Positions 1 to 64,000 of a stretch of DNA of 64,000 nucleotides are shown here, piece after piece (the first letter of the stretch is position 1; every line of letters starts with the position of its first letter). The notes below the pieces were generated by a model, which searched no databases, was not told where the DNA came from, and saw only the letters and a list, made by a program, of their open reading frames with translations. Position numbers and translations under genes: made by a program. The stretch is from Rhodothermaceae bacterium bin80 (GTDB taxonomy: Bacteria; Bacteroidota; Rhodothermia; Rhodothermales; Bin80). The stretch spans positions 2,536 through 66,535 of the forward strand of contig MPNB01000007.1 in assembly GCA_002238805.1 (NCBI GenBank), written 5' to 3'.

Positions 1-142
1 CCCACTCTACTGTGTCTGCTACATTTTCATTCTCGACCACCGTGAGGTTTTCGCGTAACCAATGTGTGCTGCACGCTAAAATCAGCAGTGGGAGTGCAGC
101 GATCGCCCCAATCTGCACAAGGAGGCGGCAGGTGCTTTTCAT
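1..142 (-). CDS. putative lipoprotein, N-terminal part only (gene runs off the left edge)
   Basis: An ATG at 142 on the minus strand is absent from the ORF track because the window edge truncates it. It gives MKSTCRLLVQIGAIAALPLLILACSTHW..., with a charged n-region, a hydrophobic core and an L-I-L-A-C lipobox. Confidence 0.45.
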   Translation of the reverse strand, partial: MKSTCRLLVQIGAIAALPLLILACSTHWLRENLTVVENENVADTVEW

Positions 143-1524
143 TTTGTTTGCAGGGATGGAGACGATTAGTCTTGAGTTAGTTAGTGTCTGCCAGAAGGCA
201 CCTGTTTTTGCCGAGTGAGGGCGTCATAGCCATGGTTTGCGTACGTCTGAAGTATCAATTCGAAAGGTAATGGCCTCGTCGCGGCGTATCTGGGTTGGCG
301 TCTCTGCTAAAAGTCGGATTTGAGACGATTTCCACGAAATTATTCGGGGTCTGATCCGCCCAGAGGACACACCCGGGTCAGTTTTGTTATTCAGCACTCC
401 CTGTTCGACCATACCCGTACGGCCAAGGGTGGTTTCACACCGCCTTTCTGCGGGCCTTATGCCAGTGGTCGTATTGATTCTTCTGCTTCTCAACAATCTG
501 ACCCAACCGGTGCATATTCACCGCATGCCCCCCAGTGCGACCGTCCGAACGGCCTCCTCCACGCCATGCGTCGGTATCTGATCCAGTCCGCGGTGATTAA
601 GATTATTGATCGCCGGTTCAATCCCTGGATACTGCCGGCGCGCCGCAACGAACTCCGGCGCAGATTCCGCGCCTAGTCCGCCTTTGACTTACCGCCCTTC
701 TTTGGCAGTACGTCAACTCCAGCAGCCCATCCATCATCTTACAGTTACGCGCCGAGTTGTGGACTCTATCCATGCTGCACGAAATGATGGATGAATAAAG
801 CACCTTAACCTCCCTGGTGAACGGCACAATCATGCCGAGTCCACCCCTTCATGCAACACTTGGTGATGCAAGATGAACTGGTGCTGATCTTCCAGAAAAC
901 AAACCGGCAGCCCCAGTTCTGCAGGCACCTCTGCTTTACCATTGCTAATCCAAGCATATACGACTCATAGACCGAAAATACTTTCTTATGGTGTGGTATC
1001 GTCTCGTTTTTGATCAATCGATGCGCAACATGATCAATTTAACGAAGCGCATGAGTCAGATAGTTGCAACTTTGTCAGTGGCTATGTCAAGCGTCTGCAG
1101 CGCTTTAAGGGGTGCCGCAGTCCGCGCAACAAGCTTGTACACAGTTTCAGGTAGACCTTGACCTTGCGCACATGCGCCACCGACGGGATTGCGCACCTAA
1201 TTGAACGCCTTCCGTACTTCCCTAAACCAGTACTTGCTCTTACCCAGACCTTAACTTTGTGCGCCTTACAAGTGCGATGCAACGTGGGGAGCAGGCAGCG
1301 CATCACGTCCAAGAGCAAGTTCACATCTGTGGCTCAATGCACGTTGGTCTTGGTTATCGCCGAAGCCCCCCGACACCCCAGGGGGCTTCACCTCTACGTT
1401 GGGACGTGCATACCCGCACCCCACGACCACCTTGTTGATCTCCAGGAAAACCTCTTAAATGGACTTGGAACGAATGCCAAAGATCTGGTGTGAAGGTCAA
1501 CCCTATGTCGTAAGGTTAGGTAAA

Positions 1525-2190
1525 TCAGCGCAATTTAAATACGATCGGGAGGGACATCCTCACTGGTACGGCGCGACCGCGCTGGCGTCCGGGAATGAAT
1601 TTTGCATGCTCCATGATGACCCTGATAGCCTCCTGGTCGCATCCGCCACCAATGCCACGAGTGACCTGGGGCTCACGCACGTTACCATCTGTGTCTACGA
1701 TGAACCGCACAAAGACACGGCCCTCAACATTCGCCTTTCTGGCGATCTCTGGATACTTCGCATGGGCTTGGAGTTGACCAATACCGCCGATCAACTCTGG
1801 CTCCTGTTCAACGATTTCGAAAAATTCCGGCTCTTCTTCTACCTCCTCTTCTTCTGGCGGTGGGGGCGGTGGAGGTACGTTGATTGGAGCATCTAAGTCC
1901 AGTGAGGCATCAAGATCCAAGTCATCATCGTCAAGGATTTCATCATTTGGAACCTCTACAGGCACCGGTGGGCGTGGTGGTGGAGGTGGTTTTTGGATTT
2001 GCTCAGTTTGCAGAATTTCTTCCATCTGGACGACTTCCTGCTCGACCTGCTCAATCTCCATAGCATCTCCGCGTTCCAGATTCGCGTTGAATGCCAAGAC
2101 CAGTAGGAGGAGCGAAGCGATCATGCCGACCTGCACGAAAAAACCATACGTCCTTTTCAGATCAGCTTTAGGGGATTTGCGCAATGCCAT
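1525..2190 (-). CDS. tonB: energy transducer TonB family protein
   Basis: It has a membrane anchor (FFVQVGMIASLLLLVLAF) and a Pro/Glu-rich spacer (KPPPPPRPPVPVEVP, PPPPPPPEEEE). The C-terminal TonB fold is recognisable (YPEIARKANVEGRVFVRFIVDTDGNV...GRAVPVRMSLPIVF). Confidence 0.85.
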   Translation of the reverse strand: MALRKSPKADLKRTYGFFVQVGMIASLLLLVLAFNANLERGDAMEIEQVEQEVVQMEEILQTEQIQKPPPPPRPPVPVEVPNDEILDDDDLDLDASLDLDAPINVPPPPPPPEEEEVEEEPEFFEIVEQEPELIGGIGQLQAHAKYPEIARKANVEGRVFVRFIVDTDGNVREPQVTRGIGGGCDQEAIRVIMEHAKFIPGRQRGRAVPVRMSLPIVFKLR

Positions 2191-2284
2191 GATTTGTGGG
2201 GTTTGGGTTATCTATCTGAAATTTAAGGCAAAAACCGAAAACATGTAACGCGCGGTCCTACGCTGGGGAAGGAAACAGGCTCCA

Positions 2285-3892
2285 TCATGTTTCCCTTAGT
2301 AACGCGCTCAGTGCGTTAGGGATTCGGTCAACCATATCTCCAGCAATCATCGTGCCGGGGTGATTTTTTTCAGCGTATTGATCTGCAGTTTTTCCTCCAA
2401 TGTGGGTCGCACAAACTGCGGCGGTTGATGGATTGCAGCCTTGTGCAAGCAAACCGCCGCATAAGCCAGACAATACATCTCCTGTTCCAGCTGTAGCGAG
2501 CGCCGGATTTCCGCTACTGCATACCACAGCCCGTTCGTTTGTGAGGCCGATAATGCTGGGGAATCCTTTGAGTATCAGCGTACAGTTCCAAGTGGATGCC
2601 CACTCGCGTGCCAGGTGAAGTCGGTCACGGCTTAGTTCTTTGCTTTTGGTCATGCGTTTAAATTCACCGGCATGAGGTGTGAGTATCCAGTTTCGGGTTT
2701 CACCTGGAGCGTTTAGAAGCTGAACTGCAGAAGCCAACGCATCTGCGTCCACGACAACAGGAGTGGAGCATTCCCGCAGCAGCGAGCGAACAAACTGCTG
2801 TGTGTTGGGATTACGGCCGAGGCCGGGGCCAATAACCAAGGCGTTCGCTTTGGCAAGCCATGGTTGTAGAGTATGCATTGCAGCCTCGGTGTTGATTCCA
2901 CCGTCAAAGCATTCACTCAAACCGATTGCCGGGATTTCGGTCATTGCCCCTGCCAGAATAGGTTGAATGCTTTTTGGTACAGCACAGGCTACATAACCTG
3001 CTCCAACACGCGCGGCGGCGCGTGCAGACAGCATGGGGGCTCCGGACAATCCTGGCGACCCACCAATCACGAGAACCATTCCGGCACTGTATTTATGTGC
3101 CTGTGGGTCTCGTCTGGGGATAGCGGAAGAGATTGCCTGATCGGTGGAAATCCAGTCCACTGGACACACTGTATCATGGGTCAGTAATGACGGAGGAATA
3201 CCGATGTTGACGACTCTCACACTGCCTGCATACATCCGCCCTTCTCCCAAGAGGAATCCCGGCTTATGCGAATTAAAAGTCACCGTTAAGTCTGCACGTA
3301 CAGCCGTTCCATGTTGTAACCCCAGATCGGCATCCAGTCCAGATGGGGTGTCCAATGCGATCACGGGCGAATTTGTGGCATTCAACTGCTCAACCAGTTC
3401 AGCAGCCATGCCTTTCAGTGGGCGGTTAATCCCTATCCCGAAGAGGGCATCTACATACAGGTCTGCCGTTGGAGGTTCTTCGTGAATAGCAGGATTAAGC
3501 TGTAGCCGATCCGAATGGTCGGAAGATTTCAACTTTTGGAGCAACAGAAAGTGATTTTTTGCCTCAGGACTGGAAGGTGGCTTCAAAGAAATAACAGATA
3601 CATGCGCCCCCCGGTTATACAGTATGCGTGCAACGACATAACCATCCCCCCCGTTGTTGCCGCTGCCGCAGTACACGACCACCTTGCGTCCACGCATCGG
3701 ACCGTAATTATGCTCAATGATCAGTGCTGCGCCCCGTCCTGCATTTTCCATTAATGTAAACGGAGGTATTCCAAACTCTTCAATGGTCAGATTATCAAGT
3801 ACTTTCTGGACCTCTGCGCACACGAGTGGGAGGAATCCTGCACGCAGTGGGTCGGCATCAAGAGTAGACTTTTCACCTTGGTGTAATTCCAT
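2285..3892 (-). CDS. nnr: bifunctional NAD(P)H-hydrate repair enzyme (epimerase / ADP-dependent dehydratase), YjeF-type
   Basis: The 535-aa product has an N-terminal YjeF_N-like part (VVYCGSGNNGGDGYVVAR). The C-terminal carbohydrate-kinase-like part shows GGSPGLSGAPMLSARAA, VVDADAL and ATAGTGDVLSG. Confidence 0.9.
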   Translation of the reverse strand: MELHQGEKSTLDADPLRAGFLPLVCAEVQKVLDNLTIEEFGIPPFTLMENAGRGAALIIEHNYGPMRGRKVVVYCGSGNNGGDGYVVARILYNRGAHVSVISLKPPSSPEAKNHFLLLQKLKSSDHSDRLQLNPAIHEEPPTADLYVDALFGIGINRPLKGMAAELVEQLNATNSPVIALDTPSGLDADLGLQHGTAVRADLTVTFNSHKPGFLLGEGRMYAGSVRVVNIGIPPSLLTHDTVCPVDWISTDQAISSAIPRRDPQAHKYSAGMVLVIGGSPGLSGAPMLSARAAARVGAGYVACAVPKSIQPILAGAMTEIPAIGLSECFDGGINTEAAMHTLQPWLAKANALVIGPGLGRNPNTQQFVRSLLRECSTPVVVDADALASAVQLLNAPGETRNWILTPHAGEFKRMTKSKELSRDRLHLAREWASTWNCTLILKGFPSIIGLTNERAVVCSSGNPALATAGTGDVLSGLCGGLLAQGCNPSTAAVCATHIGGKTADQYAEKNHPGTMIAGDMVDRIPNALSALLRET

Positions 3893-3901
3893 TTGACAGA
3901 T

Positions 3902-5560
3902 TTACTGTTCAGAGAATGATACAGAACTCACAGGCGAGGTGCCGATATGGAGTGTATCTCCTAAGACAGTGTCCCAGCGCGGGCGGATCGTGACGGGTTC
4001 TGGTGTCCAAGTGATGGGTTCAGCGGTCATGTAGGGGTAGATCATGCCACCATCCCAGTTACCATTTCGATTACGATCAATGAAGGCACGCAATCGGTAG
4101 GTGTTTTGGGGAAGATCGCCAAACATGAATGCGCCGGTTGAATCCGAGTAAGTAGTCGAAATCACGAGACCATTTGAATCCGTAAGTGTAACCATGATAC
4201 TGTCTCCAGATGGAGCCGTAATTCCACTCAAGCTTCCGAGTGCTCGGGGTCCCAGCCTTCTAAAGTGTTGCACCCGGGTGCTGTCTGGATCCAACACGGC
4301 GATGCGATAAACCTGTGTTGGATCATCCAGAGATGTTAAGTTATAACTCGTTCCGTTGGAAGATGGACTTTCGAAGCTTACTGGCGTTCCGGTTGAGTCC
4401 TGAACGACCACCAGACTGTCCAGAGTTGCTAGGGCAAGCGGCCGATTAAAGACGATCGTTGGTGTTTCCCAAGGTGCCAATTCATATGGATCTTCTGTAC
4501 TGGTTGGCAGAAACCGCTCGAACTGTAGTTCAATTTGCTGTATGCGTGTACTCCCTGCAAAATAGACTGTATCTAAATACACAGCGTTGTCGCTTGAATC
4601 CTGCACGGAAGCGTCTGGGAGAAATGCATAGGGCCGTCCTTGTAAAGTATCAGTCATCAGATAGATAACGCGCGAATTCGATTCCAGTTGATAGCTGAAG
4701 TGCACGGCAACGGGAGTATTATCAACCGAATCCGTGATTGCCCAGGACTCACCTGTCAGATTAGACAGGATTACATTTTCGCTAAACCGGACTTCGACCA
4801 GTCTGTTTGAAGTGGCTTGAACTCGCTCCACGATAGGTCTTAGAGTGTCCACTTTTGTGTACATCCAGTCCAGATATTGTTCAGTTGTATCAGGAGTGGC
4901 TTTAATCAACGGATTCGGCGGAATGGCAAACCATTCTCCATCATCCGCTTTCAGGTTGCGGTTGGCGTCCCGTAATCCCAAAATGAAAAAATCAGACTCA
5001 CGTACATTTCTGAGTTCAAACTGTCCTTCAGTATCAGTTTGTGTTTGGTATACTGGCACACCATCCACTTCCTCGCCGGGGTCATAAACAAGAATTGGTA
5101 GACCGGCGACGGGATTGCCTTCTATGGGATCAATAACGCGGCCGTACAATCTGCCCTGGTCAATCACGGATCCGGTGGCAAAGGCGTAGGATAGCGGACG
5201 TGTGAGTCGAACTCCATGCCAATCCCTGAACTCATCGTTAAGCGTTATCACGTAAGTGGTAGAGTCCCGCAGTGGTTCGGGAAATTGTATAGTAACCGAT
5301 CGTCTACGCCATCTGAAACGCAAGCGGCCTTGAGGTGCGGGGGTGATAGATAGTGCACGTGCTAGGGAAGCCTGGTTCACATACTCTGAAAAAGTTAATC
5401 TTAACCGGGTTGTTGGAGATACTTCAACCGATTCATGTGCGGGTTCCACGGATACGAGTTGAGGTGGAGTCTCATCGCGCGGTCCTCCTGTCGGAGGACG
5501 AGGATCTGCACAACCACAGACTAGGATCAATCCTGTGAGTACGAAACTACGGGTCGACAC
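3902..5560 (-). CDS. Ig-like (SbsA/Big_5-type) domain lipoprotein with carboxypeptidase-regulatory-like repeats
   Basis: The long ORF 3902-5836 overlaps the upstream gene for about 290 nt. An in-frame GTG at 5560 gives VSTRSFVLTGLILVCGCADP, a lipoprotein signal, and leaves only a 14-nt overlap. The remaining sequence is beta-rich and Ig-like (SVEPAHESVEVSPTTRLRLTFSEYV). Confidence 0.65.
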   Translation of the reverse strand: MSTRSFVLTGLILVCGCADPRPPTGGPRDETPPQLVSVEPAHESVEVSPTTRLRLTFSEYVNQASLARALSITPAPQGRLRFRWRRRSVTIQFPEPLRDSTTYVITLNDEFRDWHGVRLTRPLSYAFATGSVIDQGRLYGRVIDPIEGNPVAGLPILVYDPGEEVDGVPVYQTQTDTEGQFELRNVRESDFFILGLRDANRNLKADDGEWFAIPPNPLIKATPDTTEQYLDWMYTKVDTLRPIVERVQATSNRLVEVRFSENVILSNLTGESWAITDSVDNTPVAVHFSYQLESNSRVIYLMTDTLQGRPYAFLPDASVQDSSDNAVYLDTVYFAGSTRIQQIELQFERFLPTSTEDPYELAPWETPTIVFNRPLALATLDSLVVVQDSTGTPVSFESPSSNGTSYNLTSLDDPTQVYRIAVLDPDSTRVQHFRRLGPRALGSLSGITAPSGDSIMVTLTDSNGLVISTTYSDSTGAFMFGDLPQNTYRLRAFIDRNRNGNWDGGMIYPYMTAEPITWTPEPVTIRPRWDTVLGDTLHIGTSPVSSVSFSEQ

Positions 5561-6149
5561 GGTTGCTTCGCAGGTTGAAAAACAGAAATGCAGCCAAGCC
5601 TGTCGCTGCTGCCAGTATGACTGGTTCCAGGTAGCGACGAACCCAGTTATCTGGGGCGAGCTCCGCTTGAGTTTCGGGGTAAGCAGGCGACTCAAGCTGT
5701 CCGACAATACTCCTTGGAATCTTATCCGAGAAAGCCCGTTGACAGGTGTCATGTACGAGAAATTTTCCGTCCTTCCCCAAGAACGTGTAACGCAGATCCA
5801 GTTCGGCCGAACGAGAAAGCGTTTTGCGGCCTGCACGCGTATAGGTTATGGTCGCTTTGGAAATTTCCCAAGAGAGCGAATAGTAAGAATTCGATGTTCG
5901 AAGAGAGTCAGTAGAAAAGAGTTCAGTACCTTGCTGCTGCCAATGTTGAATCAGTGTGGTTGTCAGATAGGGCAGGTTTGAGGGAGGGACTAAGGTCAGA
6001 GAGTCTGCCGTATGGGGGACATCCCCCAAACAGTTAAGCCCCAAATTCTCGAACACCTGTGCGTTTGTAGCCAACTCTTGTGCTGATGACGTAAGTACAG
6101 GAAACAAGCTCCAGCAACCAGCAAGCAAAAATCCAGCGAAGTTTTTCAT
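5547..6149 (-). CDS. hypothetical secreted protein
   Basis: This 200-aa ORF has an N-terminal signal peptide (MKNFAGFLLAGCWSLFPVLTSSAQE) and a C-terminal hydrophobic helix. I recognise no family. Confidence 0.55.
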   Translation of the reverse strand: MKNFAGFLLAGCWSLFPVLTSSAQELATNAQVFENLGLNCLGDVPHTADSLTLVPPSNLPYLTTTLIQHWQQQGTELFSTDSLRTSNSYYSLSWEISKATITYTRAGRKTLSRSAELDLRYTFLGKDGKFLVHDTCQRAFSDKIPRSIVGQLESPAYPETQAELAPDNWVRRYLEPVILAAATGLAAFLFFNLRSNRVDP

Positions 6150-6152
6150 CGA

Positions 6153-6647
6153 TCAGTGCTTACGCAATTCAGACACTAAATGTCGGGCCTCGGGGAGTAT
6201 TAACTGTTCCATTGCCAACGCAACGGCCTTTGGAGAGCCCGGAACAGCAAAAATGATCAAATTATCGAGTACTCCAGCAATTGCTCGGGAGAGCATGGCC
6301 TTACTGCCGACCTGTTGCCAGGAAAGCAAGCGAAAAAGCTCGCCGAAGCCCGGCAGGGTTCTGTCCAGAAGTGCACTAACTGCTTCGTAAGTTTGATCTC
6401 TGCGACTTATGCCCGTTCCACCACTTAGGCATACCACGTCTGCCGACCCGGATTGTGCACGAATGACTTCCTTTATTACTGCCGGTTCGTCCGGCACGAT
6501 TGATTGTGAGGTTATCTCGTGGCCGTTGGCTGTGATCAAATTTGCCATATGGGGGCCACTTGCGTCTGTGGCTTTCGTTCGCGTGTCGCTGACCGTAATC
6601 AGTGCGAACCGCAATATGGCGGGCGCATTGGATTCGTGACAACTCAT
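6153..6647 (-). CDS. moaB: molybdenum cofactor biosynthesis protein B (MoaB/MogA family)
   Basis: It is colinear with E. coli MoaB: ITVSDTR, GGTGISRRDQTYEA, GFGELFRLLSWQQVGSKAMLSRA and FAVPGSPKA. Confidence 0.85.
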   Translation of the reverse strand: MSCHESNAPAILRFALITVSDTRTKATDASGPHMANLITANGHEITSQSIVPDEPAVIKEVIRAQSGSADVVCLSGGTGISRRDQTYEAVSALLDRTLPGFGELFRLLSWQQVGSKAMLSRAIAGVLDNLIIFAVPGSPKAVALAMEQLILPEARHLVSELRKH

Positions 6648-6886
6648 TAGTCCACAGCAGTATGTTCACCGAACCATCTCGGGGGGTCGTACCCGTGTTT
6701 TGCCCACGGATTGCATCGCATTAAGCGCCAGATACCTAGCACTATACCCTTGAGTATACCGTACCGGCTGATGGCCTGAATAGCATAATTTGAGCATGAA
6801 GGTATGTAGCGGCATGAATTGGGCAGATGTGGAGATATCAGCAACTGATAAGCCCGTATTGGTAATATGAATAACTTTCGCACCAT
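6647..6886 (-). CDS. yidD: membrane protein insertion efficiency factor YidD
   Basis: The 79-aa product carries YidD hallmarks: YQLLISPHLPNSCRYIPSCSNYAIQAISRYGILKG...RLMRCNPW. Confidence 0.9.
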   Translation of the reverse strand: MVRKLFILPIRAYQLLISPHLPNSCRYIPSCSNYAIQAISRYGILKGIVLGIWRLMRCNPWAKHGYDPPRWFGEHTAVD

Positions 6887-6971
6887 GCGCCGGTACTAGC
6901 CGTGATGTAAGGACTACGCAATCCTACATTTCTTTTGCATAAAGGTCCCCACGAACCATGAAGATCCGAAA

Positions 6972-7313
6972 ATGAATGAATTTATAACCGCAAAGATGGC
7001 CGACGTGGTATTCACCAGAGATGGTCTAATACCGGCTATTGTTCAGGACGTGAACACACGTGAAGTGTTGATGATGGCTTATATGAATCGGGCCACACTG
7101 GCGCAAACGATAAAAACAGGCACTATGACATATTGGAGTCGATCACGGAAATGCGTCTGGGTCAAAGGGCTAACGAGCGGTCAGTTCCAAAAGGTGAAAT
7201 CCGTAAGATTAGATTGCGATGGAGATACGCTACTGTTTGAGGTGGAGCAGGAAGGAAGTGGTGCATGTCATACTGGGGCCAGAACATGTTTCCACCGGGA
7301 GCTGGAAGCATGA
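6972..7313 (+). CDS. hisI: phosphoribosyl-AMP cyclohydrolase (monofunctional HisI)
   Basis: HisI motifs are present: [31 protein letters not shown] and [26 protein letters not shown]. No HisE domain is fused. Confidence 0.9.
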
Positions 7314-7498
7314 AATCCAACCGATTGTTGGATACGCTTGGAGGTATATCAAAAGGCAGCACTGTGTGTTAGCATTGGTTGCATTATATATCTTGCGTCT
7401 ATAGAACGCTGCAGTTTTGGTTAGGGAGTGTCCAAATCTCATTACGACAGACAAATTTTTGATGTTATTTTCTTAATGTTGCCAACAGGATTCGTCCG

Positions 7499-8245
7499 AT
7501 GAATATGTGGAGACATGTCGTTTGCCTTGTACCTACTGTCATAATTATTGGCTGCTTGACTACTGATCAACCGCTCGAACCAGACTGGATAGTTGATCAG
7601 GCGGACGTGCTGGAGGCGGAAGATAAGTATGCACTGATGGACATGCTTTCAGGTTTTTACGACAGCACGTCGGTTGCACTCGTGGGAGTAACTGTGGAAT
7701 CCTTACAGCAGCAGTCCATAGAGGCGTACACAGAAGCATTGTATACCTCATGGGAACTGGGTGCACCCGAAACCAATAACGGCATTATGGTTCTTCTTGC
7801 CCCAGTGGAGCGATTAGTTCACATTACAGTAGGTAATGGTGTGGCTTGGGAGCTGTCAGCCCAGGTGCTGGATTCGATCAAGGTAGAGATGGCGAATTTG
7901 TTTGGTGCAGGAGAGTACCGGGCGGGCTTTGAGACTGGGTTTAGGTTGCTGATGGCCCAGGCCGGTGCGCTGACTTGGAATGTTGATTATACGAGCATTT
8001 CCGAAGTGCAGGCGGACTCGTTGCGCAGTGTGGGGCGTATTTTGATGACGGACTGTGTTATTACGGGCTTTGAAGAAGACTTGGTGGTGGCTACGGACGA
8101 CGAGGGCAATGAAATTCGGTTAATTGTGCCTATGGATGTGCCGATGCTGTCAGTGGAAGATGTAATAGGTTTTAGTGGGCGTGTTACCCAGACCACACCA
8201 TTGCACGTACAAGTATTGGATCTAAGTATAGATTTCTCCTTTTGA
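7499..8245 (+). CDS. TPM (YgcG-like) domain protein with extra C-terminal domain
   Basis: A signal/anchor is followed by a TPM-type pattern (VDQADVLEAEDKYALMDML...VGVTVESL...NNGIMVLLAPVERLVHITVGNGV). The function is unknown. Confidence 0.65.
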   Translation: MNMWRHVVCLVPTVIIIGCLTTDQPLEPDWIVDQADVLEAEDKYALMDMLSGFYDSTSVALVGVTVESLQQQSIEAYTEALYTSWELGAPETNNGIMVLLAPVERLVHITVGNGVAWELSAQVLDSIKVEMANLFGAGEYRAGFETGFRLLMAQAGALTWNVDYTSISEVQADSLRSVGRILMTDCVITGFEEDLVVATDDEGNEIRLIVPMDVPMLSVEDVIGFSGRVTQTTPLHVQVLDLSIDFSF

Positions 8246-8428
8246 TAGTTCGAAAGCAAGACAGGAGAGATACGACGGTTCAATTGATACTCCGTGTGGA
8301 TGATTGTTTTTTCGGTTCACCAAAGACATGAGGCTTGATAAAACACATGCCCGTTTTTCGTCAGATCTTGAACCTTTATCCGCAACCCTCGTAGTAGTGC
8401 CGGTCTGACAACCATAAAAGCAAAAAGA

Positions 8429-8656
8429 ATGGCCACAGTAGAACAACGCTTTAAATCTCTCCTTGAGCAGCACCTTGGCATAAGTGATCCAGGGGCAATG
8501 AATTCCACGCCCTCGGCCTTGGGGGTCAATTCCGTTGATGCCGTTGCTTTCCTGAAAGAAGTTTGTAGGGAGTTTAATGTTGACATTAAGCCTGAGGATG
8601 CTGCAAAATTTGAAAGCATGCAGGCGGCTGTCGACTATGTTGAAGCCACTGGTTAG
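8429..8656 (+). CDS. free-standing acyl/peptidyl carrier protein-like protein
   Basis: The product is 75 aa and acidic, with a four-helix-like layout. It has a phosphopantetheine-site-like motif LGVNSVDAVAFL, where the Ser sits in the position of the canonical DSL Ser. Confidence 0.6.
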   Translation: MATVEQRFKSLLEQHLGISDPGAMNSTPSALGVNSVDAVAFLKEVCREFNVDIKPEDAAKFESMQAAVDYVEATG

Positions 8657-9009
8657 TACTTGTTGGTGACGGGGTCTTATTTCTCGTAGATTCCTCCTTG
8701 GTGATTCTCCTAAGGAGGCGGGGGTCTCCTGTAGTATCGTTGCTTGGTAATAGTCAGCGAGGTCATATACCCCCTGTATCAGGGGGTATCGGGTCGAAGC
8801 GTATGCTGCTGGTTATGATGTGCGAGGAGTTTGGAGGAGTGCGGGAAGGTGCCGCTCGTTTGTGATCCTGAATCACTTTGTCGAAGAATGGCGAAACCAC
8901 TAACAGGAGCCAATGGCAATCGAGGGCAGGGATTGGGTCGTGTCTCGCCACAACTCTGCTCAGGAGGTACATCTGCATGACGGTTCCTAAGTCATTCAGA
9001 AATGCCCCG

Positions 9010-9402
9010 CCGGTATTTCAACGTGCCCAGGAGAATTTTCGGCGAGTCACCGATGATCGCTACACGCTCATTATTCCACAAGATAACAGCTTCCGAGCGC
9101 GGAATAATCTGCGAGAGCGCGATTTTGATTTAACTGAATGATCCAGTGCTACGAAAGTCCAACTCCTTTTGTCTGTACGGCTTGCCTTCGTTGAGACTCG
9201 AGAAACCAACTACCGCCTGCCAATCACTCTGGATGAAACGCTTACCAACAGCGATGACAAGCGTGCACGGGCAGCCATCAAAACGATGACAACCTTAGCT
9301 GCTGACCGTCAGGTATTTTATTTTACGGCTCAGCAGGATGAAGTAGGTAAGTGGAGAGAGTTCGTTCCCGAAGATCTCCTGAAAGTATATTCCATTGGGT
9401 AG
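9010..9402 (+). pseudogene. C-terminal remnant of an SMC/YhaN-like AAA ATPase, with an in-frame TGA
   Basis: ORFs 8878-9141 and 9169-9402 share one frame and are separated by a TGA at 9139-9141. The read-through sequence shows an ABC-type signature (SSATKVQLLLSVRLAFVE) and Walker B/D-loop (LPITLDETLTNSDDKR). The roughly 600-aa N-terminal part is missing. Confidence 0.55.
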
Positions 9403-9817
9403 GAAGTTGTAGCCAGAGATCTTAAAGCGGATGCTGATACAAGGGGTGGCCTTCAGTCAGGAATTATTAAGGCGAACATATTGCGGAGTGGCACGCCCAG
9501 AGGTTTTCAGAGGGCTCTACCGCAATTAGTGGGAAAGAAGCGGGCGTGAAGGAGATCACGAAGTGGCGGAGATGTTTCAACGCCATCTCGCTGGCGTGTG
9601 TAATGCACTTCTTCATGAACAATCCAGTGCCAGAGCCGAGCGAATCCATAGAAAGATCCATGAGGTCAGAACAGTAGGCAGAGGATACAGAAAATTCGTA
9701 AACTCTGGATTCGCAATTCTTTTTTCTGCTGAGACCTATATCCACAATATTCGCGGTAGAACCATGTTTTGTAACCACTACGAGGTTCTTGAGAAACTGA
9801 TCATTCACACTGAAAAC

Positions 9818-10582
9818 ATGCCCTCAAACACTCTCAGAACGACGTTGACCTTCAATATATGGACCTTTGGAAGAGGCGCCACTTGGATGCTTTTTTCAAT
9901 TGCATTGTTTACTTCATGTGGGATGTCAGACGAAATTCGATTATTTAATGGAGAGTCGCTTGAAGGCTGGGAGGGGCCACCTACTGTTTTCAGGGTGGAG
10001 CAGGGAGCCATTATTGGGGGCACCTTAGAAGTACCTTTAGATGAAACTGGTTATTTGTGTACGGAAGAGACCTATGACAATTTTATTTTAACGTTGTCCG
10101 CAAAATTTGTAACTCATGGTGCAAATATTAATGGAGGCATAAGCTTTAGAGCTAAACGCGTGACCAACTCCAATGAAGTAATGGGATACCAAGCTGACAT
10201 AGGATATTTGGATAGCAATGCGATCCCCATATTCTCTGATTACACACCTGCTGATACAACAGGCCTGTATCCTCTATGGGGTAGCTTGGTAGATGAAAAT
10301 CGGGATGATATCACACGATACCCGAGACCTGATATTTTTCCTGCCATAATCCTTAAGGTGGCGAAAAAAGAGCTGATTGAGGAAATTATTGACCCGTATG
10401 ATTGGAATGAGATTGCTATCAAGGCCTCTGGAATAGAAATTGAAATTAAAATCAACGGAGTTACAACGGCTGAATTTGCAGAAACCTACGATATACCTTC
10501 AAACGGTAGTATATGCTTACAAGCACACTCAGGAGGACCATATGAAATATGGTATCAAGACATTGTAATAAACCAATTATAA
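9818..10582 (+). CDS. DUF1080 (3-keto-disaccharide hydrolase-like) lipoprotein
   Basis: An internal ATG at 9818 gives a signal with lipobox (MLFSIALFTSCG). DUF1080 hallmarks follow: LFNGESLEGWEG, FRVEQGAIIGG, YDNFILT, NGGISFRA and GYQADI. The upstream 85 codons of the track ORF look non-coding. Confidence 0.8.
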   Translation: MPSNTLRTTLTFNIWTFGRGATWMLFSIALFTSCGMSDEIRLFNGESLEGWEGPPTVFRVEQGAIIGGTLEVPLDETGYLCTEETYDNFILTLSAKFVTHGANINGGISFRAKRVTNSNEVMGYQADIGYLDSNAIPIFSDYTPADTTGLYPLWGSLVDENRDDITRYPRPDIFPAIILKVAKKELIEEIIDPYDWNEIAIKASGIEIEIKINGVTTAEFAETYDIPSNGSICLQAHSGGPYEIWYQDIVINQL

Positions 10583-10833
10583 CAGAGTCGCTCGCAGTGG
10601 TGCTGGTTTTTTTCGGATGTAACAACCTCCCTGAATGCGATGATCGTGATGGGGACTGTCGAATCAAGTGAGGCATATCTAACTTTGGCTGTTGGTCGGC
10701 GTCACGATCGGGGGTGTGACTACGATGATTAAAGCCATTCGGCTTAGTTGTTCATCTTTATCACTAATAAGGATGAGAGACAAAAAGATGAAGAGCTAGA
10801 ATCCTTACAACTTTTGTAAGCACCACGGGGAAT

Positions 10834-13800
10834 ATGATCAATAAACCTAAGCAGCAGCCCATAGCCATAGTTGGCATGGCATGCCGTTTTCCCAATGCTG
10901 GAGATTTACGGTTATTCTGGGAGTTGCTTCGCACCGGTAAAAGTGGAATAACAGAGGGTACCCCAGGGTCCGGGAAGGGACGCATCGGTGAGCTATTTTC
11001 AGATCCCGTTGAAAATAAAGCATGTCGGTTTGGCGGCTATCTCTCTGATCTTGAGCTCTTCGATGCATCTTTCTTTCGCATCTCACCCGTTGAAGCTCAG
11101 TTCCTCGATCCACAACAGCGTCTAATGTTGGAGGTCTGCTGGCATGCATTAGAGGATGCTTGCATCAATCCCGAGACGCTGCAGGGAAGTCGTACGGGGG
11201 TATACGCTGGAATCAGCAATAATGAATATCGAGCCCTAGTCCTTAATTCGTCGGGTATTAATGATCCAGCTACCAGCCTGTATGCAGTAACTGGAACCTC
11301 TTTGAATACGGCTATAGGACGCGTTTCATACGCTCTTGGACTAGGAGGACCTGCTTTAGCGATGGATACAGCGTGCTCTTCATCGCTTGTTGCAGTACAT
11401 CAAGCCGTTTCTGGGCTACAGCAAGGAGAAACAGATCTCGCACTGGCTGGCGGCGTACACACGATTTTTTCAGGGCAGCTCTTGGAGTTTCGGGCAAATG
11501 CCGGTATGCTGTCACCTGATGGACGCTGTGCCACATTTGATGCGGCAGCAAATGGATACGTACGGGGAGAAGGCTGTGGAATCGTCGTCCTCAAGCGTTT
11601 TGATGATGCGTTATCTGATGGAGATCGCATCTGGGGGGTTATCCGCGGCGTAGCCCTTAATCAGGACGGAGCAAGTCCAGGCTTGACTGTGCCAAGTAGG
11701 CAAGCCCAGGAACAGGTGATTGCTGAGGCTCTGCGCAATGCAGGTATTGCACCTACGGATGTAGACTATGTAGAAGCACATGGGACGGGAACCGAGGTAG
11801 GTGATCCAATTGAAGCGCAAGCGGCTGGAACCGCATATTCGGACGGGCGCGATCATAGCAATCCTGTACTCATAGGTTCAGTCAAAACAAACATTGGTCA
11901 CTTAGAGGCAGCCGCTGGAGTAGCAGGAATCATCAAGGTGATCCTCTCCATGCAGCATGGACTCATTCCACAGCACCTCAATTTTAACACCCCAAGCCCG
12001 CGAATACCTTGGGCTCAACTTCCCCTCAAGGTAGTCTCCTCTTCTATGGGATGGCCACACCAAGGTATGCGTCCAAAACGTGCCGGGATTAGCGGCTTTG
12101 GCTGGTCTGGCACAAATGCACATCTCATTCTTGAAGAATTTTGCCCCGAAACTCAGGAAGATAAGCTGGCGAGTCCTCTTGGACGTGCAATCACTGTTGA
12201 ACCGATACTTCCGAAAGAACTACCGCTCTGCAAAGAGCAAAGCTATCTTCCGCGCACAGTGCGCCTACTTCCCTTGGCAGCCAAATCATCTACGGCTCTA
12301 AGTGCAGGTGTCGCGAATTATCTAGAGTGGATTGAGACGCTTGAAAACGATCAATCTAACGGGAATGGACTTCCATCCTCATTGCTATCTGACATGGCAT
12401 GGTCGGCTAGCGTAGGCAGAAGTCATTTTCCACACCGCTGTGGTATTGTATTTGAATCCACTGCACAGTTGTGTTCGAAATTAAAAGAATTGAGTAGCAA
12501 GTGCCCTGAGGTACAGTCCTACACATCACCAAAGGTAGCCTTTCTTTTCACAGGACAAGGCGGCCAGTGGACACACATGGGTGAAGTGCTTTATGAGCGT
12601 GAGCCTGTCTTTCGCTCTGTATTAAAGCATCTGGAAGAAGTATTTCTCGAAGAGAGGGGAGTCTCACTCCTTGATGTCATGTTTGGGCGGAGTACCCAGG
12701 ATATCAGTGCGACGCAGTGGGCTCAGCCGGCCATCTATGCGTTGGAATGTGCGCTCGTAGCACTCTGGGAGAGTTTAGGTGTCCACCCGGATGTGGTAAT
12801 AGGGCACAGCGTGGGAGAATTTGCTGCAGCTTCCAGTGCTGGGATTTTCAGCCAAGAAGCAGGGATGCGTCTCATCACGCGGCGAAGCAAAGTGCTTCAT
12901 TCGCTTTCCGGATCAGGGGTCATGGCAGCCATATTCGCGCCAAGATCAATGGTGGAAGAGAGTGTTCAGGCCTACAACATGAAGGTTCAACCTGAAGAGC
13001 TTTCCATCGCAGCCTATAATGGGGCCCATCAGGTCATTAGTGGAACACCGGAAGCGGTCAAGCAAATATTACAACAATTTGAATCCAACAATGTGCGGGT
13101 AAGTCGCCTCCGTACCTCTCACGCATTCCATAGTCCACTGGTCGAACCTGCTCTGGATGAATTAGAAAACATATTTGACGGGATAGAAATACGCCCTCCA
13201 TCCCAGACTCTGATCAGTAATGTGACGGGACAATTGGTTGCATCTGATGAACGATTAAATTCTGACTACTGGCGTAGGCATGCACGGCAGCCAGTCAACT
13301 TCGCTCAAGGTGTGCAGACGCTTTCCGGGCTGGGGGTGAATATTGCCATAGAAGTGGGCCCACACTCGGTATTGGGTCCCATGCTTCTCTTTGCGTGGCC
13401 GGATGCATCAGGAAATAACACAAAACCTCCGTCTCCTCCCGTCACACTACCAAGCGTAGTGCGCCCGTCTAATAAAGAAGGTGAATCTGATCACCACGTA
13501 GGTACTGATTTCTTACATGCCGTAGCGCGGGCATACGAATCGGGGCTTCCCATTACATTCGAAGGACTTTACGCTGGCGAGTCACGGCGTCGAATCTCAA
13601 TACCCGCGTATCAATTTGAACGTGAATATCACTGGATCTCACGCCGGCAGTCAAGACAGCGAGGTGCTGGCTCCCCCTTGCTCGGAAGCAGGCATGAATC
13701 TGCAAGTGGCGAAATTATTTTTGAATCCGAGCTTTCCCCCTCCGATCCATCATGGCTCTCCGAACATTTGGTATATGAACAAATCATCGCGCCCGGTGCA

Positions 13801-16800
13801 CTTTATGGGGCGTTAGCGGCTGCAGTCATCTCAGAAGAAAACTATGGGCAAGTAGTCATTGAAGAGATGCAGTTCTATAGTCCCATGTTATTTGCACTAC
13901 CAAAGAATGGCGAAGAACGGCTGCGAAAAGTGCAGGTATCTATTAAAAAAGAGGCCGAAGATGAACCGGCTACCCTCCGCATATACAGTACGTCTGATGA
14001 AGAGAATACATGGACGTTACATGCAGAATGTCACCTGTCACGAAATACGCAATCATTCCCATCGTCGCAGGATATCTCTCTAGATTCACTCACTGATAGC
14101 CTATCGAAGGTCGATCTGACGGACTTTTACAGCTCAAAAGCCCAGGTTGGAATTGATCTTGGATATTCCTTTCGGACACTCAATGAGCTTTACCAGGATA
14201 ATGGGGAGGCAGTTGCTGAAGTATCACTTTCACCAAGTCCCCTTCGTACTGTACTCCACCCGATGCTTTTAGATGGTTGTTTCCAGGTTATGTCCGCAGC
14301 CAGCAGCGAAGTGCGCAAAGGAATAGATACGGCCTATCTACCATTCGGTTGGAAACAGTTAATCCTCTTTACGGCTCTACCTGAACAGATTGTCTGTCAT
14401 GCGAGCCTCAGAGATACTCCAGATCATCATAGTTCAGAGAATGGCTTGGACACGACACCAGAAGTGCTCACAGGTGAACTCAAGCTCTATGATCTGAACG
14501 GAAAAATGATTGGAGAGGTACGTGGATTCGTCGCAAGGCGCGCAACACGTTCCACCATGATGTCCGCAACACAAACCAGAGCAGATCTTCTCTATGAAGT
14601 GGTCTGGCGTGAAACGGCTGCGATCACGGGAGCGCAGCCAGCGGACTTTCTTGTAACTCCAACGCTTGCCGCTGATAGATCTGAACCCTATGCCAAATAT
14701 CTAGAGGCCCTCGGTGTGGGATATGATAGCCGCCTCGGACTGCTGCACGATCTCCAAAAACTAGCCTATGCATTTGCGTTATCTACATTAAAAAAACTTG
14801 GATGGGAGCGCATACAAAACGGCTCTTGGGAAGCGGAAGCGCTGCGAGAAACCTTGGGGGTCTTACCAGCTCATCAGCGACTGTTTCGCCGAATCCTGGA
14901 GCTTCTGTCCAGTGCAGGCCTACTGGAGGAGACGGATCGTCACTTCCGTGTGTTGGTCCCGACTGGAAACCCGCTTCCGGCTATCATACCGGTTGACAAA
15001 GAGCAGTTTGCACTGGATATGCTTTCGCAGTATCCGCATGGCTCTGTTGAAATCCAGCTATTTCAGCGTTGTGCCAAGGTACTTCATCGTGTTCTCATCG
15101 GAAATGAAGATCCCTTGGAGGTCCTCTTTGGCGGCGAAGAGCCGACACCGGCAGATCTGTACTCGAAAGCCCCGGTTGCGCGTGCGGTGAACCAGGTATT
15201 GAGTGATGCAGTCAGCATTGCGATTGAAAATCTTCCAGGTGGGAGAAGGTTGCGGATCCTCGAAGTTGGCGCAGGCACAGGATCTGCAACAACTGCAGTA
15301 TTACCCTGCTTATCAGGATGTTCCTATGACTACATGTATACGGATATATCTGCAGGCTTTTTTACGGAGGCTGAAGCACTTTTCGGTGGAGAAGAAGCGT
15401 CCATGCAATACGGAATGTTGGACATCGAAAAAGATCCGCTGCAGCAAGGATTCTCTGCGCATGGTTATGATCTGCTCATTGCTTCAAATGTATTGCATGC
15501 CACGCGATACCTGGATGACACGCTGAAGCATTGCCGCATGCTGTTAGCCCCATCGGGACAGCTTTTAGCCTTGGAAAACTTTCGGCCAATGGGATGGCTG
15601 GATTTGACCTTTGGGCAGTTGGATGGTTGGTGGAGATTTGCTGATACATACCGTCCTCACCATGCATTAGCCAGTCCTGATGTTTGGGAGGAGGCTCTGC
15701 TTAATGCAGGGTTTGTAGACATTGCTGCATTCGGTCTACACCCTGAACATGAGCCAGACCGCGGTATTATCATGGCTCAGAACGCTGCAACGATCCTACC
15801 TCCTGCTGGCATGTGGGTGCTCTTGGGCGATTTCAGAGGAATGGCTGGGGAACTAGCCACCGAGTTAGTATCGAATAATCAGCAGGTAGTGCTCGCTACA
15901 GGAGAAAATATTACCTCACCAGAGTCACAAGAGAAGACCGATTCTGTTCGATACACTTATGTAGAGTCTACATCTCGAGAAGCATGGAGTGAGATGTTTT
16001 CCAACCTACCATCGGATATTCCATTGTATGGGATCGTGCATCTAGTGGCCCTTAATGGACATGGGATTGAGGCGGAAACATCAGATATAAAAGATGATGT
16101 GCAAAAGCAGGTAGCAAGTGCATTAGCACTCTCACAGGCACTGGTTGATGAAGATATTACCGTGGAAAAGGGGGTGTTCTATGTGACGAGTGGAGCACAA
16201 ATACTTGAAAAAGAGCAAGGAGGTAAACCGGCTGGAGCGGCATTGTGGGGTCTTGGCAAGGTGATCGCGCATGAGGCAGATTCTTTAAAGGCTCGACTCA
16301 TTGATCTTGAAACAAGCGATTCATCGTCACTCCCAGTGCTGATCAATGAACTGCTGTATCCAGAGGATGAAAATCATATTGCCTATCGCTATGGAAAGCG
16401 GCACACCGCACGACTCGTGCGTACGGCGAACAATACTGATCATCTGATCTTACCTCAGAAAGAGCCTTGGCGTATTCAACCGAATGAAGGAGGATCCATA
16501 GATGATCTGGCCATTGAATTGTTCTCACGTTCGCCATTGGATGGGAGACAGGTACGCGTAGCAATTGAGACAGTGGGACTGAATTTTTGGGACCTGTTCC
16601 GCACCATTGATGTGGTCCAAGAAGGTCTCCTTGGTGGCGAAATGTGCGGAAAAGTCGTGGAAATAGGACCTGATGTATCAGAGGTTTCTGTGGGTGATGA
16701 TGTGGTTGGCCTTGCCTTTGGCACATTTGCCTCAGAGGTGATCACGCACGAAGCCATGCTTGCCCCAGCGCCGCGTGGCATCTCTAAAACAGCTGCCGCA

Positions 16801-19800
16801 ACGATTCCTACCACCTTCGCTTCAGCGGAGTTATCCTATCAATTAAGTGGAATCGCTCCCGGAGAGAAAGTGCTTGTTCATGCAGGTGCCGGTGGAACCG
16901 GGATGGCCGCGGTATATCTTGCACAGGATGCAGGTGCCGAAGTGTTTGCAACTTGCAGCCCGCCGAAGCAAGCATTTCTTCGCTCCATCGGGGTGGAGCA
17001 TGTACTTAATAGCCGTACGATTGAATTCGGCGCAGACATTCTAGATATCACAAATGGCTGTGGTGTAGATGTGATCGTGAACAGCCTGACCAGCCCTGGA
17101 TTCATTGAGGCGAGTCTGTCATGCCTGACTCATGGCGGGCGTTTTGTTGAACTGGGAAGAGCAGATATCTTGACAGAAGAGGAGATGGCCGAGCTTCGGC
17201 CAGATGTGCAGTACTCCATCCTTATGCTGGATGTTCTGAAAGAAAGCGCTCCAGAGAAAGTTGGTCATGCGTTGAAATCAGTGATCCGACGATTCGAAAC
17301 AGGCAAGTTGAATCCACTTGTGCACACACAGTGGCCTATCGCAAGTGTGGGACAGGCTATGCTGCATATGCGGAATGCCCGCCATATCGGAAAAATTGTG
17401 CTCGCAATGCCTCCTCTGCAAAGCGGTAGGTTGCGAGCAGATCGTACATATCTCATCACCGGAGGGCTAGGCGGAATCGGATCAGCTCTCGCTCCCTTCC
17501 TGATCGAGCGTGGCGCAGGGACGATTGTCCTGAATGGTAGGCGTGATCCAGATCCTGACGTCAGCGAGATGATTCGTGAGCTTCAAGGCAAGGGACACGC
17601 TGTGCATGTGGAACTTGCCGATGTGACTGACAGTGCTGCATTTGAGGATATGCTGATGCGCATGGAGCGGGATTTACCTCCCCTTGGCGGAGTGATTCAT
17701 AGTGTGGGGGTATTATCAGATGCATCGCTCACAAATATGAGTTGGGAACAGTGCGAGTATGTCCTATGGCCCAAAGTGCTCGGAGCATGGAATTTACACA
17801 GGCTGACCATGCAGTATGACTTGGACATGTTTGTATTGTTTTCCAGTGCCGCGGGTGTAATCGGTAACCGGGGACAAGCCAATCATGCCGCTGCAAACGC
17901 ATTCTTGGATCAACTTGCACTTATGCGTCGCACCATGGGACTCCCGGGGCAAGCTATTGCGTGGGGAGCATGGTCTGGAATTGGGGAAGCAGAAGAACAT
18001 CGGGAACGGATTGAGAAGAGCTTGGCTGCGCGCGGTGTAAATTGGATTACCCCCGAGATGGGCTTTGAAGCGCTTGATACGCTGCTTAGGCAGGACTTAT
18101 GTACGTCGGTTGTGACCTCTGTAGACTGGTCAGTTTTCGGCGAGTCAATGCCTGTACAAACCCCTTTGCTGGCGGAACTGTTTGAGAGTATCTCGCAGCC
18201 CGAGCAAGAAGAACCAGTCCTTGCTGGCAACTTTATTACACGTTTGCGCGAATTGCCTGATTCGGGACGGGAAGCCCACGCAATCTCTTTCCTGCAACAA
18301 GAGATACAAGCGGTGCTTCGCCTTCCGAAGGCACCTGAGTCGGAGACGGGATTTTTTGACTTAGGGATGGATTCCTTGATGGCGGTGGAAGCACGCACCC
18401 GCCTCAATCGTGCCTTCGCCGGGGAATATGTTGCATCAAACACCATCATATTTGATTATCCCAACATCACCAGTCTTGCACGCCACTTGGTGGATGAACT
18501 ATGTGATGTAGAGACTGCTCCCCTCCCCGAGGTACTGTCCTATGAAGTACACTCGGATTCAATCGCAATCGTAGGCATGGCGTGTCGTTTTCCAGGTGCT
18601 CCAAATCTGGAAAGTTTCTGGCAATTGCTTGAGGAAGGTGGAAATGCAGTATCGGACTCTCGTCCGCCAGATCGAGATTGGCATGGAATGACTGGAGATC
18701 CGGCAGCCGATCGGGATATATTTCGGAAAGGAGGATTTGTTGAGGGAATTGAGAAGTTTGATGCAGAGTTCTTTGATATTCGCCCGATTGAAGCCCGATC
18801 CATGGATCCATGCCAGAGAATGGTGCTCGAAACTGCATGGCATGCACTTGAAGAAGCTGGAATCAATCCGCAGACATTAAAGGGCAGCCCCACGGGGGTC
18901 TATATCGGAACTGGCAACAGTGAGTATCGTGAGGTTATGAGGATACGGGGGCGCACTGACGGGGTGATCGGAACGATGCAAAGTATTATCCCCAGTCGGC
19001 TTTCTTTTTTTCTGGGGCTCACGGGGCCTGCCGTGTCCGTTGATATGACCTGTGCATCCTCATTAGTCGCCATTGACCAGGCAAACTCTGCGCTCATTCA
19101 CGGAAAAATAAATTTAGCTCTTGTGGGTGGCGTAAAGGCAAACCTATCTAATCCAGTGACGCAGTTCATGCAGGAATTGGGGATGCTTTCGGAGGACGGC
19201 TGTTGTCGAACCTTTGATAGCGAAGCAGATGGTTTTGTGCGCGGAGAAGGGTGTGGCATGATGATCCTGAAGCGACTCAGCGACGCCCGGGAAAGTGGGG
19301 ATCGTATATGGGGCATCATCAAGGGAGCATCTGTTAACCAGAGTGGAGCTAGCGCGGCACTCACGGTACCCAACGGAAGCGCACAGGAAGAAGTGATTCG
19401 CAATGCGCTCTCACAGGCGGGATTTGCCGCCTCCGAGGTAGATTATCTTGAAGCACATGGAAGTGGATCTCAACTAGGTGATCCAGTTGAAGTGCGCGCT
19501 GCCTCCGCCGTATACGGAGAGGAAAGACCGACGGATCGGCCACTTCTACTTGGAACGGTCAAAACAAATATCGGCCATTTAGAATGTGCATCTGGAATCG
19601 CTGGAGTGATCAAGGTGATCTTAGCGATGCATCACCATGTCATCCCACGCCACCTTCACTTCAACAATCCGAGTTCATTCATAGATTGGGATGCATTGCC
19701 CGTTCGCGTGGTGGCTAAGAAGTTGGACTGGCCCATTGCCACGGATCGTCCACCCAGGGCGGCCGTGAGTGGTTTCGCAATCACAGGCACGAATGCACAT

Positions 19801-21075
19801 GTAATCGTAGAGGGGTACGCAGATACGGATCTCAAAGATTATGATGAGCCTGGTGCGGGTTCAATTGCAGAGGGAGGTCGTTTTGCGGTACAGATGCCTG
19901 AACAGAGCGAACAAAATTGCACTGAAGCGTGGTTCTTGCCGCTTTCAGCGAAATCATATCCTGCGCTCAAAGAACTTGGACAGCGATATATCGGCTGGTT
20001 GAATCAACGTGCTCAGAGTGCCATGGGAGATGAGAGGATAGGTACAAAACTGTTGTCCGATATGGCATGGACAGCGTGTACAGGCCGCAGTCATTTTGCT
20101 TGTCGCGCCGGCATTGTCTTTAATTCCGTTTCATCTCTTCGGGCGCGCTTGAACCACCTCATCAACTCCCCCAAAGATGGAGAGGTTACATCTGCGTCAT
20201 CTACCGTTGCGTTCACGTTCGGTGAGCAGAATATCCATGCCGCACAGCGTACAAACGCATTATGTGTATTGCCGCCAATATCCAGCCAATTCACGGATCG
20301 TATTGATGAAGTGATACAGGAAATCCATAATATTTCCTTATCCGATTTTCTATCTGGTGATGCAAAAGATCCCGCACTGTCTCCTGTCTTCCACTTCTTG
20401 GCACATGCATGTCTTACCGAGCTATGGAACCGCGTTGGTGTTCTACCATCATTCGTGATTGGAACGGGGATCGGGAAGATAGTATCGGCCTATGCAGCGG
20501 GAGTGATCTCGCTGGATACGGGCATTCGCATTGCAGTTCGATATGGCGAGTTCAGTGTTTCCGATGTAAAGGAGACGAGATCTATAACACAGGATATAAA
20601 TACAATTTTAGATGAGGCTGAGTGGTCTGTACCGCAGGTAACTATCCTTGGAAAATCTCCTAAGGACACCGTAGAAATGGGGCGAAGCATGGACCCAGAA
20701 CTCTGGATTGATCGGTTGCTACATTCTTCCACCAGTGATGACAATCTTGCTGAACTACTAACAAAGCATTCAATTGATGTAGTGATTGACATGAACGGGA
20801 TGCAAGAAAGTCTGGAAAAGGATACCGGAGAAGCCTCCAAGTCCAATTCTGAGAGAATGTTGGAATCAGGCATCGGAGGGCCTGTACTGATCGCAGGTAT
20901 AAAAGGTGAATGTGAAAAGGAGGGAGATACGGCTACAGGCTTTCTTTATGCGTTGGCTGCTGCGTATGAAGCGGGGCTCAGCGTCGATTTTACAGAACTA
21001 TTCGCAGGCAGGTGGTGCGATCGTATTTCCCTGCCCCTTTACCCATTTCAACGTCGCACGTACTGGGTTGAATAA
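10834..21075 (+). CDS. type I polyketide synthase, KS-AT-DH-cMT-ER-KR-ACP-KS-(degenerate AT)
   Basis: This is a single 3413-aa ORF. All domain signature motifs were read directly from the translation and are listed in the domain sub-features below. Confidence 0.95.
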   Translation: MINKPKQQPIAIVGMACRFPNAGDLRLFWELLRTGKSGITEGTPGSGKGRIGELFSDPVENKACRFGGYLSDLELFDASFFRISPVEAQFLDPQQRLMLEVCWHALEDACINPETLQGSRTGVYAGISNNEYRALVLNSSGINDPATSLYAVTGTSLNTAIGRVSYALGLGGPALAMDTACSSSLVAVHQAVSGLQQGETDLALAGGVHTIFSGQLLEFRANAGMLSPDGRCATFDAAANGYVRGEGCGIVVLKRFDDALSDGDRIWGVIRGVALNQDGASPGLTVPSRQAQEQVIAEALRNAGIAPTDVDYVEAHGTGTEVGDPIEAQAAGTAYSDGRDHSNPVLIGSVKTNIGHLEAAAGVAGIIKVILSMQHGLIPQHLNFNTPSPRIPWAQLPLKVVSSSMGWPHQGMRPKRAGISGFGWSGTNAHLILEEFCPETQEDKLASPLGRAITVEPILPKELPLCKEQSYLPRTVRLLPLAAKSSTALSAGVANYLEWIETLENDQSNGNGLPSSLLSDMAWSASVGRSHFPHRCGIVFESTAQLCSKLKELSSKCPEVQSYTSPKVAFLFTGQGGQWTHMGEVLYEREPVFRSVLKHLEEVFLEERGVSLLDVMFGRSTQDISATQWAQPAIYALECALVALWESLGVHPDVVIGHSVGEFAAASSAGIFSQEAGMRLITRRSKVLHSLSGSGVMAAIFAPRSMVEESVQAYNMKVQPEELSIAAYNGAHQVISGTPEAVKQILQQFESNNVRVSRLRTSHAFHSPLVEPALDELENIFDGIEIRPPSQTLISNVTGQLVASDERLNSDYWRRHARQPVNFAQGVQTLSGLGVNIAIEVGPHSVLGPMLLFAWPDASGNNTKPPSPPVTLPSVVRPSNKEGESDHHVGTDFLHAVARAYESGLPITFEGLYAGESRRRISIPAYQFEREYHWISRRQSRQRGAGSPLLGSRHESASGEIIFESELSPSDPSWLSEHLVYEQIIAPGALYGALAAAVISEENYGQVVIEEMQFYSPMLFALPKNGEERLRKVQVSIKKEAEDEPATLRIYSTSDEENTWTLHAECHLSRNTQSFPSSQDISLDSLTDSLSKVDLTDFYSSKAQVGIDLGYSFRTLNELYQDNGEAVAEVSLSPSPLRTVLHPMLLDGCFQVMSAASSEVRKGIDTAYLPFGWKQLILFTALPEQIVCHASLRDTPDHHSSENGLDTTPEVLTGELKLYDLNGKMIGEVRGFVARRATRSTMMSATQTRADLLYEVVWRETAAITGAQPADFLVTPTLAADRSEPYAKYLEALGVGYDSRLGLLHDLQKLAYAFALSTLKKLGWERIQNGSWEAEALRETLGVLPAHQRLFRRILELLSSAGLLEETDRHFRVLVPTGNPLPAIIPVDKEQFALDMLSQYPHGSVEIQLFQRCAKVLHRVLIGNEDPLEVLFGGEEPTPADLYSKAPVARAVNQVLSDAVSIAIENLPGGRRLRILEVGAGTGSATTAVLPCLSGCSYDYMYTDISAGFFTEAEALFGGEEASMQYGMLDIEKDPLQQGFSAHGYDLLIASNVLHATRYLDDTLKHCRMLLAPSGQLLALENFRPMGWLDLTFGQLDGWWRFADTYRPHHALASPDVWEEALLNAGFVDIAAFGLHPEHEPDRGIIMAQNAATILPPAGMWVLLGDFRGMAGELATELVSNNQQVVLATGENITSPESQEKTDSVRYTYVESTSREAWSEMFSNLPSDIPLYGIVHLVALNGHGIEAETSDIKDDVQKQVASALALSQALVDEDITVEKGVFYVTSGAQILEKEQGGKPAGAALWGLGKVIAHEADSLKARLIDLETSDSSSLPVLINELLYPEDENHIAYRYGKRHTARLVRTANNTDHLILPQKEPWRIQPNEGGSIDDLAIELFSRSPLDGRQVRVAIETVGLNFWDLFRTIDVVQEGLLGGEMCGKVVEIGPDVSEVSVGDDVVGLAFGTFASEVITHEAMLAPAPRGISKTAAATIPTTFASAELSYQLSGIAPGEKVLVHAGAGGTGMAAVYLAQDAGAEVFATCSPPKQAFLRSIGVEHVLNSRTIEFGADILDITNGCGVDVIVNSLTSPGFIEASLSCLTHGGRFVELGRADILTEEEMAELRPDVQYSILMLDVLKESAPEKVGHALKSVIRRFETGKLNPLVHTQWPIASVGQAMLHMRNARHIGKIVLAMPPLQSGRLRADRTYLITGGLGGIGSALAPFLIERGAGTIVLNGRRDPDPDVSEMIRELQGKGHAVHVELADVTDSAAFEDMLMRMERDLPPLGGVIHSVGVLSDASLTNMSWEQCEYVLWPKVLGAWNLHRLTMQYDLDMFVLFSSAAGVIGNRGQANHAAANAFLDQLALMRRTMGLPGQAIAWGAWSGIGEAEEHRERIEKSLAARGVNWITPEMGFEALDTLLRQDLCTSVVTSVDWSVFGESMPVQTPLLAELFESISQPEQEEPVLAGNFITRLRELPDSGREAHAISFLQQEIQAVLRLPKAPESETGFFDLGMDSLMAVEARTRLNRAFAGEYVASNTIIFDYPNITSLARHLVDELCDVETAPLPEVLSYEVHSDSIAIVGMACRFPGAPNLESFWQLLEEGGNAVSDSRPPDRDWHGMTGDPAADRDIFRKGGFVEGIEKFDAEFFDIRPIEARSMDPCQRMVLETAWHALEEAGINPQTLKGSPTGVYIGTGNSEYREVMRIRGRTDGVIGTMQSIIPSRLSFFLGLTGPAVSVDMTCASSLVAIDQANSALIHGKINLALVGGVKANLSNPVTQFMQELGMLSEDGCCRTFDSEADGFVRGEGCGMMILKRLSDARESGDRIWGIIKGASVNQSGASAALTVPNGSAQEEVIRNALSQAGFAASEVDYLEAHGSGSQLGDPVEVRAASAVYGEERPTDRPLLLGTVKTNIGHLECASGIAGVIKVILAMHHHVIPRHLHFNNPSSFIDWDALPVRVVAKKLDWPIATDRPPRAAVSGFAITGTNAHVIVEGYADTDLKDYDEPGAGSIAEGGRFAVQMPEQSEQNCTEAWFLPLSAKSYPALKELGQRYIGWLNQRAQSAMGDERIGTKLLSDMAWTACTGRSHFACRAGIVFNSVSSLRARLNHLINSPKDGEVTSASSTVAFTFGEQNIHAAQRTNALCVLPPISSQFTDRIDEVIQEIHNISLSDFLSGDAKDPALSPVFHFLAHACLTELWNRVGVLPSFVIGTGIGKIVSAYAAGVISLDTGIRIAVRYGEFSVSDVKETRSITQDINTILDEAEWSVPQVTILGKSPKDTVEMGRSMDPELWIDRLLHSSTSDDNLAELLTKHSIDVVIDMNGMQESLEKDTGEASKSNSERMLESGIGGPVLIAGIKGECEKEGDTATGFLYALAAAYEAGLSVDFTELFAGRWCDRISLPLYPFQRRTYWVE
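10858..12135 (+). other. PKS domain KS1 (ketosynthase), boundaries approximate
   Basis: Motifs are IAIVGMACRFP, DTACSSSL (Cys codon 11374-11376), EAHGTGTEVGDP, KTNIGHLEAAAG and GTNAHLILEE. Confidence 0.85.
12532..13390 (+). other. PKS domain AT1 (acyltransferase, malonyl-type signature), boundaries approximate
   Basis: Motifs are FLFTGQGGQW, GHSVGEFAA (Ser codon 12808-12810) and HAFHS. Confidence 0.8.
13670..14550 (+). other. PKS domain DH (dehydratase), boundaries approximate
   Basis: It shows LSEHLVYEQIIAPGA, an HxxxGxxxxP-type motif with Glu in place of Gly (His codon 13765-13767). HPMLLDGCFQ is also present. Confidence 0.7.
14880..15790 (+). other. PKS domain C-methyltransferase, boundaries approximate
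   Basis: SAM motif I LEVGAGTG lies at 15259-15282. Downstream motifs are YDLLIASNVLHAT and LLAPSGQLL. Confidence 0.75.
16462..17412 (+). other. PKS domain ER (enoylreductase), boundaries approximate
   Basis: The context is MDR-type (VAIETVGLNFWD), with the NADPH motif LVHAGAGGTGMAAV (HAGAGGTG at 16879-16902). Confidence 0.75.
17440..17990 (+). other. PKS domain KR (catalytic subdomain) with His in place of the catalytic Tyr, boundaries approximate
   Basis: The Rossmann motif is YLITGGLGGIG (17458-17481). The active-site stretch reads FSSAAGVIGNRGQANHAAANAFLD, whereas the consensus is ...NYAAAN...; the His codon CAT lies at 17884-17886. Confidence 0.75.
18280..18502 (+). other. PKS domain ACP, boundaries approximate
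   Basis: The motif is GFFDLGMDSLMAVE, with the Ser codon at 18373-18375. Confidence 0.8.
18562..19815 (+). other. PKS domain KS2 (ketosynthase), boundaries approximate
   Basis: Motifs are IAIVGMACRFPGAPN, DMTCASSL (Cys codon 19051-19053), EAHGSGSQLGDP, KTNIGHLECASG and GTNAHVIVEG. Confidence 0.85.
20200..21072 (+). other. PKS vestigial AT-like domain plus post-AT linker, boundaries approximate
   Basis: It is colinear with AT1 but the catalytic motifs are lost. FTFGEQN replaces FTGQGGQW, and GTGIG (20461-20475) replaces GHSxG. There is no HAFH/YASH motif. The protein ends with the post-AT linker LPLYPFQRRTYWVE. Confidence 0.7.
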
Positions 21076-21342
21076 CTTGGTTAGTGGTTGTGTAATTGTT
21101 GGTTTCACAAAAATTTGTGTGGATATTAATTTTGCTGGATGCATATCCTCTGTACGGATTATTTTGGCAATCTCCAAAGAAACTAACCCATCAGAGGGGG
21201 CGCATCCCCCGTATGTCCTGTGGGATCAGATAATGCAAGCTACAGAGTAAGAGCTAAGTCAGATTTTAGCCATCATGCTCCCCCACAGTCGGACTTGCGA
21301 ACGATCCAGTGATTAATTTCAGATGGGTACAAAAAAATCATC

Positions 21343-22395
21343 ATGAATCGACGCGAATTTACACAACGTACAGTCCAAGCCGCCGGCTTAGCCCTATTTC
21401 CGGCAAATATTCTCATCAAACAGACTGAACCGGACGAGATCATTGGTCACGGTGACTACCGTTACCGTGTGCACAGGATCTGGGGGCAACAGGACCCAAG
21501 CCTCGTGCCCGTTAATAACTGCCACGAAATGGTTCAGGACAGCGCAGGACGCCTGATTATGATTGGCGACGAAACACGCAATAATGTGTTGATCTACGAC
21601 AGGTCAGGTAAGATACTTGATACGTGGGGCAGTGAGTATCCCTATGGGCATGGCCTAACGCTCTGGGATGCTGGTGGAGAGGAATTCCTGTTCATTTGCG
21701 ATAACGGTTTCGATGGAAACCCGCAAGTTGTTAAGACCACATTAGATGGTCAGGTAGTTCTTAGGCTTCCCCATCCACGCGAGGTCGGAGCATATGCAGA
21801 GTCTGACGCCTATCATCCAACAGAAACCGCTGTGGGACCGAATGGGGATATTTACGTGGCCGATGGTTATGGTTCACAATGGGTTCTCCAGTTTAATTCC
21901 ATTGGCGAGTACATCCGAAAGTTTGGAGGGAGGGGTGATGACGATCATCAATTTCAAACGGTACACGGTGTATGCGTAGATCTGCGTGATCCAGATACAC
22001 CATCTCTGATATGCACGAGCCGGGCGCATAATGCCTTTAAGCGGTTCTCTCTCGATGGAGACTATCTCTCGACGATCTTTCTGCTTGGTGCATATGTGTG
22101 CCGTGCAGTGATTCATGGAGAGATGCTGTATTCAGGTGTGTGTTGGTCGAGGCTGCGTTACTTAAATCAGACGCCTGATTCCGGCTTCGTAACGATTCTG
22201 GACAAGAACGATCGCGTGGTTTCGAATCCTGGTGGCACCCTGCCCGTCTATGAAAATGGGGTTCTCCAGCTCATGTTGCAGGATGAGCCCATTTTCAACC
22301 ACTGCCACGATGTTTGCGTGGACACAGACGAAAACTTGTATGTTTGTCAGTGGAATGCGGGCAAGACTTATCCTATCAAGCTGGAGCGGATTTAG
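21343..22395 (+). CDS. Tat-signal six-bladed beta-propeller (NHL / peptidyl-alpha-hydroxyglycine lyase-like) protein
   Basis: The Tat-like N-terminus is MNRREFTQRTVQAAGLALFPA. Propeller-type motifs repeat through the protein (GDIYVADGYGSQWVLQF, NLYVCQWN). Confidence 0.7.
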   Translation: MNRREFTQRTVQAAGLALFPANILIKQTEPDEIIGHGDYRYRVHRIWGQQDPSLVPVNNCHEMVQDSAGRLIMIGDETRNNVLIYDRSGKILDTWGSEYPYGHGLTLWDAGGEEFLFICDNGFDGNPQVVKTTLDGQVVLRLPHPREVGAYAESDAYHPTETAVGPNGDIYVADGYGSQWVLQFNSIGEYIRKFGGRGDDDHQFQTVHGVCVDLRDPDTPSLICTSRAHNAFKRFSLDGDYLSTIFLLGAYVCRAVIHGEMLYSGVCWSRLRYLNQTPDSGFVTILDKNDRVVSNPGGTLPVYENGVLQLMLQDEPIFNHCHDVCVDTDENLYVCQWNAGKTYPIKLERI

Positions 22396-23996
22396 CAGCC
22401 TTTTAAGAATTGTACGTGCAGACTACGTGCGCTGCTGGCTTCAAAGCGTATCACCGTCCCCGTGGTCTTATCCGTTTCCATGCGGATGACGGGCATGAAC
22501 CAAGTGTCACTTACAAAGACATGATCAACAGCCTTCGTCAAAGTTAGCTTTTTGCCACGGGGACCACTTGCGACCAGTACACTGTCCTGAGCACTTATCG
22601 AGTAGGATATGCCAAGCTCTTCGCTCGTGTAGCATCCTTCGTACATAGACAGCATCGTGTCCTTTGACGGTGAAAGGCGTGTGGCATTTAATCCCTGTGT
22701 AGATGCGTTGATGACTGAACCCGAAGAATCGCGTGTGAATGTGATCGTCAGGTTGAGTGCTGGAATGCGGAGGGAGTCTACACCAATTGCTTGAACGGGC
22801 ACACGGGGGGTGGGAGGCCAGTGAGCGGAAAGTGATTCTCCTCTGGCGATTAACTGCAGAACGTATGCCTTTCCGAAGTCATAAACTCCCGCATAATCAC
22901 TTAGTGGAGGTACATCGCTCGCAGTAACAGGAGGCTGATGTGGCGGAGCCATGGATGCATCCAGGTAATGCTCTGCAATGCGCTGTGCCATGGCTGGAGC
23001 GTTCATAATGGCCGAATTGCTGAGCACAATTGCGGTGAATTCATGATCGGGTATTCGAAGGATCACTGTCCGAAAACCTGCCCATCCGCCTGAATGCGAG
23101 ATTGTATTCAATCCCCTGTAAGTACCTCTAACAAGCCCGAAGCCATAGGCAATTTCAGTACCATCGTCCAGCTGTCCCTGCGAGTTCATCATAGCGTGTA
23201 CAGCGGGGGACCCTACTTTTTGTTCTTCAAGGTTCCGTACCCATTTTATGAGGTCCTCGGTCGTCGTGTGCAAGGAGCTTGATCCGAGGGCCATTAGTCC
23301 GTTACCAATTCGCTGGATTTCGCCGAATTGTGAGGTGTAACTGATTACGCGTCCGGGAATGATCTCTTCGTGATCGTCCTGAAAATGCGTCCGTGTCATG
23401 TCGAGCGGCGTAAATATTCTTTCCTCCGTGAAGGCGCGGAAGGATTTTCCACTCAAGCGCTCAATCAGTAATGCAAGGATAGTGTAACCTGTATTGGAGT
23501 AACTGTATTGCGTGCCTGGGACGAAATTCAATGTGCGCTGGTGTTTGATAAAAGTGGATATTTCCTCCATGGAGATCACGTCCTCCATGTTGCGTCCTGC
23601 CATTGCAAGCATTCCTGGCCAGTCTCGAAGACCGCTGGTATGATGAATGAGATGCCGAAGGGTGATTGTATGCCCAAAATCCGGCAACTCTGGTAGATGC
23701 GTCCGGATGTCATCGTCAAGTGCAATCACCCCTTCATCAACGAGAAGTGCAATAGCAAATGCACAGAATTGCTTCGATACCGAGGCGACATCGAAAACGC
23801 TAGTTGATGTGATGGGTATACCGTGTTCCAAGTTTGCCATGCCATATCCCTCGTGATGCAGGACTGCCCCGCGATAGAGTACGACTACTGCGGCCCCTGG
23901 ATTTTTATTCGTATCCCAAGCACTGAAAATTTTATCCACCTGTGCATAGGCTGGTGCATGTGCAATCAGGAAAAGACAAATTAGGACCCGAATCAT
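22392..23996 (-). CDS. serine hydrolase, beta-lactamase (class C/EstB-like) family, with C-terminal extra domain
   Basis: It has a signal peptide, the SxxK nucleophile motif (ASVSKQF), YSNTGY and HSGG. Confidence 0.85.
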   Translation of the reverse strand: MIRVLICLFLIAHAPAYAQVDKIFSAWDTNKNPGAAVVVLYRGAVLHHEGYGMANLEHGIPITSTSVFDVASVSKQFCAFAIALLVDEGVIALDDDIRTHLPELPDFGHTITLRHLIHHTSGLRDWPGMLAMAGRNMEDVISMEEISTFIKHQRTLNFVPGTQYSYSNTGYTILALLIERLSGKSFRAFTEERIFTPLDMTRTHFQDDHEEIIPGRVISYTSQFGEIQRIGNGLMALGSSSLHTTTEDLIKWVRNLEEQKVGSPAVHAMMNSQGQLDDGTEIAYGFGLVRGTYRGLNTISHSGGWAGFRTVILRIPDHEFTAIVLSNSAIMNAPAMAQRIAEHYLDASMAPPHQPPVTASDVPPLSDYAGVYDFGKAYVLQLIARGESLSAHWPPTPRVPVQAIGVDSLRIPALNLTITFTRDSSGSVINASTQGLNATRLSPSKDTMLSMYEGCYTSEELGISYSISAQDSVLVASGPRGKKLTLTKAVDHVFVSDTWFMPVIRMETDKTTGTVIRFEASSARSLHVQFLKGC

Positions 23997-25330
23997 TGAT
24001 TCAATTTTTTAAACCAAACCTTATGGGTGCGCCCGGATGAGGCGCTAAAACCGAGTAAACTGTCCCCTTCCTGTTTGAACTCAAGAGTCCTCAGGTACCA
24101 AGCGTCACTGTCAAAAGAATTCAATCCAGTTCGCGACAGTGTTGCCAGCCTGCCCCGGCGGGAGTCCAAGTGCAGTGTATCGGCTTCCATGGTGATGTAT
24201 AGTGTACTGCCAAGCTCCTCGCTGTAGTAAGTGCCCTCGTACGCATTCAGGTGCTTGTCGTCGATAAACAAAGCGGCAATTTTCATTGCCATATCAGAGG
24301 GATTGAATTCTTCTAGATTACCAAGCACTACAATACCCAGATCGTACTCAGGGAAGCGACCGGCCCAGGCGCGAAACCCTCGATGGGAGCCGCTGTGCCC
24401 TATGGATCGCGTGCCTCTGAATTGTCCATGGGTGAGTCCAAATGCATATGCAAGCGTGTCACCATTTGTAAGTATACCGCGGGTGTGTGCCAGGTCACGT
24501 GTTTTCTCTCCACCGATTGTGCCATGCTTCAGCGCAGTCAGCCATTTCCCCAGGTCCAATGCGGTTGTATACAACCCACTTGCACCGACGCTGGAGTAGT
24601 TCACACGCTGTGCTTTATAGCCATTAGGTGCAGTGATATAGCCAGAGGCAACATTGGGGATCACGGTCCCTTGCTCCGATCTGAATTGGGATTTGGTCAT
24701 CCCCAGAGGCAGGAACAGACTGTCACGTGTCCAGTCGCTGAATGACTGTCCACTCACACGTTCAATAATTTCTGCCAACAGCGTATAACCGGAGTTGCTG
24801 TACAGGTATTCTGTTCCCGGATCAAAATTGAGGGCACGTTGACGGTAGACCAAGCGCAGGATATCCTCCTTCGTAATTACATCATCCATACGGTACCCGG
24901 TTAATGAGAGTAACCCAAATTCGTCGCGCAGTCCGCTTGTGTGATGTACCAGGTGCTCTGTGGTAATGGGGGGTGTGAATGCATTTAGCTCAGGTATGTA
25001 GTCTGTCACGGGGGCATTGAGTGAGATTTTGCCATGTGAGGCAAGAAGTGCAATACCGTACGCTGTAAACTGCTTGGACACACTCGCCACCAGGAACACC
25101 GTTTCAGGGGTGACAGGGATATTGTACTCGAGATTGGCTATACCGTAACCTTTGGAAAAGTGTACGCTGTCTCCACGCATTATCACGACAGCTGCCCCGG
25201 GGACATCGGGCTTGTTTATGGAAGAGAACAATGAGTCTACTTGGGTCTCCAATGACTGGCCGAAGGCAAGATGGCCGAAGGCAAGATGGCCGAAGGTCAG
25301 GAAGCATAGAATTAAAATCTTGCGTACCAT
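23993..25330 (-). CDS. serine hydrolase, beta-lactamase family (paralogue of the neighbouring gene)
   Basis: It has a signal peptide and the motifs SVSKQF, YSNSGY and HSGSHRG. Its stop overlaps the start of 22392-23996 by 4 nt. Confidence 0.85.
   Translation of the reverse strand: MVRKILILCFLTFGHLAFGHLAFGQSLETQVDSLFSSINKPDVPGAAVVIMRGDSVHFSKGYGIANLEYNIPVTPETVFLVASVSKQFTAYGIALLASHGKISLNAPVTDYIPELNAFTPPITTEHLVHHTSGLRDEFGLLSLTGYRMDDVITKEDILRLVYRQRALNFDPGTEYLYSNSGYTLLAEIIERVSGQSFSDWTRDSLFLPLGMTKSQFRSEQGTVIPNVASGYITAPNGYKAQRVNYSSVGASGLYTTALDLGKWLTALKHGTIGGEKTRDLAHTRGILTNGDTLAYAFGLTHGQFRGTRSIGHSGSHRGFRAWAGRFPEYDLGIVVLGNLEEFNPSDMAMKIAALFIDDKHLNAYEGTYYSEELGSTLYITMEADTLHLDSRRGRLATLSRTGLNSFDSDAWYLRTLEFKQEGDSLLGFSASSGRTHKVWFKKLNQ
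25258..25297. repeat. 15-bp tandem repeat (about 2.7 units: GGCCGAAGGCAAGAT) within a signal-peptide coding region
   Basis: The sequence read directly is ggccgaaggcaagat ggccgaaggcaagat ggccgaaggt. On the minus strand it encodes FGHLAFGHLAFG. Confidence 0.85.
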
Positions 25331-25368
25331 TAGGATTGGATGGTGAAACCAAAATTTAACTCAGGTCG

Positions 25369-26280
25369 ATGAAGATTCAAAAGTTAGCTCAGCAGACACG
25401 TAACCTTCTTGGTCTATTACTGATCTCAATATTTTTTGCAGGTTCAGTTGTAGCACAGGATCCACTCAGAATAATTGCTTTCGGTGGGCATCCAGATGAT
25501 TGCGAGGTGCGTGCTGCCGGAGTTGCTGCTATGTGGGCGGCAATGGGACATAAGGTAAAGTTTGTCTCGGTTACAAACGGCGATATCGGTCATTATGCTA
25601 TGGCGGGTGGTCCACTTGCGCTTACACGTAAGGCTGAGATCGAAGAATGTGGCAAGATACTGGGAATTGAGGAATCGGTCATGCTTGACAATCATGATGG
25701 TGAGCTCATGCCCACGCTGGAAAATCGCAAAACAATCGCGAGGCTGATACGCGAGTGGCAAGCCGATATCGTGTTGGCGCCGCGTTCGAACGATTACCAC
25801 CCAGACCACCGGTATACGGCAATACTCGTTCAAGATGCTGCCTTCATGGTTACGGTGCCATATTTCACACCTACCGTCCCTCGTGTAGAAGAGAATCCCG
25901 TGTTTCTGTACTACCATGACCACTTCCAGCGGCCTTATCCATTTGATCCAGATATTGCCATTGATATTGGTCCAGTAGGGGATCAGAAGTATGCGTGTAT
26001 GGCTGCACTCAGGAGTCAGTTTTCTGATTGGAATGCATGGCTTGGTGGTTACCACGACGAGGTGCCCGAGGAAGAGGAAGCACGGAAAGCCTGGATCCGT
26101 GAACGCTTTGAGGCGCGGGATGCGCGTGTAGCCAATGATTACAGGGATCTACTGATAGAGTATTACGGGACTGAGCGCGGCAATGCTGTAGAATTTGCTG
26201 AAGCATTCGAAGTTTCTGAGTACGGAAGTCAACCGACCCGGGAAGAGCTAAAAGCGTTGTTTCCCTTCTTTGACGAATAG
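25369..26280 (+). CDS. PIG-L (LmbE-like) family deacetylase
   Basis: A signal/anchor is followed by the metal-site motif FGGHPDDCE and by HPDHR. Confidence 0.8.
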   Translation: MKIQKLAQQTRNLLGLLLISIFFAGSVVAQDPLRIIAFGGHPDDCEVRAAGVAAMWAAMGHKVKFVSVTNGDIGHYAMAGGPLALTRKAEIEECGKILGIEESVMLDNHDGELMPTLENRKTIARLIREWQADIVLAPRSNDYHPDHRYTAILVQDAAFMVTVPYFTPTVPRVEENPVFLYYHDHFQRPYPFDPDIAIDIGPVGDQKYACMAALRSQFSDWNAWLGGYHDEVPEEEEARKAWIRERFEARDARVANDYRDLLIEYYGTERGNAVEFAEAFEVSEYGSQPTREELKALFPFFDE

Positions 26281-26328
26281 TGACTCGACGGATTTAAGGA
26301 GAGGTGTATTTGCTATAAAGCCAGTGTA

Positions 26329-27165
26329 ATGCATCAACTGAAACGAATCGCTCCGACTACAAGTAGTCACGCGTTGGATCAGTATTTAACCAAGCCGGCG
26401 GTTGTTAGCCAATGCCTCGCTCAATTAGACGACCTTTCTCGTTTTGATCTGGTGCTTGAGCCAGCAGCAGGTGATGGTGCATTCCTCAACAAGATCAATC
26501 ACCCTAACAAGGTCGGGATCGATATAGATCCACAGCACGGGGATGTATTGAAGGCAGATTGGCTCCAATACGAAGTAGATGAGGAGTGGAAACGTGTGCT
26601 AGTCGTTGGTAATCCACCTTACGGGCGATACCATAAACTGTCATCTGCTTTCCTTCGACGGGCTATGTCATTTCCCAATATCCACACCATTGCTTTCATT
26701 CTGCCCAATGTGTACCGAAAACACACACGGCAGCGCATAATTCCGGAGGAATGGCGCATTGTGTCGATCACAGGTTTAGGGCGTGACTGTTTCACACTGG
26801 ACGGTGGGGACTATCATGTACCGACCAGTTTTTTTGTTATGGAGAAGTCAGAGGGGCCAGATCTAAGGGTTCGACTCCCCGATAAGGTTACGGGCACACA
26901 GGATTTTGATTTTGTCACGCGCAAAAATTTTGATGTATTCGTTTTTGGGGCCTCTCCTAGGCGTGTAATTACTAACCCTACGCCAAACAACAGGGGGTAT
27001 TATTTGAGAAGCAAGGTGCCGGTTCAGACATTGATTGAAAGAATCAAGAGTGTGAACTGGGAGGGTAATTCATGTGCAAATGGTGGGGTGTACTGGCTGA
27101 ACAAATATGAATTTGTCGAGCAGTATCAAGTCCATCATGAAGGGAATAGTACCAAGGCAGTCTGA
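26329..27165 (+). CDS. putative N6-adenine DNA methyltransferase (NPPY class), solitary
   Basis: SAM motif I is LEPAAGDGAF and the catalytic motif IV is VVGNPPYG, about 55 residues later. The protein is small (278 aa) and no nuclease gene is adjacent. Confidence 0.6.
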   Translation: MHQLKRIAPTTSSHALDQYLTKPAVVSQCLAQLDDLSRFDLVLEPAAGDGAFLNKINHPNKVGIDIDPQHGDVLKADWLQYEVDEEWKRVLVVGNPPYGRYHKLSSAFLRRAMSFPNIHTIAFILPNVYRKHTRQRIIPEEWRIVSITGLGRDCFTLDGGDYHVPTSFFVMEKSEGPDLRVRLPDKVTGTQDFDFVTRKNFDVFVFGASPRRVITNPTPNNRGYYLRSKVPVQTLIERIKSVNWEGNSCANGGVYWLNKYEFVEQYQVHHEGNSTKAV

Positions 27166-27168
27166 GTG

Positions 27169-28620
27169 TTAGCGAGACGTGAAAAGTCGCTCTGATCTTA
27201 TTGGGAGCGGCAGGGTGTCGTCAATTCGGTTGAGAGGAGCGTCCTCCCACTCCAGCTCGACATCACTCATCATCTCTCGCATACTTGGTTTCCCCTGAGC
27301 CTTCAGGAATGCATCAAGCAGTACAGGACCATCGGATTTTAGCAGGATCATCGCGCCGTTCTGGCGCAGATGCAAATCCCGGGTCACGTTTCCATCACGG
27401 TCCATTGCGCCAAAGTATCCAAGCGTACCCGTAGCCTCGGCAACGGTAGCAAATAACGCAATCCACCCACGAATCGTTTTTCGCTCGTCCGAATCCTCGT
27501 CGAATAGTTTGAGTGCAATGGCGAGCGCATCGATGTTCACTATGGTTTCCTGAGTGCTTTGAAAACGCTGGCGGGCTGAGAGTCGGGCCAATCCATTGTC
27601 CCGCAAGAATCCGCCGTTATGGGGGCCCGCTGAATAGATTCCCGGCACCCGATCAAACACTGCAGCATCAAGATAGGAGTACAGTGCATTATACAGACCA
27701 TTGTATAGTGACTGTGGAATAGCTTCACGCTCAACAGTTAGCAGTGCATGAAAAAATTGGAAAGCACTGCCATTTTTGGCAAGAGGGGTCTGAATAGTAT
27801 GTACACCTGTAGTTGAAGCTTGGTGCTCGCCCATGTAGTTGCGTTGCTCTGCGATCATACTGCGCCATGAAATTCGTCCTGCATTAGTGTCCGGTACCTC
27901 AGATGTACCGCCGATAGCGTAGGACAATACGAAAGCTATACTCGCGTAATAGCCGCCAAAAATCAGATCCATGTGTGTGGGACTGAGACCAAAGACACTC
28001 GCATCTGCATCGAACGGAAGAAACCCTTGTCCTTGTGCGAGAGCTTGATTGTAGCCCGATTTTTGTTTCTCCAGAAAAGTCAGAGCTTTATCCGCGGTGG
28101 ACGTTCCATTGAATCGTTGTGCCGCCATTGCCACACGTGCAGCCAGAACAGCATTATCCACGATCGAATATCGGGTTGTGGCCGGCGTGACTGTACCATT
28201 CGCTAGACTTAGGCGCGGGATCATATTGCGGTAATTCCTTGGTGGCCGATCAGATATTTGCGCTGTGAGGATCTGTGTAAGGAGGGCATCGACTTCATCC
28301 ACTCGCAGTGGTTCGTCCACCAGTTGCTGGAGGCGATAGGCTATGGCAAGGGGATCAGTTTCAGCAGAGGGTGAGCCATTCTTGATTGCGCTGAAGGGCA
28401 GTTTGGTTGTAGGGTCGATGCCTTCGTTGTAATAACGTGTATTGAACGAGATGAATTCATCCTCATTAATTTCCGGACCATCAAAAAGCGGCGCGGGCTC
28501 GTCTAATCCTAAATCTGAGCAGCCAGCTGCAAGGGCGGCCCCACAGGCCGAGAGCTTCAGGAAATCACGTCGTGAAAGATGGTTTTTAGGTTGCATTGGC
28601 CGTACCAGGCTTCGGAGCAA
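27169..28620 (-). CDS. Tat-signal lipoprotein, function unknown (possibly an alpha/alpha-barrel glycoside-hydrolase-like fold)
   Basis: The N-terminus is SRRDFLKLSACGAALAAGCS. The 483-aa ORF has a coding-like composition. The fold guess is weak. Confidence 0.6.
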   Translation of the reverse strand: MLRSLVRPMQPKNHLSRRDFLKLSACGAALAAGCSDLGLDEPAPLFDGPEINEDEFISFNTRYYNEGIDPTTKLPFSAIKNGSPSAETDPLAIAYRLQQLVDEPLRVDEVDALLTQILTAQISDRPPRNYRNMIPRLSLANGTVTPATTRYSIVDNAVLAARVAMAAQRFNGTSTADKALTFLEKQKSGYNQALAQGQGFLPFDADASVFGLSPTHMDLIFGGYYASIAFVLSYAIGGTSEVPDTNAGRISWRSMIAEQRNYMGEHQASTTGVHTIQTPLAKNGSAFQFFHALLTVEREAIPQSLYNGLYNALYSYLDAAVFDRVPGIYSAGPHNGGFLRDNGLARLSARQRFQSTQETIVNIDALAIALKLFDEDSDERKTIRGWIALFATVAEATGTLGYFGAMDRDGNVTRDLHLRQNGAMILLKSDGPVLLDAFLKAQGKPSMREMMSDVELEWEDAPLNRIDDTLPLPIRSERLFTSR

Positions 28621-28977
28621 CGATATTGTTAAGGAAACTTACGACAAGTAGTTCAATGGACTCCGATTGGTCATTTAATATCTCAAGGACTAAGGCACAT
28701 GCAGTCGTGGCTGGGGATGTAACACATGCAACGTCCACATCCGGCATTATAGACGCAACTGCTATCCATCCGAACGACTAAAATCATAACAGGGCCAAAA
28801 GATAAAAGAGTATGTTACCCGAGAAGATCCCCGTCGTCTATGGTCTCTGGTGGAGAAGTGCCTAACAATAGTGATCCCAATGAAGCCTATATTGGGCCGC
28901 AGGGGCAGCTTCGACAAATATCACCAGTCAGTGCGAGCTCCAGACCATTAAAATTCAGCTAATTAGACCGAGAGATC

Positions 28978-29757
28978 GTGCAGTTAAAAGATAAGACGAT
29001 AATTGTCACAGGGTCAGCAGGTGGTATAGGTCGAGCTATTGCACTTGCTTGCGTCCAGGAGGGTGCGCAAGTGCTTTTAGTGGATCGTAATGAGGTTGGC
29101 CTGCGTGAGACGAACGAGATATTGGGGCAGCGCAGCAGCGTGTATGTTGATGATCTATTGGATACCGCATCTGCGACTCGTATTGTCAAAGCTGCGGTGG
29201 ATCGTTTTGGCGTGCTTCATGGGATAGTGAATAATGCAGCGCTCTTAACAAGATCCAACATTGAAACCACGACCCCGGAGCTTCTTGCAAGGGTGTTTAA
29301 AGTAAACGCCAGGGCCCCAATGCTTCTGATCCAGGCAGGACTTAAGTACCTAACTGAAAGTAAGGGAAGTGTCCTCAATATCGGGTCAGTTAATGCGTAC
29401 TGTGGAGAGCCACCGCTGTTGGCCTACAGTATGTCCAAAGGTGCCTTGATGACCATGACGCGGAATCTGGGGGACAGCCTGCATGCGGAATACGGGATAC
29501 GGGTGAATCAGATCAATCCGGGTTGGGTTCTGACCGACCACGAGTTCGAGATCAAGGTGGCCGACGGATTACCGGAAAACTGGCCGAGCCGAATACCGCG
29601 CGATATAGCTCCCTCAGGAGGATTGGTCCCTCCTGAAACCATTGCTGCAGCTGCGGTCTATTGGCTGAGTGATAACTCCCGCCCAATAAGTGGTACGGTT
29701 ATGGATTTAGAACAATATCCTGTTATTGGACGGAATCCTGTTAAGGAGGTAGTGTGA
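28978..29757 (+). CDS. SDR family oxidoreductase
   Basis: Motifs are VTGSAGGIGRAIA (TGxxxGxG), NNAA and YSMSKGAL (YxxxK). The start codon is GTG. Confidence 0.9.
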   Translation: MQLKDKTIIVTGSAGGIGRAIALACVQEGAQVLLVDRNEVGLRETNEILGQRSSVYVDDLLDTASATRIVKAAVDRFGVLHGIVNNAALLTRSNIETTTPELLARVFKVNARAPMLLIQAGLKYLTESKGSVLNIGSVNAYCGEPPLLAYSMSKGALMTMTRNLGDSLHAEYGIRVNQINPGWVLTDHEFEIKVADGLPENWPSRIPRDIAPSGGLVPPETIAAAAVYWLSDNSRPISGTVMDLEQYPVIGRNPVKEVV

Positions 29758-30035
29758 TTCGTTTTTTTTGTGATCCTTAGGATGGCTAAGGGCCCCATGT
29801 AGGTGCAGCGAATGGGAACTCGACTTCCGTGGTGGAGATCTTCCGTTAGCCGGGTTCAAAGTTCAGGCGATTTGCGATTATTTGAGAATTGAGTTAAAAT
29901 TTTCAAGTACCGTTGCCGGCATGACAAACGAGTTTTCGATAATAACACAGCGACCACGAATGTATGGAGTGCAAGAATCAGGCAGGACTCATGAGCTGCC
30001 GTACGACAAGGGTAGGACTAGTTTAGTTGTCAGGT
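29262..30035. repeat. left copy of the direct repeat bracketing the defence island (intact 3' end of the SDR gene plus ~280 bp downstream)
   Basis: It aligns by eye with 39893-40425, for example ccggagcttcttgcaagg, ctcaatatcgggtca, atgtccaaaggtgc, gatggctaagggcccc, ctcgacttccgtggtggaga, agttttcgataat.acacagcg and atgagct.c.gta.gacaaggg. Confidence 0.8.
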
Positions 30036-30257
30036 TCCGGTTATTCGGGGTCGAATGATCTATATTTCGATTAGCACGTAGCTCAATCGAATACGTTTAG
30101 GCAGGATTGAGAACACGGAAAGTTTGAGCCCAATGAATGTCAAAACTCGATCATCTGGTAGCTTTCTTGATCCAAATTTCTGGCACGGCAGACTTATGGA
30201 CAGACTGAATATCTCTTCGAGTGTAAAAAAGCTACGCAATCGTATGCAGAGTTTAGA

Positions 30258-32087
30258 TTATGTATCAGGTGAGATTCCCTCCTTTGTTGGCATGAAGTAG
30301 CACCAGAAATCTCCGGTCAATTGTTTGTCTATTTCGGGTAAATATCGTTCGAGATAAGTCCAGAAGTCTTCCTTCTTTGCCCATTCGGAAGGGTTCTGAA
30401 TTGGCCTATCATCGAGATACAGGATATTCTTGGCAGTTTTTGCGATCAGGGCAAGTTGGCTTACAAATGAGTCGTTGACAATTTGCTCTTTCCAGACCTT
30501 TCGGTAATTTAGGACCATATCTCTATTTTTCCCAAGAGAACTGGCTGTTGAGAGCGTATAGGCAACGATATTGGCCCGGTAGCCACCTCGATTGCGGTAC
30601 CAATCCTGACGTGAAACCATGCGTTCGGTAGCCTTGAAAACGATGCCGCGGGCAATGATCCGTTGATAATAATCTTTACTGAATTGTTCAGAAGATTCCT
30701 CCCACTTCTCTTCTATTCGCTGCATGTACCGGATGAAATTCTTCTGTGCTCCCAGATTTACCCAATGTGGTTTTTCATCCCAGACATTTTCGAATTTAGC
30801 GAGGTCGGTTTTTGTGATTTTTTTGGGATACTTAGCCCTGAAGCGCTTCTTTTCTGCATGTGTTAGTCTGGATTGTGCGTCTGCATACTGCCCCCGAGAG
30901 CGTTCATAGAACCACTTAGTTTCGTTTAGTTCACCTTCAATAGCGGGTGCCCATATGCGCCGCGAGAGTTTTTCTATTTCAATATGGAATGGATGGTTTG
31001 ATCGGAGATCCGGGATGCTTACTTTGTTCTGTGTATTCGCATATTTAGCGATATTCTGTACTACTTCTGGACCAAGGTTATCACTGATCTCGGAAATTTT
31101 CATCTGAACAAAAACCTGTGATAGATCCGGAGCATTTTTTAATTGGGATGTGTGATAAAGTGATACCATTGTCTGTCCTCCATTCACAATCTGGAGATCA
31201 CGAATATGAATGATTTGACTCCTGTCTTCATTGAGCTGTATATCCCGTGCGGTGGCGGTTATGCCATTGTTGTAGGCAAAAAATCTGTGTGGTTCCTTCA
31301 GAATCGTGTTACGAATTCCCTTGTTCACATTTCCGCGTGCCTGCAGGAAGCAACGCACGTTCTGCTCCAAAAGGCGGGCTCCATATTCTTCATACAAACC
31401 AGCTAGGATTTTTCCAGAAATAACGGCAAGATATGCTTGAAAAGCGTTGGAGCCCACATGTGCTCTAAGACAGGGTAACCCTCGTTCAAACACGGCAAAA
31501 AGGTCCACATCCAGTGGCTCCCGCCCGCCCCGTGAACAGTGTTGGCGATGCAGGCGTGAAATATCCCAGATAGAGTAAACCGCTTTAACACCGCTCAAAT
31601 CCTGATTTTCGATTGCCTTACTGTGAGTACTGAGATATCGCTCGGAAGATAAAATGAAGTTGACGCGTCGAATCCGGTCCTTTTGATCATAGATCCTGCG
31701 AGCCAATTGATACTCAGGTGATGTTTCATCAAAATCCAGGTAGAGTAGATCATTTTTCGAAGTGAGGAAAAACCGGCGAATTTGTTTGAACCCATTTTCA
31801 TAGTCTCTCTTATTGAGTGGTTCAAGGGTTTGTCTGTTCTCAAAATCTGCAAGATGTAAATCCAGGATAGTCTTCCCTTCATGGAAAAAGTATCCGTCGA
31901 CCTTCATACTACCCCTACGGCCTCGACGGTAATGGCAGTGTTCAAATCCATGTAAATCACCAGTTTCAATCAACTCTTCCGAGACTTTGTCAAGAAAAGC
32001 ATTGCGCTGAAACTCCCCATGGGTTTTTGCATCAATCTGTAATTGCTGATGGAACTCCTTAAAATACTCGTCACGTGTCATTTGCAT
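30258..32087 (-). CDS. AIPR (abortive-infection phage-resistance) family protein
   Basis: The 609-aa product has the typical AIPR N-terminus (TRDEYFKEFHQQLQIDAKTHGEFQRNAFLDKVSEELIETGDL) and core (FAYNNGITATA, IVNGGQT). Confidence 0.8.
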   Translation of the reverse strand: MQMTRDEYFKEFHQQLQIDAKTHGEFQRNAFLDKVSEELIETGDLHGFEHCHYRRGRRGSMKVDGYFFHEGKTILDLHLADFENRQTLEPLNKRDYENGFKQIRRFFLTSKNDLLYLDFDETSPEYQLARRIYDQKDRIRRVNFILSSERYLSTHSKAIENQDLSGVKAVYSIWDISRLHRQHCSRGGREPLDVDLFAVFERGLPCLRAHVGSNAFQAYLAVISGKILAGLYEEYGARLLEQNVRCFLQARGNVNKGIRNTILKEPHRFFAYNNGITATARDIQLNEDRSQIIHIRDLQIVNGGQTMVSLYHTSQLKNAPDLSQVFVQMKISEISDNLGPEVVQNIAKYANTQNKVSIPDLRSNHPFHIEIEKLSRRIWAPAIEGELNETKWFYERSRGQYADAQSRLTHAEKKRFRAKYPKKITKTDLAKFENVWDEKPHWVNLGAQKNFIRYMQRIEEKWEESSEQFSKDYYQRIIARGIVFKATERMVSRQDWYRNRGGYRANIVAYTLSTASSLGKNRDMVLNYRKVWKEQIVNDSFVSQLALIAKTAKNILYLDDRPIQNPSEWAKKEDFWTYLERYLPEIDKQLTGDFWCYFMPTKEGISPDT

Positions 32088-33058
32088 TTGTTCATATTCC
32101 AGATAGTTTCAATTGGACAAATAAAAGGTTCTGCGGCATCAATCTGTAGTGTATATCTTACATTTTGAAGCCCTCTAGACAGTTCGGATCGGACAATTCG
32201 AGGGAACTCATCAGTAATCCGATAGACACATGTTTCAGCAACTTGAAATGAAGGGCTGTCGTAGTGCTGGAGTTCTGCATAACCTGCTGTAGCCAGTTTA
32301 ATCTGATACTCATCGAGTGTAGAATCCCCGCTCAGATCGTTTTCGATTCTCCGTACCATTTCGTTGAGAGACAGGGCAGCGGGTAACTCAGTGCTCTCAA
32401 TAATGCGTTCTACCGTCAAAAACAGCCACTCGGCTGGGCTTTCCAACTGGTCCTCAGAGGAGATATGGACAAGATTAGGACCTTTGTTCGAAATTGCTTT
32501 TATCTCCACAGCCGCGTTCTCGAATACAAAGTCCTGATTCCCACCCTTTGGTCCGATCCATGCATCCAACGCATCACTCTGGCTGAGCTTATTGATGTAG
32601 AGGGACCGAAGAAAGTACAGCTCTGCAAAAAGGCCTCTCACCTCAGCGGGCGACAAAAGTTGAGGTCTTTCCCCAGCAAGAAACCGTTGCCAGCGCTTCA
32701 ATTGATTCAGTGCGGTCGTCAGAGCAGTTCTGGAGTCAGACGTATTGCTGAGACTCCGCACCAGCGTTTTGCATAGAGCATGGAACAGGTCAAGATTGAT
32801 ATGGCTGACCAATGTTATGATCAAGGTTTGTGCATGGCTTCTGGGGCGCTGCCGAAGATCAATATCAATTCCCTGAATGTTCATATTTGCTTTGAAGAAA
32901 GCATTTCGGTGATCTCCGTCAAGTTCAGCAACCAGGAGACAGTGTCCGTGTACGTCTTTACCCCAATAGATGGGAAGCAGTCCATCAGCATTGATTCTTC
33001 GGACGTTGTAGTCTACATTTGGCTGCTGAATGTCGTCCCAAGGAGTGGAATAGGCCAT
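32078..33058 (-). CDS. PD-(D/E)XK motif protein (DUF4420-like nuclease fold)
   Basis: The 326-aa product carries a candidate nuclease motif, GGNQDFVFENAAVEIKAIS (D...E.K). It overlaps the AIPR gene start by 10 nt. Confidence 0.7.
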   Translation of the reverse strand: MAYSTPWDDIQQPNVDYNVRRINADGLLPIYWGKDVHGHCLLVAELDGDHRNAFFKANMNIQGIDIDLRQRPRSHAQTLIITLVSHINLDLFHALCKTLVRSLSNTSDSRTALTTALNQLKRWQRFLAGERPQLLSPAEVRGLFAELYFLRSLYINKLSQSDALDAWIGPKGGNQDFVFENAAVEIKAISNKGPNLVHISSEDQLESPAEWLFLTVERIIESTELPAALSLNEMVRRIENDLSGDSTLDEYQIKLATAGYAELQHYDSPSFQVAETCVYRITDEFPRIVRSELSRGLQNVRYTLQIDAAEPFICPIETIWNMNKCK

Positions 33059-33097
33059 AAATTCGGTTTAGACTAGCTTCGTTTTCATGATCAGGTT

Positions 33098-35779
33098 TTA
33101 ATCTTCACCGACATCGAAATCATCATCGCGCATGCCATGGGTGGCAAATAATTCCAACCGGATGTAAACTGGATTTGCTACGATCTCCACCTCGGTGATA
33201 TAATCATCTGGAGGAAAGCTCATGCCAATTGTTGGAATACGGATATTTTCCAGTGACGAACCGGTTTTTCCAGTCAAGACATGTATCATAAGAAGGGGGC
33301 ATGTTCGAGTTGCACGATAATCCGCGTCAATGACATTTCCTACGCGATTATTCTGTTTTGCTCGATCAAAGGCTTCATACACTTGTTCCTTTGAAAGTCC
33401 AAGTCCTTCGTCTCCTCGGCTTGCGGCCCGACCTTTATTCAAAACCCACTTCCCGTCTTTAATCGTAGATTTTCTCTCTTGGGCTCCCAAGTGTAGTAAT
33501 TTGGATGGATCCTCTCTACTTTCAATCGAAACCAGAACGACATCACATGTCTGATATTTATCAGATGTTTTCCGCAAATAATTGATAACACCGGTCTTTT
33601 TGTGTTCGAGAGACTTATCAGTGGTGAATTGAGTTAGGAAGCGCTCAACCTTCTCTGTAGGAACATCGCGCACGATCCATCCCTTAGTACTTCCCTTACC
33701 CGGTCTCTTTGCGCGCTCACGGTTTTCCTCTGTCCACGTCTCCAATATGAGTTCTTCATTTTTGGAATTCAGAACAGGGTCCGTGGGCAGAATTGTGAAT
33801 TCCTGAAGTCGTCCGCTATAATTATACCGCAGAGTGCGCTTCTCCGCATCTTGCATTTTCCTTGGTGAAGTAATCAGAAGCTGATCGGGATGCGTTTCCA
33901 CATATAGTCCAAATTCCCTGGGTGTCTTGCCCATTTGGCGCATATCGCGAACCTGATCTACCAATTCGCGGGTAGCTTCAGCTACATGTGAATACCACGA
34001 AATTGCATCTCCAGAGAGATGGACACGGCAAAGGTCGTCGTATCCAAGCCGGTATCCAAACCATCGTCCCATCTGCATCAGGGTATCGTACATACGGGTG
34101 TTGCGATAGACATAGCTCACGCATAATCCTTCAATAGTGAGTCCACGCGAAAGACTCAATCCTCCAACTGCGATGGCTGTAAGTCCACTTCCACTGGCTT
34201 CATGTTTCTTATAGTCCAACCTGTCATCAGACTGACCGTTAATCATAAACAGGCGGGTACTGGTTGCTGCTTTTTGGAGTTCAGCCTTGACATCTACCCA
34301 AGAGTGACCACAATACGGGAATGCCCGGTCGAAAGCCTTTTTCAGCTTTTGCATGCTTGCATTGCGGGAGGAAATTGGATCCCGCATTGCGTAATTCGCC
34401 TGCACAGCCTCTTTGACTTCTCTCAGATATATGCTTACCAAATCACGGATTTGTTTTTGCACGTTGACAAATCGAGACACATTGATCATCATGGAACAGT
34501 GGTGTGCCTGATAGCCCCGTAGGTTTCGAATGGCTCTTGCAACGATGAATTCGTTTATGGCTGTGTATAGGCTGGCAGGGAGCACAGAAATTTCATGATC
34601 TTTCTTGTGGCTCAAAGGCAATACATCATCGCAGTCGGTGACCGGGATGGTCACCTGACTGGGGACATCTTCAGTAAGAAACACTCTCTCTGGTCCAAAG
34701 TAGGTGGTTGGCGCATCTAGGAAGTAGATAAAATCGCGGGGGAACAGATCATCTCTCACCTCGTCATCGTAAGCATCCGGGTTAATGAAAATGTTTGCAA
34801 ACGGTGTGGCGGTGTATCCTACGAAGCTGGACTTTGCAAACAGTCTCAGGATCTGTCGGATTAACCGATTGGTCCGGGTGGGATCATGCTCAAGTTTGTT
34901 CGTGTTGATCGAAGCATGATCTGCTTCGTCATCAATCAGAAGCATCGGGACTGTTTCGATTTGGTCAGCCCCTTGGGCGTTCATATCCTTCAGCCAGTGA
35001 TAGAGGGAGGTCAACACATTCACGTTTTTTTTGACGACCAGAATAATCGGTCTGCTAAAGTCATTGAGTCGCCACCCGCTTTGTCGGGCTACTTGCTTAT
35101 TAAAATCGTTGCTAACGTTAGTAAGTGTTACTGGGTGAGGGAATTGAGAGGTTCGCCCCAGATCAGTTTTTCCAACGCCAATTATTTGTCTTGATTCCGA
35201 GTGCCGCCCTACAAATCCCTCGTCAATGCGCTGTTGAGTCTGGCTTCGGAGCACATTATGGATTCCGGCGATCACAATGATGAACTTGTATCCTGCGTCC
35301 GCAGCCCGGGTGATCAGTGCAAGATAGTTTGCTGTTTTCCCCGACTGTACATTGCCAATCACCAAGCCACGCCGGTCCCATATGCCATCAGAGATCGGGT
35401 TCTGCAACATTCCGAGGATTTTCTCACTCACGTCTCGCAGTGACTGGCACATCCTATTAGACCATCCAGAAGAGTCCAAATAGTCGAAATAAGCATCCGA
35501 ATAGATCCAATCAATGTTTGTGCGTTTGTTAATCCAGTCAGAATCATGGCCGGTGTCCTTCTGAATCAGGGAAACTCCACTTCCCATCCGGGTAGTGATT
35601 GCCATAAGTGCCCGGTCAACGATCGGTTTCAGGTTTCCTCCATATCCAAAGGGTTTTGCAAGCTGCTCTGCTTTGGATCTGGCTTCCTCATTTGATGGCG
35701 TAGAGTCAAAAGCATGATTTAGAGCCTTAATCAGCGTGCTCACAAGGTCATTTTCCAATTCAAGCGTATGTGCCATCAT
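33098..35779 (-). CDS. Z1 domain protein (SF2 helicase/ATPase-like)
   Basis: Walker A is GNVQSGKTANYLALI and the DEAD-like Walker B is LLIDDEADHAS. The preferred start is the ATG at 35779, which forms an ATGA overlap with the upstream stop at 35776-35778. The track ORF begins at a TTG at 35818. Confidence 0.8.
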   Translation of the reverse strand: MMAHTLELENDLVSTLIKALNHAFDSTPSNEEARSKAEQLAKPFGYGGNLKPIVDRALMAITTRMGSGVSLIQKDTGHDSDWINKRTNIDWIYSDAYFDYLDSSGWSNRMCQSLRDVSEKILGMLQNPISDGIWDRRGLVIGNVQSGKTANYLALITRAADAGYKFIIVIAGIHNVLRSQTQQRIDEGFVGRHSESRQIIGVGKTDLGRTSQFPHPVTLTNVSNDFNKQVARQSGWRLNDFSRPIILVVKKNVNVLTSLYHWLKDMNAQGADQIETVPMLLIDDEADHASINTNKLEHDPTRTNRLIRQILRLFAKSSFVGYTATPFANIFINPDAYDDEVRDDLFPRDFIYFLDAPTTYFGPERVFLTEDVPSQVTIPVTDCDDVLPLSHKKDHEISVLPASLYTAINEFIVARAIRNLRGYQAHHCSMMINVSRFVNVQKQIRDLVSIYLREVKEAVQANYAMRDPISSRNASMQKLKKAFDRAFPYCGHSWVDVKAELQKAATSTRLFMINGQSDDRLDYKKHEASGSGLTAIAVGGLSLSRGLTIEGLCVSYVYRNTRMYDTLMQMGRWFGYRLGYDDLCRVHLSGDAISWYSHVAEATRELVDQVRDMRQMGKTPREFGLYVETHPDQLLITSPRKMQDAEKRTLRYNYSGRLQEFTILPTDPVLNSKNEELILETWTEENRERAKRPGKGSTKGWIVRDVPTEKVERFLTQFTTDKSLEHKKTGVINYLRKTSDKYQTCDVVLVSIESREDPSKLLHLGAQERKSTIKDGKWVLNKGRAASRGDEGLGLSKEQVYEAFDRAKQNNRVGNVIDADYRATRTCPLLMIHVLTGKTGSSLENIRIPTIGMSFPPDDYITEVEIVANPVYIRLELFATHGMRDDDFDVGED

Positions 35780-37260
35780 GTCTGCCTCCCCCCCAGATAG
35801 TTCTCTACGATGTTCCAATGCTGATCAAAGAGATGTGTCGTTCGGATGAAATCACGAAACTTGTCTGCGTCAGAGCATATACGCTCCGGAAGAGTGTCGC
35901 TCAGCAGCTGAAGTCGCTCCATGACGATTTTTTCTTTTCTGCTTAACGTGTGGACCTGCTTCGGATCATCATTCCAGTCAATGCTGATCATCTCCACTGG
36001 AAGATCTTCTCCAATTCTATCGAGGAGCAGCTTCAGTTGCGATTGCCCGACTTGATTCAGTTGCTGATCCAATTCCTGTACCAGCGGATGATCTGCATTA
36101 AGCACATAGCGGACTCCTTTGGTCGAATCAGAGAACCTCTCCCACAGTGGATATGGATTCTTTTCCGAGATTAGCCGCTGTCCCCGTCCCGTGTAGACCC
36201 TCTTGCTTCGGATAGTAATTTTATCCAAAATCTGGTTTAGACGATCACGGACCGGGCGGGGAGGCTGAACGCGCGATTTTTTAATATCAATGGTCCACCA
36301 GCGATCAAGAGAGCTGGGAAAATCAATCCGAACTCGTGCCAGTTGGGCAGCTTTATTTTTGGAAATAAGCCGAAACCATCCTCCCCATGCAACCAGACGG
36401 CAATTCCGATACACATAAACTCCCTGGTTTTCAAAAAAACTGCTGTAAGTCTTGTAGAGGTCGTATTTCTGCACAGATAGTTTGCTGTGATGGGGTAGGA
36501 TATATCCTTGCAGCCGAACCTCATGAGATCCAATGGAAATGCGTTCAAGCGGTAGACGCTGCGTAGCTGTATGATCTCGACAAAATGGATCAAAAGCCTT
36601 AACACGGTGCCCATTTACGGATATTTTCAACCGACTGCACCAAGGGACATCTCCCTTCATGAATTGGTGAAACACCAGCGCAAGATGTTGTGTAACCGCA
36701 GCCAATTTCTTGCTTACAATCCGTTGCCGTTCCTGTCCTTTGGTGTTTCCGAAAAGCCGATCCAGATTACGCCAAAGAACTAGCGTCCCCTGCTCGGGTA
36801 ATTCATCAAAGAATGGGAGGCTGTAAATCTCTTCCTCATCCAGAAGGGAGATAATCCAGTCGTCCGAGTGTTCCACTACATCAAGATTCCATTCGGCCGC
36901 GTTTAGCTGGCCGTTTTTTCGACTCACAACGGTAAGATGCCTGCATTGGGATAAGGAGGCTGTTTTCAGACCCAGTCCAAACTTTCCGAGATCATGAGAA
37001 GATCTCATTCGATTTCGGTCAGCACCGCCATGCCGCATGGCATGGATGATTTCATTATTCCCCATTCCCTGGCCATTATCAATGATGGCCAGCGTAGGCT
37101 GGTCGGCATCCGGGATGCAGTAAACATCTATTTTTCCTGCGCCGGCTGAAATGCTGTTATCCACCAGATCCGCGATCGCAGTTTCGAGTGAGTACCCGAT
37201 ATCACGCATGGACGCAGACAGGGATGCTGCACTTGGCGGGAGGCGTATTTCACGTGGCAT
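35776..37260 (-). CDS. GHKL (HATPase_c_3, MORC/MutL-like) ATPase
   Basis: Bergerat-fold motifs are present: N-box IADLVDNSISAGA, G1 IIDNGQGM and G2 GKFGLGLKTAS. Confidence 0.85.
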   Translation of the reverse strand: MPREIRLPPSAASLSASMRDIGYSLETAIADLVDNSISAGAGKIDVYCIPDADQPTLAIIDNGQGMGNNEIIHAMRHGGADRNRMRSSHDLGKFGLGLKTASLSQCRHLTVVSRKNGQLNAAEWNLDVVEHSDDWIISLLDEEEIYSLPFFDELPEQGTLVLWRNLDRLFGNTKGQERQRIVSKKLAAVTQHLALVFHQFMKGDVPWCSRLKISVNGHRVKAFDPFCRDHTATQRLPLERISIGSHEVRLQGYILPHHSKLSVQKYDLYKTYSSFFENQGVYVYRNCRLVAWGGWFRLISKNKAAQLARVRIDFPSSLDRWWTIDIKKSRVQPPRPVRDRLNQILDKITIRSKRVYTGRGQRLISEKNPYPLWERFSDSTKGVRYVLNADHPLVQELDQQLNQVGQSQLKLLLDRIGEDLPVEMISIDWNDDPKQVHTLSRKEKIVMERLQLLSDTLPERICSDADKFRDFIRTTHLFDQHWNIVENYLGGRQT

Positions 37261-37681
37261 GTTCGACCTCCTGCAGGTGGCATGCTACCCGGCGAGTGGC
37301 CTGTTCCAGGTCCGCATTGATTTCACACTCCCAGACAATGATGATCTGCCAGTCTAGGTTTTTGAGTGCCTCCACATTCCGTTTGTCCCGCTCGAGTGTA
37401 CTGCGGAATTTTTTCAGCCAGAAGGCCTGATTGGATTTTGGGGTGGCCGCGTGCTTACAACCATCGTGGCGATGCCAGAAACAACCGTGTACGAAGACGA
37501 CCGTACGGTATTTATGTAGCACGATATCGGGCTTTCCTGGCAGTTTTGTCTCATGAACCCTAAACCGGAACCCGAGTCTATGAAGGCTTGACCGAAGTTT
37601 GCACTCTGGTTCCGTATTACGTCCCTTGATGCGGGACATATTCCAGCTGCGTTGCTTTTTGGAGAGGTGATCTGCCATCAT
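37250..37681 (-). CDS. vsr: very short patch repair endonuclease
   Basis: Vsr hallmarks are present: RSWNMSRIKGRNTEPE, LPGKPDIVL and VFVHGCFWHRH. Its start forms an ATGA overlap with the methyltransferase stop at 37678-37681. Confidence 0.9.
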   Translation of the reverse strand: MMADHLSKKQRSWNMSRIKGRNTEPECKLRSSLHRLGFRFRVHETKLPGKPDIVLHKYRTVVFVHGCFWHRHDGCKHAATPKSNQAFWLKKFRSTLERDKRNVEALKNLDWQIIIVWECEINADLEQATRRVACHLQEVEHAT

Positions 37682-39232
37682 ATTCTCCCTCTGGCAACAT
37701 CCAGCACGTCTGCGACGACATCCCCAATTTGGCGAGCTAAATATGGCGGTACAGCATTCCCGATCTGGCGATACTGTTCGGTTCGGGGTCCCTCAAATTT
37801 GTAATTGTCCGGGAACGTCTGCAGCCGGGCTGCTTCACGCACAGTCAGGCTCCTGCATTGTGCCAGATCATAGTGGATATAGTAATGACCATCTTTAGCA
37901 ATGTGCGCTGTGATTGTGGAGGCAACCCGCTTTGGCAACTGCACCTTGAATCGGTCCACGAATTTTTCCCCTACCTTTCCATCTACAACATCACGGTGAT
38001 TCGGCAACAGAGCCGGTGGAAAGTCCTGTAATTTTGGACTCCTGCCGGTCACATGAGCAAAGGCTGCCGCGAACGCATAGCGCCTGAGGTCTGCCGTCAT
38101 GTGTGCACGCGCATCGTGCCCCGTCAATGTGCGTATGCGCGGATCATATATAAATTCCACTGCTCCACCTGTATGCACTGACTGCGAGGGATAAGAGGTT
38201 GCCTTACGCTTCAGCTGGCGTGGAGTGAATTTGAAGAGAGTCCCCACTTTGCTGAGTATGGCTTCAGTGTGAGGATGATCTGTAAAATCTACTTCCTCCA
38301 AGGAGCTAATTGCTTTTGTCCATGCCTCAGGAGTATCTGGCTTATCTGTAATTCCACTGCGAATTTTGGGCAGTTGCCCGATAATTTGCTCCACGGTTGG
38401 AGGTTTTTCACATGTTAGCTGCGGAGGTTGAATATCAAGATCGCTACGGATTCCCAAGGCGAAGACTCGATGTCGGGCTTGTGGTACACCATGCAATTCG
38501 GACTTGATCAGGAAGTCATGTGGCTTAATTCCATCGAACAAGCCGACTTGATTTGGGCAGTAAAGTCCGTGCAGCTCATACGTCGGAGATATATCCGTAG
38601 ATGCCCCCAATGCACGGCATGGATTCCTGAGATCTTCCCAGATCATCTGGATCATGGACTTCCCGTTATATTTAGCAGAAAGGAGTCCCTTCACATTCTC
38701 CATCACGAAGAGGGGAGGTCTGTGCTCAGCAATAACCCTCAGGTATTCTTTGTAGAGAAGGTGGCGCTCGTCCTGCTCGAATCCGGGCATTTTTTGCATA
38801 CGCGACCGGCCTGCTACTGAGTATGCTTGGCATGGTGGCCCGCCGACGAGCACCCATAGGGGGACATTTGCTAATCGCTCAGCGATGATCTTGCGGACAC
38901 TGTCATGATTTTGAGGTCCGAGTGTGATATGCAGAGCAGACTTCTCGGCATGATGTGAGGCGGAAGGATGAGACTCAAAGAGTTCAGCAGAGTCAATAGC
39001 GCCGTCCAGATAGCGATAATAGGCTTCTGGGGCTTTACCAAGTGGGAATGATCTAAAGAAATGTCTTAGGCGAAGCGTCTTATGCGCCCAAACGTCTTTT
39101 TCAATAGATGCGGCTAGAAAAAATCGGGGGGGGGGTAAATTGTTTATTGCTGCCGGTGGCGGCAGTAAACCCTTCGCCCAATCCGCCAGGTCCTGCGAAA
39201 AGATCAACGACAGGATATGGTGATATTTCCAT
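37678..39232 (-). pseudogene. dcm: DNA (cytosine-5)-methyltransferase, reading frame split at a C10 tract (OFF phase, inactivated, or homopolymer sequencing error)
   Basis: The downstream frame carries motif IV GGPPCQAYS, ENV (MENVKGL) and motif X QIGNAVPP. Motif I (VVDLFAGPGGLGEGF) lies in a 43-codon ORF that starts at the ATG at 39232 in a different frame. The two frames meet at the C10 run (G10 on the plus strand, 39126-39135). Confidence 0.85.
39126..39135. repeat. G10/C10 homopolymer tract inside the 5' end of dcm (slipped-strand candidate)
   Basis: The tract was read directly as aaatc gggggggggg taaat. Confidence 0.9.
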
Positions 39233-39892
39233 TAAAAACAGAATTGACGGGGCGTGCAGTTATCCGTGTGCTCTGGCAATATAGTGAATTTAGATACTTA
39301 GCAGCAATCCGGGCATGAGTTTAATTGAGTTCAGAATCCGCCGTGAGCCGACTTCGATCCATGGGTCCATTAGAATTTTTCGGCGCTTCGAAGACGCACC
39401 GGAATTCGGGATTTCTCGAGGGGATGCTTTCATGTCCAGATAGTGTCAATCCGAGGACTATTTCTCGTGCCATTCTGCCAAAAGGGCTTCCATCATATGT
39501 TTCGACAGAGGCCTGATTTGGGAAGATACGGATCGCATTTTACCGTAGTCTAAGTTCGAAAAACGGACGCGCAAGCACCTTATACTACGGAACTGGCCTG
39601 GAACTAGATGGGGATATTCGGCACGACTGTGGTCTGATCACCTCCCTCGTCCAATATCTTCACTGCTTGGGGGCTCGAATTTGTCTGGAATGATTCAAGA
39701 ATTCTGTGTGCTTCTTCATTGGGTTTTACAACGAAATAGCGATGCCGCTGTGCGCTAGGAAACGACTCGGGATCATGTGGGACAACTCCAGAGGTACACC
39801 CGAAATCACCCTTGCAACCCCATGGAGCTCGTGCTGCTGCAGCCCGGTAAAAAACGTCCACTAGGTCCAGTGCGATTCCCCATCTGCAACCA

Positions 39893-40425
39893 TAAAACCG
39901 CAACACCGGAGCTTCTTGCAAGGATTTTCAACGTAACACCAGAACTCCAATGTTTCTGATCTAGGTAGGACTTGAGTATCTAACGGAAAGCAAAGGAGTG
40001 TTCTCAATATCGGGTCAATCCATGCGCACTGTGGGGGAGCTACTACTGCACTGTTGGTTTACGGTATGTCCAAAGGTGCTTGATGAGTATGACGCGAAAT
40101 CCTGTTGAGGAGGTAGTATGATCCGTTTTTTGTGATCCTCAGGATGGCTAAGGGACCCGTGTAGGTGTAGCAAATGTGAACTCGACTTCCGTGGTGGAGA
40201 TATTATGTTAGCCGGGTTCAAGCTCGGGTATTTCGTGATTATCGAGAATTGGATAGAAAAATCTTCAAGTGTCGTTGAGTATGACGAACAAGTTTTCGAT
40301 AATGACACAGCGGGCATGAATGCATGCAGCAAAAGAATCAGGAAGGGTTCATGAGCTACTGTATGACAAGGGTTGGGCCTTGCCGGCTAGTTAGGCGTAA
40401 AAGAGAATAGAGCAGTTGTCAGACT
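39893..40425. repeat. right, decayed copy of the direct repeat (SDR 3'-end remnant with a 270-bp internal deletion plus downstream sequence)
   Basis: It is colinear with 29262-30035 at roughly 75-80% identity by eye. The segment 29468-29737 of the left copy is missing, and the junction lies at the microhomology cggaatc (29461-29467 and 29731-29737). The remnant frame reads ...KTATPELLARIFNV..., compared with TTTPELLARVFKV in the intact gene. Confidence 0.8.
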
Positions 40426-40460
40426 TTATTAAATCAGTCGGATCATTTACGGAGTAAAAT

Positions 40461-41303
40461 ATGAGGTCCGTAGCACGTGATTTTACCATCGCATTAATAA
40501 GTGAGATTTTCAGTTCAGAGAGTGAGCTAATCGCATGCCTTGAGAGCGCACGTGATCAGGGCGCGGTATTGGCGATCTTGCCGGAGCTACCGTTCAATTT
40601 GTGGTCCCCAGCTACGAGGATAGCAAGCCCAGAGGACGCGGAGGGGCCGGGAGGTTGGCGAGAAAAGATGCAACGAGCTGCTTCCAAAAAAGCAGGTATA
40701 GCAGTATTGGGAGGGATCATTCGCGAAGCTAGTAATGGTCTTCGAACAAATCTGGCGTTGCTGTCAGATTCACGCGGCCGCATAGTAGGGTCGTCTGCGA
40801 AACACGTCCTGCCAGATGAAGAAGGGTTTTGGGAGTGTGATCATTACCAGCCATCTACGGATCCTCCACGTGTGGTTGAATTTAAGGGGACTAAGCTGGG
40901 TATTCAGATATGCTCGGATGCTAATCGACCTACCGCAGGACAGCTTCTCGCTGCACAAGGTGTGCAGGTAATCCTGGCACCTCGTGCGTCAAGTCCTTCC
41001 TCATGGAAACGATGGCGACTGGCTTACCAAGCCATGGCCTTGACCTGTTCGGCGTGGGTGGTATCGGTCGGGCGCCCTCGCCCGGAGTTCGGGGTGGACA
41101 TTGGGGGCCCGTCACTGGTAGTGGATCCCATGGGCGAAGTTGTTTTAGAAACAACAGATCGCATTGCTGTGACAGCATTGGATTTGCGCGCCGTAGAGGG
41201 TGCCCGGCGGTCATACCCCGGCTACCTTGCATGGCCCGCAAAAACGTACATGGCCGGATGGGCTGAAATTCATGAGAATCACGTTAAGCAGACAGTTACA
41301 TGA
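40461..41303 (+). CDS. carbon-nitrogen hydrolase (nitrilase superfamily) protein
   Basis: The Glu-Lys-Cys triad contexts are AILPELPF, AKHVLPDEE and LGIQICSDA. Confidence 0.8.
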   Translation: MRSVARDFTIALISEIFSSESELIACLESARDQGAVLAILPELPFNLWSPATRIASPEDAEGPGGWREKMQRAASKKAGIAVLGGIIREASNGLRTNLALLSDSRGRIVGSSAKHVLPDEEGFWECDHYQPSTDPPRVVEFKGTKLGIQICSDANRPTAGQLLAAQGVQVILAPRASSPSSWKRWRLAYQAMALTCSAWVVSVGRPRPEFGVDIGGPSLVVDPMGEVVLETTDRIAVTALDLRAVEGARRSYPGYLAWPAKTYMAGWAEIHENHVKQTVT

Positions 41304-42724
41304 AAACCAGGTTTGTATTACTTGCTTTTGTTCTTACCTTTCTGCCCCAGACGCTCATGGCGCAGAAGACAGAGATTATCAACTCACTGGATGCTCGGGC
41401 AGACGAGTACTTTCAGGTGGCTCATAAAATTTGGGAATGGGCTGAGGTAGGCTATCAGGAGGAGAAGAGCAGCGCTCTTCTGAAGGATGTACTTGCACGT
41501 GAAGGGTTTTCTATTGAGTCAGGAGTGGTAGGTATTCCTACGGCTTTTATAGCTGAGTATGGAAGTGGAGCCCCAGTGATTGGCATACTTGCCGAGTTTG
41601 ACGCTTTACCAGGATTATCACAGAAAGCAATTCCAGTCCGGGAGGCACGCGTGAACGATGAGGCAGGGCACGCGTGTGGTCATCATTTATTCGGTGCAGC
41701 CTCGGTAGCGGCTGCTGTAGCCGTTAAGGACTGGTTGGCTACCAGTGGGCAGAGTGGCACAGTCAGACTCTATGGTACGCCCGCCGAAGAGGGGGGAGCC
41801 GGTAAGGTGTATATGGTTCGTGAGGGGTTGTTTGATGATGCGGACGCAGTGCTCCACTGGCATCCAGGTGACAGAAATGATGCCAGCCCGGCAACGACAC
41901 TGGCAAATCGTTCAGCAAAATTTCGGTTCTATGGACATTCTACACATGCGGCCGGAGCTCCTGAGCGGGGCCGGAGCGCATTGGACGGAGTGGAAGCCAT
42001 GAATATGATGGTCAATATGCTTCGTGAGCATGTACCCCAGGAAACACGTATCCACTATGTCATCACGCGCGGGGGACTGGCACCTAATGTTGTCCCGGAC
42101 TACGCGGAAGTATACTATTACGTACGGCATCCCCTTGCTCAGACATTGGAGGAAATTTTCCCGCGTGTTGTCAAGGCAGCTGAAGGAGCAGCCTTGGGAA
42201 CCGGCACCACTATGGACTTCGAAATTATTCACGGCCTGCACAGCATATTGCCCAATGATGCTCTGTCTCAGGCTATTCTGTCCAATATGGAGTCCTTGGG
42301 AGGGATCCAGTATGATGCAGAGGAGCAGCGCTTTGCCGAAGAGATTCGAAAAACACTGGATGCGGCGTCTATTCCTTTGGGTTCAGAATCCACGGTTCAG
42401 CCGTTCCTGCCTAAGATCACCAAGGGATCCACGGACGTTGGAGATGTGAGCTATATGGTACCAACTGCGGGCTTTTCAGCGGCTACCTGGGTTCCCGGAA
42501 CAGCAGCACACAGCTGGCAGGCTGTGGCCGCCGGAGGGATGAGTATCGGGAAGAAGGGACTCGTTCTGGCCGCAAAAACCCTAGCCCTGACAACCTTGGA
42601 TCTGCTATTGGATAACGAACTGTTACTTACAGCGCGACAAGAGTTTGAGGAGCGAAGGGGCCCCGGTTTTGAATATCAGCCGCTACTTGGTGATCGAGAT
42701 CCACCCTTGGATTACCGGAAGTAG
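41300..42724 (+). CDS. M20 family amidohydrolase (AbgB-like)
   Basis: A signal peptide is followed by metal-site contexts GHACGHHLFG, GTPAEEGGAGK and HWHP. Its start overlaps the preceding gene's stop by 4 nt. Confidence 0.8.
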   Translation: MKTRFVLLAFVLTFLPQTLMAQKTEIINSLDARADEYFQVAHKIWEWAEVGYQEEKSSALLKDVLAREGFSIESGVVGIPTAFIAEYGSGAPVIGILAEFDALPGLSQKAIPVREARVNDEAGHACGHHLFGAASVAAAVAVKDWLATSGQSGTVRLYGTPAEEGGAGKVYMVREGLFDDADAVLHWHPGDRNDASPATTLANRSAKFRFYGHSTHAAGAPERGRSALDGVEAMNMMVNMLREHVPQETRIHYVITRGGLAPNVVPDYAEVYYYVRHPLAQTLEEIFPRVVKAAEGAALGTGTTMDFEIIHGLHSILPNDALSQAILSNMESLGGIQYDAEEQRFAEEIRKTLDAASIPLGSESTVQPFLPKITKGSTDVGDVSYMVPTAGFSAATWVPGTAAHSWQAVAAGGMSIGKKGLVLAAKTLALTTLDLLLDNELLLTARQEFEERRGPGFEYQPLLGDRDPPLDYRK

Positions 42725-42767
42725 TATCATGCCAAGTCATTTGGCGTGATAGGAAGAGCAGGGTTGG

Positions 42768-44684
42768 TCACAGATGTGCAGTGGTGTTTTTTCCGAAGAA
42801 TGCTTCTAATGCGCGTTCTGAGTTTGAGTGTCCATAACGTGTCCCGAACCACGCAGCTAGAAGAGAGGCAAGAAAGCCCCATATAAATGGATCGAGTTCG
42901 AGAGGGCGAATAGGACTGGCGTTGCCGATGGTTACAAAGCCAATCAGGTACAGGAGCACATAAATCACTATCCCAAAAACCATTGACATGATAGCGCCTG
43001 ACTTATTGAAGCGGGGCCAGTACAGACCGAGTGCTACAGGTGCCAGGAACGCAACTGCAAGCCCCCCTCCGGTAAATACGATCAGATACTGTAGAAACTG
43101 CGGTGGGTAAAGCGCTCCAATTGTAGCCAGAACTCCAACAAGAATCGTTGTACCATAACTGAATCGCTTCAGTAGGCGCTCGGTAGCGTCGGGCCGGATG
43201 GATTGCTGGTAAATGTCACGGACAATACTGGACGTGATCATCAGCATGAAACTGTCTACCGTACTCATCGCAGCAGCGAAGGGGGCAGCAATGAGAATTC
43301 CAGCCATCCATGGAATACCGGCTCCATCCGAGAGCAGGTAGGCCATTACGGGCATAATCCTGTCGGGTGTATGATCTAGTCCAGGCGCAAGTAGGCGAGC
43401 ACAACAAAAGATGATGATCAGCGGGAAGTAGATCAGCGAGAAATAAACCGCGAGAGAAGCGATGGCACGGCGCAGGGTGCGCGTGCCGGTAAAGGCCATA
43501 AGACGTACCATGTTGCCGGGCTGTCCAGTACCGGCAAGAGCCCAAAAAGCAAAGAAAGACACTGCCACCCCGAGCGGTAGGAAGCCGTTGGGGTCCGACG
43601 GACTGGGGCCAGGCGGACGCATATAGGTGCCTTCCGTGTTGTCCCCCCGGGCGTACGGTATTAGCTGACCGACACGAGGTTTAGCGGGTAGGAGGGGGAG
43701 TTCAGTTTGTGTTATCCGCGCGATTTCCCGCGGTGTAACAACCTGCGTAACCTTTATGGATACGGACTCGGTATTACCTGCAGGAATGAGTGCTGCTTCG
43801 TTCGTGCGTAATAATCGTCCCTCGTCCATGAACCATGTGTCCGTATTAATCCTGATGCCTTCGGGCGGTGCTGGTGAGTCAATCACAAAAGATGCTGTTC
43901 CCAGGCGAGGGGCTTGCATGGGATTCATTTCTAGGGAGGCATTACGGAGGCCGCCCACCTGTACCAAGGTAAAAACCAGCATCAGGAGTACACCGAGGAG
44001 CATAACAAAGCCCTGCAGAATGTCGGTCCAGACGACGGCCCTGAATCCTCCAAATGTGGTATAAGCCACAACCAGAACGGCAAACACGAGTAGGCCAAGT
44101 ACGTACTCGGGGCCTGTGCCAGTGGGTATCAAATTCGGTAGACCACTTTGAAGCCAAAGAGCTGCTTCCTGGTAGAGGGGAGAATCCCCCAATAACTGCT
44201 GCATGATCAATGCTGCAAGCGTAAACTGGGGCACGAGGAATACACAGAGCAGAACCGATAACAGTACAGTACTCATGAGTGCCAGCGCGCGACTTTCAAA
44301 ACGCGCATGGAGAATATCTGGTATCGTGATTGCCCCCGTTCGACGGGAGATAAGACTCAGGCGTTTGCCCAGCAAGCCCATGCCGCAGAGGGGAAAGATC
44401 ATGTAGCTGGCTATCCATAGTGCCAGTGACCAGCCATGAGCATAGATGAGTGATGGGAACCCTGCAAAAGAGCCCGCAGATGCACTGGTTGCTCCAAAAG
44501 TCAGGGCAAGCGCAATGACGCCCAGTCCGCGGCTTCCCAGAAAGTATTCGCTAATGAACGCCCGTTTCTTAAAGGCATAGTTCGAGAGCACCGCCAGCCC
44601 AAGAACAATAGCAGTATAGCAGAGAAAGGCAATTAGCGGAGCATTGGTATCACTGCTCATCGCTCCCTGTCTTTCATGTGACAC
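42768..44684 (-). CDS. sodium:solute symporter family transporter (PanF/PutP-like) with a large hydrophilic insertion
   Basis: It is a multi-TM SSS-type protein of 638 aa. A hydrophilic segment of about 100 residues (...IDSPAPPEGIRINTDTWFMDEG...MRPPGPSPSDPNG) sits between helices. Confidence 0.8.
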   Translation of the reverse strand: MSHERQGAMSSDTNAPLIAFLCYTAIVLGLAVLSNYAFKKRAFISEYFLGSRGLGVIALALTFGATSASAGSFAGFPSLIYAHGWSLALWIASYMIFPLCGMGLLGKRLSLISRRTGAITIPDILHARFESRALALMSTVLLSVLLCVFLVPQFTLAALIMQQLLGDSPLYQEAALWLQSGLPNLIPTGTGPEYVLGLLVFAVLVVAYTTFGGFRAVVWTDILQGFVMLLGVLLMLVFTLVQVGGLRNASLEMNPMQAPRLGTASFVIDSPAPPEGIRINTDTWFMDEGRLLRTNEAALIPAGNTESVSIKVTQVVTPREIARITQTELPLLPAKPRVGQLIPYARGDNTEGTYMRPPGPSPSDPNGFLPLGVAVSFFAFWALAGTGQPGNMVRLMAFTGTRTLRRAIASLAVYFSLIYFPLIIIFCCARLLAPGLDHTPDRIMPVMAYLLSDGAGIPWMAGILIAAPFAAAMSTVDSFMLMITSSIVRDIYQQSIRPDATERLLKRFSYGTTILVGVLATIGALYPPQFLQYLIVFTGGGLAVAFLAPVALGLYWPRFNKSGAIMSMVFGIVIYVLLYLIGFVTIGNASPIRPLELDPFIWGFLASLLAAWFGTRYGHSNSERALEAFFGKNTTAHL

Positions 44685-44893
44685 AGGGCGAACCAGAGAC
44701 TATAGGCTGTGGCGATGAGCCAGGGTAAACCTATTCCGAACACCACCCATGTAGGCATACCCCATAGTAACTCGACACTACCGGGCCTATATGCAAAGAT
44801 GGCACAGTAACCGATTGTCCAGACCATACAGACGGCCCAGGCGATCAGAATATGCAGGGCTTCCCGGCGTGCGCGTCGAAAAGCTGAAGGCAT
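44657..44893 (-). CDS. YhdT-like small membrane protein (DUF997)
   Basis: The 78-aa product has two TM helices and lies directly upstream of, and overlapping, the SSS transporter gene. This matches the E. coli yhdT-panF arrangement. Confidence 0.55.
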   Translation of the reverse strand: MPSAFRRARREALHILIAWAVCMVWTIGYCAIFAYRPGSVELLWGMPTWVVFGIGLPWLIATAYSLWFALCHMKDRER

Positions 44894-45357
44894 TATCGTC
44901 GGATCTCCAGAATGAGCTCGGTTTCAACAGCACTGCCCAGCGGTAACTGGGCTACGCCAACAGCAGAGCGTGCTCCGATTCCTGAATCTCCAAAAACTTC
45001 TCTCAGAAGCTCAGATGCCCCGTTAATCACCAGGTGCTGATTCGTGAAGTCAGGTTCAGAATTGACGAAGCCTGTCAGTCGGAGAACTCTGGCAATACGA
45101 TCCAGTGAACCCAGCGCTTGGCATGCCATGCGCAGATTGTTAGCTGCACAGAGCGCCGCTGCCCGTTGCGCAGTGGCAAGGTCCAGGTCGGACGGCACTT
45201 TGCCTGCAAATTGGAGGTGGCCCTGTGCTACCGGCACAGCGCCGGATACGTAAGCGATCGTGTCTATCACTGTAACTGGTTTATACAGTCCGCCGGGAGC
45301 AGGCACATCGTCAAGCGGGTAGCCAAGTGATTCCAGACGTTCGAGACGGTCATGCAT
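44893..45357 (-). CDS. RidA/YjgF family protein
   Basis: The 154-aa product has a YjgF-type C-terminus (ARSAVGVAQLPLGSAVETELILEI). Confidence 0.8.
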   Translation of the reverse strand: MHDRLERLESLGYPLDDVPAPGGLYKPVTVIDTIAYVSGAVPVAQGHLQFAGKVPSDLDLATAQRAAALCAANNLRMACQALGSLDRIARVLRLTGFVNSEPDFTNQHLVINGASELLREVFGDSGIGARSAVGVAQLPLGSAVETELILEIRR

Positions 45358-46432
45358 GGATTTGAGGTAAGCAGTGACGAAAGAATTTAAGCCAGTTACC
45401 GTAAAAGATACCGTTTACATCGGCAGCAGAATAGCCGCGTTCGTGAAGCAACTTCGTCAGTAAATGCAGATCAGAGTAGCAGTCCAGACCAATAGGTGTC
45501 TGATCACTGCCAAAGCCACCATCCAGATCACTGCCGATGGCGATGTGCTTAGTATTGCCGGCGAGGTCACAGATATGGTCTATATGATCCACAGCAGCAC
45601 TCATATTTACGACTGTGCGACTGGTCTCGCCACGCACCCAGCCGGGATATAGCATCCACGCATCGAATGCAATACCGATAACAGCATCTCGGGCAATCAA
45701 GTCACGAATTTGCCCATCGGAGAGTTGTCGCTGTCCGGGTACTAATGCCCGGCAGTTATGGTGACTGGCCAGAATGGGCCCGCTGTAGTACTTCATAACA
45801 TCAGCCATGCCTCTGTCACTCAGGTGAGTTACATCCAATGCGATGTTCAAAGACTCAAATTCGCGGAGCAGCGCATATCCTCGTGGGGTTAGTCCGTCGG
45901 TTGTGTTGGTACCGCAAGCGTATTGTCCTGCGCCGTAATGTGTTAATCCTGCTGCACGGACTCCCATTTTATACCAGCGGTGCACATCGTCAGGATCCAG
46001 TATGGGATCGCACCCTTCGAAGCTGATAATGAGGCCCAGTGTTTCTGGATTGGCCCAGTGCGTATTCAAATCATCAACAGTACGGATAATACATGCTCGC
46101 TGAGATCGCTCGAGCCATTTGTAATAAGCAAACTGTCCGTGCGCATGTGCATGTGCGATAGAGGGATGAACATAATCCAGATCACGTCTGAGCGTGGCTA
46201 GCGGGGGAGAGGGGCCACTGCGTGCCAACAGCGTAGCTACACAAATGTGCAGATCTGCACGTGCAAGTTCGTCCAGTGAGACTGTGCAGTTACCGCGAAA
46301 CGGGGCATCGTTGTACTGCGAATCCGCCTTACACAGGTCATCCAGGGAGAGCGTCAGGTCCCGATTAAAAGAGAGCGCATTCCAAGCCAGGTCTAAATGC
46401 GCATCAAAGAGTGGTGTTAAAGGCTTAGCCAT
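45350..46432 (-). CDS. membrane dipeptidase family (peptidase M19) protein
   Basis: Motifs are FDAHLDLAWN, GLTHYG and ILASHHNCRAL. I prefer the ATG at 46432 (MAKPLTPLFDAHLD) to the track start at 46465. Confidence 0.8.
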   Translation of the reverse strand: MAKPLTPLFDAHLDLAWNALSFNRDLTLSLDDLCKADSQYNDAPFRGNCTVSLDELARADLHICVATLLARSGPSPPLATLRRDLDYVHPSIAHAHAHGQFAYYKWLERSQRACIIRTVDDLNTHWANPETLGLIISFEGCDPILDPDDVHRWYKMGVRAAGLTHYGAGQYACGTNTTDGLTPRGYALLREFESLNIALDVTHLSDRGMADVMKYYSGPILASHHNCRALVPGQRQLSDGQIRDLIARDAVIGIAFDAWMLYPGWVRGETSRTVVNMSAAVDHIDHICDLAGNTKHIAIGSDLDGGFGSDQTPIGLDCYSDLHLLTKLLHERGYSAADVNGIFYGNWLKFFRHCLPQIHA

Positions 46433-47345
46433 CTCCCGTATCTCCGGGCACATGGAACCCCGCACGTCGAATTAGTGCCAGAGGGGGCCGGAAGGACACT
46501 ACCTCGGTGTAACCACTCCCAAAGTACCCGAACCCGTTTTTTACATTGGAAAACGTCCCCGGCTCTACCAGAAAGTTTTCGTCAAACACCTCTACGGGTG
46601 AAACCCAGTTGGCATCTCCTACATGGACTGTGACATTCATTTCTCGTAGATCGATAATGTCTGGAGTTACGTTGTTATCCGCGTCGAACAATTTATAGAT
46701 ATCCAGATAGTCTTCTCGAAGATCAATATTGAGCAGAAACCCTTGCGGGTCTGGTATGGCATAGCCGGCGTAATTGAACACAACGGGTTTAAAGATCGGA
46801 TCGCTCCCGTTAATGTTAAATCCGACCAGAATGTACTCGACGTCAATGCGCGGGAGTGTAGGGGGGGCCCCTCTAATGAGCAGTGGCATGAATGCCTCGC
46901 CAGGTCTCAGTGTATCCGGTTCAAGCACAATCAGTTTGGCGAGCGCAGGTACAGTGGTTACCGCCTCTGTTTTTGCACCATCGGATCGTTCGACAACCAA
47001 ATGGTAGGTTTCTCCCGCCTTTGCTTCGAATGCCGACCAGTACACATGGCGGTAATCACCGTCATCCAGTTGTATAACGGAGTCACGCCATACCTGTATG
47101 TCTCCTGTCTGCATACGTGTGGTTCGCACTACCGCATCAATGGGTTCGGGGCGGATCAAAGAGATGTTATTTTTTATTTCGAAGACGCGTACAGCATGCG
47201 TATCAGCTTTCGGGTTGATAATGCCGAAAACGGAAAACGGGTATTCGATTTCCAGGCGTGTTTCTACGGTTTCGGAGCACGCTGAAAAGAGGAGCAGTAC
47301 AGCTGCTGCTAAGACAAGGCTCTTGCGCATATCAGTCAAAGTCAA
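46425..47345 (-). CDS. DUF4249-like lipoprotein (TonB-receptor partner)
   Basis: The lipoprotein signal is LLLFSACS. It is beta-rich and sits immediately downstream of, and overlapping, the TonB-dependent receptor gene. Confidence 0.6.
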   Translation of the reverse strand: MTLTDMRKSLVLAAAVLLLFSACSETVETRLEIEYPFSVFGIINPKADTHAVRVFEIKNNISLIRPEPIDAVVRTTRMQTGDIQVWRDSVIQLDDGDYRHVYWSAFEAKAGETYHLVVERSDGAKTEAVTTVPALAKLIVLEPDTLRPGEAFMPLLIRGAPPTLPRIDVEYILVGFNINGSDPIFKPVVFNYAGYAIPDPQGFLLNIDLREDYLDIYKLFDADNNVTPDIIDLREMNVTVHVGDANWVSPVEVFDENFLVEPGTFSNVKNGFGYFGSGYTEVVSFRPPLALIRRAGFHVPGDTGDG

Positions 47346-49584
47346 TTCTCAGGCCGGCGACCGGCACAATTGGTAACTGATAATTACGCTCGGTAGTGAA
47401 TAAATCCAGTGCAAATAGGTTACGCCTGTTGTAGGCGTTAATCACTCCGACCTGTGCGGTTAGGATGAATTTATCAAGGACAAATTCCCGTTCAAGTGAT
47501 ACGTCCAGTCTGTGATAAGTTGGAAGTAGTCCCTGGAAGGGTTGACCATAGATCACGCGCTGATCATCCGGCACCGTAAAAAGATTCTGAATACCATCCA
47601 GTAGGACGAACCCATCGAACCCGTACACATGATTAAAGGGGCGGCCGCTACCAAAATTCCATCGTGCGCTGACATCAATGCCGGATACACGTGTAGTTGC
47701 GACTACATTTAGTTGATGTCTGCGGTCATGAGGTGGACGAAATTCCAGGCTTTCACTTCCAAACCACAACTCGGCGGAGGGTTGTTTAGAAGTGTAGCGT
47801 ACACTGGAAAGGCCATAGTTGATGTATCCGTACAGTCTTGGTTGTCGAACTTCGGCTCGCAATTCGATTCCCATAGCCCGGCCATCGGCCCGTTGCAGAC
47901 GAGACGTAAAGCGGGGGTAGGCAGTCCACTCGGCAATAAAGAGATCGCTCAGCTGTTTGTAGTAGGTTTCTGCGGATAATTCAAGCCATGGATAGGGGCT
48001 TACACGGTAGCCAGTCAGTGCATGAATTGAGCGTGAGAGTTTTTCTGTTGGCGCGCTGCGCCATGAAGTAAAGATATTGGTTGCGTCCCTCCGATCATTG
48101 AGTCCGAAAATTTCCTGGTGATACCAGCCGGCCCCCAAGCTCACTTCGTGCTCCCTGCGCTGCCAGATAACCCGGGCACGTGCTTCAAAATTATTGCGGT
48201 CTTCCTGTCCAGGGAATACCTCTGCGATCCCTGTTAAACGGGCTCTCAGTTCGGAGGTGATGTAGAAATCCGGTTCAAGGTATATGCCAGCTTTGTGACG
48301 TCGACTTACACCAACTTCAAGATCCTGGAAAAGTCCGCCCAAGTGGGCGGTTACCTGTGGTGCCCGCCAATACAGCCCCCATTTCCATTGTGTCCGCTGA
48401 TAAAAGCTATTCATATGGACAGCGTACTGGAATCCTGAGATTCTTGACCAGCGCACTGGATTGTTTGCGGGTCCCTGATCGGTTTTGAGGTAGGAGTAAG
48501 AGAGCTGTATTTCGGCAACGAAGGGCAGTGCTCGTGGAAGAACGACGTAGCGCAAACCAATTGCCGCGTTGCGCCAACCTACTTCTTCGAGAATCTTATC
48601 TGCCGACTCCAGGCCAATGTTCCCCCGGTCATTCGTATAAAGGGCACTGATTGAGAGCTGACTGTTGGAGCTGATCTGCCCATGTACTTTGAGAAAAGCA
48701 TCTCCGAAAGTGTACGGTGTTTCTTGAGCGATATAGTGCTGAGCAAATTGTTTGACAACAGATTGGCGCGCTGAGGCCATAAAGGAAAGTCTGTTGTAAA
48801 TCAGTGGGCCCTCGATCTGTGCTGAGCTTACAAAGGGAGCGATGGAAGCAGCCCCGGTATAGTTGCGTTTATCTCCGTTACGGGATCTGATGTCAATGAC
48901 CGAAGAAATACGGCCCGTAAAGGGTGCACCGTATCCGGCTGTGTGAATATCCGCCTGGTGAATAATATCGGAGGAAAAGGCTGAGTAGAATCCCAGAATA
49001 TGGTAGGGCTGATAGACGTACATACCGTCTATTAGTGTCATATTGTGCGAGGGCTCGCCTCCACGGATATAGTATTGGCCGCCTCGGTCGCCGAGTGTGA
49101 CTACACCAGGTAGTGTGGTCAGAAAACTGGCTAGGTCGCCAGACACATCTGGTGTTGGCAGGAGATCCATATCCTTGGGACTTATGGTTTGCAGTCCGGC
49201 GGTTACTCGGGCTGCCCCGGCCTCAAGCTCGGCTTCGACAATCGCCTCTTCCAACATTGCTGGTGAGGTTTGCAACGCTATGTTAAGGTTCAGTCTCTGC
49301 CCCGTCTGGAAGACTAGGGTATCCGACCAAGCGGTGTACCCGACAAATGAAAAGCGCAGCACATATGTACCCGCTGGGATGCGTGTAAGGTTGTAGATCC
49401 CATCACTATCGGTCACACCGCCCCTCAGTCCCCCAGTGTCGCTTTCCAGAACGACATTCACACCCACAAGGGCTTCCAGGTCATCGGCATCAGTTACAAA
49501 GCCCCGGATGCTTGCAGTCTGTCCAATGGCTATACCGCTCCACACAGACAGTGCGATCAGGAGCAGTAGTCGTCGAATATTCAC
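47332..49584 (-). CDS. TonB-dependent receptor with carboxypeptidase-regulatory-like N-domain
   Basis: A signal peptide is followed by a CarbopepD_reg-like start (IRGFVTDADDLEALVGVNV) and a plug region. The C-terminus is a beta-barrel ending in ...GLRIDFD. Confidence 0.85.
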   Translation of the reverse strand: MNIRRLLLLIALSVWSGIAIGQTASIRGFVTDADDLEALVGVNVVLESDTGGLRGGVTDSDGIYNLTRIPAGTYVLRFSFVGYTAWSDTLVFQTGQRLNLNIALQTSPAMLEEAIVEAELEAGAARVTAGLQTISPKDMDLLPTPDVSGDLASFLTTLPGVVTLGDRGGQYYIRGGEPSHNMTLIDGMYVYQPYHILGFYSAFSSDIIHQADIHTAGYGAPFTGRISSVIDIRSRNGDKRNYTGAASIAPFVSSAQIEGPLIYNRLSFMASARQSVVKQFAQHYIAQETPYTFGDAFLKVHGQISSNSQLSISALYTNDRGNIGLESADKILEEVGWRNAAIGLRYVVLPRALPFVAEIQLSYSYLKTDQGPANNPVRWSRISGFQYAVHMNSFYQRTQWKWGLYWRAPQVTAHLGGLFQDLEVGVSRRHKAGIYLEPDFYITSELRARLTGIAEVFPGQEDRNNFEARARVIWQRREHEVSLGAGWYHQEIFGLNDRRDATNIFTSWRSAPTEKLSRSIHALTGYRVSPYPWLELSAETYYKQLSDLFIAEWTAYPRFTSRLQRADGRAMGIELRAEVRQPRLYGYINYGLSSVRYTSKQPSAELWFGSESLEFRPPHDRRHQLNVVATTRVSGIDVSARWNFGSGRPFNHVYGFDGFVLLDGIQNLFTVPDDQRVIYGQPFQGLLPTYHRLDVSLEREFVLDKFILTAQVGVINAYNRRNLFALDLFTTERNYQLPIVPVAGLRIDFD
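49479..49523. repeat. 45-bp segment of the TonB-receptor 5' coding region, duplicated at 50605-50649
   Basis: ggtcatcggcatcagttacaaagccccggatgcttgcagtctgtc matches ggtcagaggcatcaattacaaagccccggatgcttgcagtctgtc with 3 mismatches. Confidence 0.8.
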
Positions 49585-49710
49585 TGTTAGGAACCAGGTG
49601 GATAAATAACTAGAATAGCGTTGTCGTTAAGGAAAGATAATGGAAGAAGCGTTAGGTTGAGTGCTACTGCAGACATAAAAAGATTATCGTAACTTGACGG
49701 GGCGATTATC

Positions 49711-50568
49711 ATGACCAGAATGTCACAGTCACGCCGAGAGTTTTTAGGAGCAATGGGTGCTGCCCTGGGATTAGCTGCCTACCAGCAAGGAAGCAGCAGA
49801 GCGCAACCCAATTCTACCGCCCAGATAGCAGTTCAGTTGTACTCTGTACGCGATCACATTCAATCTGAACATGACGCTGTTGAGGTGTTCAGCAGGTTGT
49901 CTGCAATGGGATATCGTAATGTGGAGACCGCATTTTGGCCCGAGGGCCTGAGTGTTTCACGTGTGGGGCAGTTGCTTCGTGAGGCGGGATTGGAAGTTAT
50001 CTCTGCTCATGTGGAGTTACCTGTGGGGGATGAGCGGGAGGTCATGTTGAGGACTGCCGAGGCTTACGAGTGCACCCGTATGGTTTGGCATGGCTGGCCT
50101 ATGGATGATCGCTATCGCTCCAATGAAGGAGTTGATGAACTGACTGAGCTGTATAACGAATGCCATGAGTTCGCAAGCCAGAACGGGCTCACGCTGTATT
50201 TACACAACCATTGGTGGGAATTTGAACAACTGCCCGATGGATCCCTACCGTATTATCGGCTCCTAGAGGGATTGAATACAGAGATTCTCTTCGAAATCGA
50301 TACTTGGTGGACTCTGGTCGCCGGGCTCAATCCAGCAACTGTACTGAAGGATTTTGGACGTCGTGCACCGCTCCTGCACATCAAGGATGGTGCGGTTATT
50401 AATACTGAGGGTCCTATGGTAGCAATAGGCACGGGGCTTCAGGATTTCCCTGCGATCACGTCTGCCGCTGCTGCAGATTACTGGATTGTTGAGTTTGATA
50501 GCTGTGAGACCGATATGTTTGAAGCGCTCGCGAGCAGCTACAACTATCTCTCGGAGCTCAGTATGTGA
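49711..50568 (+). CDS. Tat-signal sugar phosphate isomerase/epimerase (xylose-isomerase-like TIM barrel)
   Basis: The N-terminus is SRREFLGAMGAALGLAA and the pattern is TIM-barrel-like (QLYSVRD, LYLHNHWWEF, LHIKDG). Confidence 0.75.
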   Translation: MTRMSQSRREFLGAMGAALGLAAYQQGSSRAQPNSTAQIAVQLYSVRDHIQSEHDAVEVFSRLSAMGYRNVETAFWPEGLSVSRVGQLLREAGLEVISAHVELPVGDEREVMLRTAEAYECTRMVWHGWPMDDRYRSNEGVDELTELYNECHEFASQNGLTLYLHNHWWEFEQLPDGSLPYYRLLEGLNTEILFEIDTWWTLVAGLNPATVLKDFGRRAPLLHIKDGAVINTEGPMVAIGTGLQDFPAITSAAAADYWIVEFDSCETDMFEALASSYNYLSELSM

Positions 50569-50600
50569 CCGTAGTACAAGTCGGCAATCAGGCAAGACCT
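50331..50600. repeat. left copy of a ~270-bp direct repeat (intact 3' end of the isomerase gene)
   Basis: It aligns with 51581-51849 at roughly 90% identity by eye. Confidence 0.85.
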
Positions 50601-50604
50601 TGTG

Positions 50605-50649
50605 GGTCAGAGGCATCAATTACAAAGCCCCGGATGCTTGCAGTCTGTC
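50605..50649. repeat. copy of TonB-receptor segment 49479-49523
   Basis: See the 49479-49523 entry. It has the same orientation and lies immediately after the end of the left 270-bp repeat. Confidence 0.8.
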
Positions 50650-50824
50650 TGGACGCCGAAAAAAGACTCAAGCGGATCCCCAACAACCCACAACTGAGAG
50701 CCCTGGTTCACAGGATTGAGCACTATCATGAACCCGTAGGTCACTATCTTCGAACCTCACGTCACGCCCCCTTAACCAACTAACATTTTAGAATCCCCAC
50801 AATCACAATTTTGGAAGTACCCAA

Positions 50825-51361
50825 ATGATATTTATGATAGAGCAGTCAGGGATTCCCGCAATTCCGATTGATGCACCTGATCCGACAACCGCCCTGCTAT
50901 CGCATTTGAGAGCATGGGATCGTACAGGGCAATTGAATATTGAAGTGATAGAAGATGAACATTCCGCATGCGATTACATCGTTAGAAACGAAGAGCACGG
51001 AATCAGAGTGAGATTTTCGGTAAAACCAAAAAATGACGGAAGGGAGAATAACCAGGAACCGAGGAGTGTGGACCAAGAAGATCAGATTTCAAGAAGTAGC
51101 TGGGTGACGACACTGATTCTATGCTTACTTTTGACGGGTGCGCATCGTATTTATGTCGGGAAAACGGGTACAGGTATAGTAATGCTTGTTTTAATTGTTT
51201 TTGCTTGGTGCGATGTTATCACTATGGGAATGGGAGGGGGAGCGGCTAGCCTCATCATTATTATACCGCTACTAATTTGGTCTGTGATAGATCTTGTTAA
51301 GATCCTAAGAGGAGAATTCACTGATAAGCACGGCAACCGGATTAGAGAAAAAAGGCAGTGA
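50825..51361 (+). CDS. TM2 domain-containing membrane protein with an unknown N-terminal domain
   Basis: The C-terminal half has the TM2 pattern (WVTTLILCLLLTGAHRIYVGKTGTGIVMLVL) followed by a second helix. Confidence 0.65.
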   Translation: MIFMIEQSGIPAIPIDAPDPTTALLSHLRAWDRTGQLNIEVIEDEHSACDYIVRNEEHGIRVRFSVKPKNDGRENNQEPRSVDQEDQISRSSWVTTLILCLLLTGAHRIYVGKTGTGIVMLVLIVFAWCDVITMGMGGGAASLIIIIPLLIWSVIDLVKILRGEFTDKHGNRIREKRQ

Positions 51362-51580
51362 CGATAATTCTTACTAAGGCATAGATTGCCGATGATACGT
51401 GCTGGGATCCACCGTGCGTATTGACATCTCCAAGCTCATCTGCGTCATCATTTTTGTCTATCAGTTCAAGGGCTTTTGTGCCTTATGCATCTGGTAACGG
51501 AGCCAAATACCCTTCTTTCTGGAGGAGTTTGATGAGCTGTTTTCGGTTACTTTTGCGGAGTGCATTATAGTGTCCAATTA

Positions 51581-51849
51581 TCCAGCCAGCAGCTGTACTG
51601 AATTGGACCTCGTGCACCGCTCCTGCACATCAAGGATGGTGCGTTCATTAATACTGAGGGCCCTATGGTAGCGATAGGCACGGGGCTTCAGGATTTTTCT
51701 GCGATCACGTCTGCCGCTGCCGCAGATTACTGGATTGTTGAGTTTAATAGCTCTGAGATCGATATGTTTTAAGCGCTTGCGAGTAGCTACAATTATCTCT
51801 CGGAGCTCATAATTTGACTGTAGTACAAGTCAGCAATCAGGCAAGACCT
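51581..51849. repeat. right copy of the ~270-bp direct repeat (non-functional isomerase 3' remnant)
   Basis: It carries a TAA where the intact copy has GAA (atatgttttaagcgc versus atatgtttgaagcgc). It ends at the stop codon of the convergent gene 51848-53764. Confidence 0.85.
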
Positions 51850-53764
51850 AACTATCAACAACACGAATGATGCCGCGCATGGTGTTTGCGTGGCCCGGGA
51901 ATGTGCATACGAAAACGTACTCGCCGGGCGTATCCGGGACACTGAAGACAATTGTATCTGAAACTCCCGGTTCGAGCAGCTTGGTATGAGCTACGACAGC
52001 ATCCGAGACGGGCACATATTGCATCTCATGTCCTTTTAGTCCCAGTTGCATTGCGGCCAAGGCGACTTCATCTGCTGCATCGCTTTCGACGACCACCAGG
52101 TTGTGTAACATATCATCGTCGTTATTGAAGGTAAATGTGACATTGCTGCCTGCAGGTACAGTGAATTCAGTCGTGCTGAATTGCAGGTTTGGCAACGTAC
52201 CCACGGACAGTGCTACAGTGGTCTCATCTTCAGAAACCTGTACGTTGTTAGCTACAGGTTGTACAGCATTTTCGCCGACTTCAGTCAGCAGTGATGCTCC
52301 CTCCGGTGCCCTGTTTACCGTATAGAACGCAGTAGGATGCAGCAGTGGGAGTCCATCTTTTGAGCGTAAACCTTGAGCGGTTACCGAATAGATGTATCCT
52401 TCGCGAAGACCATCTAGTACCAAACGAACTTCTTGGCCGCCCTCAGACACGACGGCGGTTCTTACTGTATGTGAAGCGATGTTGATAGGCTCACTGCCGT
52501 AGGTGGAGTGGTATTTATAGGTAAAGCTCTCTACGGAATAGCTGGCAGCATTGCCGGCTGAAGCTTTATCCACGGGTTGTGTCAGCGTGATCAAAAATCC
52601 GTCCGGCATGATGCGAACCTCATGCATCTCAAACGGGATTTTGCCGGTCCATACGAGTCGTTGCAATGCATACGGTTTGCCGCCCGTGGCAGCCCAGCCT
52701 CGACTGGTTTGACCGACCATCATTCCACCTTCAGGATCCCACGCCATACGTAGTACTCCAGAGGCAAAACCTTCCCGAAAGGCAATCGCTGCCCCTTGGT
52801 ACACCCCTTGCACTTTCTCCAGATAAACACGTGCGATCTTGCTATGCCCCTGATCGCCCACGAACAATTGCCCTTCAAAGAGTCCAAATTTGCCATCTGT
52901 GGTATCAGGGACGATATCCGACGTGGATATGCCCAAAATCGTGTGGGGAAACCAGACTGCCGGTGGCTTAAGGGCGTCAATTTCTTTGGCAACTTCGAAG
53001 AGGGGCTTTCCGGTATCCGGTATATCCTCTGGATTTAGGGACAATGGGGAGTCAGGTTCATCCGTCCAGCGTAGTCCGGCAGGGTTGCCCACAAAATCTC
53101 CGGTTTCCACATGTGTGATGTATCCGGAGCCAACCCAATCTCCCTGGTTCTCTGCATAAAACAGATCACCAGCCGCATTCATGCCCATACCGGCAGGGGA
53201 ACGCATACCCGTAGCAATGGGGGTCATTTGGCCATTACTGTCGATCGACAGCATCCAGCCGCGCCACTTGGATTGGCTAGCACCGTATCCGATCCATCCT
53301 AGGTTTAGCGCCACCACCATAGATCCATCTTGTTGTATGAGCGGACCGTACGAGTACTCATGATAATTGCCTTCCAAGGGCCAAGTATACACGGTTTTGT
53401 AATGGTCTGCGGTGGCGTCTCCATTGGCATCCATGAGGCGGGTCAGTTCACCACGCTGTGCAGTATAGAAAGCGCCGTTGTGCCAGGCTAGCCCAAGGGC
53501 TTCGTGAAGACCATATGCAAAACGCTGAAAATGGGGCGGTGATGATCCAGCCATGACTGGATCATCAATCAGCCATACTTCACCCCGTCGTGTAGCAACA
53601 CCAAGACGGCCGTCTGGGGTAAAGGACATGCCCCCGACCTCAAGTACAATATCTTGTGGGATGGGGACAGTATCTATGCGATAGTAGTCCGATTCCTGTG
53701 GTACCTGTGCCAGACAAGGCAAGGCAATGGTCAGCGACAGAATAACTCCGAAGAAAATTTTCAT
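51848..53764 (-). CDS. beta-propeller sugar-dehydrogenase-like protein with a C-terminal cupredoxin (azurin/plastocyanin-type) domain
   Basis: A signal peptide is followed by a propeller-like N-terminal 400 aa. The C-terminal copper-site context is DDMLHNLVV ... VFVCTFPGHANTMRG (His, Cys, His, Met). Confidence 0.75.
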   Translation of the reverse strand: MKIFFGVILSLTIALPCLAQVPQESDYYRIDTVPIPQDIVLEVGGMSFTPDGRLGVATRRGEVWLIDDPVMAGSSPPHFQRFAYGLHEALGLAWHNGAFYTAQRGELTRLMDANGDATADHYKTVYTWPLEGNYHEYSYGPLIQQDGSMVVALNLGWIGYGASQSKWRGWMLSIDSNGQMTPIATGMRSPAGMGMNAAGDLFYAENQGDWVGSGYITHVETGDFVGNPAGLRWTDEPDSPLSLNPEDIPDTGKPLFEVAKEIDALKPPAVWFPHTILGISTSDIVPDTTDGKFGLFEGQLFVGDQGHSKIARVYLEKVQGVYQGAAIAFREGFASGVLRMAWDPEGGMMVGQTSRGWAATGGKPYALQRLVWTGKIPFEMHEVRIMPDGFLITLTQPVDKASAGNAASYSVESFTYKYHSTYGSEPINIASHTVRTAVVSEGGQEVRLVLDGLREGYIYSVTAQGLRSKDGLPLLHPTAFYTVNRAPEGASLLTEVGENAVQPVANNVQVSEDETTVALSVGTLPNLQFSTTEFTVPAGSNVTFTFNNDDDMLHNLVVVESDAADEVALAAMQLGLKGHEMQYVPVSDAVVAHTKLLEPGVSDTIVFSVPDTPGEYVFVCTFPGHANTMRGIIRVVDS

Positions 53765-53770
53765 GCTAGA

Positions 53771-55600
53771 TTACCACACAATGAGATATTTAGCTGTTGT
53801 TTTATCAGCATCTTGATCTAGGGGGACCATAAGCACCTGACCATTTTCGGTTGATTGGATCACTGCGTTTGCTGCCTCCTCGATATACCAGGTGAATCCG
53901 TCAATGGCATAACGATCATCACCGAGTGCGTCTATCTGATCACTTACTGCTGCACGTACCCACATTGATGCGTCTGTGATACCACTTAGGGTCACGGTGC
54001 GTGACAACCCTGCTCCGTCACTGTGAGGTTGTATATGATCCTCCAAACTCGCCTCTCCCAATGAGTATGTGAATACGGGATGAGGGCTGAGTCGATAGCC
54101 CGTGAATTTGAGTGTTTCGCCGGTACTTATTTTGTACGCTGACTCTCCCGAGAATGTCAACGTACTTCCGAGTGGAGTAACAGTCTGGTCGTGTCCTCGG
54201 TTATGCCACATTGATGCGGCATCCAGGAAAGGTCCACGCCATGCGTACAGTAGTGACCCGTCAGCCAGATCAAGGCTATAGTGCACGTTATCGGGGTTGC
54301 CAACACTGACTGCATGGGTTCGTTTAGCTCCCTGGTGAACTACAAATCCGCGTAGAACCAAGGGCACGTCACTGGTTGTTACTGGAATACGCTCTACTGG
54401 TGCAGACCTTCGGGTAGGATGGAGCAGGGCTTCCACCTGTATAGTAGGTCCCTCTACGCTCAGTGTGACGGATGGAGGTCCCCAACCGACGGTTTTGTAG
54501 TAGCTAAAAGTAAACGGGTGAGCCCCTTGGCTAAGTTGTGTATCTGCATACACGGTGGTCTGATTATGTGCGTGTTTGAGGACGTTTTGCCCCGAGATTT
54601 GCAGCAATGCACCTCCAATCGGGCGACCCCTCCAGTGAGGATCTCCGGTAATCCAGCCTAGTGCGGCCCCAAATCGGTATGTGCCACTCTGGGGGATGTG
54701 GATTTTACCCTCATAGCGAACAGCAACTGGGTTCGTGGACGTAACAGTATGCTCTTGAAGAGTATTGGCAGTTCCTGTCAATGTTGGTGTTCCCACACCG
54801 TTCCATATTGCTTCTTCCAACGGTTCGTCATGATATTCGTGGTAGGTGACGTCGGTCACAGATACCGATTCACTCCCAAATGTGCGGTAGCTAAAATTCC
54901 GAAACGCTACAGGTCCGTGATCTCCCTGGATCATGAGGGGACCAGTGGGGGCTTCACCTTCAAACCCGGCAGCACGCGTGGGACCCGAAACGGTTACATT
55001 CTCCTGAATGATACTGCCATTGAGTATAACCTGGACGAAACGGGCATGCCGTACCTTGCGGCCGCTCTCATCGAATTCGGGTGCTTCAAATACGATACGC
55101 AGTTTTTGCCATAGGCCTGGTGCACGACTAGCATTCAGGCGTGGTGGGCGCCCTTCGAATCCTTGTTGTTTGGATTCGTCCCAGCGCCGATAGATCCCGC
55201 CAACATCCCCAAATGTTACCTGTGAACGCCTCCAGCTATCTAACAGCTGGACCTCATAACGGCCTTGAAGATAGATGCCGGAATTAGATCCCTGAGGCAT
55301 CATAAACTCAAGTTCAAGTTCTATATCTCCGTGTGACCAGCTGGTGTAGAGATTGGCGCGGGCTTCCTCAGAAGGTTGATTAACGAGGACACCCGTTCCT
55401 GGGGAAATGACCAAGTTATGGTGAATATGTCGATTCCCCTGCACGCTCCCGGCCAGTTTCCAGTTTTTTCCCGGTTCATCGAAAGCGGACAGTGACACCA
55501 GCGACATAGGTTGCAGCGGTAAGCGTGGTTGTGCGTTTACAGCGAAGCTGATCGTAAACAGCGCGGCGAGGATGAGGGAGATGCGCATTAAAAAGGGCAT
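53771..55600 (-). CDS. DUF1080 (3-keto-disaccharide hydrolase-like) plus PA14-like multidomain secreted protein
   Basis: A signal peptide is followed by DUF1080 motifs (NWKLAGSV, GDIELELEFMMPQGSNSGIYLQGRYEVQLLDS). A PA14-like segment follows (VRYEGKIHIPQSGTYRFGA). Confidence 0.75.
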   Translation of the reverse strand: MPFLMRISLILAALFTISFAVNAQPRLPLQPMSLVSLSAFDEPGKNWKLAGSVQGNRHIHHNLVISPGTGVLVNQPSEEARANLYTSWSHGDIELELEFMMPQGSNSGIYLQGRYEVQLLDSWRRSQVTFGDVGGIYRRWDESKQQGFEGRPPRLNASRAPGLWQKLRIVFEAPEFDESGRKVRHARFVQVILNGSIIQENVTVSGPTRAAGFEGEAPTGPLMIQGDHGPVAFRNFSYRTFGSESVSVTDVTYHEYHDEPLEEAIWNGVGTPTLTGTANTLQEHTVTSTNPVAVRYEGKIHIPQSGTYRFGAALGWITGDPHWRGRPIGGALLQISGQNVLKHAHNQTTVYADTQLSQGAHPFTFSYYKTVGWGPPSVTLSVEGPTIQVEALLHPTRRSAPVERIPVTTSDVPLVLRGFVVHQGAKRTHAVSVGNPDNVHYSLDLADGSLLYAWRGPFLDAASMWHNRGHDQTVTPLGSTLTFSGESAYKISTGETLKFTGYRLSPHPVFTYSLGEASLEDHIQPHSDGAGLSRTVTLSGITDASMWVRAAVSDQIDALGDDRYAIDGFTWYIEEAANAVIQSTENGQVLMVPLDQDADKTTAKYLIVW

Positions 55601-55730
55601 GGATAGTTATTGGGTCCTAATTTGAAGCCATCAGTCCCGCGGTACTACCCGAAACGTTCACTCTATTGGTTCTACCGCAATTAGTGTGGAATGATTAAAT
55701 TTGGGCTTCATCAAAATATAGTGCAATCGT

Positions 55731-56130
55731 ATGGACTCTTATCTGGATTTGACGCGCCCCACCTTGGGATTGGGAAACGACTGGAAGATTGACAAGGTGC
55801 TGCTAGATGAGCAGATTCAGCGGATTGACATCTACATTTTGCATTCGGGGGTGCGTTAGTTTGTCCCGAGACGGGAGAGACCGGGACGCTCTATGATCAT
55901 CGGAAAGTGCGGACTTGGCACCACTTGGATTGCTACGAATTCAAGTGTTTTGTCCATTGCCGGGTTCCCAGGATAGATGTAGGTATGCGTACGATTAAGA
56001 CACCCTGGGCGAGTGCCTCGAATTGATTTACGGATGCGTTTGAACGGTGGACGATAAATGGATTGATCCAAAAGATCAAAACTCTTCATCGTGACTCCGA
56101 CCTAGTTGCCGAATCCGTTCAGTTGAATTA
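55731..56130 (+). pseudogene. ISL3-family transposase N-terminal remnant (frameshift, nonsense codon, 3' truncation)
   Basis: MDSYLDLTRPTLGLGNDWKIDKV...IYILHSG is followed by a frameshift near 55850. The next stretch is LVCPETGETGTLYDHRKVRTWHHLDCYEFKCFVHCRVPRIDVGMRTIKTPWASASN. A TGA at 56024-56026 sits where the family has Arg, and FTDAFERW follows. The DDE catalytic part is absent. Confidence 0.55.
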
Positions 56131-56140
56131 GGCTGCCTGC

Positions 56141-56224
56141 CTTGCTCGGACGCAATACGTCGTCCAGTGTCAGACGAATTTACCTGCGGATCACCCCCTC
56201 TGGGGTTGATTCCATACTCGTGTC
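56141..56224. repeat. left copy of an imperfect ~85-bp direct repeat flanking the SDH-protease cassette
   Basis: The first 50 nt align without gaps to 57461-57510 at 35 of 50 identical (counted by hand). Shared cores include gtca.acgaattta.c.gcgg and ccatactc.tgtc. Confidence 0.5.
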
Positions 56225-56441
56225 ACCTATTTCTATTGCTTTGCCATCTAGAGGATGACGGAGTACGAGCGTCCTGACCTCTCGTATGTGCCGGATCTGG
56301 AATACGGGGGCCGGAATGTGGGATATCAATCCCCATTTTTTTCAACCTGTTTCCCATGTCATCCGCGATTTTTGCGAAATCCATGTCAAAATGTTTCCCG
56401 GCTTTCGAAATGTTCTTGTGTTGTCGATCAATCTTATCCAT
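56223..56441 (-). CDS. small hypothetical protein downstream of the SDH protease (possibly truncated by the repeat)
   Basis: The 72-aa ORF overlaps the protease stop by 8 nt. Only the first ~40 residues look protein-like, and the 3' part runs into the repeat. Confidence 0.3.
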   Translation of the reverse strand: MDKIDRQHKNISKAGKHFDMDFAKIADDMGNRLKKMGIDIPHSGPRIPDPAHTRGQDARTPSSSRWQSNRNR

Positions 56442-57303
56442 GGTCTTCCTCTGGTTGGTTACTGATTCTTACTAGGGAAAGCATTTGTGTTGTCTCCATA
56501 TAGTCGACGATGAATGCATGAAGTTCTTTCACGGTTGTGTGAAGTTCTAGGAAATTAGGCTTATCGAGATCCTCGATCATTAAGCCCACCTCATCCTGCA
56601 ATGTTTGCATTGAAATTCCGCGAGAATGCGCATGCCATCTTTTCGTGTTATTCAATTTCTTGGCTATCTCTTTCGCCTGCTTTTGCTTCATTGCTGAGGT
56701 TACCTCCCTTTTCTTTTCTTGCGTTTTGTTCCAATTCTTGAACTTATAAGCAGGCAACCATTTCTCTAATAATTCTACCGAGTGCTCTCTGGCTTGCTCG
56801 TATTGGTGAATATCTGCTAAGTCAAGTTTTAGTACCAATCCATATTCAAGTGGAGTTAGTTTTCCCGTTTTAGATTTTTTATTTAGCTCCTCAAATTTCT
56901 CTAGGTATCCCAAACCCGGTATCCACTTCCCATCAACAAAGAACTGTGGGTCAATTGGCCCCAACTGGGAGAAGTAATTCATGTAAATATTGTCAGCAGA
57001 CAGCGCAAAGATTGTGCCAGCAGACATCGCTTGTCCGGGGATTATGAAATCAATACAGTTATAGTGGTGGCGAAGAACTTCCACCGTCTTTTCAACCGAA
57101 TCAACCCAGCCACCCCCCGTGTCCAGTAGAATTGTGAGTGTATCGTCCCTATTATCTAGATTTTCTATTCTGTCTCTGACTAACGAAGGGAGATCACTAT
57201 GCATTGGTCCATAAATTGCCAGAGCGTCTGATTCTGTGACTGATGCCAACTGGCTCAGTCGCCAGAGAAGCATGTTTTCAATGAAATTCTGCACTTCTGC
57301 CAT
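56434..57303 (-). CDS. SDH-family Clp-fold serine proteinase (SppA/ClpP-like)
   Basis: Family hallmarks are present: ILLDTGGG, IIPGQAMSAGTIFALSADNIYMNYFSQLGPIDPQ. Confidence 0.75.
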   Translation of the reverse strand: MAEVQNFIENMLLWRLSQLASVTESDALAIYGPMHSDLPSLVRDRIENLDNRDDTLTILLDTGGGWVDSVEKTVEVLRHHYNCIDFIIPGQAMSAGTIFALSADNIYMNYFSQLGPIDPQFFVDGKWIPGLGYLEKFEELNKKSKTGKLTPLEYGLVLKLDLADIHQYEQAREHSVELLEKWLPAYKFKNWNKTQEKKREVTSAMKQKQAKEIAKKLNNTKRWHAHSRGISMQTLQDEVGLMIEDLDKPNFLELHTTVKELHAFIVDYMETTQMLSLVRISNQPEEDHG

Positions 57304-57460
57304 TTGGATGCCTTTATGTCAGGGGGAGGCACTCTTTGTCGGTCTCATGGTGAGGGCCAGCAGTGGGTATCCCCTCCAAGGTAAGGAGCTTGTCGCGGAC
57401 AGACACTACATTGATCGCCCGCATACCGGATTGCTGGAAGGGGGCGACTTGGAAAGACTC

Positions 57461-57548
57461 CTTGTCTGGTCACAGTGCGTCGCGTAGCGTCAAACGAATT
57501 TAACCGCGGGATCAACCTCGCTTTGGCATTTGCTGCCATACTCATGTC
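57461..57548. repeat. right copy of the imperfect ~85-bp direct repeat
   Basis: See the 56141-56224 entry. Confidence 0.5.
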
Positions 57549-57799
57549 GTCTATCATTGATGTATACCATGACGGAAACAGATTCAGCACCCACGCCCGT
57601 AGCTTACGCAATTCCATGAATATTGTTTATTGCGCTCCCGAGGCACGAACCCATCAAAACTGCCTACCAAGGTTCAGTCGACCTGTCACGTTCCTCGTAT
57701 TGCGCCTTTATTTTGAATCCGGTGGCATAGGAGATGGAGGACTTCTACAAACGAGTTGCGGGACAGACCCGCTATATGACTTGTATGGCCCCCGTGGGC

Positions 57800-58255
57800 C
57801 TAACTTCCTACTAGCTGCTCCAGTACACGCTTGCCATCGGCGGCAAGTATTGTGGCCCTTTGAGTAAATCTATCTGCCGGGGGTAAAAACCTTGGTGCTA
57901 ACTCGGTAATGCGGATTACTATTTCGGCAACAAGGAAGTCGAATTCAAGCTCCTTGTAGTTTTTGAAAAAATAGTCCTCGCCCCAAGCCACTATAGGAAT
58001 TAGGCGCAGGGGTTTGTTGGTGGACAAGGCCACATAACCTTTTGTACCCACATAATTACTGTGGACTTCTAGATTGGCCAAATAGTATAGTTTGGCATAT
58101 TTCTTGTCCACGGCCTCAATAATGGCGGCAGTACTCATGCTCTTCTTATCCTCAGGATCCAACCATGCAAGCGGTTTTGGGAATGCCCTGAAATGCTCTT
58201 TGAGCGCTTTCTTCAGATCCTCGACTTCCTCGTTCGTAAAATAATGGAATTTCAT
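57800..58255 (-). CDS. hypothetical protein (151 aa), translationally coupled to the upstream gene
   Basis: The ATG at 58255 forms an ATGA overlap with the upstream stop at 58252-58254. The product MKFHYFTNEEVEDLKKALKEHF... looks coding. The longer track ORF (to 58381) overlaps the upstream gene out of frame. Confidence 0.5.
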   Translation of the reverse strand: MKFHYFTNEEVEDLKKALKEHFRAFPKPLAWLDPEDKKSMSTAAIIEAVDKKYAKLYYLANLEVHSNYVGTKGYVALSTNKPLRLIPIVAWGEDYFFKNYKELEFDFLVAEIVIRITELAPRFLPPADRFTQRATILAADGKRVLEQLVGS

Positions 58256-58845
58256 TTCATGCCTTGCCTCAACTCCGCGTCCCTGATCTTCATGTGGTAC
58301 ACGGTCGTGAGGAAGCTGTATGCGATATAGTCGTGGCAAATGGTCCGACTGCATGACAGATTTCCCGAAATGTAATAGCACGTAGCGAACGCCTCTATGA
58401 CAGACCGTAGCAGGGCAAGTGACGCGTTTACATAAGACTCTTCTACTAGCCTCATTATCGCACTAGCGAGATCCACAACCGTTCTGTATAGGTGGCTATA
58501 GCACCAAGCGCGCGCATTGTGGACAGGGTGCCCTCCGGAAAGCATGTCATTTATCAAATCCGAGTCCCATAATATGGGTGAGGGAGCCTTGATCTCGTCC
58601 TCCAATTCCAACGCCAATTTGACGGTCTGTTTTATCAACGGTGCCAGTAATTCTAAACGCGTTGTGTCGTGTTTAGGGGGCGGAGAACGTCTACCCTTGT
58701 CCCTAGCAGAGTACCTATCTAATTTGTAGTTCCAAATTACCGCCTCCATGTATGTTGCGGCTTGTGAGTTTGTGGTTTTGATCGCAGGTTCTAGGAAGAG
58801 TGATGCGCGCTTATACCCGTTTGGTTTTGCGGGATAGCGATTCAA
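58252..58845 (-). CDS. hypothetical protein (up to 197 aa)
   Basis: The ORF has a helical, coding-like sequence (LALLRSVIEAFATCYYI). The start is uncertain; an internal Met lies at 58749. Confidence 0.5.
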   Translation of the reverse strand: MNRYPAKPNGYKRASLFLEPAIKTTNSQAATYMEAVIWNYKLDRYSARDKGRRSPPPKHDTTRLELLAPLIKQTVKLALELEDEIKAPSPILWDSDLINDMLSGGHPVHNARAWCYSHLYRTVVDLASAIMRLVEESYVNASLALLRSVIEAFATCYYISGNLSCSRTICHDYIAYSFLTTVYHMKIRDAELRQGMK

Positions 58846-59667
58846 TTAGTTCTTTGGAAGACCCAGCGATGATATCACTTTGGTTAAGTGTTAGTTCATT
58901 AGCAATACGCATCTCATCGTAAGGTATGGAAATCATATTTTTGCTATTCTGAGGGAAACCCCATGCCAATACGACATCCCACGAAATGGGATATAAGAGT
59001 TTGGTATCTTGATGCCGTAAATCATGCTTGGCCTTAGGGTACCTGGTGACACCAGTATCCCCAATCACAAAGCTTTGAGTTTTCTTCTCGGGGACCAGTG
59101 CTGCAATGTTTCTGCTCGCAAGTAATGGAGCGAAATTGAGATAGGGATTGTCCATCGTTGTTTCTATAAACATGTTGTGCACATCTCTTTCCTGCCTTTT
59201 AGAATCAAGACAGTATGACTTGGCCGCTGGGTGGACAGGGCGAAATTTGCGCTCAAAATCGCTTACAAACTTTCGGATCATGTCTTTTCCAAGCAATCTT
59301 GATAGCCTGTCTGGATGTCGAGCAAGTTGGGTTACCAGGAATTTTGCCCAAATGCTATGCTATTATATCTTGCGGTTAGCGAAATACTGCATCCATTCCG
59401 TACTTTTTCAAGAATCTTGCGCACAATATTAGACACTTCTGATTCAAACTTCGATAATGACTCTTCTAAATGCGTTGATCCTGAGCCATCTTCAGATATG
59501 TAAGTGTATAAATGGTTCTCCATAAATGCTCTGCGGGGAGATGACGGGTAGATCTTGCCAACCTTCTTGTTGAAGCAGTGCAGGTTTCCGCTCTCATCGA
59601 TGAAATTACGCAAGATGAATTGTGGAACATAGTGGTGGCTTTTGGGGCCGTTTGATGTGGAGGACAT
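58811..59667 (-). pseudogene. DUF4238 family gene, split by a single-nucleotide frameshift
   Basis: The N-terminal ORF 59332-59667 has the family hallmark HHYVPQFILRNF. The C-terminal part continues in another frame, which is open from 59359 (WAKFLVTQLARHPDRLSRLLGKDM...). The frames overlap at 59332-59359, next to a C3/G3 run at 59347-59349. Confidence 0.65.
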
Positions 59668-59753
59668 TTATTTAGAGGTTTTGGTTGGTATGACTTCGCT
59701 GCGTGGAGAAAATTCGGTACAGGAAAATAATCCAATTTCAACCATGAAACCAC

Positions 59754-60205
59754 TTACCGCCTAACCACTTTCTGCACACCCACTGGCCGACCGTCGGCTT
59801 CCATCTGCACAAAGTACACTCCATCCAGCATGGCCATCCCAGTGGACCCAGTGGGATCCGCTCTCATAGAACTGGTCCGTAGCCGTCGCAACCCGGCGCC
59901 TCAGCACACCAAACACGCCCAGACGCACATGCCCTGGTTTTTCGGTGGCGAACGGCAGCCTCGTATCGTTGACGAACGGGTTCGGGGAACTCTGCGCGCG
60001 AGGTGCTGGACACCAGCGCAACATCTACAGCGGTTGCGGGGACTGTAAACAGCCCGCGGCCAAAGGTGGCTACCAGGATCTCTTTCCAGTCATGTGTGAG
60101 GTTGATGCGGGTGATTGGCACGTTCGGCAGCACCCGATTTTGACGGGTCCAAGTCTCTTCCTCATCCAGGGTTTCCCAGAGTCCGCTATTGGTTCCCATC
60201 CACAA
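59754..60205 (-). pseudogene. remnant of a T9SS-secreted protein (beta-propeller end plus C-terminal sorting domain), 5'-truncated with frameshifts
   Basis: The sequence is spread over three minus-strand frames. These give GTNSGLWETLDEEETW...ILVATFGRGLFTV, then SSPNPFVNDTRLPFATEKPGHVRLGVFGVLRRRVATATDQFYESGSHWVHWDG, then GVYFVQMEADGRPVGVQKVVRR-stop. Confidence 0.55.
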
Positions 60206-60379
60206 TACATGGGTATATAAATTTGATCAAAATTTCCCCGAAATCCCACAAAAACGACTCAAAACCAGCTGAATCTACGAGCTCTTGGCTCAAACCTGCG
60301 GAAATACCATACCGAAATGGCTAAATCAGAAAAACCTAACGCCGATTAGCCACTGTAAGGGGTAACTTTCGTTATCGTG

Positions 60380-60502
60380 CTATTTTTTCGGTGCAAAGTG
60401 CCGGTAGAGGAGCCAAGTAACCGCGAAGGCAATAAGAAAGATGAACGCCGGAATCCCGATGCCCCAAAGAAGGCTGAAATCTGCCTGTTGCAAAACTCCC
60501 AT
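60380..60502 (-). CDS. 40-aa single-TM micro-protein (below the ORF-track size cut-off)
   Basis: The product is MGVLQQADFSLLWGIGIPAFIFLIAFAVTWLLYRHFAPKK. Its ATG overlaps the preceding TAA (TAATG at 60500-60504). Confidence 0.35.
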   Translation of the reverse strand: MGVLQQADFSLLWGIGIPAFIFLIAFAVTWLLYRHFAPKK

Positions 60503-60615
60503 TAGTCCTCACTCTGCTTGTGTTTACGCCAGGCGCGGTACGCCAATATAAGTCCAAGAAAGGACGCTGCGTACGCGATCGTCATGCCAATGACTGTGGC
60601 TAATGCCTGATTCAT
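60502..60615 (-). CDS. 37-aa single-TM micro-protein (below the ORF-track size cut-off)
   Basis: The product is MNQALATVIGMTIAYAASFLGLILAYRAWRKHKQSED. Its ATG at 60615 forms an ATGA overlap with the stop of 60612-60914. Confidence 0.35.
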   Translation of the reverse strand: MNQALATVIGMTIAYAASFLGLILAYRAWRKHKQSED

Positions 60616-60914
60616 GATGTGTTCTTATCCGTTGATTGCCAGCGAACCTTGGCTTCTAGCTCCTTCAGATAGCCCTGTTGTTTGGTTTCGTACTCGTTGG
60701 AAATGGCCTTGAGTTTCGGATCAATCACAAGGTGTACCAAAATGGTTAGCACGATACCGATGGCTAACATAATGTATCCGGATACCTGCAGCAGGATTGA
60801 CAGTGCAGCTCCGAGGGTAATCAGCACATAACATGCGGGAGACAGGATGATGGCGATCCAATCTTCTTTGGTCCATTCGTCGGCTTCGTTGGCCGACCAC
60901 TTTCGGCGAATCAT
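60612..60914 (-). CDS. small membrane protein coupled to the SSS transporter
   Basis: The 100-aa product has two TM helices, and its start overlaps the transporter stop by 4 nt. Confidence 0.55.
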   Translation of the reverse strand: MIRRKWSANEADEWTKEDWIAIILSPACYVLITLGAALSILLQVSGYIMLAIGIVLTILVHLVIDPKLKAISNEYETKQQGYLKELEAKVRWQSTDKNTS

Positions 60915-62548
60915 GGGGCTTTTGGGTAAGTATCTGCTGGACGACTGGCCTGGTCTGCACCAGAAACAGTTTCACCATTAGACATAATTAGACCGCGTCG
61001 TTCTGCTTCGTGCCGAACAGGTCCCCACCAACCGACGGGGCGCGACATTACATAGTAATGAACAAGGTGATCCATAGGTTCAGGCTTTGTGAGTAGCGTG
61101 ACCGGGAAGTAAACCATTGCGCCTAGGATCATTAGTATCCAAAACTGTTGGTAATCCAACAGATGGGGGATCAAGTTCAGTTCCGGTAGTATCCACACTA
61201 CGAGCCAGCTGAATCCCAAGTTGGCGATCCAGGAAGACAAGTATCCCCAGGCATTGAAGCGCCACCACACAACCTGCAGGATGTTTGGCAGCCAGATACC
61301 TGCGGCCATGATCCAGAGTGCAAAAATGAGCCACGACGTGATGTCTTCCATAATAAGGCCGTAGAAGAAGGACCCCAGAAGCAATATTCCAGTGGAGATA
61401 CGGCCGACTTGCACCAGGCGTTTTTCGCTTGCTTTAGGATTGACGTAGTGCTGATAGAGGTCGCGCGTAGCGTACAGGGCACCGAGGTTGAGGTGCGACG
61501 AAACCGTTGACAGATGAATCGCCAGGATGGCTGCGAAGAAGAAGCCCAACATGCCCGCAGGCAGGTAATCGAATCCGAGCCGGAACCAGCCCATTTCGTA
61601 TTCACTCTGGTCTGTGATACCTGGAAAGAGGACAAAGAATGCCAAAATGGCGACGGCCCATACAGAGTTGCGAACAAGGCCAATGATGGTTCCCCACCAT
61701 ATGCTGTAGCTGGCATCACGTACAGTTTTCGCGGATTGGATGCGTTGTGCCTCCACATACCAGTCTATGGTAGTCCCCATTCCGAAGCCTCCCAGAAAGG
61801 CTATCATCATCATGGTGATAAACCAGGCGATCGGGAAATCTCCGGACCACCATCCCGTAAAGGCAAACGGATTAATGCGGTCAAGCTCTCCGAGAGCAGC
61901 CAGTTTATCAAGGATTCCAGTTGGACCGCCGGCTGTATGGATGCCCCATACAGAGACGATAATAATGACCAGGAAAGCGATCACGCCCTGTTGGAAGTCG
62001 GCCATCACGACGCCCCAGTATCCAGCTGCCAGTACGTAGATGGCGCACACTAGGGAAAAAACGATCAGTCCGATCCAGGTTGGCCACGCAAACAGGTACT
62101 CGCATACTAAGCCCATGGCAATACCAACCCAGCCCAGCACAAACATATTCATAAAGAATTGCCATCCGGCCATCCAGCCGCGCAGCAGTTCGCTGCCAAG
62201 GCCGGTAAAGCGCACCACATTCCATTCTGCCTGTGTGTAGGCTAATGAGCGGCGGAATATCCGCGTGGACACGAAAGCACTAATGGCTGCCCAACCGCAG
62301 AAGAACGTGTACCAGAGGCCGGCCATCCCATTTTTGTAGATCACGCCTGTGATCCACATGGGGGTATCCGTAGCCGTGTGCGTGGCATATACACTACTGG
62401 CTGGTAGCCACCAAGGCAAACCTCGCCCTGCCAGGAAAAAATCAGACTCCGATCGTTTTCCTAGTCGATAAAACAGGATGCCGCTCCCGATCATCAACAG
62501 GAGAAAGAGCCCAACCCAGAACCAGTCTAGGAACGTAAATGTCGCCAT
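60911..62548 (-). CDS. sodium:solute symporter family transporter
   Basis: The 545-aa product is a multi-TM SSS-type protein (FFLAGRGLPWWL near the N-terminus). Confidence 0.85.
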   Translation of the reverse strand: MATFTFLDWFWVGLFLLLMIGSGILFYRLGKRSESDFFLAGRGLPWWLPASSVYATHTATDTPMWITGVIYKNGMAGLWYTFFCGWAAISAFVSTRIFRRSLAYTQAEWNVVRFTGLGSELLRGWMAGWQFFMNMFVLGWVGIAMGLVCEYLFAWPTWIGLIVFSLVCAIYVLAAGYWGVVMADFQQGVIAFLVIIIVSVWGIHTAGGPTGILDKLAALGELDRINPFAFTGWWSGDFPIAWFITMMMIAFLGGFGMGTTIDWYVEAQRIQSAKTVRDASYSIWWGTIIGLVRNSVWAVAILAFFVLFPGITDQSEYEMGWFRLGFDYLPAGMLGFFFAAILAIHLSTVSSHLNLGALYATRDLYQHYVNPKASEKRLVQVGRISTGILLLGSFFYGLIMEDITSWLIFALWIMAAGIWLPNILQVVWWRFNAWGYLSSWIANLGFSWLVVWILPELNLIPHLLDYQQFWILMILGAMVYFPVTLLTKPEPMDHLVHYYVMSRPVGWWGPVRHEAERRGLIMSNGETVSGADQASRPADTYPKAP

Positions 62549-62595
62549 GGAGAATTACTTGACTCGAATTGCACCTTATGATAGGGCCTGGAACG

Positions 62596-63762
62596 TTAAT
62601 TATCACGGGCGGGCCAGTTGCTAAGGAGCTGCCAACAGAGCCATAGGGCGCGCGGAACATGGAAGCATCCTTTGTAAGGGCCACCTTTGAAACGGTGAGT
62701 CACACGACCCTCTCGGTCGCAGTAGCCAAACCATTCGCCGTACTCCGTATCTACAAAATGACGAAACGTGTAGTCATCCACTTTTCGAAAGGCAGCAAGG
62801 TCATCAGGGTTTGACGTAAGCGCATAATTGAGCAGGTGTGCGTAAAGGGCTTCACAATGAGGCCACCAGAGCTTCATAGACCATTCCAGTTGGACTGGAC
62901 TGAATCCCTCTGCATCCATAAAGTAGTAGAGTCCGCCATGTTCTTCGTCCCATCCGAAAGCTTGGGCGTTCCGGATCATGTTTCGAGCCAATTCAATCAT
63001 ATCGGATCGTTCGGCTCTTATGGCTGCTTGCTGCAGGAACCAGCCGGCTTCAATTACATGTCCGGGATTCATGAGGCGTCCATCAGGTCCTTCCAGCCGG
63101 TTGCCATCCGGGGCTACGGATTCGAAGACGCGACTGCCATGCACATGCAACTGAATTCGCTTAAAGCAATCATTTATTTCGGACGAGCAGTTGGCATCAA
63201 TCATGACCTCCTCAAGGAGATTTAGCAGCATCATTGGCACAGCAAGCATTTGAGACGGTGCTGTACCTGCCAAGGCTGGACGTCCAACCTTGGACCAATC
63301 ATAGGCCCAGTCCCAGATACGTTCGACCATGAGCTTGGCCTCTTCCACCTGTGCAGGGTGATCGGTTGCACGACCGTGCTCGGAGAGCGCTAGCGCATAA
63401 AAGCATTCCGTAAATATTTTGCGCTGTTGATAGATGGGTTGACCATCACGTGCAAGCGCAAAATACACACGCCCGTCCGGGCGCAGGGCATGGTTTCTGA
63501 GGAAAGTCATGCCGCTGGTGGCCAAAGAGCGCCAGGATTTGCGTTGTTCAACGAGTCGGTACAACTTACTAAACATCCAGACTTGCCTTGCTAGCAGCCA
63601 GATATGTTTAGTAGTGTCATAGACAGTACCGTCACGGTCGAGGTTATTGAAGTAGCCTCCGTGGACCGGATCTGGGGAGTGCATTTCCCAAAACGGAAGC
63701 ACATGCTCAAAAAGTTCGTGCTCATATCGGGCCTGCAAATGTACGCGTTCGTGCTCAGTCAT
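62596..63762 (-). CDS. N-acylglucosamine 2-epimerase (AGE) family protein
   Basis: The sequence is an AGE-type alpha/alpha-barrel (LPFWEMHSPD..GGYF, KHIWLLARQVWMFS, WWPHCEALYA, FKGGPYKGCFHVPR). Confidence 0.85.
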   Translation of the reverse strand: MTEHERVHLQARYEHELFEHVLPFWEMHSPDPVHGGYFNNLDRDGTVYDTTKHIWLLARQVWMFSKLYRLVEQRKSWRSLATSGMTFLRNHALRPDGRVYFALARDGQPIYQQRKIFTECFYALALSEHGRATDHPAQVEEAKLMVERIWDWAYDWSKVGRPALAGTAPSQMLAVPMMLLNLLEEVMIDANCSSEINDCFKRIQLHVHGSRVFESVAPDGNRLEGPDGRLMNPGHVIEAGWFLQQAAIRAERSDMIELARNMIRNAQAFGWDEEHGGLYYFMDAEGFSPVQLEWSMKLWWPHCEALYAHLLNYALTSNPDDLAAFRKVDDYTFRHFVDTEYGEWFGYCDREGRVTHRFKGGPYKGCFHVPRALWLCWQLLSNWPARDN

Positions 63763-63837
63763 AAAAAAATGTCTAATTGGACAAGTAATTGCCTAATTTA
63801 GGTTATCAATCCGTTCAATCATATTTCAGGACAGATC

Positions 63838-64000
63838 ATGACTGATAGACGCAAGTTTTTACAAACTACTGTAGCTGCTGCAACAGGACTTTCTCTTGCC
63901 CCTGGGGCTGTTTCCAAGCCTAGGGCGAATCGGCCAAACCCGATGGGAGTATCTACGTACTCATTCTGGCGGTTCAACGGTCCGAAAGAGAACTATCCTA
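63838..64000 (+). CDS. Tat-signal sugar phosphate isomerase/epimerase-like protein, N-terminal part (runs off the right edge)
   Basis: The ATG at 63838 gives MTDRRKFLQTTVAAATGLSLAPGAVS...GVSTYSFWRF. Confidence 0.6.
   Translation, partial: MTDRRKFLQTTVAAATGLSLAPGAVSKPRANRPNPMGVSTYSFWRFNGPKENYP

Follow-up and report, generated by a model that had tools for sequence, protein, structure and literature searches.

The 64-kb window, which was the whole stretch of DNA analysed, encoded a type I polyketide synthase (PKS) of the SupA type. The enzyme was assigned to the known, biochemically uncharacterised Sup family, in a reduced configuration, and its host to the uncultured sponge symbionts of the order Rhodothermales. 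Together with an acyl carrier protein (ACP) encoded upstream, this mono-modular PKS probably carries out a methylated and reduced extension followed by a condensation at its second ketosynthase (KS2), which would feed the formation of fatty acids branched in mid-chain. No PKS genes are more abundant in sponge microbiomes than those of the Sup type, which swamp all PCR screens for drug-relevant PKSs, and the mid-chain-branched fatty acids of sponges serve as biomarkers. The product and the producers of the Sup enzymes have long been uncertain. The window assigned an intact Sup PKS to a lineage of Rhodothermales MAGs, and the apparently orphan megasynthase turned out to be an enzyme of an already explained kind.

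The PKS gene was confirmed as an open reading frame of 3413 aa at positions 10834–21075 of the + strand. The protein was composed of the domains KS-AT-DH-cMT-ER-KR-ACP-KS-AT°, where AT° is a degenerate AT. This order had been read from motifs in an earlier note on the sequence, and Pfam agreed with it, giving KS (residues 8–384), AT (residues 570–847), DH (residues 948–1239), Methyltransf_12 (residues 1476–1577), ER (residues 1905–2190), KR (residues 2205–2381), and PP-binding (residues 2487–2552), followed on the C-terminal side by another KS and a further AT stretch with a weak match. The E-values of the domains reached down to 1e-156, which excluded chance as the cause of the matches. Fieseler et al. 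reportedly described SupA in 2007 as KS-AT-DH-MT-ER-KR-ACP-KS with an external ACP.

A scan of metagenomes gave 58 loci containing the same PKS, with identities of 54–96% in the cMT region, and eight more family loci were obtained from protein look-ups. A protein database search with partial PKS queries gave only matches of at most 1568 aa, none of which was named 'Sup'. The assemblies LXNI, LXNJ, and MKWU, which are metagenomes of the sponges Sarcotragus foetidus, Petrosia ficiformis, and Aplysina aerophoba, contributed 44 of the 58 loci, and the paired seawater assembly LXNH contributed none (0/58). The other 14 loci were from JGI data sets, and the count for the sponge habitat covers the 44 loci only. 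Each sponge metagenome contained 13–18 distinct family loci; one locus from S. foetidus (L013) was 96% identical to the window. Partner genes were counted among the 25 loci with at least 4 kb of flanking sequence on both sides, where an ACP (21/25), an alpha/beta-hydrolase (22/25), an NCS2 permease (18/25), and an Sfp/HetI-type phosphopantetheinyl transferase (PPTase; 10/25) were found. The stop of KS2-AT° was directly followed by the start of a same-strand ACP gene in 13 or more loci, as a split KS|ACP module would predict. Two loci (L016 and L017) had five co-directional genes in the order PKS-ACP-PPTase-hydrolase-permease. The unusual single-gene PKS locus proposed in the earlier note was thus not borne out, since the PKS belonged to a large family with conserved partners that was concentrated in sponge metagenomes.

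The assignment to the Sup family drew on the architecture of the PKS, its gene neighbourhood, its habitat, and its diversity rather than on an alignment with SupA or a KS tree. The name 'sup' denotes the sponge symbiont ubiquitous PKS clusters (PMC4245539, PMC3908369, PMC9426513), whose enzymes were described as 'small monomodular polyketide synthases' with mid-chain-branched fatty acids as their proposed product (PMC4245539). Like the Sup system (supA-E; Fieseler et al. 2007, Hochmuth et al. 2010), the window contained a type I PKS that was small and mono-modular and had a C-methyltransferase, here with one full module and a KS-AT° end. Sup is abundant, hugely diverse, and nearly restricted to high-microbial-abundance sponges, and occurs in unrelated bacterial phyla; the window PKS family shared this pattern, with 44/58 loci from sponge metagenomes. 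The presence of at least 13 distinct variants per sponge metagenome fits the reported extreme diversity of supA (PMC4245539). SUP-like clusters occur in sponge MAGs of unrelated phyla (PMC9426513), and the original attribution of the Sup PKSs to Poribacteria has been withdrawn (PMC4245539). The host of the window differed from these in belonging to the Rhodothermales (Rhodothermota), a phylum outside the SUP-like list of PMC9426513. KS1 had the motifs DPQQR and HGTGT, against which the primers that recover supA are directed, a weak indication as both are common to most cis-AT PKSs.

The homologues of the window PKS also shared the partner genes of Sup, namely the permease (SupE), ACP, PPTase, and hydrolase. 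SupE is the permease in supA-E (PMC3908369 Table 1), and the gene order of L016 and L017 matches supA-E (PMC3908369). Of the cluster partners, which include SupE, only the ACP was retained in the window and, unlike in Sup, this single linked partner lay upstream of the PKS, at a distance of 2.2 kb that was taken up by debris and an unrelated gene. The missing partners were a matter of linkage in one lineage and not of the PKS itself, and the PKS was therefore still filed in Sup. The earlier note had looked to homologues in characterised clusters as the finding that would undo its reading; homologues did occur in the named sup cluster type, but the product of that type has only been proposed. 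No demonstrated product of any Sup PKS was found in the literature consulted, in which methyl-branched fatty acids stand as a proposal. The family-wide picture of a conserved five-gene cassette, a strictly conserved KS2 whose AT is dead, a dedicated free ACP that often directly follows KS2, and a His-type KR sharpens a testable model for the origin of the mid-chain-branched fatty acids of sponges.

All domains of the PKS were encoded on the + strand. KS1 (positions 10855–12153) had the residues Cys181, His316, and His356 and the motifs LDPQQRL and EAHGTGT; the Cys-His-His residues were kept in all 51 of 51 family loci. AT1 (positions 12541–13443) was of the malonyl type, with the motifs GHSVG and HAFH, and its Ser was kept in 53/53 loci. 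The DH (positions 13666–14568) had His978 in LSEHLVYEQIIAPGA and Asp1147 in LLDGCFQ, which were conserved in 54/54 and 57/57 loci, respectively. The C-methyltransferase (positions 15031–15753) contained the SAM motif ILEVGAGTGS, His1555 in NVLHAT, and Glu1581, with the His and Glu residues kept in all 58 loci. The enoylreductase (positions 16501–17418) had the NADPH motif HAGAGGTG, and the integrated ACP (positions 18292–18489) had the motif LGMDSL and Ser2514, the latter kept in 50/50 loci. KS2 (positions 18559–19821) had the motifs DPCQR and HGSGS and the residues Cys2740, His2875, and His2915, whose conservation in the family was 50/50 for Cys and 47/48 and 48/48 for the two His residues. 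Both KSs therefore retained Cys-His-His in the active-site reading, and KS2 was predicted from its residues to be condensation-competent. In an internal tree, the KS1 and KS2 orthologues formed two separate clades.

KS2 was followed by a KS-AT linker, the degenerate AT°, and a post-AT linker (positions 19861–21072), with no ACP in cis. The AT° had GTGIG, in which Ser was changed to Gly, and about 75 residues including the HAFH region were missing, which represented a deletion of the small subdomain. The protein ended four residues beyond the post-AT-linker motif YPFQRRTYW. Because the PKS stops just past a KS-AT didomain, like the upstream half of a split module, it could be read as a fragment of a larger multimodular line, with a DH/KR/ACP-containing partner that has been lost or lies at another site. 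This reading is barely credible. The post-AT-linker motif was the shared end point of all homologues examined, the Ser of the terminal AT was replaced in 38/40 family loci, so that this domain was dead there too, and the terminal AT region was wholly deleted in one locus (L006). Furthermore, no further PKS gene was present downstream in any of the loci with a downstream flank, no PKS remnant followed the stop in any frame, and no other PKS genes were found in the window or beside the homologues examined. The KS-AT° end is thus a design feature and not a truncation, since the homologues examined all stop at the same motif.

The earlier note had also called the PKS solitary, overlooking a stand-alone ACP of 75 aa, presumed to be the SupB equivalent, at positions 8429–8656 of the + strand, 2.2 kb upstream of the PKS. 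It contained the phosphopantetheine Ser in GVNSVDAVAF and matched Pfam PP-binding with 29.6 bits against a cut-off of 20.8. Its score below the NCBIfam AcpP cut-offs indicated that it was not the housekeeping ACP. The free ACPs beside the homologous PKSs matched it with E-values of 1e-13 to 1e-18 and 38–45% identity, and a profile search with the ACP gave at least 337 relatives of 75–76 aa. Three relatives picked by ACP similarity alone each adjoined a PKS of about 3420–3440 aa. Taken with KS2, the upstream ACP plausibly explains why the protein has its odd KS-AT° end at the C-terminus.

The region between the ACP and the PKS began with a degraded spacer (positions 8657–9817) containing short orphan ORFs and no intact gene. 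A C-terminal fragment of an ISL3 transposase (Pfam DDE_Tnp_ISL3) was located at about 9563–9700, at the N-terminus of the ORF starting at 9563, and the ORFs at 8878–9141 and 9169–9402 had no Pfam match. No remnants of a hydrolase or PPTase were detected in the spacer by tblastn, even at E<5. The spacer was followed by the gene of a DUF1080 (3-keto-disaccharide hydrolase-like) lipoprotein at positions 9818–10582 of the + strand (Pfam PF06439; lipobox LFTSC after the ATG at 9818), which is unrelated to the pathway. In a sister strain with a PKS of 97% identity (L004), this gene was truncated at window position 10283, and the breakpoint differed, lying 550 bp upstream of the PKS. The co-expression of the ACP and PKS was uncertain because of the intervening mobile-element debris and unrelated gene. 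Scans for promoters and terminators gave none above the shuffled expectation.

The neighbours named in the earlier note were correct: the DUF1080 lipoprotein, an NHL propeller protein that has a Tat-like leader, and two signal-peptide-bearing proteins of the beta-lactamase fold. The note had further stated that loading, release, and PPTase genes were lacking nearby, and this held throughout the 64 kb, in which thioesterase (TE), PPTase, CoA ligase, and reductase were absent; homologues of the alpha/beta-hydrolase, PPTase, and permease of the family were likewise absent from the whole window. The two beta-lactamase-fold neighbours were considered as LovD-like off-loading acyltransferases and rejected, as both have signal peptides and such proteins were absent beside the inspected homologous PKS loci.

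The 3413-aa protein was present as an identical copy in an NCBI MAG and in ENA and JGI assemblies, and the same locus arrangement was found in at least three assemblies. The 97% orthologue of the sister strain was located on a Rhodothermales MAG chromosome (chromosome-level assembly of 2.84 Mb). Comparison of the two genes over 10,239 nt gave zero indels and a dN/dS of 0.22. By domain, dN/dS was 0.06–0.27 in most catalytic domains and 0.36 in the ER, and an omega of 0.56 in the terminal linker/AT° region represented relaxed selection. The PKS is intact and the gene is maintained by purifying selection. These values bear on a reading in which mobile elements broke the sup cluster and left an orphaned, decaying remnant that makes no product now. 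The hydrolase, PPTase, and permease are indeed missing from 64 kb while the hydrolase was present in 22/25 family loci, the stretch from the ACP to the PKS holds orphan ORFs and part of a transposase, and the sister strain has its other breakpoint close to the PKS. However, a 10.2-kb ORF has been kept without stops or indels in diverged strains under selection, the catalytic residues are all intact, and the ACP retains its Ser. PPTases and thioesterases also often act from unlinked loci, and the evidence for their loss here covers the 64-kb window only. A decaying remnant is accordingly quite improbable.

Among solved structures, KS1-AT1 matched CurL with an E-value of 3e-209, LovB with 2e-108, and animal FAS with about 1e-91, and many bacterial modular PKSs matched at 1e-150 or better. 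The likeness to fungal highly reducing (HR) PKSs suggested by the earlier note therefore held for the domain order and failed for the sequence, in which KS1-AT1 was closest to CurL. LovB and LovF have the same KS-AT-DH-cMT-ER-KR-ACP order as the window PKS and likewise a reduced chain with methyl branches from SAM, whereas they are eukaryotic, have far lower similarity, and are without a second KS or free ACP. The off-loader of LovF is a cytosolic beta-lactamase-fold acyltransferase, in contrast to the secreted proteins beside the window PKS, which are not conserved partners. The curacin/jamaicamide-type cis-AT modules of cyanobacteria provided the best structural sequence match (CurL KS-AT, PDB 4mz0), and cMT modules such as CurJ and JamJ have the same in-line DH-cMT-(ER)-KR cassette. 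CurL-type modules belong to collinear multi-protein lines with loading and release, whereas the window had one module, a KS-AT° end, and a free ACP, with a single active AT and no TE/R domain.

Mycocerosic acid synthase (MAS) and MAS-like PKSs also have one fully reducing module, matched the ER-KR region well, and elongate fatty acyl primers to methyl-branched lipids. MAS lacks a cMT and uses methylmalonyl-CoA as the source of its branches, whereas the window PKS has a cMT and a malonyl-type AT1 (HAFH) in place of a methylmalonyl AT; its methyl group must therefore come from SAM. SwfA, the sponge widespread FAS-like PKS, is likewise a sponge-specific mono-modular PKS family in several phyla, but its order is KS-AT-DH-ER-KR-ACP, in which both the cMT and the second KS are lacking (PMC3908369). 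SwfA has HATGT and no DPQQR, and its partners SwfB (R-ST) and SwfC (radical SAM) (PMC3908369) were not found in the window. The tandem ACPs, KS-CLF, and FabA-type DH of PUFA and heterocyst-glycolipid synthases were also lacking in the window PKS, which had one integrated ACP, an active Cys in both KSs, and a PS-DH-type DH.

The domain order of the iterative HR-PKSs, the lack of a loading module, and the presence of MAS-type PKSs among the better structural matches to the ER-KR region are compatible with a module that cycles many times, with methylation in programmed rounds as in LovB/LovF and MAS. The whole branched chain would then be built from a short starter, and KS2 and the free ACP would only off-load or prime. 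Mono-modular sponge PKSs have been discussed as iterative or single-extension enzymes (SwfA discussion, PMC3908369). Iteration of this kind was nevertheless judged unlikely, although the sequence decides it neither way: the KS-AT was nearest to non-iterative cis-AT modules (CurL over LovB, by the E-values above), and a strictly conserved, intact KS2 with a dedicated second ACP would be needless for a purely iterative synthase.

For the preferred single extension followed by a KS2 condensation, we infer starter choice, cycle number, and the role of KS2 as follows. With the loading module absent, KS1 would be primed directly by a medium- or long-chain fatty acyl thioester of primary metabolism. 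AT1, as its malonyl-type motifs suggest, would load malonate, and KS1 would then condense. The cMT, which has its SAM motifs, may methylate the alpha-carbon of the beta-ketoacyl-ACP, a timing taken from other PKS cMTs. The KR (His variant), DH, and ER would complete the reduction to 2-methylacyl-S-ACP. The intact triad of KS2, its dead AT, and the lack of an ACP behind it suggest that KS2 makes up a minimal second module with the free ACP. KS2 would take over the chain and condense it with malonate on the free ACP, which may be loaded in trans by AT1 or FabD. The resulting 3-oxo-4-methylacyl-ACP would be finished and elongated by the type II FAS or, alternatively, released by the alpha/beta-hydrolase of the cluster where one is present. 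The end product would be a fatty acid with a mid-chain methyl branch, for use in membrane lipids. As the hydrolase, PPTase, and permease are unlinked in the lineage of the window, activation and release must use genes elsewhere in the genome.

In the ketoreductase (positions 17431–17988) the NADPH motif was intact, and Lys2314, Ser2338, and a B-type LSD motif were present. Residue His2351 (GQANHAAAN) occupied the position of the catalytic Tyr, and His was found there in 50/50 family loci. To our knowledge, every characterised KR has the catalytic Tyr. The Lys, Ser, and NADPH motif were conserved in 50 or 51 alignable loci, which makes a dead KR less likely, as does the recurrence of the His variant in modules of multimodular PKSs that also have DH and ER. 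If the KR were inactive, the fully reducing scheme would require a trans ketoreductase; an SDR at positions 28978–29757 was considered for this role and rejected, since an SDR neighbours the PKS in 1/58 family loci. A bolder reading, possible but doubtful, is that the Rhodothermales symbiont has stripped sup to the PKS and free ACP, hands the chain to the FAS, and uses a new KR variant. In that case the branched chain would be neither hydrolysed nor exported, the free ACP would pass it directly to lipid acyltransferases and the type II FAS of housekeeping metabolism, and the Sup PKS would serve primary lipid synthesis as a plug-in 'branch-inserting' module. The His-type KR would also be an undescribed catalytic variant suited to alpha-methyl-beta-keto substrates. 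The His-for-Tyr change was also seen in cMT-containing modules of multimodular PKSs. When the representative library was searched with the KR region, giant multi-KR PKSs came out on top and the family was not delimited, but a sample of 495 KR domains was obtained.

The PKS ORF (10834..21075, + strand) encoded a protein of 3413 residues. By Pfam, it was composed of KS1 (residues 8–384), AT1 (residues 570–847), PS-DH (residues 948–1239), a C-methyltransferase (cMT; Methyltransf_12, residues 1476–1577), ER (ADH_N/ADH_zinc_N, residues 1905–2190), KR (residues 2205–2381; window 17431..17988), and an integrated ACP (PP-binding, residues 2487–2552), which was followed by a second KS (KS2) and a second, weaker AT stretch. 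The order KS-AT-DH-cMT-ER-KR-ACP-KS-(AT-like), proposed in an earlier note from motifs only, was right because the Pfam domains and the motif reading agreed. In the motif reading, Cys-His-His was intact in both KS1 and KS2, AT1 had the GHSVG and HAFH motifs of the malonyl type, and the DH contained His978 and Asp1147. The SAM motif and NVLHAT were present in the cMT, NADPH motifs in the ER and KR, and DSL in the integrated ACP. The terminal AT (AT°) was degenerate, with GTGIG (Ser to Gly) and ~75 residues missing, and the protein ended directly behind the post-AT-linker motif YPFQRRTYW. The KS-AT was assigned by sequence to the bacterial cis-AT type, with E-values of 3e-209 for CurL, 2e-108 for the fungal HR-PKS LovB, and ~1e-91 for FAS. 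The suggested likeness to fungal HR-PKSs was therefore purely architectural; it held for the domain layout, but in sequence LovB was a far weaker match than CurL. The G+C content of the PKS (0.47–0.52) was like that of its flanks.

The neighbors already recognized, a DUF1080 lipoprotein, an NHL propeller, and two beta-lactamase-fold proteins with signal peptides, were confirmed. The whole 64 kb did not encode a TE, PPTase, CoA ligase, or reductase; the earlier note had stated this for the flanking 10 kb on either side. However, the locus was not solitary as claimed there. A stand-alone ACP of 75 aa (8429..8656, + strand), which passed Pfam PP-binding and fell under the AcpP cut-offs, had been overlooked. 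This ACP was separated from the PKS by the DUF1080 gene and ~1.2 kb of debris that contained a fragment of an ISL3 transposase. When compared with the 97% sister strain (L004), homology began only at 10283, within the DUF1080 gene, marking an unstable region upstream of the PKS.

When the DH-cMT region was used as query, fragments of ~50% identity were obtained; their labels named MAGs of Chloroflexi, Alphaproteobacteria, and Latescibacteria. The matching contigs L005–L008 carried the same PKS architecture, frameshift-split in long-read assemblies, with recurrent neighbors: an NCS2 permease (~580 aa), an Abhydrolase_6 protein (~300 aa), an ACP (75–76 aa), and a Sfp/HetI-type PPTase. The free ACP of the window was homologous to the ACPs beside these PKSs. 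A profile built from those ACPs matched at least 337 relatives, and all three relatives chosen solely by ACP similarity adjoined PKSs of 3413–3444 aa. A metagenome scan with the cMT alignment as query matched 58 loci, with 54–96% identity in the cMT region. Assemblies LXNI, LXNJ, and MKWU, the metagenomes of Sarcotragus foetidus, Petrosia ficiformis, and Aplysina aerophoba (Horn et al. 2016, PMC5099237), provided 44 of these loci, and the seawater assembly of the same study provided none of the 58. One S. foetidus locus (L013) was 96% identical to the window in this region. Of the 25 loci in which the PKS had flanks of 4 kb or more on each side, 21 had the ACP, 22 the hydrolase, 18 the permease, and 10 the PPTase. 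In 13 or more loci, the PKS stop was immediately followed by a co-directional ACP gene, and the gene order in L016 and L017 was PKS-ACP-PPTase-hydrolase-permease. Among well-flanked loci, the window's own species (L013; also L012 and L001–L003) was the only one to have an ACP without the hydrolase. No homologue of the hydrolase, PPTase, or permease was found within the 64-kb window, even with permissive thresholds.

SupA, the PKS of the "sponge symbiont ubiquitous" (Sup) family, was reportedly described by Fieseler in 2007 as KS-AT-DH-MT-ER-KR-ACP-KS with an external ACP. KS amplicons from sponges are dominated by the sup genes, which are mono-modular PKSs of small size; a single specimen yielded over 100 variants, and mid-chain-branched fatty acids are their proposed product (PMC4245539). 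Their attribution to Poribacteria was withdrawn, which left the producer unresolved at that time (PMC4245539), and they were later found in MAGs from several phyla (PMC9426513). SupE is the name of a permease (PMC3908369), consistent with the permease gene in fifth place in the cassette of five genes seen in homologous loci. The properties of the PKS match the published sup genes, as compared through their descriptions. On these published descriptions, the locus is a new member of the Sup family with a Rhodothermales host and a reduced gene set; it has the ACP only, whereas the family loci mostly have the hydrolase (22/25) and the permease (18/25). The chemistry of the Sup family is still unproven and its product only proposed, and the family-level features recorded here could help anyone settling its function.

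Across the family, Cys-His-His of KS1 was kept in 51/51 loci, the AT1 Ser in 53/53, the DH His in 54/54, the His and Glu of the cMT in 58/58, and the integrated ACP Ser in 50/50. The Cys of KS2 was kept in 50/50 loci and its two His residues in 47/48 and 48/48. The Ser of the terminal AT was substituted in 38 of 40 loci (Gly in 30, Asp in 7, and Ala in 1), and the same linker motif ended every homologue examined. Therefore, given this shared end, the KS-AT° terminus is a conserved design rather than a truncation. A split multimodular line, of which the PKS would be one part, was excluded because the terminus was conserved and no partner PKS gene was present in the loci with downstream flank. 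Apart from its linkers, AT° appears to be dispensable because some family members have lost the entire AT° core (L006, 16074..17850; also L028 and L068). In PKSs of the L006 type, KS2 was followed by nothing but the two linkers (KS-AT and post-AT), and the adjacent gene began within a few bases.

The PKS combines its domain set and intact catalytic residues with a dead AT and no cis ACP after KS2, and the free ACP is conserved and often placed directly after KS2. The most economical reading is a primer, one methylated and reduced extension, and a second condensation by KS2. A fatty acyl primer would be bound on KS1, and a single malonyl extension would be C-methylated with SAM and fully reduced; alternatively, the PKS may operate iteratively. 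With one extension, as preferred here, KS2 would perform the second condensation onto a malonyl group loaded in trans on the free ACP. The resulting 3-oxo-4-methylacyl-ACP could be finished and extended by type II FAS, or released by the cluster hydrolase.

In the KR, residue His2351 (17884..17886) occupied the position of the SDR catalytic Tyr (GQANHAAAN versus GQGNYAAAN in SpnB). His was found at this position in 50/50 family loci, and the Lys, Ser, and NADPH motif were retained. Among 495 KR domains from 150 diverse PKSs, 464 had Tyr and 17 had His. Most of these 17 showed a GQ(A/T/S)NHAAAN-type motif, and many belonged to cMT-containing modules also having DH, often with ER. Because the motif recurs in such modules elsewhere, the His-type KR is more likely active than dead, and may be a variant linked to α-methylated substrates. 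No description of a His-for-Tyr KR variant was found.

The identical PKS protein was present in the NCBI MAG GCA_026713585.1 and in ENA and JGI assemblies, and a 97% orthologue was located on chromosome OZ219799.1 ("MAG: Rhodothermales bacterium"). When compared with the 97% sister strain, the PKS showed 209 substitutions and zero indels across 10,239 nt. The dN/dS was 0.22 for the whole gene, 0.06–0.27 for most catalytic domains, 0.36 for the ER, and 0.56 for linker-AT°. The PKS is maintained despite the missing partner genes, and a decaying remnant is unlikely because of these selection data, namely the whole-gene dN/dS and the lack of indels.

The PKS genes of L005–L008 (ENA long-read assemblies) were broken by frameshifts into 2–4 ORFs, and short-read assemblies and L009–L011 showed a single ORF of ~3420–3440 aa. 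These splits probably reflect errors of assembly rather than real pseudogenes. Frameshifts were also carried by 15% of supA amplicons (PMC4245539). The SupE-like NCS2 permeases (576–598 aa; L007 8144..9901, L006 17854..19584, and L005 5463..7259) had a conserved C-terminal extension of ~150 aa past the transporter domain. One relative, P0207, carried the annotation PF13581 (anti-sigma-factor kinase-like ATPase domain), and anti-anti-sigma-factor ORFs have been recorded next to a SupE-like permease (PMC3908369); a regulatory module may be present.

The ACP–PKS interval (window 8657..10582; L004 1..1733) was a rearrangement hotspot containing orphan ORFs without a Pfam match. The C-terminal ISL3 transposase fragment and the DUF1080 ORF shared one reading frame, opened by a GTG at 9563; the DUF1080 gene itself probably starts with the ATG at 9818. 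In the sister strain, the DUF1080 gene was cut off at window position 10283, with unrelated sequence ahead of it. Downstream, the two tandem beta-lactamase-fold serine hydrolase genes (22392..25330, − strand; 534 and 445 aa, each with a signal peptide) were followed by a PIG-L deacetylase gene, also with a leader; these look like envelope or glycan-processing functions with no relation to the PKS. A block of ~10 kb (30012..39895; genes 30258..39207, − strand), missing from the sister strain, is a strain-specific defense island. It encoded the PADLOC "Mza" system (MzaB-E: HATPase, Z1 helicase, DUF4420, and AIPR), a Vsr endonuclease, and a C5-cytosine methylase, with a lower G+C content of 0.44–0.48.

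What the first reader, a model, noticed from the sequence alone, without database searches (positions are those of the whole stretch)
30258..39232. Six-gene Dcm-Vsr-GHKL(MORC-like)-Z1-PD-(D/E)XK-AIPR operon: a predicted, functionally uncharacterised restriction/defence system
All six genes lie on the minus strand and are translationally coupled. There are ATGA overlaps at 37678-37681 and 35776-35779, 10-11-nt overlaps at 37250-37260 and 32078-32087, and one 39-nt gap. The motifs read from the sequence are as follows. The C5-MTase shows motifs I, IV, ENV and X. Vsr is clearly recognisable. The Bergerat-fold ATPase shows DLVDNSISAGA, DNGQGM and GKFGLGLKTAS. The SF2/Z1 ATPase shows GNVQSGKT and DDEADH. 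The PD-(D/E)XK protein shows DFVFENAAVEIK. The sixth gene is an AIPR protein. As I recall, comparative-genomic work on MORC-like ATPases in R-M contexts (Iyer, Abhiman and Aravind, 2008) and the Pfam notes for Z1 and AIPR describe this association with cytosine methylases. I know of no experimental demonstration of what is sensed, which protein cleaves, or why an Abi-type AIPR protein is attached. It combines modification plus mismatch repair with an ATPase/helicase/nuclease core and a possible abortive-infection arm.
Basis: partly seen in the sequence, partly recalled or inferred. Interest (0 to 1): 0.8.

Follow-up and report, generated by a model that had tools for sequence, protein, structure and literature searches.

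The report
Mza-like defence operon, switchable methylase
This is a horizontally acquired anti-phage gene cluster of an already known type (a cytosine methylase and its repair enzyme joined to relatives of the tested "Mza" defence proteins), and its unusual feature is a run of ten C's that breaks the methylase gene and behaves like an on/off switch.

Summary
The six minus-strand genes, their overlaps and all quoted motifs are real. HMMs support every family call. The system is not uncharacterised. Its four effector genes (GHKL ATPase, Z1, DUF4420, AIPR) are clear homologues of MzaB, MzaC, MzaD and MzaE of the experimentally validated Mza anti-phage system. They score far below NCBIfam's equivalog cut-offs, and Dcm-Vsr stands where MzaA would be. 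This methylase-linked form was predicted in 2008 and 2022. It is conserved in at least 50 of 64 genome loci across many phyla.

The new element is in dcm. Motif I and the rest of the gene lie in different frames, joined at a C10 tract (39126-39135); C9 would be in frame. The same tract, at the same codon, is 5 to 13 C long in relatives. It is out of frame, always by +1, in seven lineages and in frame in others. Two assemblies identical over 4,640 bp differ only by C10 versus C9. Frameshifted alleles remain under purifying selection (dN/dS about 0.1).

This makes dcm most likely a slipped-strand phase-variable gene, here in the OFF length, upstream of five intact, translationally coupled genes.

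Verdict: new variant of a known kind; moderate interest.

The parts
30258..32087 (-). AIPR-family protein, MzaE-like (609 aa)
   Evidence: Pfam AIPR 1.8e-94 and AIPR_N 3.8e-36. PADLOC MzaE 1.8e-72. NCBIfam MzaE 2.6e-98, but 330 bits against a cut-off of 1050. The NNG and VNGGQT motifs are invariant in 70 loci. No PDB relative by sequence or by fold.
32078..33058 (-). DUF4420 putative PD-(D/E)XK nuclease, MzaD-like (326 aa)
   Evidence: Pfam DUF4420 2.1e-62. PADLOC MzaD 1.9e-20. NCBIfam MzaD 3.7e-35, 122 bits against a cut-off of 420. E146, D176, E185 and K187 are invariant in 75 loci and sit on helix 137-156 and strands 177-190 of a confident AF2 model (pLDDT 89.7).
33098..35779 (-). Z1-domain SF2-type ATPase, MzaC-like (893 aa from ATG 35779)
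   Evidence: Pfam Z1 6.5e-73 and a weak ResIII hit. PADLOC MzaC 1.5e-129. NCBIfam MzaC 6e-160, 534 bits against a cut-off of 1500. Walker A GxVQSGKT, IDDEAD, YTATP and QMGRWFGYR are conserved in 97-100% of 80-83 loci.
35776..37260 (-). GHKL (MutL/MORC-like) ATPase, MzaB-like (494 aa)
   Evidence: Pfam HATPase_c_3 4e-33. PADLOC MzaB 2.7e-80. NCBIfam MzaB 7.5e-91, 305 bits against a cut-off of 850. The N-terminus resembles MORC2 (E 2.3e-4) and MutL (E 4.9e-4) in the PDB. D..DN..A, DxGxG and GxFGLGxK are invariant in 76 loci.
37250..37681 (-). Vsr very-short-patch T:G mismatch endonuclease (143 aa)
   Evidence: Pfam Vsr 2.2e-30. TIGR00632 at 143.7 bits, above its cut-off of 97.85.
37678..39126 (-). 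dcm, post-tract segment (482 codons; motifs IV PPCQ, VI ENV, X GNAVPP and the large variable region)
   Evidence: Pfam DNA_methylase 1.3e-40. Open for 482 codons, while the other two frames carry 20 and 29 stops. dN/dS is 0.09-0.18 against relatives.
39126..39135 (-). C10 homopolymer tract (G10 on the + strand) where the two dcm frames meet; C9 would be in frame
   Evidence: It is the only run of 9 or more bases in the window. An iid model expects 0.009 G/C runs of 9 or more per 1.55-kb gene. The same site is C5 to C13 in relatives.
39101..39232 (-). dcm 5' segment: ATG 39230-39232, motif I DLFAGPGGLGEGF, read-through of the tract to a premature TGA at 39101-39103 (43-aa product)
   Evidence: Translation. 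The single SNP against strain L084 is synonymous in this frame.
39277..39302 (-). Degenerate copy of a conserved upstream promoter-like element. Relatives have TTGCCAGGAACCTGGAATTyAyTATACT, with two CCWGG sites in a palindrome, about 55-70 nt before the ATG; the window has GCTAAGTATCTAAATTCACTATATTG.
   Evidence: Alignment and scan of upstream regions; coordinates.
29237..30016 (.). Left copy of the island-flanking direct repeat (3' part of the adh_short gene 28978-29757 plus about 260 nt downstream)
   Evidence: the repeat finder families D1-D5 and D8, 72-91% identity; blastn.
39868..40376 (.). Right copy of the flanking direct repeat (a degenerate pseudo-copy of the adh_short 3' end), between the dcm upstream region and CN_hydrolase (40461-41303)
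   Evidence: The spacing of 10.36-10.63 kb brackets the lower-GC stretch (0.44-0.48 against about 0.50).

Best explanation
A roughly 10.4-kb acquired island in a Rhodothermales-like bacterium carries a two-module defence operon. Module 1 is Dcm, a C5-cytosine methylase, plus Vsr, which repairs the T:G mismatches left by 5mC deamination. Module 2 is a four-protein effector set homologous to MzaB-E of the validated Mza anti-phage system: a GHKL ATPase, a Z1 SF2-type ATPase, the DUF4420 PD-(D/E)XK nuclease that most likely cuts DNA, and an AIPR protein of unknown biochemistry. The most likely logic is restriction-modification-like, with 5mC at a short motif marking self DNA and the ATPase/nuclease complex attacking invading DNA. 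Superimposed on this, dcm carries a hypermutable poly-C tract just after motif I that changes length by slipped-strand mispairing. In this genome it is C10, one C too many, so full-length methylase is not made from the DNA as written. All five downstream genes are translationally coupled behind about 1.45 kb of then-untranslated dcm mRNA, so the OFF length probably lowers expression of the whole operon. Alternatively, Dcm may be needed for restriction, as Mod is in Type III systems. Either way the OFF state would be safe. What is shown: gene content, homology, conservation, motif integrity, the frameshift, tract-length polymorphism and purifying selection. What is inferred: self/non-self discrimination by 5mC, which protein cleaves (by analogy with MzaD), polarity on the downstream genes, and reversibility of the switch.
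For: Identity. Pfam, PADLOC and NCBIfam hits cover all six proteins. Catalytic motifs are 97-100% conserved in 70-83 loci. Of 64 loci, 59 have the core and 50 have all six genes. Loci that lack an orthologous Dcm mostly carry a different C5-methylase beside the core, which argues that methylation is functionally coupled to the core. Mza function. Anti-phage activity and MzaD nuclease activity are reported in the papers read. A GCAGC modification motif occurs in methylase-encoding mza strains. Switch. The window has C10, and repair to C9 gives an intact 517-aa methylase. At the same codon the tract is C9 ON (L085, L092, L094), C10 ON (L039), C12 ON (L091), C13 ON (L089), C10 OFF (window, L084, L086, L087/L088, L007, L093), C11 OFF (L005), and C5/C6 where the tract has decayed (L006, L004). 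L093 and L094 are identical over 4,640 bp apart from C10 versus C9. One 90%-identity protein cluster holds both 520-aa ON and 512-aa OFF forms. The tract is the only homopolymer of 9 or more bases in each locus that carries it, except L067, which also has an A10 run. Selection. dN/dS is 0.10-0.18 between OFF lineages. Two strains that both carry C10 differ by 10 synonymous and 3 nonsynonymous changes, P=7e-5 against neutrality. The five downstream genes have dN/dS 0.05-0.21 between OFF lineages. Precedent. A G tract in the methylase gene pglX phase-varies the Pgl defence system, and slipped-strand switching of R-M methylases is reviewed in the paper read.
Against: All four sequence variants of this species' Dcm, on at least 12 contigs from several samples, are the 509-aa OFF form; no ON allele was found for this species. 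That fits a fixed state less awkwardly than rapid switching. All seven OFF lineages are +1 and none is -1, which could point to recoding rather than random slippage. Assemblies give consensus sequence only, so within-population heterogeneity was not observed directly. L093 and L094 could derive from overlapping read sets or differ by a homopolymer assembly error. The upstream promoter-like palindrome conserved in relatives is mutated in the window, which fits silencing or decay. No experiment exists on any Dcm-Vsr-linked member. The window proteins fall far below the NCBIfam Mza equivalog cut-offs. Foldseek did not confirm a nuclease fold for DUF4420.
Confidence: 0.6

Rival explanations
1. Decay. 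The system is being lost in this species. The +1 frameshift is a fixed inactivating mutation at a mutational hotspot, the promoter element has degenerated, and the operon is silent and on its way to becoming a pseudogene cluster.
For: Every sampled contig of this species has the OFF form. The conserved upstream palindrome is mutated in the window and in L084. Related Rhodothermales MAGs show real degradation: dcm is interrupted by an insertion of about 1.4 kb and carries a stop in L004, the operon is split by insertions in L067, and L005 has a second disruption.
Against: Two C10 strains differ by 10 synonymous and 3 nonsynonymous changes in the shifted frame (P=7e-5). The 482-codon frame is open, while the other frames have 20-29 stops. 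All five downstream genes are intact with overlaps preserved, and their dN/dS is 0.05-0.21 against other OFF lineages. ON and OFF alleles coexist in the sister lineage.
Confidence: 0.17
2. Recoding. C10 is the functional genotype. Full-length Dcm is made at a low level by +1 ribosomal frameshifting on CCC-C proline codons, or by RNA polymerase slippage on the C run, which sets a low methylase-to-effector ratio.
For: All seven OFF lineages carry exactly +1 nt; the chance of this is about 1% if +1 and -1 were equally likely. C10 is stable across samples of the window species and across two samples for L087/L088. Both frames stay under purifying selection in strains that share the frameshift. It is established knowledge that CCC-C sites and polyproline stalls are prone to +1 slippage, and that long homopolymers allow transcriptional slippage.
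Against: Close relatives are simply in frame with C9, C12 or C13, so recoding is not required. There is no zero-frame stop adjacent to the tract (the stop lies 8 codons downstream) and no conserved stimulatory element was seen. No Rfam element is present. A +1 bias is also expected from known length-dependent slippage biases in G/C tracts (stated from memory of Campylobacter work, not tested here).
Confidence: 0.13
3. Uncoupled modules. The MzaBCDE-like effector does not use 5mC for self-recognition, like canonical mzaABCDE, which is not described with a methylase in the papers read. Dcm-Vsr is an accessory or epigenetic (phasevarion-type) module whose loss is harmless.
For: In the papers read, mzaABCDE is described with mzaA as a sigma factor and no methylase, and it protects E. 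coli. OFF dcm coexists with intact effectors in at least four lineages. L038, L074 and L079 show no obvious methylase next to the core.
Against: A C5-methylase is linked in 50 of 64 loci and is replaced by non-orthologous C5-methylases in most of the rest. Linkage that persists through replacement argues for functional dependence. dcm is first in the operon and its stop overlaps the vsr start.
Confidence: 0.25
4. Artefact. The extra C is a sequencing or assembly error at a homopolymer and the gene is really intact.
For: Homopolymers are error-prone. Some relatives come from low-coverage or long-read assemblies (for example L090, contig name tagged 7x). The JGI contig L002 ends 31 nt from the tract and has an A-to-C change beside it.
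Against: The same total length is recovered in independent assemblies from ENA, NCBI, JGI and Logan on at least 12 contigs, and for L087/L088 in two samples. The window contig carries a k141-type record name, which suggests a short-read k-mer assembly.
Confidence: 0.05

Closest known systems
MzaABCDE anti-phage system (Salmonella/E. coli; called validated in PMC9523054 and attributed to the Gao 2020 screen in the table of PMC13223576; studied against T4 in bioRxiv 10.1101/2022.06.16.496414)
   Same: The four consecutive same-strand genes have the same domains in the same order: GHKL ATPase, Z1, DUF4420 PD-(D/E)XK and AIPR. HMM E-values run from 1e-20 to 1e-160 against the PADLOC and NCBIfam MzaB-E models. 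The catalytic D/E/K residues of the MzaD-like protein are invariant.
   Different: There is no MzaA; Dcm and Vsr occupy the upstream position. Scores are about one third of the NCBIfam equivalog cut-offs. PMC9523054 reports about 20% identity between such methylase-linked systems and mzaBCDE. No member of this branch has been tested experimentally.
Putative Z1 / DUF4420 / cytosine-methylase system, types I and II (Miller et al. 2022, PMC9523054), and the MORC/paraMORC - SF2 helicase - REase - Dcm - Vsr - AIPR operons (Iyer, Abhiman and Aravind 2008, PMC2292703)
   Same: The gene content is exactly as those comparative-genomic papers describe: a Z1 protein of about 925 aa, a PD-(D/E)XK protein, a cytosine methylase, a repair endonuclease, AIPR and a MORC-like ATPase. 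The wide and patchy phyletic spread also matches.
   Different: Those papers are predictions only. The window combines features split between Miller's type I (repair endonuclease) and type II (AIPR + MORC). Neither text as read mentions a homopolymer tract or a frameshifted methylase.
Methylase-encoding mza loci of Listeria monocytogenes (PMC10687267; bioRxiv 10.1101/2024.07.12.603236)
   Same: An mza-type effector set is linked to a DNA methylase, and the modification is detectable genome-wide at a 5-nt motif, GCAGC. This supports the view that the methylase of such systems is active and site-specific.
   Different: The phylum is different and the sequences were not compared here. The recognition motif of the window's Dcm is unknown; there is only a weak hint for CCWGG.
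Simple-sequence-repeat phase variation of defence methylases: the G tract in pglX of the Streptomyces Pgl/BREX-type system (PMC4365076), and Type I/III mod phasevarions (PMC12707154)
   Same: A G/C homopolymer sits inside the methylase ORF of a multi-gene defence operon. ON and OFF lengths occur among near-identical sequences. In those systems the methylase is required for restriction, so switching it off is safe.
   Different: Here the methylase is a C5 Dcm-type enzyme in an Mza-like system, in uncultured marine Rhodothermales rather than in host-adapted pathogens or Streptomyces. Switching rate and phenotype are unmeasured. The OFF state appears fixed in this species.

Membership tests
Mza (MzaABCDE) anti-phage system | MzaB-type GHKL ATPase, MzaC-type Z1 protein, MzaD-type DUF4420 nuclease and MzaE-type AIPR protein, encoded contiguously on one strand | tested here: met
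   PADLOC MzaB 2.7e-80, MzaC 1.5e-129, MzaD 1.9e-20, MzaE 1.8e-72. The order B-C-D-E, with overlaps and one 39-nt gap, is shown.
Mza (MzaABCDE) anti-phage system | Proteins reach the curated NCBIfam equivalog cut-offs for MzaB, MzaC, MzaD and MzaE | tested here: not met
   Scores against cut-offs are 305/850, 534/1500, 122/420 and 330/1050 bits. The proteins are homologous but form a separate subfamily.
Mza (MzaABCDE) anti-phage system | MzaA present upstream | tested here: not met
   Dcm and Vsr occupy the upstream position. The two 105-aa ORFs at 39604-39921 and 40015-40332 have no PADLOC hit at E<=1.
Mza (MzaABCDE) anti-phage system | Confers phage resistance when expressed | not testable with these tools
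   Only literature on canonical Mza is available.
Dcm-Vsr cytosine modification/repair pair | C5-methylase with motifs I, IV, VI and X in a single ORF | tested here: not met
   All the motifs are present and are conserved in 63-73 loci. However, motif I is in a different frame from the rest because of the C10 tract. The sequence repaired to C9 passes TIGR00675 (136 bits against a cut-off of 100.65).
Dcm-Vsr cytosine modification/repair pair | Vsr endonuclease directly downstream of the methylase | tested here: met
   TIGR00632 scores 143.7 bits against a cut-off of 97.85. The vsr ATG overlaps the dcm TGA.
SSR-mediated phase-variable (contingency) gene | Long homopolymer inside the 5' part of the ORF, with a length that sets the reading frame | tested here: met
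   The C10 tract lies at codons 33-36, and C9 restores the frame.
SSR-mediated phase-variable (contingency) gene | Tract-length differences between otherwise identical or near-identical sequences, with both ON and OFF lengths seen | tested here: met
   L093 (C10) and L094 (C9) have 0 mismatches in 4,640 bp. Members of 520 aa and 512 aa occur in one 90% cluster. The tract ranges from 5 to 13 C across lineages.
SSR-mediated phase-variable (contingency) gene | OFF alleles remain under purifying selection and are not decaying | tested here: met
   dN/dS is 0.09-0.18 for OFF-OFF pairs, P=7e-5.
SSR-mediated phase-variable (contingency) gene | High-frequency reversible switching within a clonal population | not testable with these tools
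   This needs read pile-ups or culture. In the window species only the OFF length was found, on at least 12 contigs.
Abortive-infection system (through AIPR) | AIPR domain present | tested here: met
   PF10592 and PF22879; a weaker AbiU hit at 1.5e-24.
Abortive-infection system (through AIPR) | Infected cells arrest or die before phage release | not testable with these tools
   For canonical Mza, a preprint reports no growth arrest at MOI 0.05-5, which argues against Abi.
MORC family proper (Iyer et al. 2008) | GHKL motifs plus an S5 domain and the MORC-specific signature, as distinct from MutL and the paraMORCs | tested here: inconclusive
   The GHKL motifs are invariant. PDB sequence matches to MORC2 (2.3e-4) and MutL (4.9e-4) are equally weak and cover only residues 7-120. 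'MutL/MORC-like' is the defensible label.

The most novel reading that the evidence does not exclude
The poly-C tract is a population-level switch that can be thrown safely because Dcm is more than the self-marking enzyme. In this reading Dcm is the DNA-recognition subunit that the MzaBCDE-like effector needs in order to restrict, as Mod is for Type III Res and PglX is for BREX. One slipped C would then turn modification and restriction off together, and bet-hedging by defence switching would extend to free-living or symbiotic marine Bacteroidota-like bacteria. This would give the first mechanistic handle on how Mza-type systems choose their targets.
Probability: 0.25. Interest if true: 0.7.

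Novelty: new variant of a known kind. Interest (0 to 1): 0.5.

Why it matters
The operon itself is a further member of a widespread family that has been predicted since 2008 and whose core was shown to be anti-phage in 2020. It does not reveal a new kind of system. The value lies in a natural experiment. Several lineages carry a frameshifted methylase in front of intact, selected effector genes. That situation is impossible for a classical restriction-modification system unless restriction depends on the methylase or the whole operon is switched off together. This makes a concrete open question testable with simple C9/C10 constructs: how do Mza-type systems tell self from non-self, and what is the linked methylase for? 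It also extends simple-repeat phase variation of defence genes beyond the host-adapted pathogens in which it is usually studied.

Tried and rejected
(1) AIPR as a ParB/DUF262-like 'DGQQR' NTPase, an idea prompted by the invariant VNGGQT motif. An AF2 model (pLDDT 79.6, pTM 0.46) gave no Foldseek PDB match below E 0.28. The best weak hits were restriction-endonuclease-fold proteins (McrC 6ut7_G, AF1548, EcoT38I, Can2) and none was ParB-like. The idea was dropped and the AIPR fold remains unresolved.

(2) Confirming the nuclease fold of DUF4420 by structure. The model is confident (pLDDT 89.7, pTM 0.86). Foldseek returned only spurious kinase-lobe matches (E>=0.008, TM<=0.2). The nuclease call therefore rests on the invariant E-D-ExK residues, the Pfam family name and the published MzaD assay.

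(3) PDB sequence searches for AIPR, Z1 and DUF4420 found nothing relevant.

(4) A search for MzaA or a controller protein upstream of dcm found no PADLOC hit and no conserved small ORF across lineages.

(5) The sigma-70 promoter scan was not enriched over shuffles (14 sites against 14.8 expected). Terminator-like sites were modestly enriched (17 against 9.8), but none is obviously placed.

(6) There are no tRNA genes, and no integrase-like gene was noticed beside the island in the gene maps. There are no Rfam families in 28-42 kb.

(7) The JGI metagenome pattern scan for tract variants returned a single extra contig, L084, again with C10.

(8) A CCWGG specificity for this Dcm has only weak support: O/E 0.76, z about -3.1, the lowest of 32 interrupted palindromes, which is borderline after multiple testing.

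(9) A literature search for phase-variable AIPR or Mza systems found none.

Full report
OBSERVATION. The six minus-strand ORFs exist as described. They are AIPR 30258-32087, DUF4420 32078-33058, Z1 33098-35779, GHKL 35776-37260, Vsr 37250-37681 and dcm 37678-39232. The junctions were read directly from the sequence. The dcm TGA overlaps the vsr ATG (ATGA, 37678-37681). vsr and the GHKL gene overlap by 11 nt (37250-37260). The GHKL TGA overlaps the Z1 ATG (35776-35779); the mechanical ORF reaches a TTG at 35818, but 35779 is the coupled start. A 39-nt gap separates Z1 from DUF4420, and DUF4420 and AIPR overlap by 10 nt (32078-32087).

The ATG at 39232 opens a frame that encodes motif I (DLFAGPGGLGEGF) and ends at a TGA at 39101-39103. 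The other 482 codons, carrying PPCQ, ENV and GNAVPP, are in the +1 frame. The frames meet at a C10 run at 39126-39135, and removing one C yields an intact 517-aa methylase. This is the only homopolymer of 9 or more bases in the 64-kb window.

FAMILY CALLS. Pfam supports all six calls well above the gathering scores: AIPR+AIPR_N, DUF4420, Z1, HATPase_c_3, Vsr and DNA_methylase. PADLOC assigns the four effector proteins to MzaB (2.7e-80), MzaC (1.5e-129), MzaD (1.9e-20) and MzaE (1.8e-72). NCBIfam has equivalog models named 'MZA anti-phage system associated' for the same four proteins. They hit at E 7.5e-91, 6e-160, 3.7e-35 and 2.6e-98, but at about one third of the curated cut-offs: 305/850, 534/1500, 122/420 and 330/1050 bits. 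The proteins are therefore homologues of MzaB-E in a distinct subfamily. No MzaA-like ORF is present. The GHKL N-terminus matches MORC2 and MutL equally weakly in the PDB, so 'MutL/MORC-like' is the fair label.

WHAT IS KNOWN. Iyer, Abhiman and Aravind (PMC2292703) did describe MORC/paraMORC GHKL ATPases in operons with SF2 helicases, RE-fold nucleases, cytosine methylases, Vsr and AIPR, and proposed that they are R-M systems. Miller et al. (PMC9523054) described a 'putative defence system' built around a Z1 protein, a PD-(D/E)XK DUF protein and a cytosine methylase, with variants adding repair endonucleases or AIPR plus MORC. They noted its resemblance to 'the validated mzaABCDE system', with about 20% identity. 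A later review table attributes mzaABCDE to the Gao 2020 defence-system screen.

A preprint (10.1101/2022.06.16.496414) reports that E. coli mzaABCDE gives 10^3-10^4-fold protection against T4(C) and T4(hmC) and less against glucosylated T4. It saw no growth arrest at any MOI. Purified MzaD cut T4 DNA in vitro, and D187A and P297A weakened this activity. Listeria strains with a 'methyltransferase-encoding mza' system carry a GCAGC modification motif (PMC10687267), and REBASE lists a methylase as part of an mzaABCDE locus. The 'Abi arm' idea has no support beyond the family name. It remains true that no Dcm-Vsr-linked member has been tested.

CONSERVATION. The window is identical to an ENA metagenome contig, and the same Z1 protein occurs on 14 contigs. 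A scan of one genome per GTDB species found at least 594 Z1 relatives. The 80 best span Rhodothermales MAGs (62-67% identity), Alpha-, Beta- and Gammaproteobacteria, Desulfobacterota, Leptospira, Chloroflexi, Acidobacteria, Armatimonadota, Planctomycetes and others.

Of 64 loci with enough flank, 59 keep the GHKL-Z1-DUF4420-AIPR core and 50 keep all six genes. Twenty-nine have the window's exact order and strand, and in most of the others only Dcm/Vsr are inverted or moved to the far side. Most loci that lack an orthologous Dcm carry a different C5-methylase next to the core. Linkage that survives non-orthologous replacement argues that cytosine methylation is part of the mechanism.

The catalytic residues are 97-100% conserved in 70-83 loci. 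This covers the GHKL motifs D..DN..A, DxGxG and GxFGLGxK; the Z1 motifs GxVQSGKT, IDDEAD, YTATP and QMGRWFGYR; DUF4420 residues E146, D176, E185 and K187; and the AIPR motifs NNG and VNGGQT.

THE C TRACT. The same tract sits at the same codon position in relatives, with different lengths.
- Window, L001: C10, out of frame.
- L084, a second strain at 96% nucleotide identity: C10, out of frame.
- L002, JGI: same total length, with an A-to-C change beside the tract.
- L085 (87% aa): C9, intact.
- L086 (84%): C10, out of frame.
- L087 and L088 (74%, two samples): C10, out of frame.
- L007: C10, out of frame.
- L005: C11, out of frame; C10 would be in frame there.
- L092: C9, intact.
- L089: C13, intact.
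- L091: C12, intact.
- L039 (53%): C10, intact.
- L006: C5 and L004: C6, both in frame at this site.

Protein clusters tell the same story. Several close relatives begin with the alternative-frame N-terminus (P0001, P0003, P0009, P0013) while others are intact. In each locus that carries the long tract it is the only homopolymer of 9 or more bases, except L067, which also has an A10 run.

Most tellingly, L093 (GCA_964503085.1) and L094 (SRR8304771) show 0 mismatches over 4,640 bp and a single gap, C10 against C9. Their products, 512 aa and 520 aa, sit in one 90% cluster.

The frameshifted alleles are not decaying. dN/dS of the post-tract frame is 0.10-0.18, including OFF-OFF pairs. The window and L084, which share C10, differ by 10 synonymous and 3 nonsynonymous changes (dN/dS 0.09; P=7e-5 against neutrality). 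The one pre-tract SNP is synonymous in the motif-I frame. The five downstream genes are intact in the OFF lineages and have dN/dS 0.05-0.21.

INTERPRETATION OF THE TRACT. The pattern is the standard signature of a slipped-strand contingency locus: a conserved position, hypervariable length, ON and OFF lengths in near-identical DNA, and selection maintained on both frames. The Pgl system, whose methylase gene pglX phase-varies through a G tract, is the closest precedent. Phase-variable Type I and III methylases are reviewed in PMC12707154.

Two observations temper this reading. First, every sampled contig of the window's own species, at least 12 contigs and four sequence variants, is OFF. Second, all seven OFF lineages carry +1 and never -1. 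This leaves room for a recoding explanation, either +1 ribosomal slippage on CCC-C or transcriptional slippage. It also leaves room for recent fixation with silencing. The latter is supported by loss, in the window, of an upstream element that relatives conserve: TTGCCAGGAACCTGGAATTyAyTATACT, a sigma-70-like -35/-10 pair enclosing two CCWGG sites in a palindrome. Assembly error is unlikely given recovery of the same length from four data sources.

HOW IT MOST LIKELY WORKS. Shown here or in the literature: a site-specific C5 methylase with its deamination-repair partner; an effector set whose canonical homologue blocks phage without killing the cell; a nuclease (MzaD) that cuts DNA in vitro; two ATPases with intact catalytic motifs; and tight translational coupling.

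Inferred: 5mC marks self. The GHKL dimer and the Z1 SF2 ATPase load on or translocate along unmodified DNA and license the DUF4420 nuclease. AIPR is an essential but biochemically undefined partner. Since a classical R-M system cannot survive loss of its methylase, the viable OFF genotypes imply one of three things. The frameshift may silence the downstream genes by polarity, because about 1.45 kb of untranslated mRNA precedes five coupled genes. Restriction may need Dcm itself. Or the effector may not depend on methylation for self-tolerance. I rank the first two together as most likely.

STRUCTURE ATTEMPTS. The AIPR model (pLDDT 79.6) and the DUF4420 model (pLDDT 89.7) have no significant PDB neighbours. 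AIPR, Z1 and DUF4420 have no relevant PDB relative by sequence. No matching Mza-family component therefore appears in the PDB copy searched.

GENOMIC SETTING. The operon lies in a stretch of about 10.4 kb with lower GC (0.44-0.48 against about 0.50). It is bracketed by imperfect direct repeats of 72-91% identity. Region 29237-30016, the 3' part of an adh_short gene plus its downstream spacer, recurs at 39868-40376. This suggests insertion of a circular element by recombination at that gene. The window holds no tRNA gene, and no integrase-like gene was noticed next to the island in the gene maps examined. Relatives L085 and L086 have the operon beside the same CN_hydrolase gene.

VERDICT. The system is a methylase-linked relative of Mza that was predicted long ago, is widespread, and has an experimentally validated core. 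The locus-specific novelty is the hypervariable C tract that leaves dcm out of frame here. I class it as a new variant of a known kind, with interest about 0.5.

Noticed in passing
window 29237-30016 and 39868-40376: Long imperfect direct repeats (72-91% identity, spacing 10.36-10.63 kb) bracket the operon. The right copy is a degenerate pseudo-copy of the 3' end of the adh_short gene (28978-29757) plus its downstream spacer. This suggests Campbell-type insertion of the island. The window has no tRNA gene, and no integrase-like gene was noticed beside the island. Strain L084 has the same structure.
   Followed up: partly
window 39277-39302; L004, L005, L085-L089, L091, L092 at about 55-70 nt before the dcm ATG: Rhodothermales relatives conserve the element TTGCCAGGAACCTGGAATTyAyTATACT upstream of dcm. 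It looks like a -35/-10 promoter enclosing a palindrome with two CCWGG sites, and could be an operator or a methylation-sensitive promoter. In the window and in L084 the palindrome is mutated (GCTAAGTATCTAAATTC...).
   Followed up: partly
whole window: CCWGG is the most under-represented of the 32 interrupted 5-nt palindromes (244 observed against 323 expected, O/E 0.76, z about -3.1). This is a weak hint that CCWGG is or was a methylated or restricted site in this genome. It is borderline after multiple testing.
   Followed up: partly
window 26329-27165 (+): A solitary NPPY-motif DNA methylase ORF (278 aa; PADLOC MTase_II 3.7e-28, no Pfam hit) lies 3 kb from the operon with no nuclease gene beside it.
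   Followed up: no
window 10834-21075 (+): A single 3,413-aa ORF encodes a type I polyketide synthase (KS-AT-DH-MT-ER-KR-ACP plus a second KS). Upstream, ORF 9563-10582 has a weak match to the C-terminal end of an ISL3 transposase profile at its first 47 residues, followed by a 3-keto-disaccharide hydrolase domain.
   Followed up: no
L004 (5367-6765), L067, L005: In related Rhodothermales MAGs the same operon is visibly degraded. In L004, dcm is interrupted by an insertion of about 1.4 kb and carries a stop. In L067 the operon is split by insertions of several kb, and unrelated sequence abuts the C10 tract directly. In L005, dcm has a second disruption.
   Followed up: partly
L089 5530-8872: One relative has a second module directly upstream of dcm: a 683-aa HATPase_c_3 protein and a 434-aa C5-methylase. 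This gives tandem GHKL/methylase defence modules.
   Followed up: no
AIPR homologues: Rhodothermales AIPR proteins are 601-619 aa long, whereas almost all the Proteobacterial and other homologues listed at about 50% identity are roughly 680-698 aa. The window's clade therefore lacks a segment of about 80 aa. Alignment A1 places the extra residues at the C-terminus.
   Followed up: no
L093 1-130 and L094 1-77: Both contigs of the strain pair that differs only by C10 versus C9 end about 75-130 nt upstream of the dcm ATG, and both lack the CCAGGAACCTGG palindrome. The assembly break at the promoter region may reflect a repeat or a rearrangement there.
   Followed up: no

What the first reader, a model, noticed from the sequence alone, without database searches (positions are those of the whole stretch)
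39101..39232. C10 homopolymer splits the methyltransferase: candidate phase-variable switch at the head of the defence operon
The ORF-track product starts at a TTG (39207) and lacks SAM-binding motif I. Motif I is present upstream (MEISPYPVVDLFAGPGGLGEGF..., ATG at 39232) but in another frame, which terminates at the TGA at 39103-39101. The two frames meet at the C10 run (plus-strand G10, 39126-39135). By my hand count, a tract of 9 or 12 C would fuse them into one protein of about 517 aa (..NKQFTPPRFFLAASIEKD..). Homopolymer tracts at the 5' end of R-M methyltransferase genes are a classical slipped-strand phase-variation device. Here the switch would also sit at the start of a six-gene coupled operon. 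Alternatively this is an inactivating mutation, which would be interesting because the putative nuclease genes downstream remain intact. It could also be a homopolymer sequencing error.
Basis: partly seen in the sequence, partly recalled or inferred. Interest (0 to 1): 0.7.

Follow-up and report, generated by a model that had tools for sequence, protein, structure and literature searches.

The report
Phase-variable poly-C switch in defence methyltransferase
A run of ten C's near the start of a DNA-methyltransferase gene, the first gene of an anti-phage defence operon, is a slippage-prone tract whose length differs between otherwise identical relatives and turns the gene on or off; this copy is in the off state, and this is a known kind of switch found in a new setting.

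Summary
A C10 run (minus strand, 39126-39135) separates SAM-binding motif I (ATG 39232, stop TGA 39103-39101) from the rest of an otherwise intact C5-cytosine methyltransferase. C9 or C12 would give a 517 or 518 aa enzyme. The gene heads a six-gene operon, Dcm-Vsr-MzaB-MzaC-MzaD-MzaE.

Comparative data favour a hypermutable contingency tract over an assembly error or a decaying pseudogene.
- Uncultivated Rhodothermales relatives carry poly-C at exactly this site, with lengths 9, 10, 12 and 13, and longer in a more distant lineage.
- One contig pair is identical over 4.6 kb except for C9 (in frame) versus C10 (out of frame).
- Contigs from NGUY21-1 scaffolds and SRR135870xx runs, in one genomic context, differ by C10, C12 or C13.
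- About half of the long-tract alleles are frame-broken at this site. None of about 20 short-tract alleles is (Fisher p about 1e-4).
- Both halves of the gene evolve under purifying selection, each in its own frame (dN/dS 0.06-0.15).
- The window's own C10 allele recurs in at least 13 contig records.

Two things remain unexplained. Every off allele carries exactly one extra C, and off is the consensus in the window's lineage. Reversibility within a clone, and the effect on the downstream nuclease genes, are inferred and not shown. This is a new member of a known kind.

The parts
39126..39135 (-). Poly-C tract (C10; G10 on the plus strand). This is the hypermutable repeat, here in the off (+1 nt) register.
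   Evidence: Orthologues carry C9, C10, C12 or C13 at the same site.
39101..39232 (-). Upstream reading frame. ATG 39232 opens the N-terminal 32 codons with SAM-binding motif I (DLFAGPGGLGEGF). The frame then runs through the tract to the premature TGA at 39103-39101.
   Evidence: Motif I aligns to M.HaeIII residues 4-20. dN/dS in this frame is 0.06-0.15.
37678..39126 (-). Downstream reading frame of the C5-cytosine methyltransferase (482 codons from CGA at 39126). It holds motifs IV (GGPPCQ), VI (ENV), VIII (QARHR) and X (GNAVP) and has no other lesion.
   Evidence: PF00145 at 8.5e-45; PDB alignments; dN/dS 0.09-0.16.
37250..37681 (-). Vsr very-short-patch T:G mismatch endonuclease. Its start overlaps the Dcm stop (ATGA).
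   Evidence: PF03852 at 2.2e-30; junction sequence.
35776..37260 (-). MzaB, a GHKL/MORC-type ATPase (HATPase_c_3).
   Evidence: PADLOC MzaB at 2.7e-80.
33098..35818 (-). MzaC, a helicase-like protein with a Z1 domain. The true start is probably the ATG that overlaps the MzaB stop.
   Evidence: PF10593 at 6.5e-73; PADLOC MzaC at 1.5e-129; junction.
32078..33058 (-). MzaD, a DUF4420 predicted PD-(D/E)XK nuclease.
   Evidence: PF14390 at 2.1e-62; PADLOC MzaD.
30258..32087 (-). MzaE, an AIPR-family protein.
   Evidence: PF10592 at 1.8e-94 and PF22879; PADLOC MzaE at 1.8e-72.

Best explanation
The C10 run is a hypermutable simple-sequence (contingency) tract in the first gene of a Dcm-Vsr-MzaBCDE defence operon.

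How it works: slipped-strand mispairing during replication adds or removes C's. With 9 or 12 C's, motif I is joined in frame to the catalytic body through a 2- or 3-proline loop between helix A and strand 2 of the methyltransferase fold, and a full 517 or 518 aa enzyme is made. With 10 or 13 C's, translation ends after 43 codons and no functional enzyme is made. The window is in this off phase.

Shown here:
- the tract and the frame arithmetic;
- length polymorphism at this site among otherwise identical or near-identical contigs;
- restriction of frame breakage to long-tract lineages;
- purifying selection on both frames.

Inferred, not shown:
- The switch is reversible at high frequency within a clone.
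- Because the genes overlap or abut, and 1.4 kb of mRNA is left untranslated, the off phase also lowers expression of Vsr and MzaB-E through lost translational coupling or Rho polarity. The whole methylation-plus-restriction module would then be switched together, which would explain why off is tolerated with intact nuclease genes.
For: 1. The same site carries poly-C in relatives, with differing lengths.
- Window lineage: C10.
- L001 and L086: C10. L085: C9.
- L088 and L089: C10. L090 and L091: C12. L087: C13.
- L092, L093 and L006: C10.
- L002: C13 and L044: C11, both apparently long-read assemblies.
- The P0015 lineage: C13-16.

2. Otherwise identical or near-identical contigs differ at the tract. 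L085 and L001 have 0 mismatches over 4,639 bp and one gap, which is the tract (C9 on, C10 off). L091 and L088 have 3 mismatches plus the tract gap (C12 on, C10 off). Within the gene itself both pairs are 100% identical.

3. In the protein census, alleles with 2 or more Pro codons at the site are about 12 on and 12 off. Alleles with 1 or none are about 20 on and 0 off. Fisher p is about 8e-5.

4. In-frame variants with 3, 4 and 5 Pro occur within one 90% identity cluster.

5. Between off alleles diverged by dS 0.4-1.5, dN/dS is 0.06-0.15 both for the 32 N-terminal codons in frame 0 and for the 480 or so downstream codons in frame +1.

6. The window allele is reproduced 100% over 7.5 kb in JGI and ENA assemblies, and the 509 aa off product is on at least 13 contigs.

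7. Homologues outside this clade have no homopolymer at the site. The tract is therefore a lineage-specific gain in a tolerant loop.

8. Poly-C/G tracts with a modal length of 9, insertion bias at G8 and deletion bias at G11 are documented phase-variation devices (PMC3401435). That would explain toggling between 9 and 10.
Against: - No read-level data were available, so heterogeneity within one population and reversibility are not shown.
- In the window's own lineage every assembly has C10. No on variant was found in its 90% cluster. Several of those assemblies may derive from the same reads.
- All off alleles read from DNA are in the same (+1) register and none is in the +2 register. A purely random walk does not predict this, though a mutational bias could produce it.
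- Switching off a protective methyltransferase alone would normally be lethal. Polar co-silencing is the proposed way out and is untested. The sigma-70 promoter scan was uninformative (14 found, 14.8 expected).
Confidence: 0.75

Rival explanations
1. Recoding. The one-extra-C allele is not truly off. A fraction of ribosomes shifts +1 on the slippery CCC_CCC_CCC_C run, helped by tRNA-Pro re-pairing and poly-proline stalling, and makes a low level of full-length methyltransferase. RNA polymerase slippage is a less likely route. The frameshifted allele would then be a maintained, functional low-expression state.
For: - Every off allele read from DNA needs exactly a +1 shift: about 9 Illumina-type alleles in distinct lineages, plus L044. 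None needs +2.
- C10 is the consensus in the window lineage and in L001, L086, L092, L093, L088, L006 and L081, despite up to 30% protein divergence.
- Both frames are under purifying selection.
- CCC-C is an established +1 slippery motif for tRNA-Pro (PMC4519876, PMC7577736).
Against: - In-frame C9 and C12 alleles exist on otherwise identical or near-identical DNA, so the frameshift is not a fixed requirement.
- There is no stop or obvious hungry codon at the shift site; the 0-frame stop lies 7 codons after the tract.
- The downstream RNA is not structured (z = +1.1), and there is no Rfam hit.
- Transcriptional slippage mainly inserts bases at A/T runs (PMC5574713), whereas rescue here needs a deletion or a +2 insertion on a C run.
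- The 9/10 bias can be explained by known poly-G/C mutational patterns (PMC3401435).
Confidence: 0.12
2. Fixed inactivating mutation. In this lineage the methyltransferase is simply a young pseudogene, and the defence island is on its way to decay.
For: - All contigs of the window lineage carry C10, and no on allele is present in its cluster.
- Relatives show irreversible inactivation of the same operon. ISL3 lies in Dcm in L007. An IS110-family element lies at the tract in L020, which also has an insertion in MzaB. IS21 lies in MzaC in L001.
Against: - The gene has no second lesion, and neither do the five downstream genes.
- The same one-base state is seen in lineages separated by dS of 0.4 to more than 1.5, while dN/dS stays at 0.06-0.15 in both frames. 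A long-dead gene would not show this.
- On and off alleles coexist on otherwise identical or near-identical DNA in sister lineages.
Confidence: 0.1
3. Homopolymer sequencing or assembly error. The true tract is in frame.
For: - Long G/C homopolymers are error-prone.
- In the P0015 lineage, contigs break or turn into poly-G/N junk at a C13-16 tract.
- Apparently long-read MAGs (L044, L097) show extra frameshifts.
Against: - C10 is reproduced at 100% identity over 7.5 kb in JGI and ENA (megahit) assemblies, and in a 97% identical independent contig, LXNI01000198.
- Assemblers do return C9 and C12 elsewhere. In two cases the submitter's ENA scaffold and the Logan contig show the same tract length.
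- No other gene in the window is split at a homopolymer. The only other runs of 8 or more are two T8 runs, and the one inside a gene leaves it intact.
Confidence: 0.03

Closest known systems
Poly-G/C phase-variable restriction-modification genes of host-adapted bacteria, for example Campylobacter jejuni cj0031 Type IIG (PMC4889913, PMC3401435), Helicobacter pylori R-M genes (PMC4209511) and Neisseria NlaIV (bioRxiv 10.64898/2026.01.10.698759)
   Same: An intragenic homopolymeric G/C tract of about 9-10 nt lies near the 5' end. One-base length changes switch the reading frame on or off. Lengths cluster at 9-10. The affected gene belongs to a DNA-methylation-based defence system.
   Different: Here the gene is a C5-cytosine (Dcm-type) methyltransferase that heads a Vsr plus MzaBCDE operon, not a Type I, III or IIG enzyme. 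The hosts are uncultivated Rhodothermales known only from metagenomes. The evidence is comparative, not experimental. In gonococcal NlaIV the methyltransferase tract is almost always on, whereas here off predominates.
MzaABCDE anti-phage system, reported as validated in E. coli (named as a recently identified nuclease-domain system in bioRxiv 10.1101/2022.06.16.496414; PADLOC models). That Gao et al. 2020 named it is from my own memory and was not checked here.
   Same: MzaB (GHKL ATPase), MzaC (Z1), MzaD (DUF4420 nuclease) and MzaE (AIPR) are all present, in the same order, with strong PADLOC hits.
   Different: No MzaA was found. The operon instead starts with Dcm and Vsr. This methylase-linked architecture is widespread: 26 of 47 loci with enough flank have it. 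The validated E. coli system has no methyltransferase, so the role of methylation in self-protection here is inferred.
Phasevarions (phase-variable Type III Mod or Type I methyltransferases that control regulons)
   Same: Random on/off switching of a DNA methyltransferase through a simple repeat. It could in principle also change the methylome and gene expression.
   Different: The classical cases are N6-adenine enzymes whose Mod subunit is also needed for restriction. No regulon evidence exists here.
+1 frameshift-prone CCC-C sites and frameshifts maintained in homopolymers (PMC4519876, PMC7577736, PMC5009743)
   Same: A run of CCC codons followed by C, and an off allele that needs exactly a +1 shift.
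   Different: In-frame alleles coexist on identical DNA, and no stimulatory element was found.

Membership tests
Simple-sequence-repeat contingency (phase-variable) locus | A mononucleotide repeat long enough to slip (about 8 or more G/C), inside the ORF or promoter | tested here: met
   C10 at 39126-39135, codons 33-36 of the gene.
Simple-sequence-repeat contingency (phase-variable) locus | Repeat-number changes toggle between a full-length and a truncated product | tested here: met
   C9 gives 517 aa, C12 gives 518 aa, and C10 gives a 43-codon stop. Natural C9 and C12 alleles encode full-length proteins.
Simple-sequence-repeat contingency (phase-variable) locus | Repeat length is polymorphic among otherwise (near-)identical genomes | tested here: met
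   L001 and L085 have 0 mismatches in 4.6 kb apart from C10 versus C9. L088, L091, L090 and L087 carry C10, C12, C12 and C13.
Simple-sequence-repeat contingency (phase-variable) locus | The gene is otherwise intact and under purifying selection | tested here: met
   dN/dS is 0.06-0.15 in both frames, and there are no other lesions.
Simple-sequence-repeat contingency (phase-variable) locus | High-frequency, reversible switching within a clonal population | not testable with these tools
   This needs reads, amplicons or culture. Only assembly consensus sequences were available.
C5-cytosine DNA methyltransferase (PF00145) | Conserved motifs I (FxGxG), IV (PCQ), VI (ENV), VIII (QxRxR) and X (GNAVP) in one polypeptide | tested here: inconclusive
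   All motifs are present and aligned to M.HaeIII and M.HhaI in the C9 reconstruction. As assembled (C10), motif I is in a different frame from motifs IV-X.
Mza defence system (PADLOC) | MzaB, MzaC, MzaD and MzaE encoded together | tested here: met
   PADLOC E-values are 2.7e-80, 1.5e-129, 1.9e-20 and 1.8e-72. The genes are contiguous on one strand.
Mza defence system (PADLOC) | MzaA present | tested here: not met
   None of the six operon products (nor the four neighbouring gene products scanned) matched an MzaA model. Dcm and Vsr occupy the 5' position. This is a methylase-linked variant.
Programmed +1 ribosomal frameshift site | A slippery site that allows P-site re-pairing in the +1 frame | tested here: met
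   ACC CCC CCC CCG, where CCC-C allows tRNA-Pro to re-pair (PMC4519876).
Programmed +1 ribosomal frameshift site | The frameshift requirement is conserved in all functional orthologues, with a stimulator (stop or rare codon at the site, or another element) | tested here: not met
   In-frame alleles exist on identical DNA. The 0-frame stop is 7 codons after the tract. No RNA structure or Rfam element was found.
Phasevarion | The phase-variable methyltransferase changes expression of a set of genes | not testable with these tools
   No methylome or transcriptome data were available.

The most novel reading that the evidence does not exclude
The one-extra-C allele, which dominates natural populations, may be a deliberately leaky state and not a true off state. 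+1 slippage of tRNA-Pro on the CCC-C run, favoured by poly-proline stalling, would supply just enough methyltransferase to keep the chromosome protected while the operon is tuned down. The two-extra-C register would be a true null and lethal, because the Mza nuclease module would attack unmethylated self DNA. That would explain why only the +1 register is ever seen. DNA-level phase variation and translational recoding would then act together at one tract.
Probability: 0.15. Interest if true: 0.7.

Novelty: new member of a known kind. Interest (0 to 1): 0.5.

Why it matters
Homopolymer phase variation of methyltransferases is textbook biology for a handful of host-adapted pathogens. This case extends it in three ways.
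- It occurs in a different enzyme class, a Dcm-type C5 methylase paired with Vsr.
- It occurs in a different and poorly understood defence system, the methylase-linked form of MzaBCDE.
- It occurs in uncultivated Rhodothermales, with the evidence drawn from population-level metagenome assemblies.

It also raises a concrete, testable puzzle about Mza biology. Natural populations are mostly in the methylase-off phase and yet keep the nuclease genes intact. Three explanations are possible. The module may be silenced as a unit. The Mza effectors may not need methylation to spare self DNA. The off allele may be leaky.

On the practical side, annotation pipelines will keep calling this gene as a 5'-truncated methyltransferase or a pseudogene. 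Long versions of the tract also break short-read assemblies.

Tried and rejected
- **Metagenome DNA-pattern scan.** The scan for the tract plus its downstream codons returned only one contig, LXNI01000198, which is 97% identical and also C10.
- **Sigma-70 promoter and terminator scan of the operon.** It gave 14 promoter-like sites against 14.8 expected. This is uninformative, and these organisms may use other promoter types.
- **Rfam search of the whole window and folding of the 106 nt downstream of the tract (z = +1.1).** There was no RNA element, so there is no support for a structured recoding signal.
- **Search for a restart codon.** No ATG, GTG or TTG lies in the downstream frame within 110 codons, apart from the TTG at 39207 upstream of the tract. 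A truncated active enzyme is therefore not plausible, and motif I would be missing anyway.
- **C/G composition of the untranslated 1.4 kb.** One C-rich, G-poor 100-nt window (39001-38902, C 33 and G 16) lies just after the premature stop. This is compatible with a Rho loading site but is weak evidence.
- **Search for an off allele in the +2 register.**
  - P0010 (L097) turned out to have a short C5 tract and a separate G4 frameshift, in a contig whose name suggests a 7x long-read assembly.
  - P0149 (L094-96) was garbled by assembly at the tract.
  - P0013 could not be located.
- **tRNA scan.** The window has no tRNA gene, so the island is not integrated at a tRNA.

Full report
**1. The observation**

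On the minus strand the sequence reads ATG(39232) GAA ATA TCA ... CAA TTT ACC CCC CCC CCG ATT TTT TCT AGC CGC ATC TAT TGA(39103-39101). The C run has ten bases, at 39126-39135. The upstream frame encodes MEISPYPVVDLFAGPGGLGEGF..., which is SAM-binding motif I of C5-cytosine methyltransferases.

The long ORF listed mechanically (37678-39207, TTG start) is in the +1 frame. It begins LIFSQDLADWAKGLL and so lacks motif I. From the CGA codon that starts on the last C of the run, this frame is open for 482 codons. Deleting one C gives a 517 aa protein (...NKQFTPPRFFLAASIEKD...), and adding two gives 518 aa.

The run is the only G or C homopolymer of 8 or more in the 64 kb. Such a run is expected 0.08 times per window.

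**2. What the genes are**

The reconstructed protein matches PF00145 (8.5e-45). It aligns to M.HaeIII and M.HhaI over motif I (residues 9-25), motif IV GGPPCQ, motif VI ENV, motif VIII and motif X GNAVP. The tract encodes the end of a loop between the helix that follows motif I and the strand that carries motif II (RFFLAASIE). This placement is inferred from that alignment.

Five further genes follow on the same strand with overlaps or short gaps (ATGA at Dcm/Vsr, an 11-nt overlap at Vsr/MzaB by the ORF calls, ATGA at MzaB/MzaC, a 10-nt overlap at MzaD/MzaE):
- Vsr (PF03852);
- a GHKL ATPase (HATPase_c_3; PADLOC MzaB, 2.7e-80);
- a Z1-domain helicase-like protein (MzaC, 1.5e-129);
- a DUF4420 PD-(D/E)XK protein (MzaD);
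- an AIPR protein (MzaE, 1.8e-72).

All five are full length against their profiles. MzaABCDE is reported as an anti-phage system validated in E. coli, whose MzaD cuts phage DNA in vitro (bioRxiv 10.1101/2022.06.16.496414). That system has no methyltransferase.

The methylase-linked form seen here is widespread. In 26 of 47 homologous loci with enough flank, MzaB-E follow the methyltransferase in the same order. These loci span Proteobacteria, Chloroflexi, Spirochaetes and methanogenic archaea.

**3. Comparative evidence on the tract**

A scan of one genome per species found the closest relatives (70-86% protein identity) in uncultivated Rhodothermales. In these the same codon position carries poly-C of different lengths. 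A protein search and cluster look-ups added many metagenome alleles, and DNA was fetched for most of them.

| Lineage | Tract and state |
|---|---|
| Window lineage (L082, L083, L084 are 100% identical to the window over 7.5 kb; L081 is 97% identical) | C10, off |
| L001 lineage | L001 and L086 C10, off; L085 C9, on. Proteins P0002, P0129 and P0130 read ...TPPRFF..., on |
| One population in contigs from NGUY21-1 scaffolds and SRR135870xx runs, same genomic context | L088 and L089 C10, off; L090 and L091 C12, on; L087 C13, off |
| L092, L093, L006 | C10, off |
| Assemblies that appear to be long-read | L002 C13, on; L044 C11, off |
| More distant lineage (56% identity) | C13-16, and contigs break at the tract |
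| Relatives with C4-C6 or no run | Always in frame |

Homologues outside the clade have no homopolymer at the site.

**4. Why this indicates a hypermutable tract**

- L085 and L001 are identical at all 4,639 aligned positions except for one gap, which is the tract. L091 and L088 differ by three substitutions plus the tract. The tract therefore changes far faster than the surrounding DNA.
- In the allele census, about 12 of 24 alleles with two or more proline codons at the site are frame-broken there. None of about 20 alleles with one or no proline codon is (Fisher p about 8e-5). One 90% cluster contains in-frame variants with 3, 4 and 5 prolines.
- Between off alleles separated by dS 0.4-1.5, dN/dS is 0.06-0.15. 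This holds both for the 32 codons upstream of the tract, read in their own frame, and for the roughly 480 codons downstream, read in theirs. A gene that had been dead for that long would not show this.
- The predicted on-phase protein of the window exists in nature in the sister lineage (P0002 and P0129, 87% identical).

Together these meet the comparative criteria for a contingency locus. Reversibility within a clone could not be tested.

**5. Alternatives**

*Assembly error.* This is very unlikely. The window's exact allele recurs in JGI, ENA, NCBI and Logan records, on at least 13 contigs. An independent contig that is 97% identical also has C10. Assemblers return C9 and C12 elsewhere. In two cases the submitter's ENA scaffold and the Logan contig show the same tract length. 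I could not verify how many of the window-lineage records come from independent reads.

*Simple pseudogene.* All window-lineage records are off, and relatives show irreversible hits: ISL3 in Dcm in L007, an IS110-family element at the tract in L020, and IS21 in MzaC in L001. The selection signal and the on/off pairs that are otherwise identical or near-identical argue that the tract state itself is not a terminal lesion.

*Recoding.* This alternative deserves attention. Every off allele read from DNA is in the one-extra-C register, which needs exactly a +1 shift on a CCC-C run, and none is in the two-extra register. CCC-C is a documented +1 slippery site for tRNA-Pro (PMC4519876, PMC7577736). 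However:
- in-frame alleles coexist on otherwise identical or near-identical DNA;
- no stop or obvious stimulator sits at the site;
- the downstream RNA is unstructured, and there is no Rfam hit;
- transcriptional slippage mainly inserts bases at A/T runs (PMC5574713).

The register bias can also arise from the length-dependent insertion and deletion bias known for poly-G/C tracts, which have a modal length of 9, insertions at G8 and deletions at G11 (PMC3401435). I keep leaky +1 frameshifting as a minority reading.

**6. How it most likely works**

Shown: slippage-prone C tract lengths of 9 or 12 give a full enzyme, and lengths of 10 or 13 give a 43-codon product.

Inferred: the switch sits at the head of a tightly packed operon and leaves 1.4 kb of mRNA untranslated. 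One C-rich, G-poor stretch lies just after the premature stop. The off phase probably reduces expression of Vsr and MzaB-E as well, so methylation and restriction would be switched together. This would explain why populations whose consensus is off keep intact nuclease genes.

Two other explanations remain possible. The Mza effectors may not need methylation to spare self DNA, as in the methylase-less E. coli system. Alternatively, the off allele may be leaky.

**7. Novelty**

Homopolymer phase variation of R-M methyltransferases is well known (PMC3401435, PMC4889913, PMC4209511, bioRxiv 10.64898/2026.01.10.698759). Full-text searches found no report of it for Mza-type systems. I regard this as a new member of a known kind. 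Its modest added interest comes from three things: the predominance of the off phase, the single-register bias, and the fact that it makes the role of methylation in Mza systems directly testable.

Noticed in passing
window 29237-30016 and 39868-40376: The roughly 9.9-kb Mza island is bracketed by a diverged direct repeat of about 780 bp (72-91% identity). The left copy is the 3' half of the short-chain dehydrogenase gene (28978-29757) plus its downstream spacer. The right copy is a gene fragment lying next to the nitrilase-family gene. This looks like the scar of island insertion or exchange. No integrase or tRNA gene was seen.
   Followed up: partly
L020 7953-9998: In this apparently long-read Rhodothermales MAG, an IS110-family transposase element (ORF 8390-9658) sits exactly at the poly-C tract. 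Motif I lies 2 kb upstream, and a C10 run directly follows the insertion. MzaB in the same locus is split by a further 5.4-kb insertion.
   Followed up: partly
L007 8637-9923; L001 6189-8500: Other relatives carry IS hits in the operon. An ISL3 transposase lies inside the Dcm gene of L007, with Vsr and MzaB-E still intact. An IS21 istA/istB pair lies inside MzaC of L001, which also has the C10 off tract.
   Followed up: yes
L094 about 2780-2945; L095 1-111; L096 1-25: In the 56%-identical lineage the tract is C13-C16. Short-read contigs end there or degrade into poly-G and N-filled junk. Long versions of this tract break assemblies, and their lengths cannot be trusted.
   Followed up: partly
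All off alleles (window 39126-39135; L001, L006, L086-L089, L092, L093, L044): Every frame-broken allele carries exactly one extra nucleotide relative to an in-frame length (C10 or C13; C11 in L044, whose flank differs). No allele with two extra nucleotides was found.
   Followed up: partly
L097 about 810-830: A relative with a short C5 tract has a separate frameshift at a G4 run (GCTTGGGGCG) 13 codons downstream, in a contig whose name suggests a 7x long-read assembly. This is probably a sequencing error and not biology.
   Followed up: no
window 35025-35032: A T8 run (A8 on the coding strand) lies inside the MzaC gene, which is intact. I did not check whether its length varies among relatives.
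   Followed up: no
L087-L091, L093 versus window, L082-L086 and L092: The same operon sits in different chromosomal neighbourhoods in different Rhodothermales lineages. In some it lies next to the nitrilase-family and M20 peptidase genes. In others it lies next to Pyr_redox_2 and DUF5128 genes. In L092 an extra AAA_14/DUF4143 gene lies between. This suggests the island is mobile.
   Followed up: no
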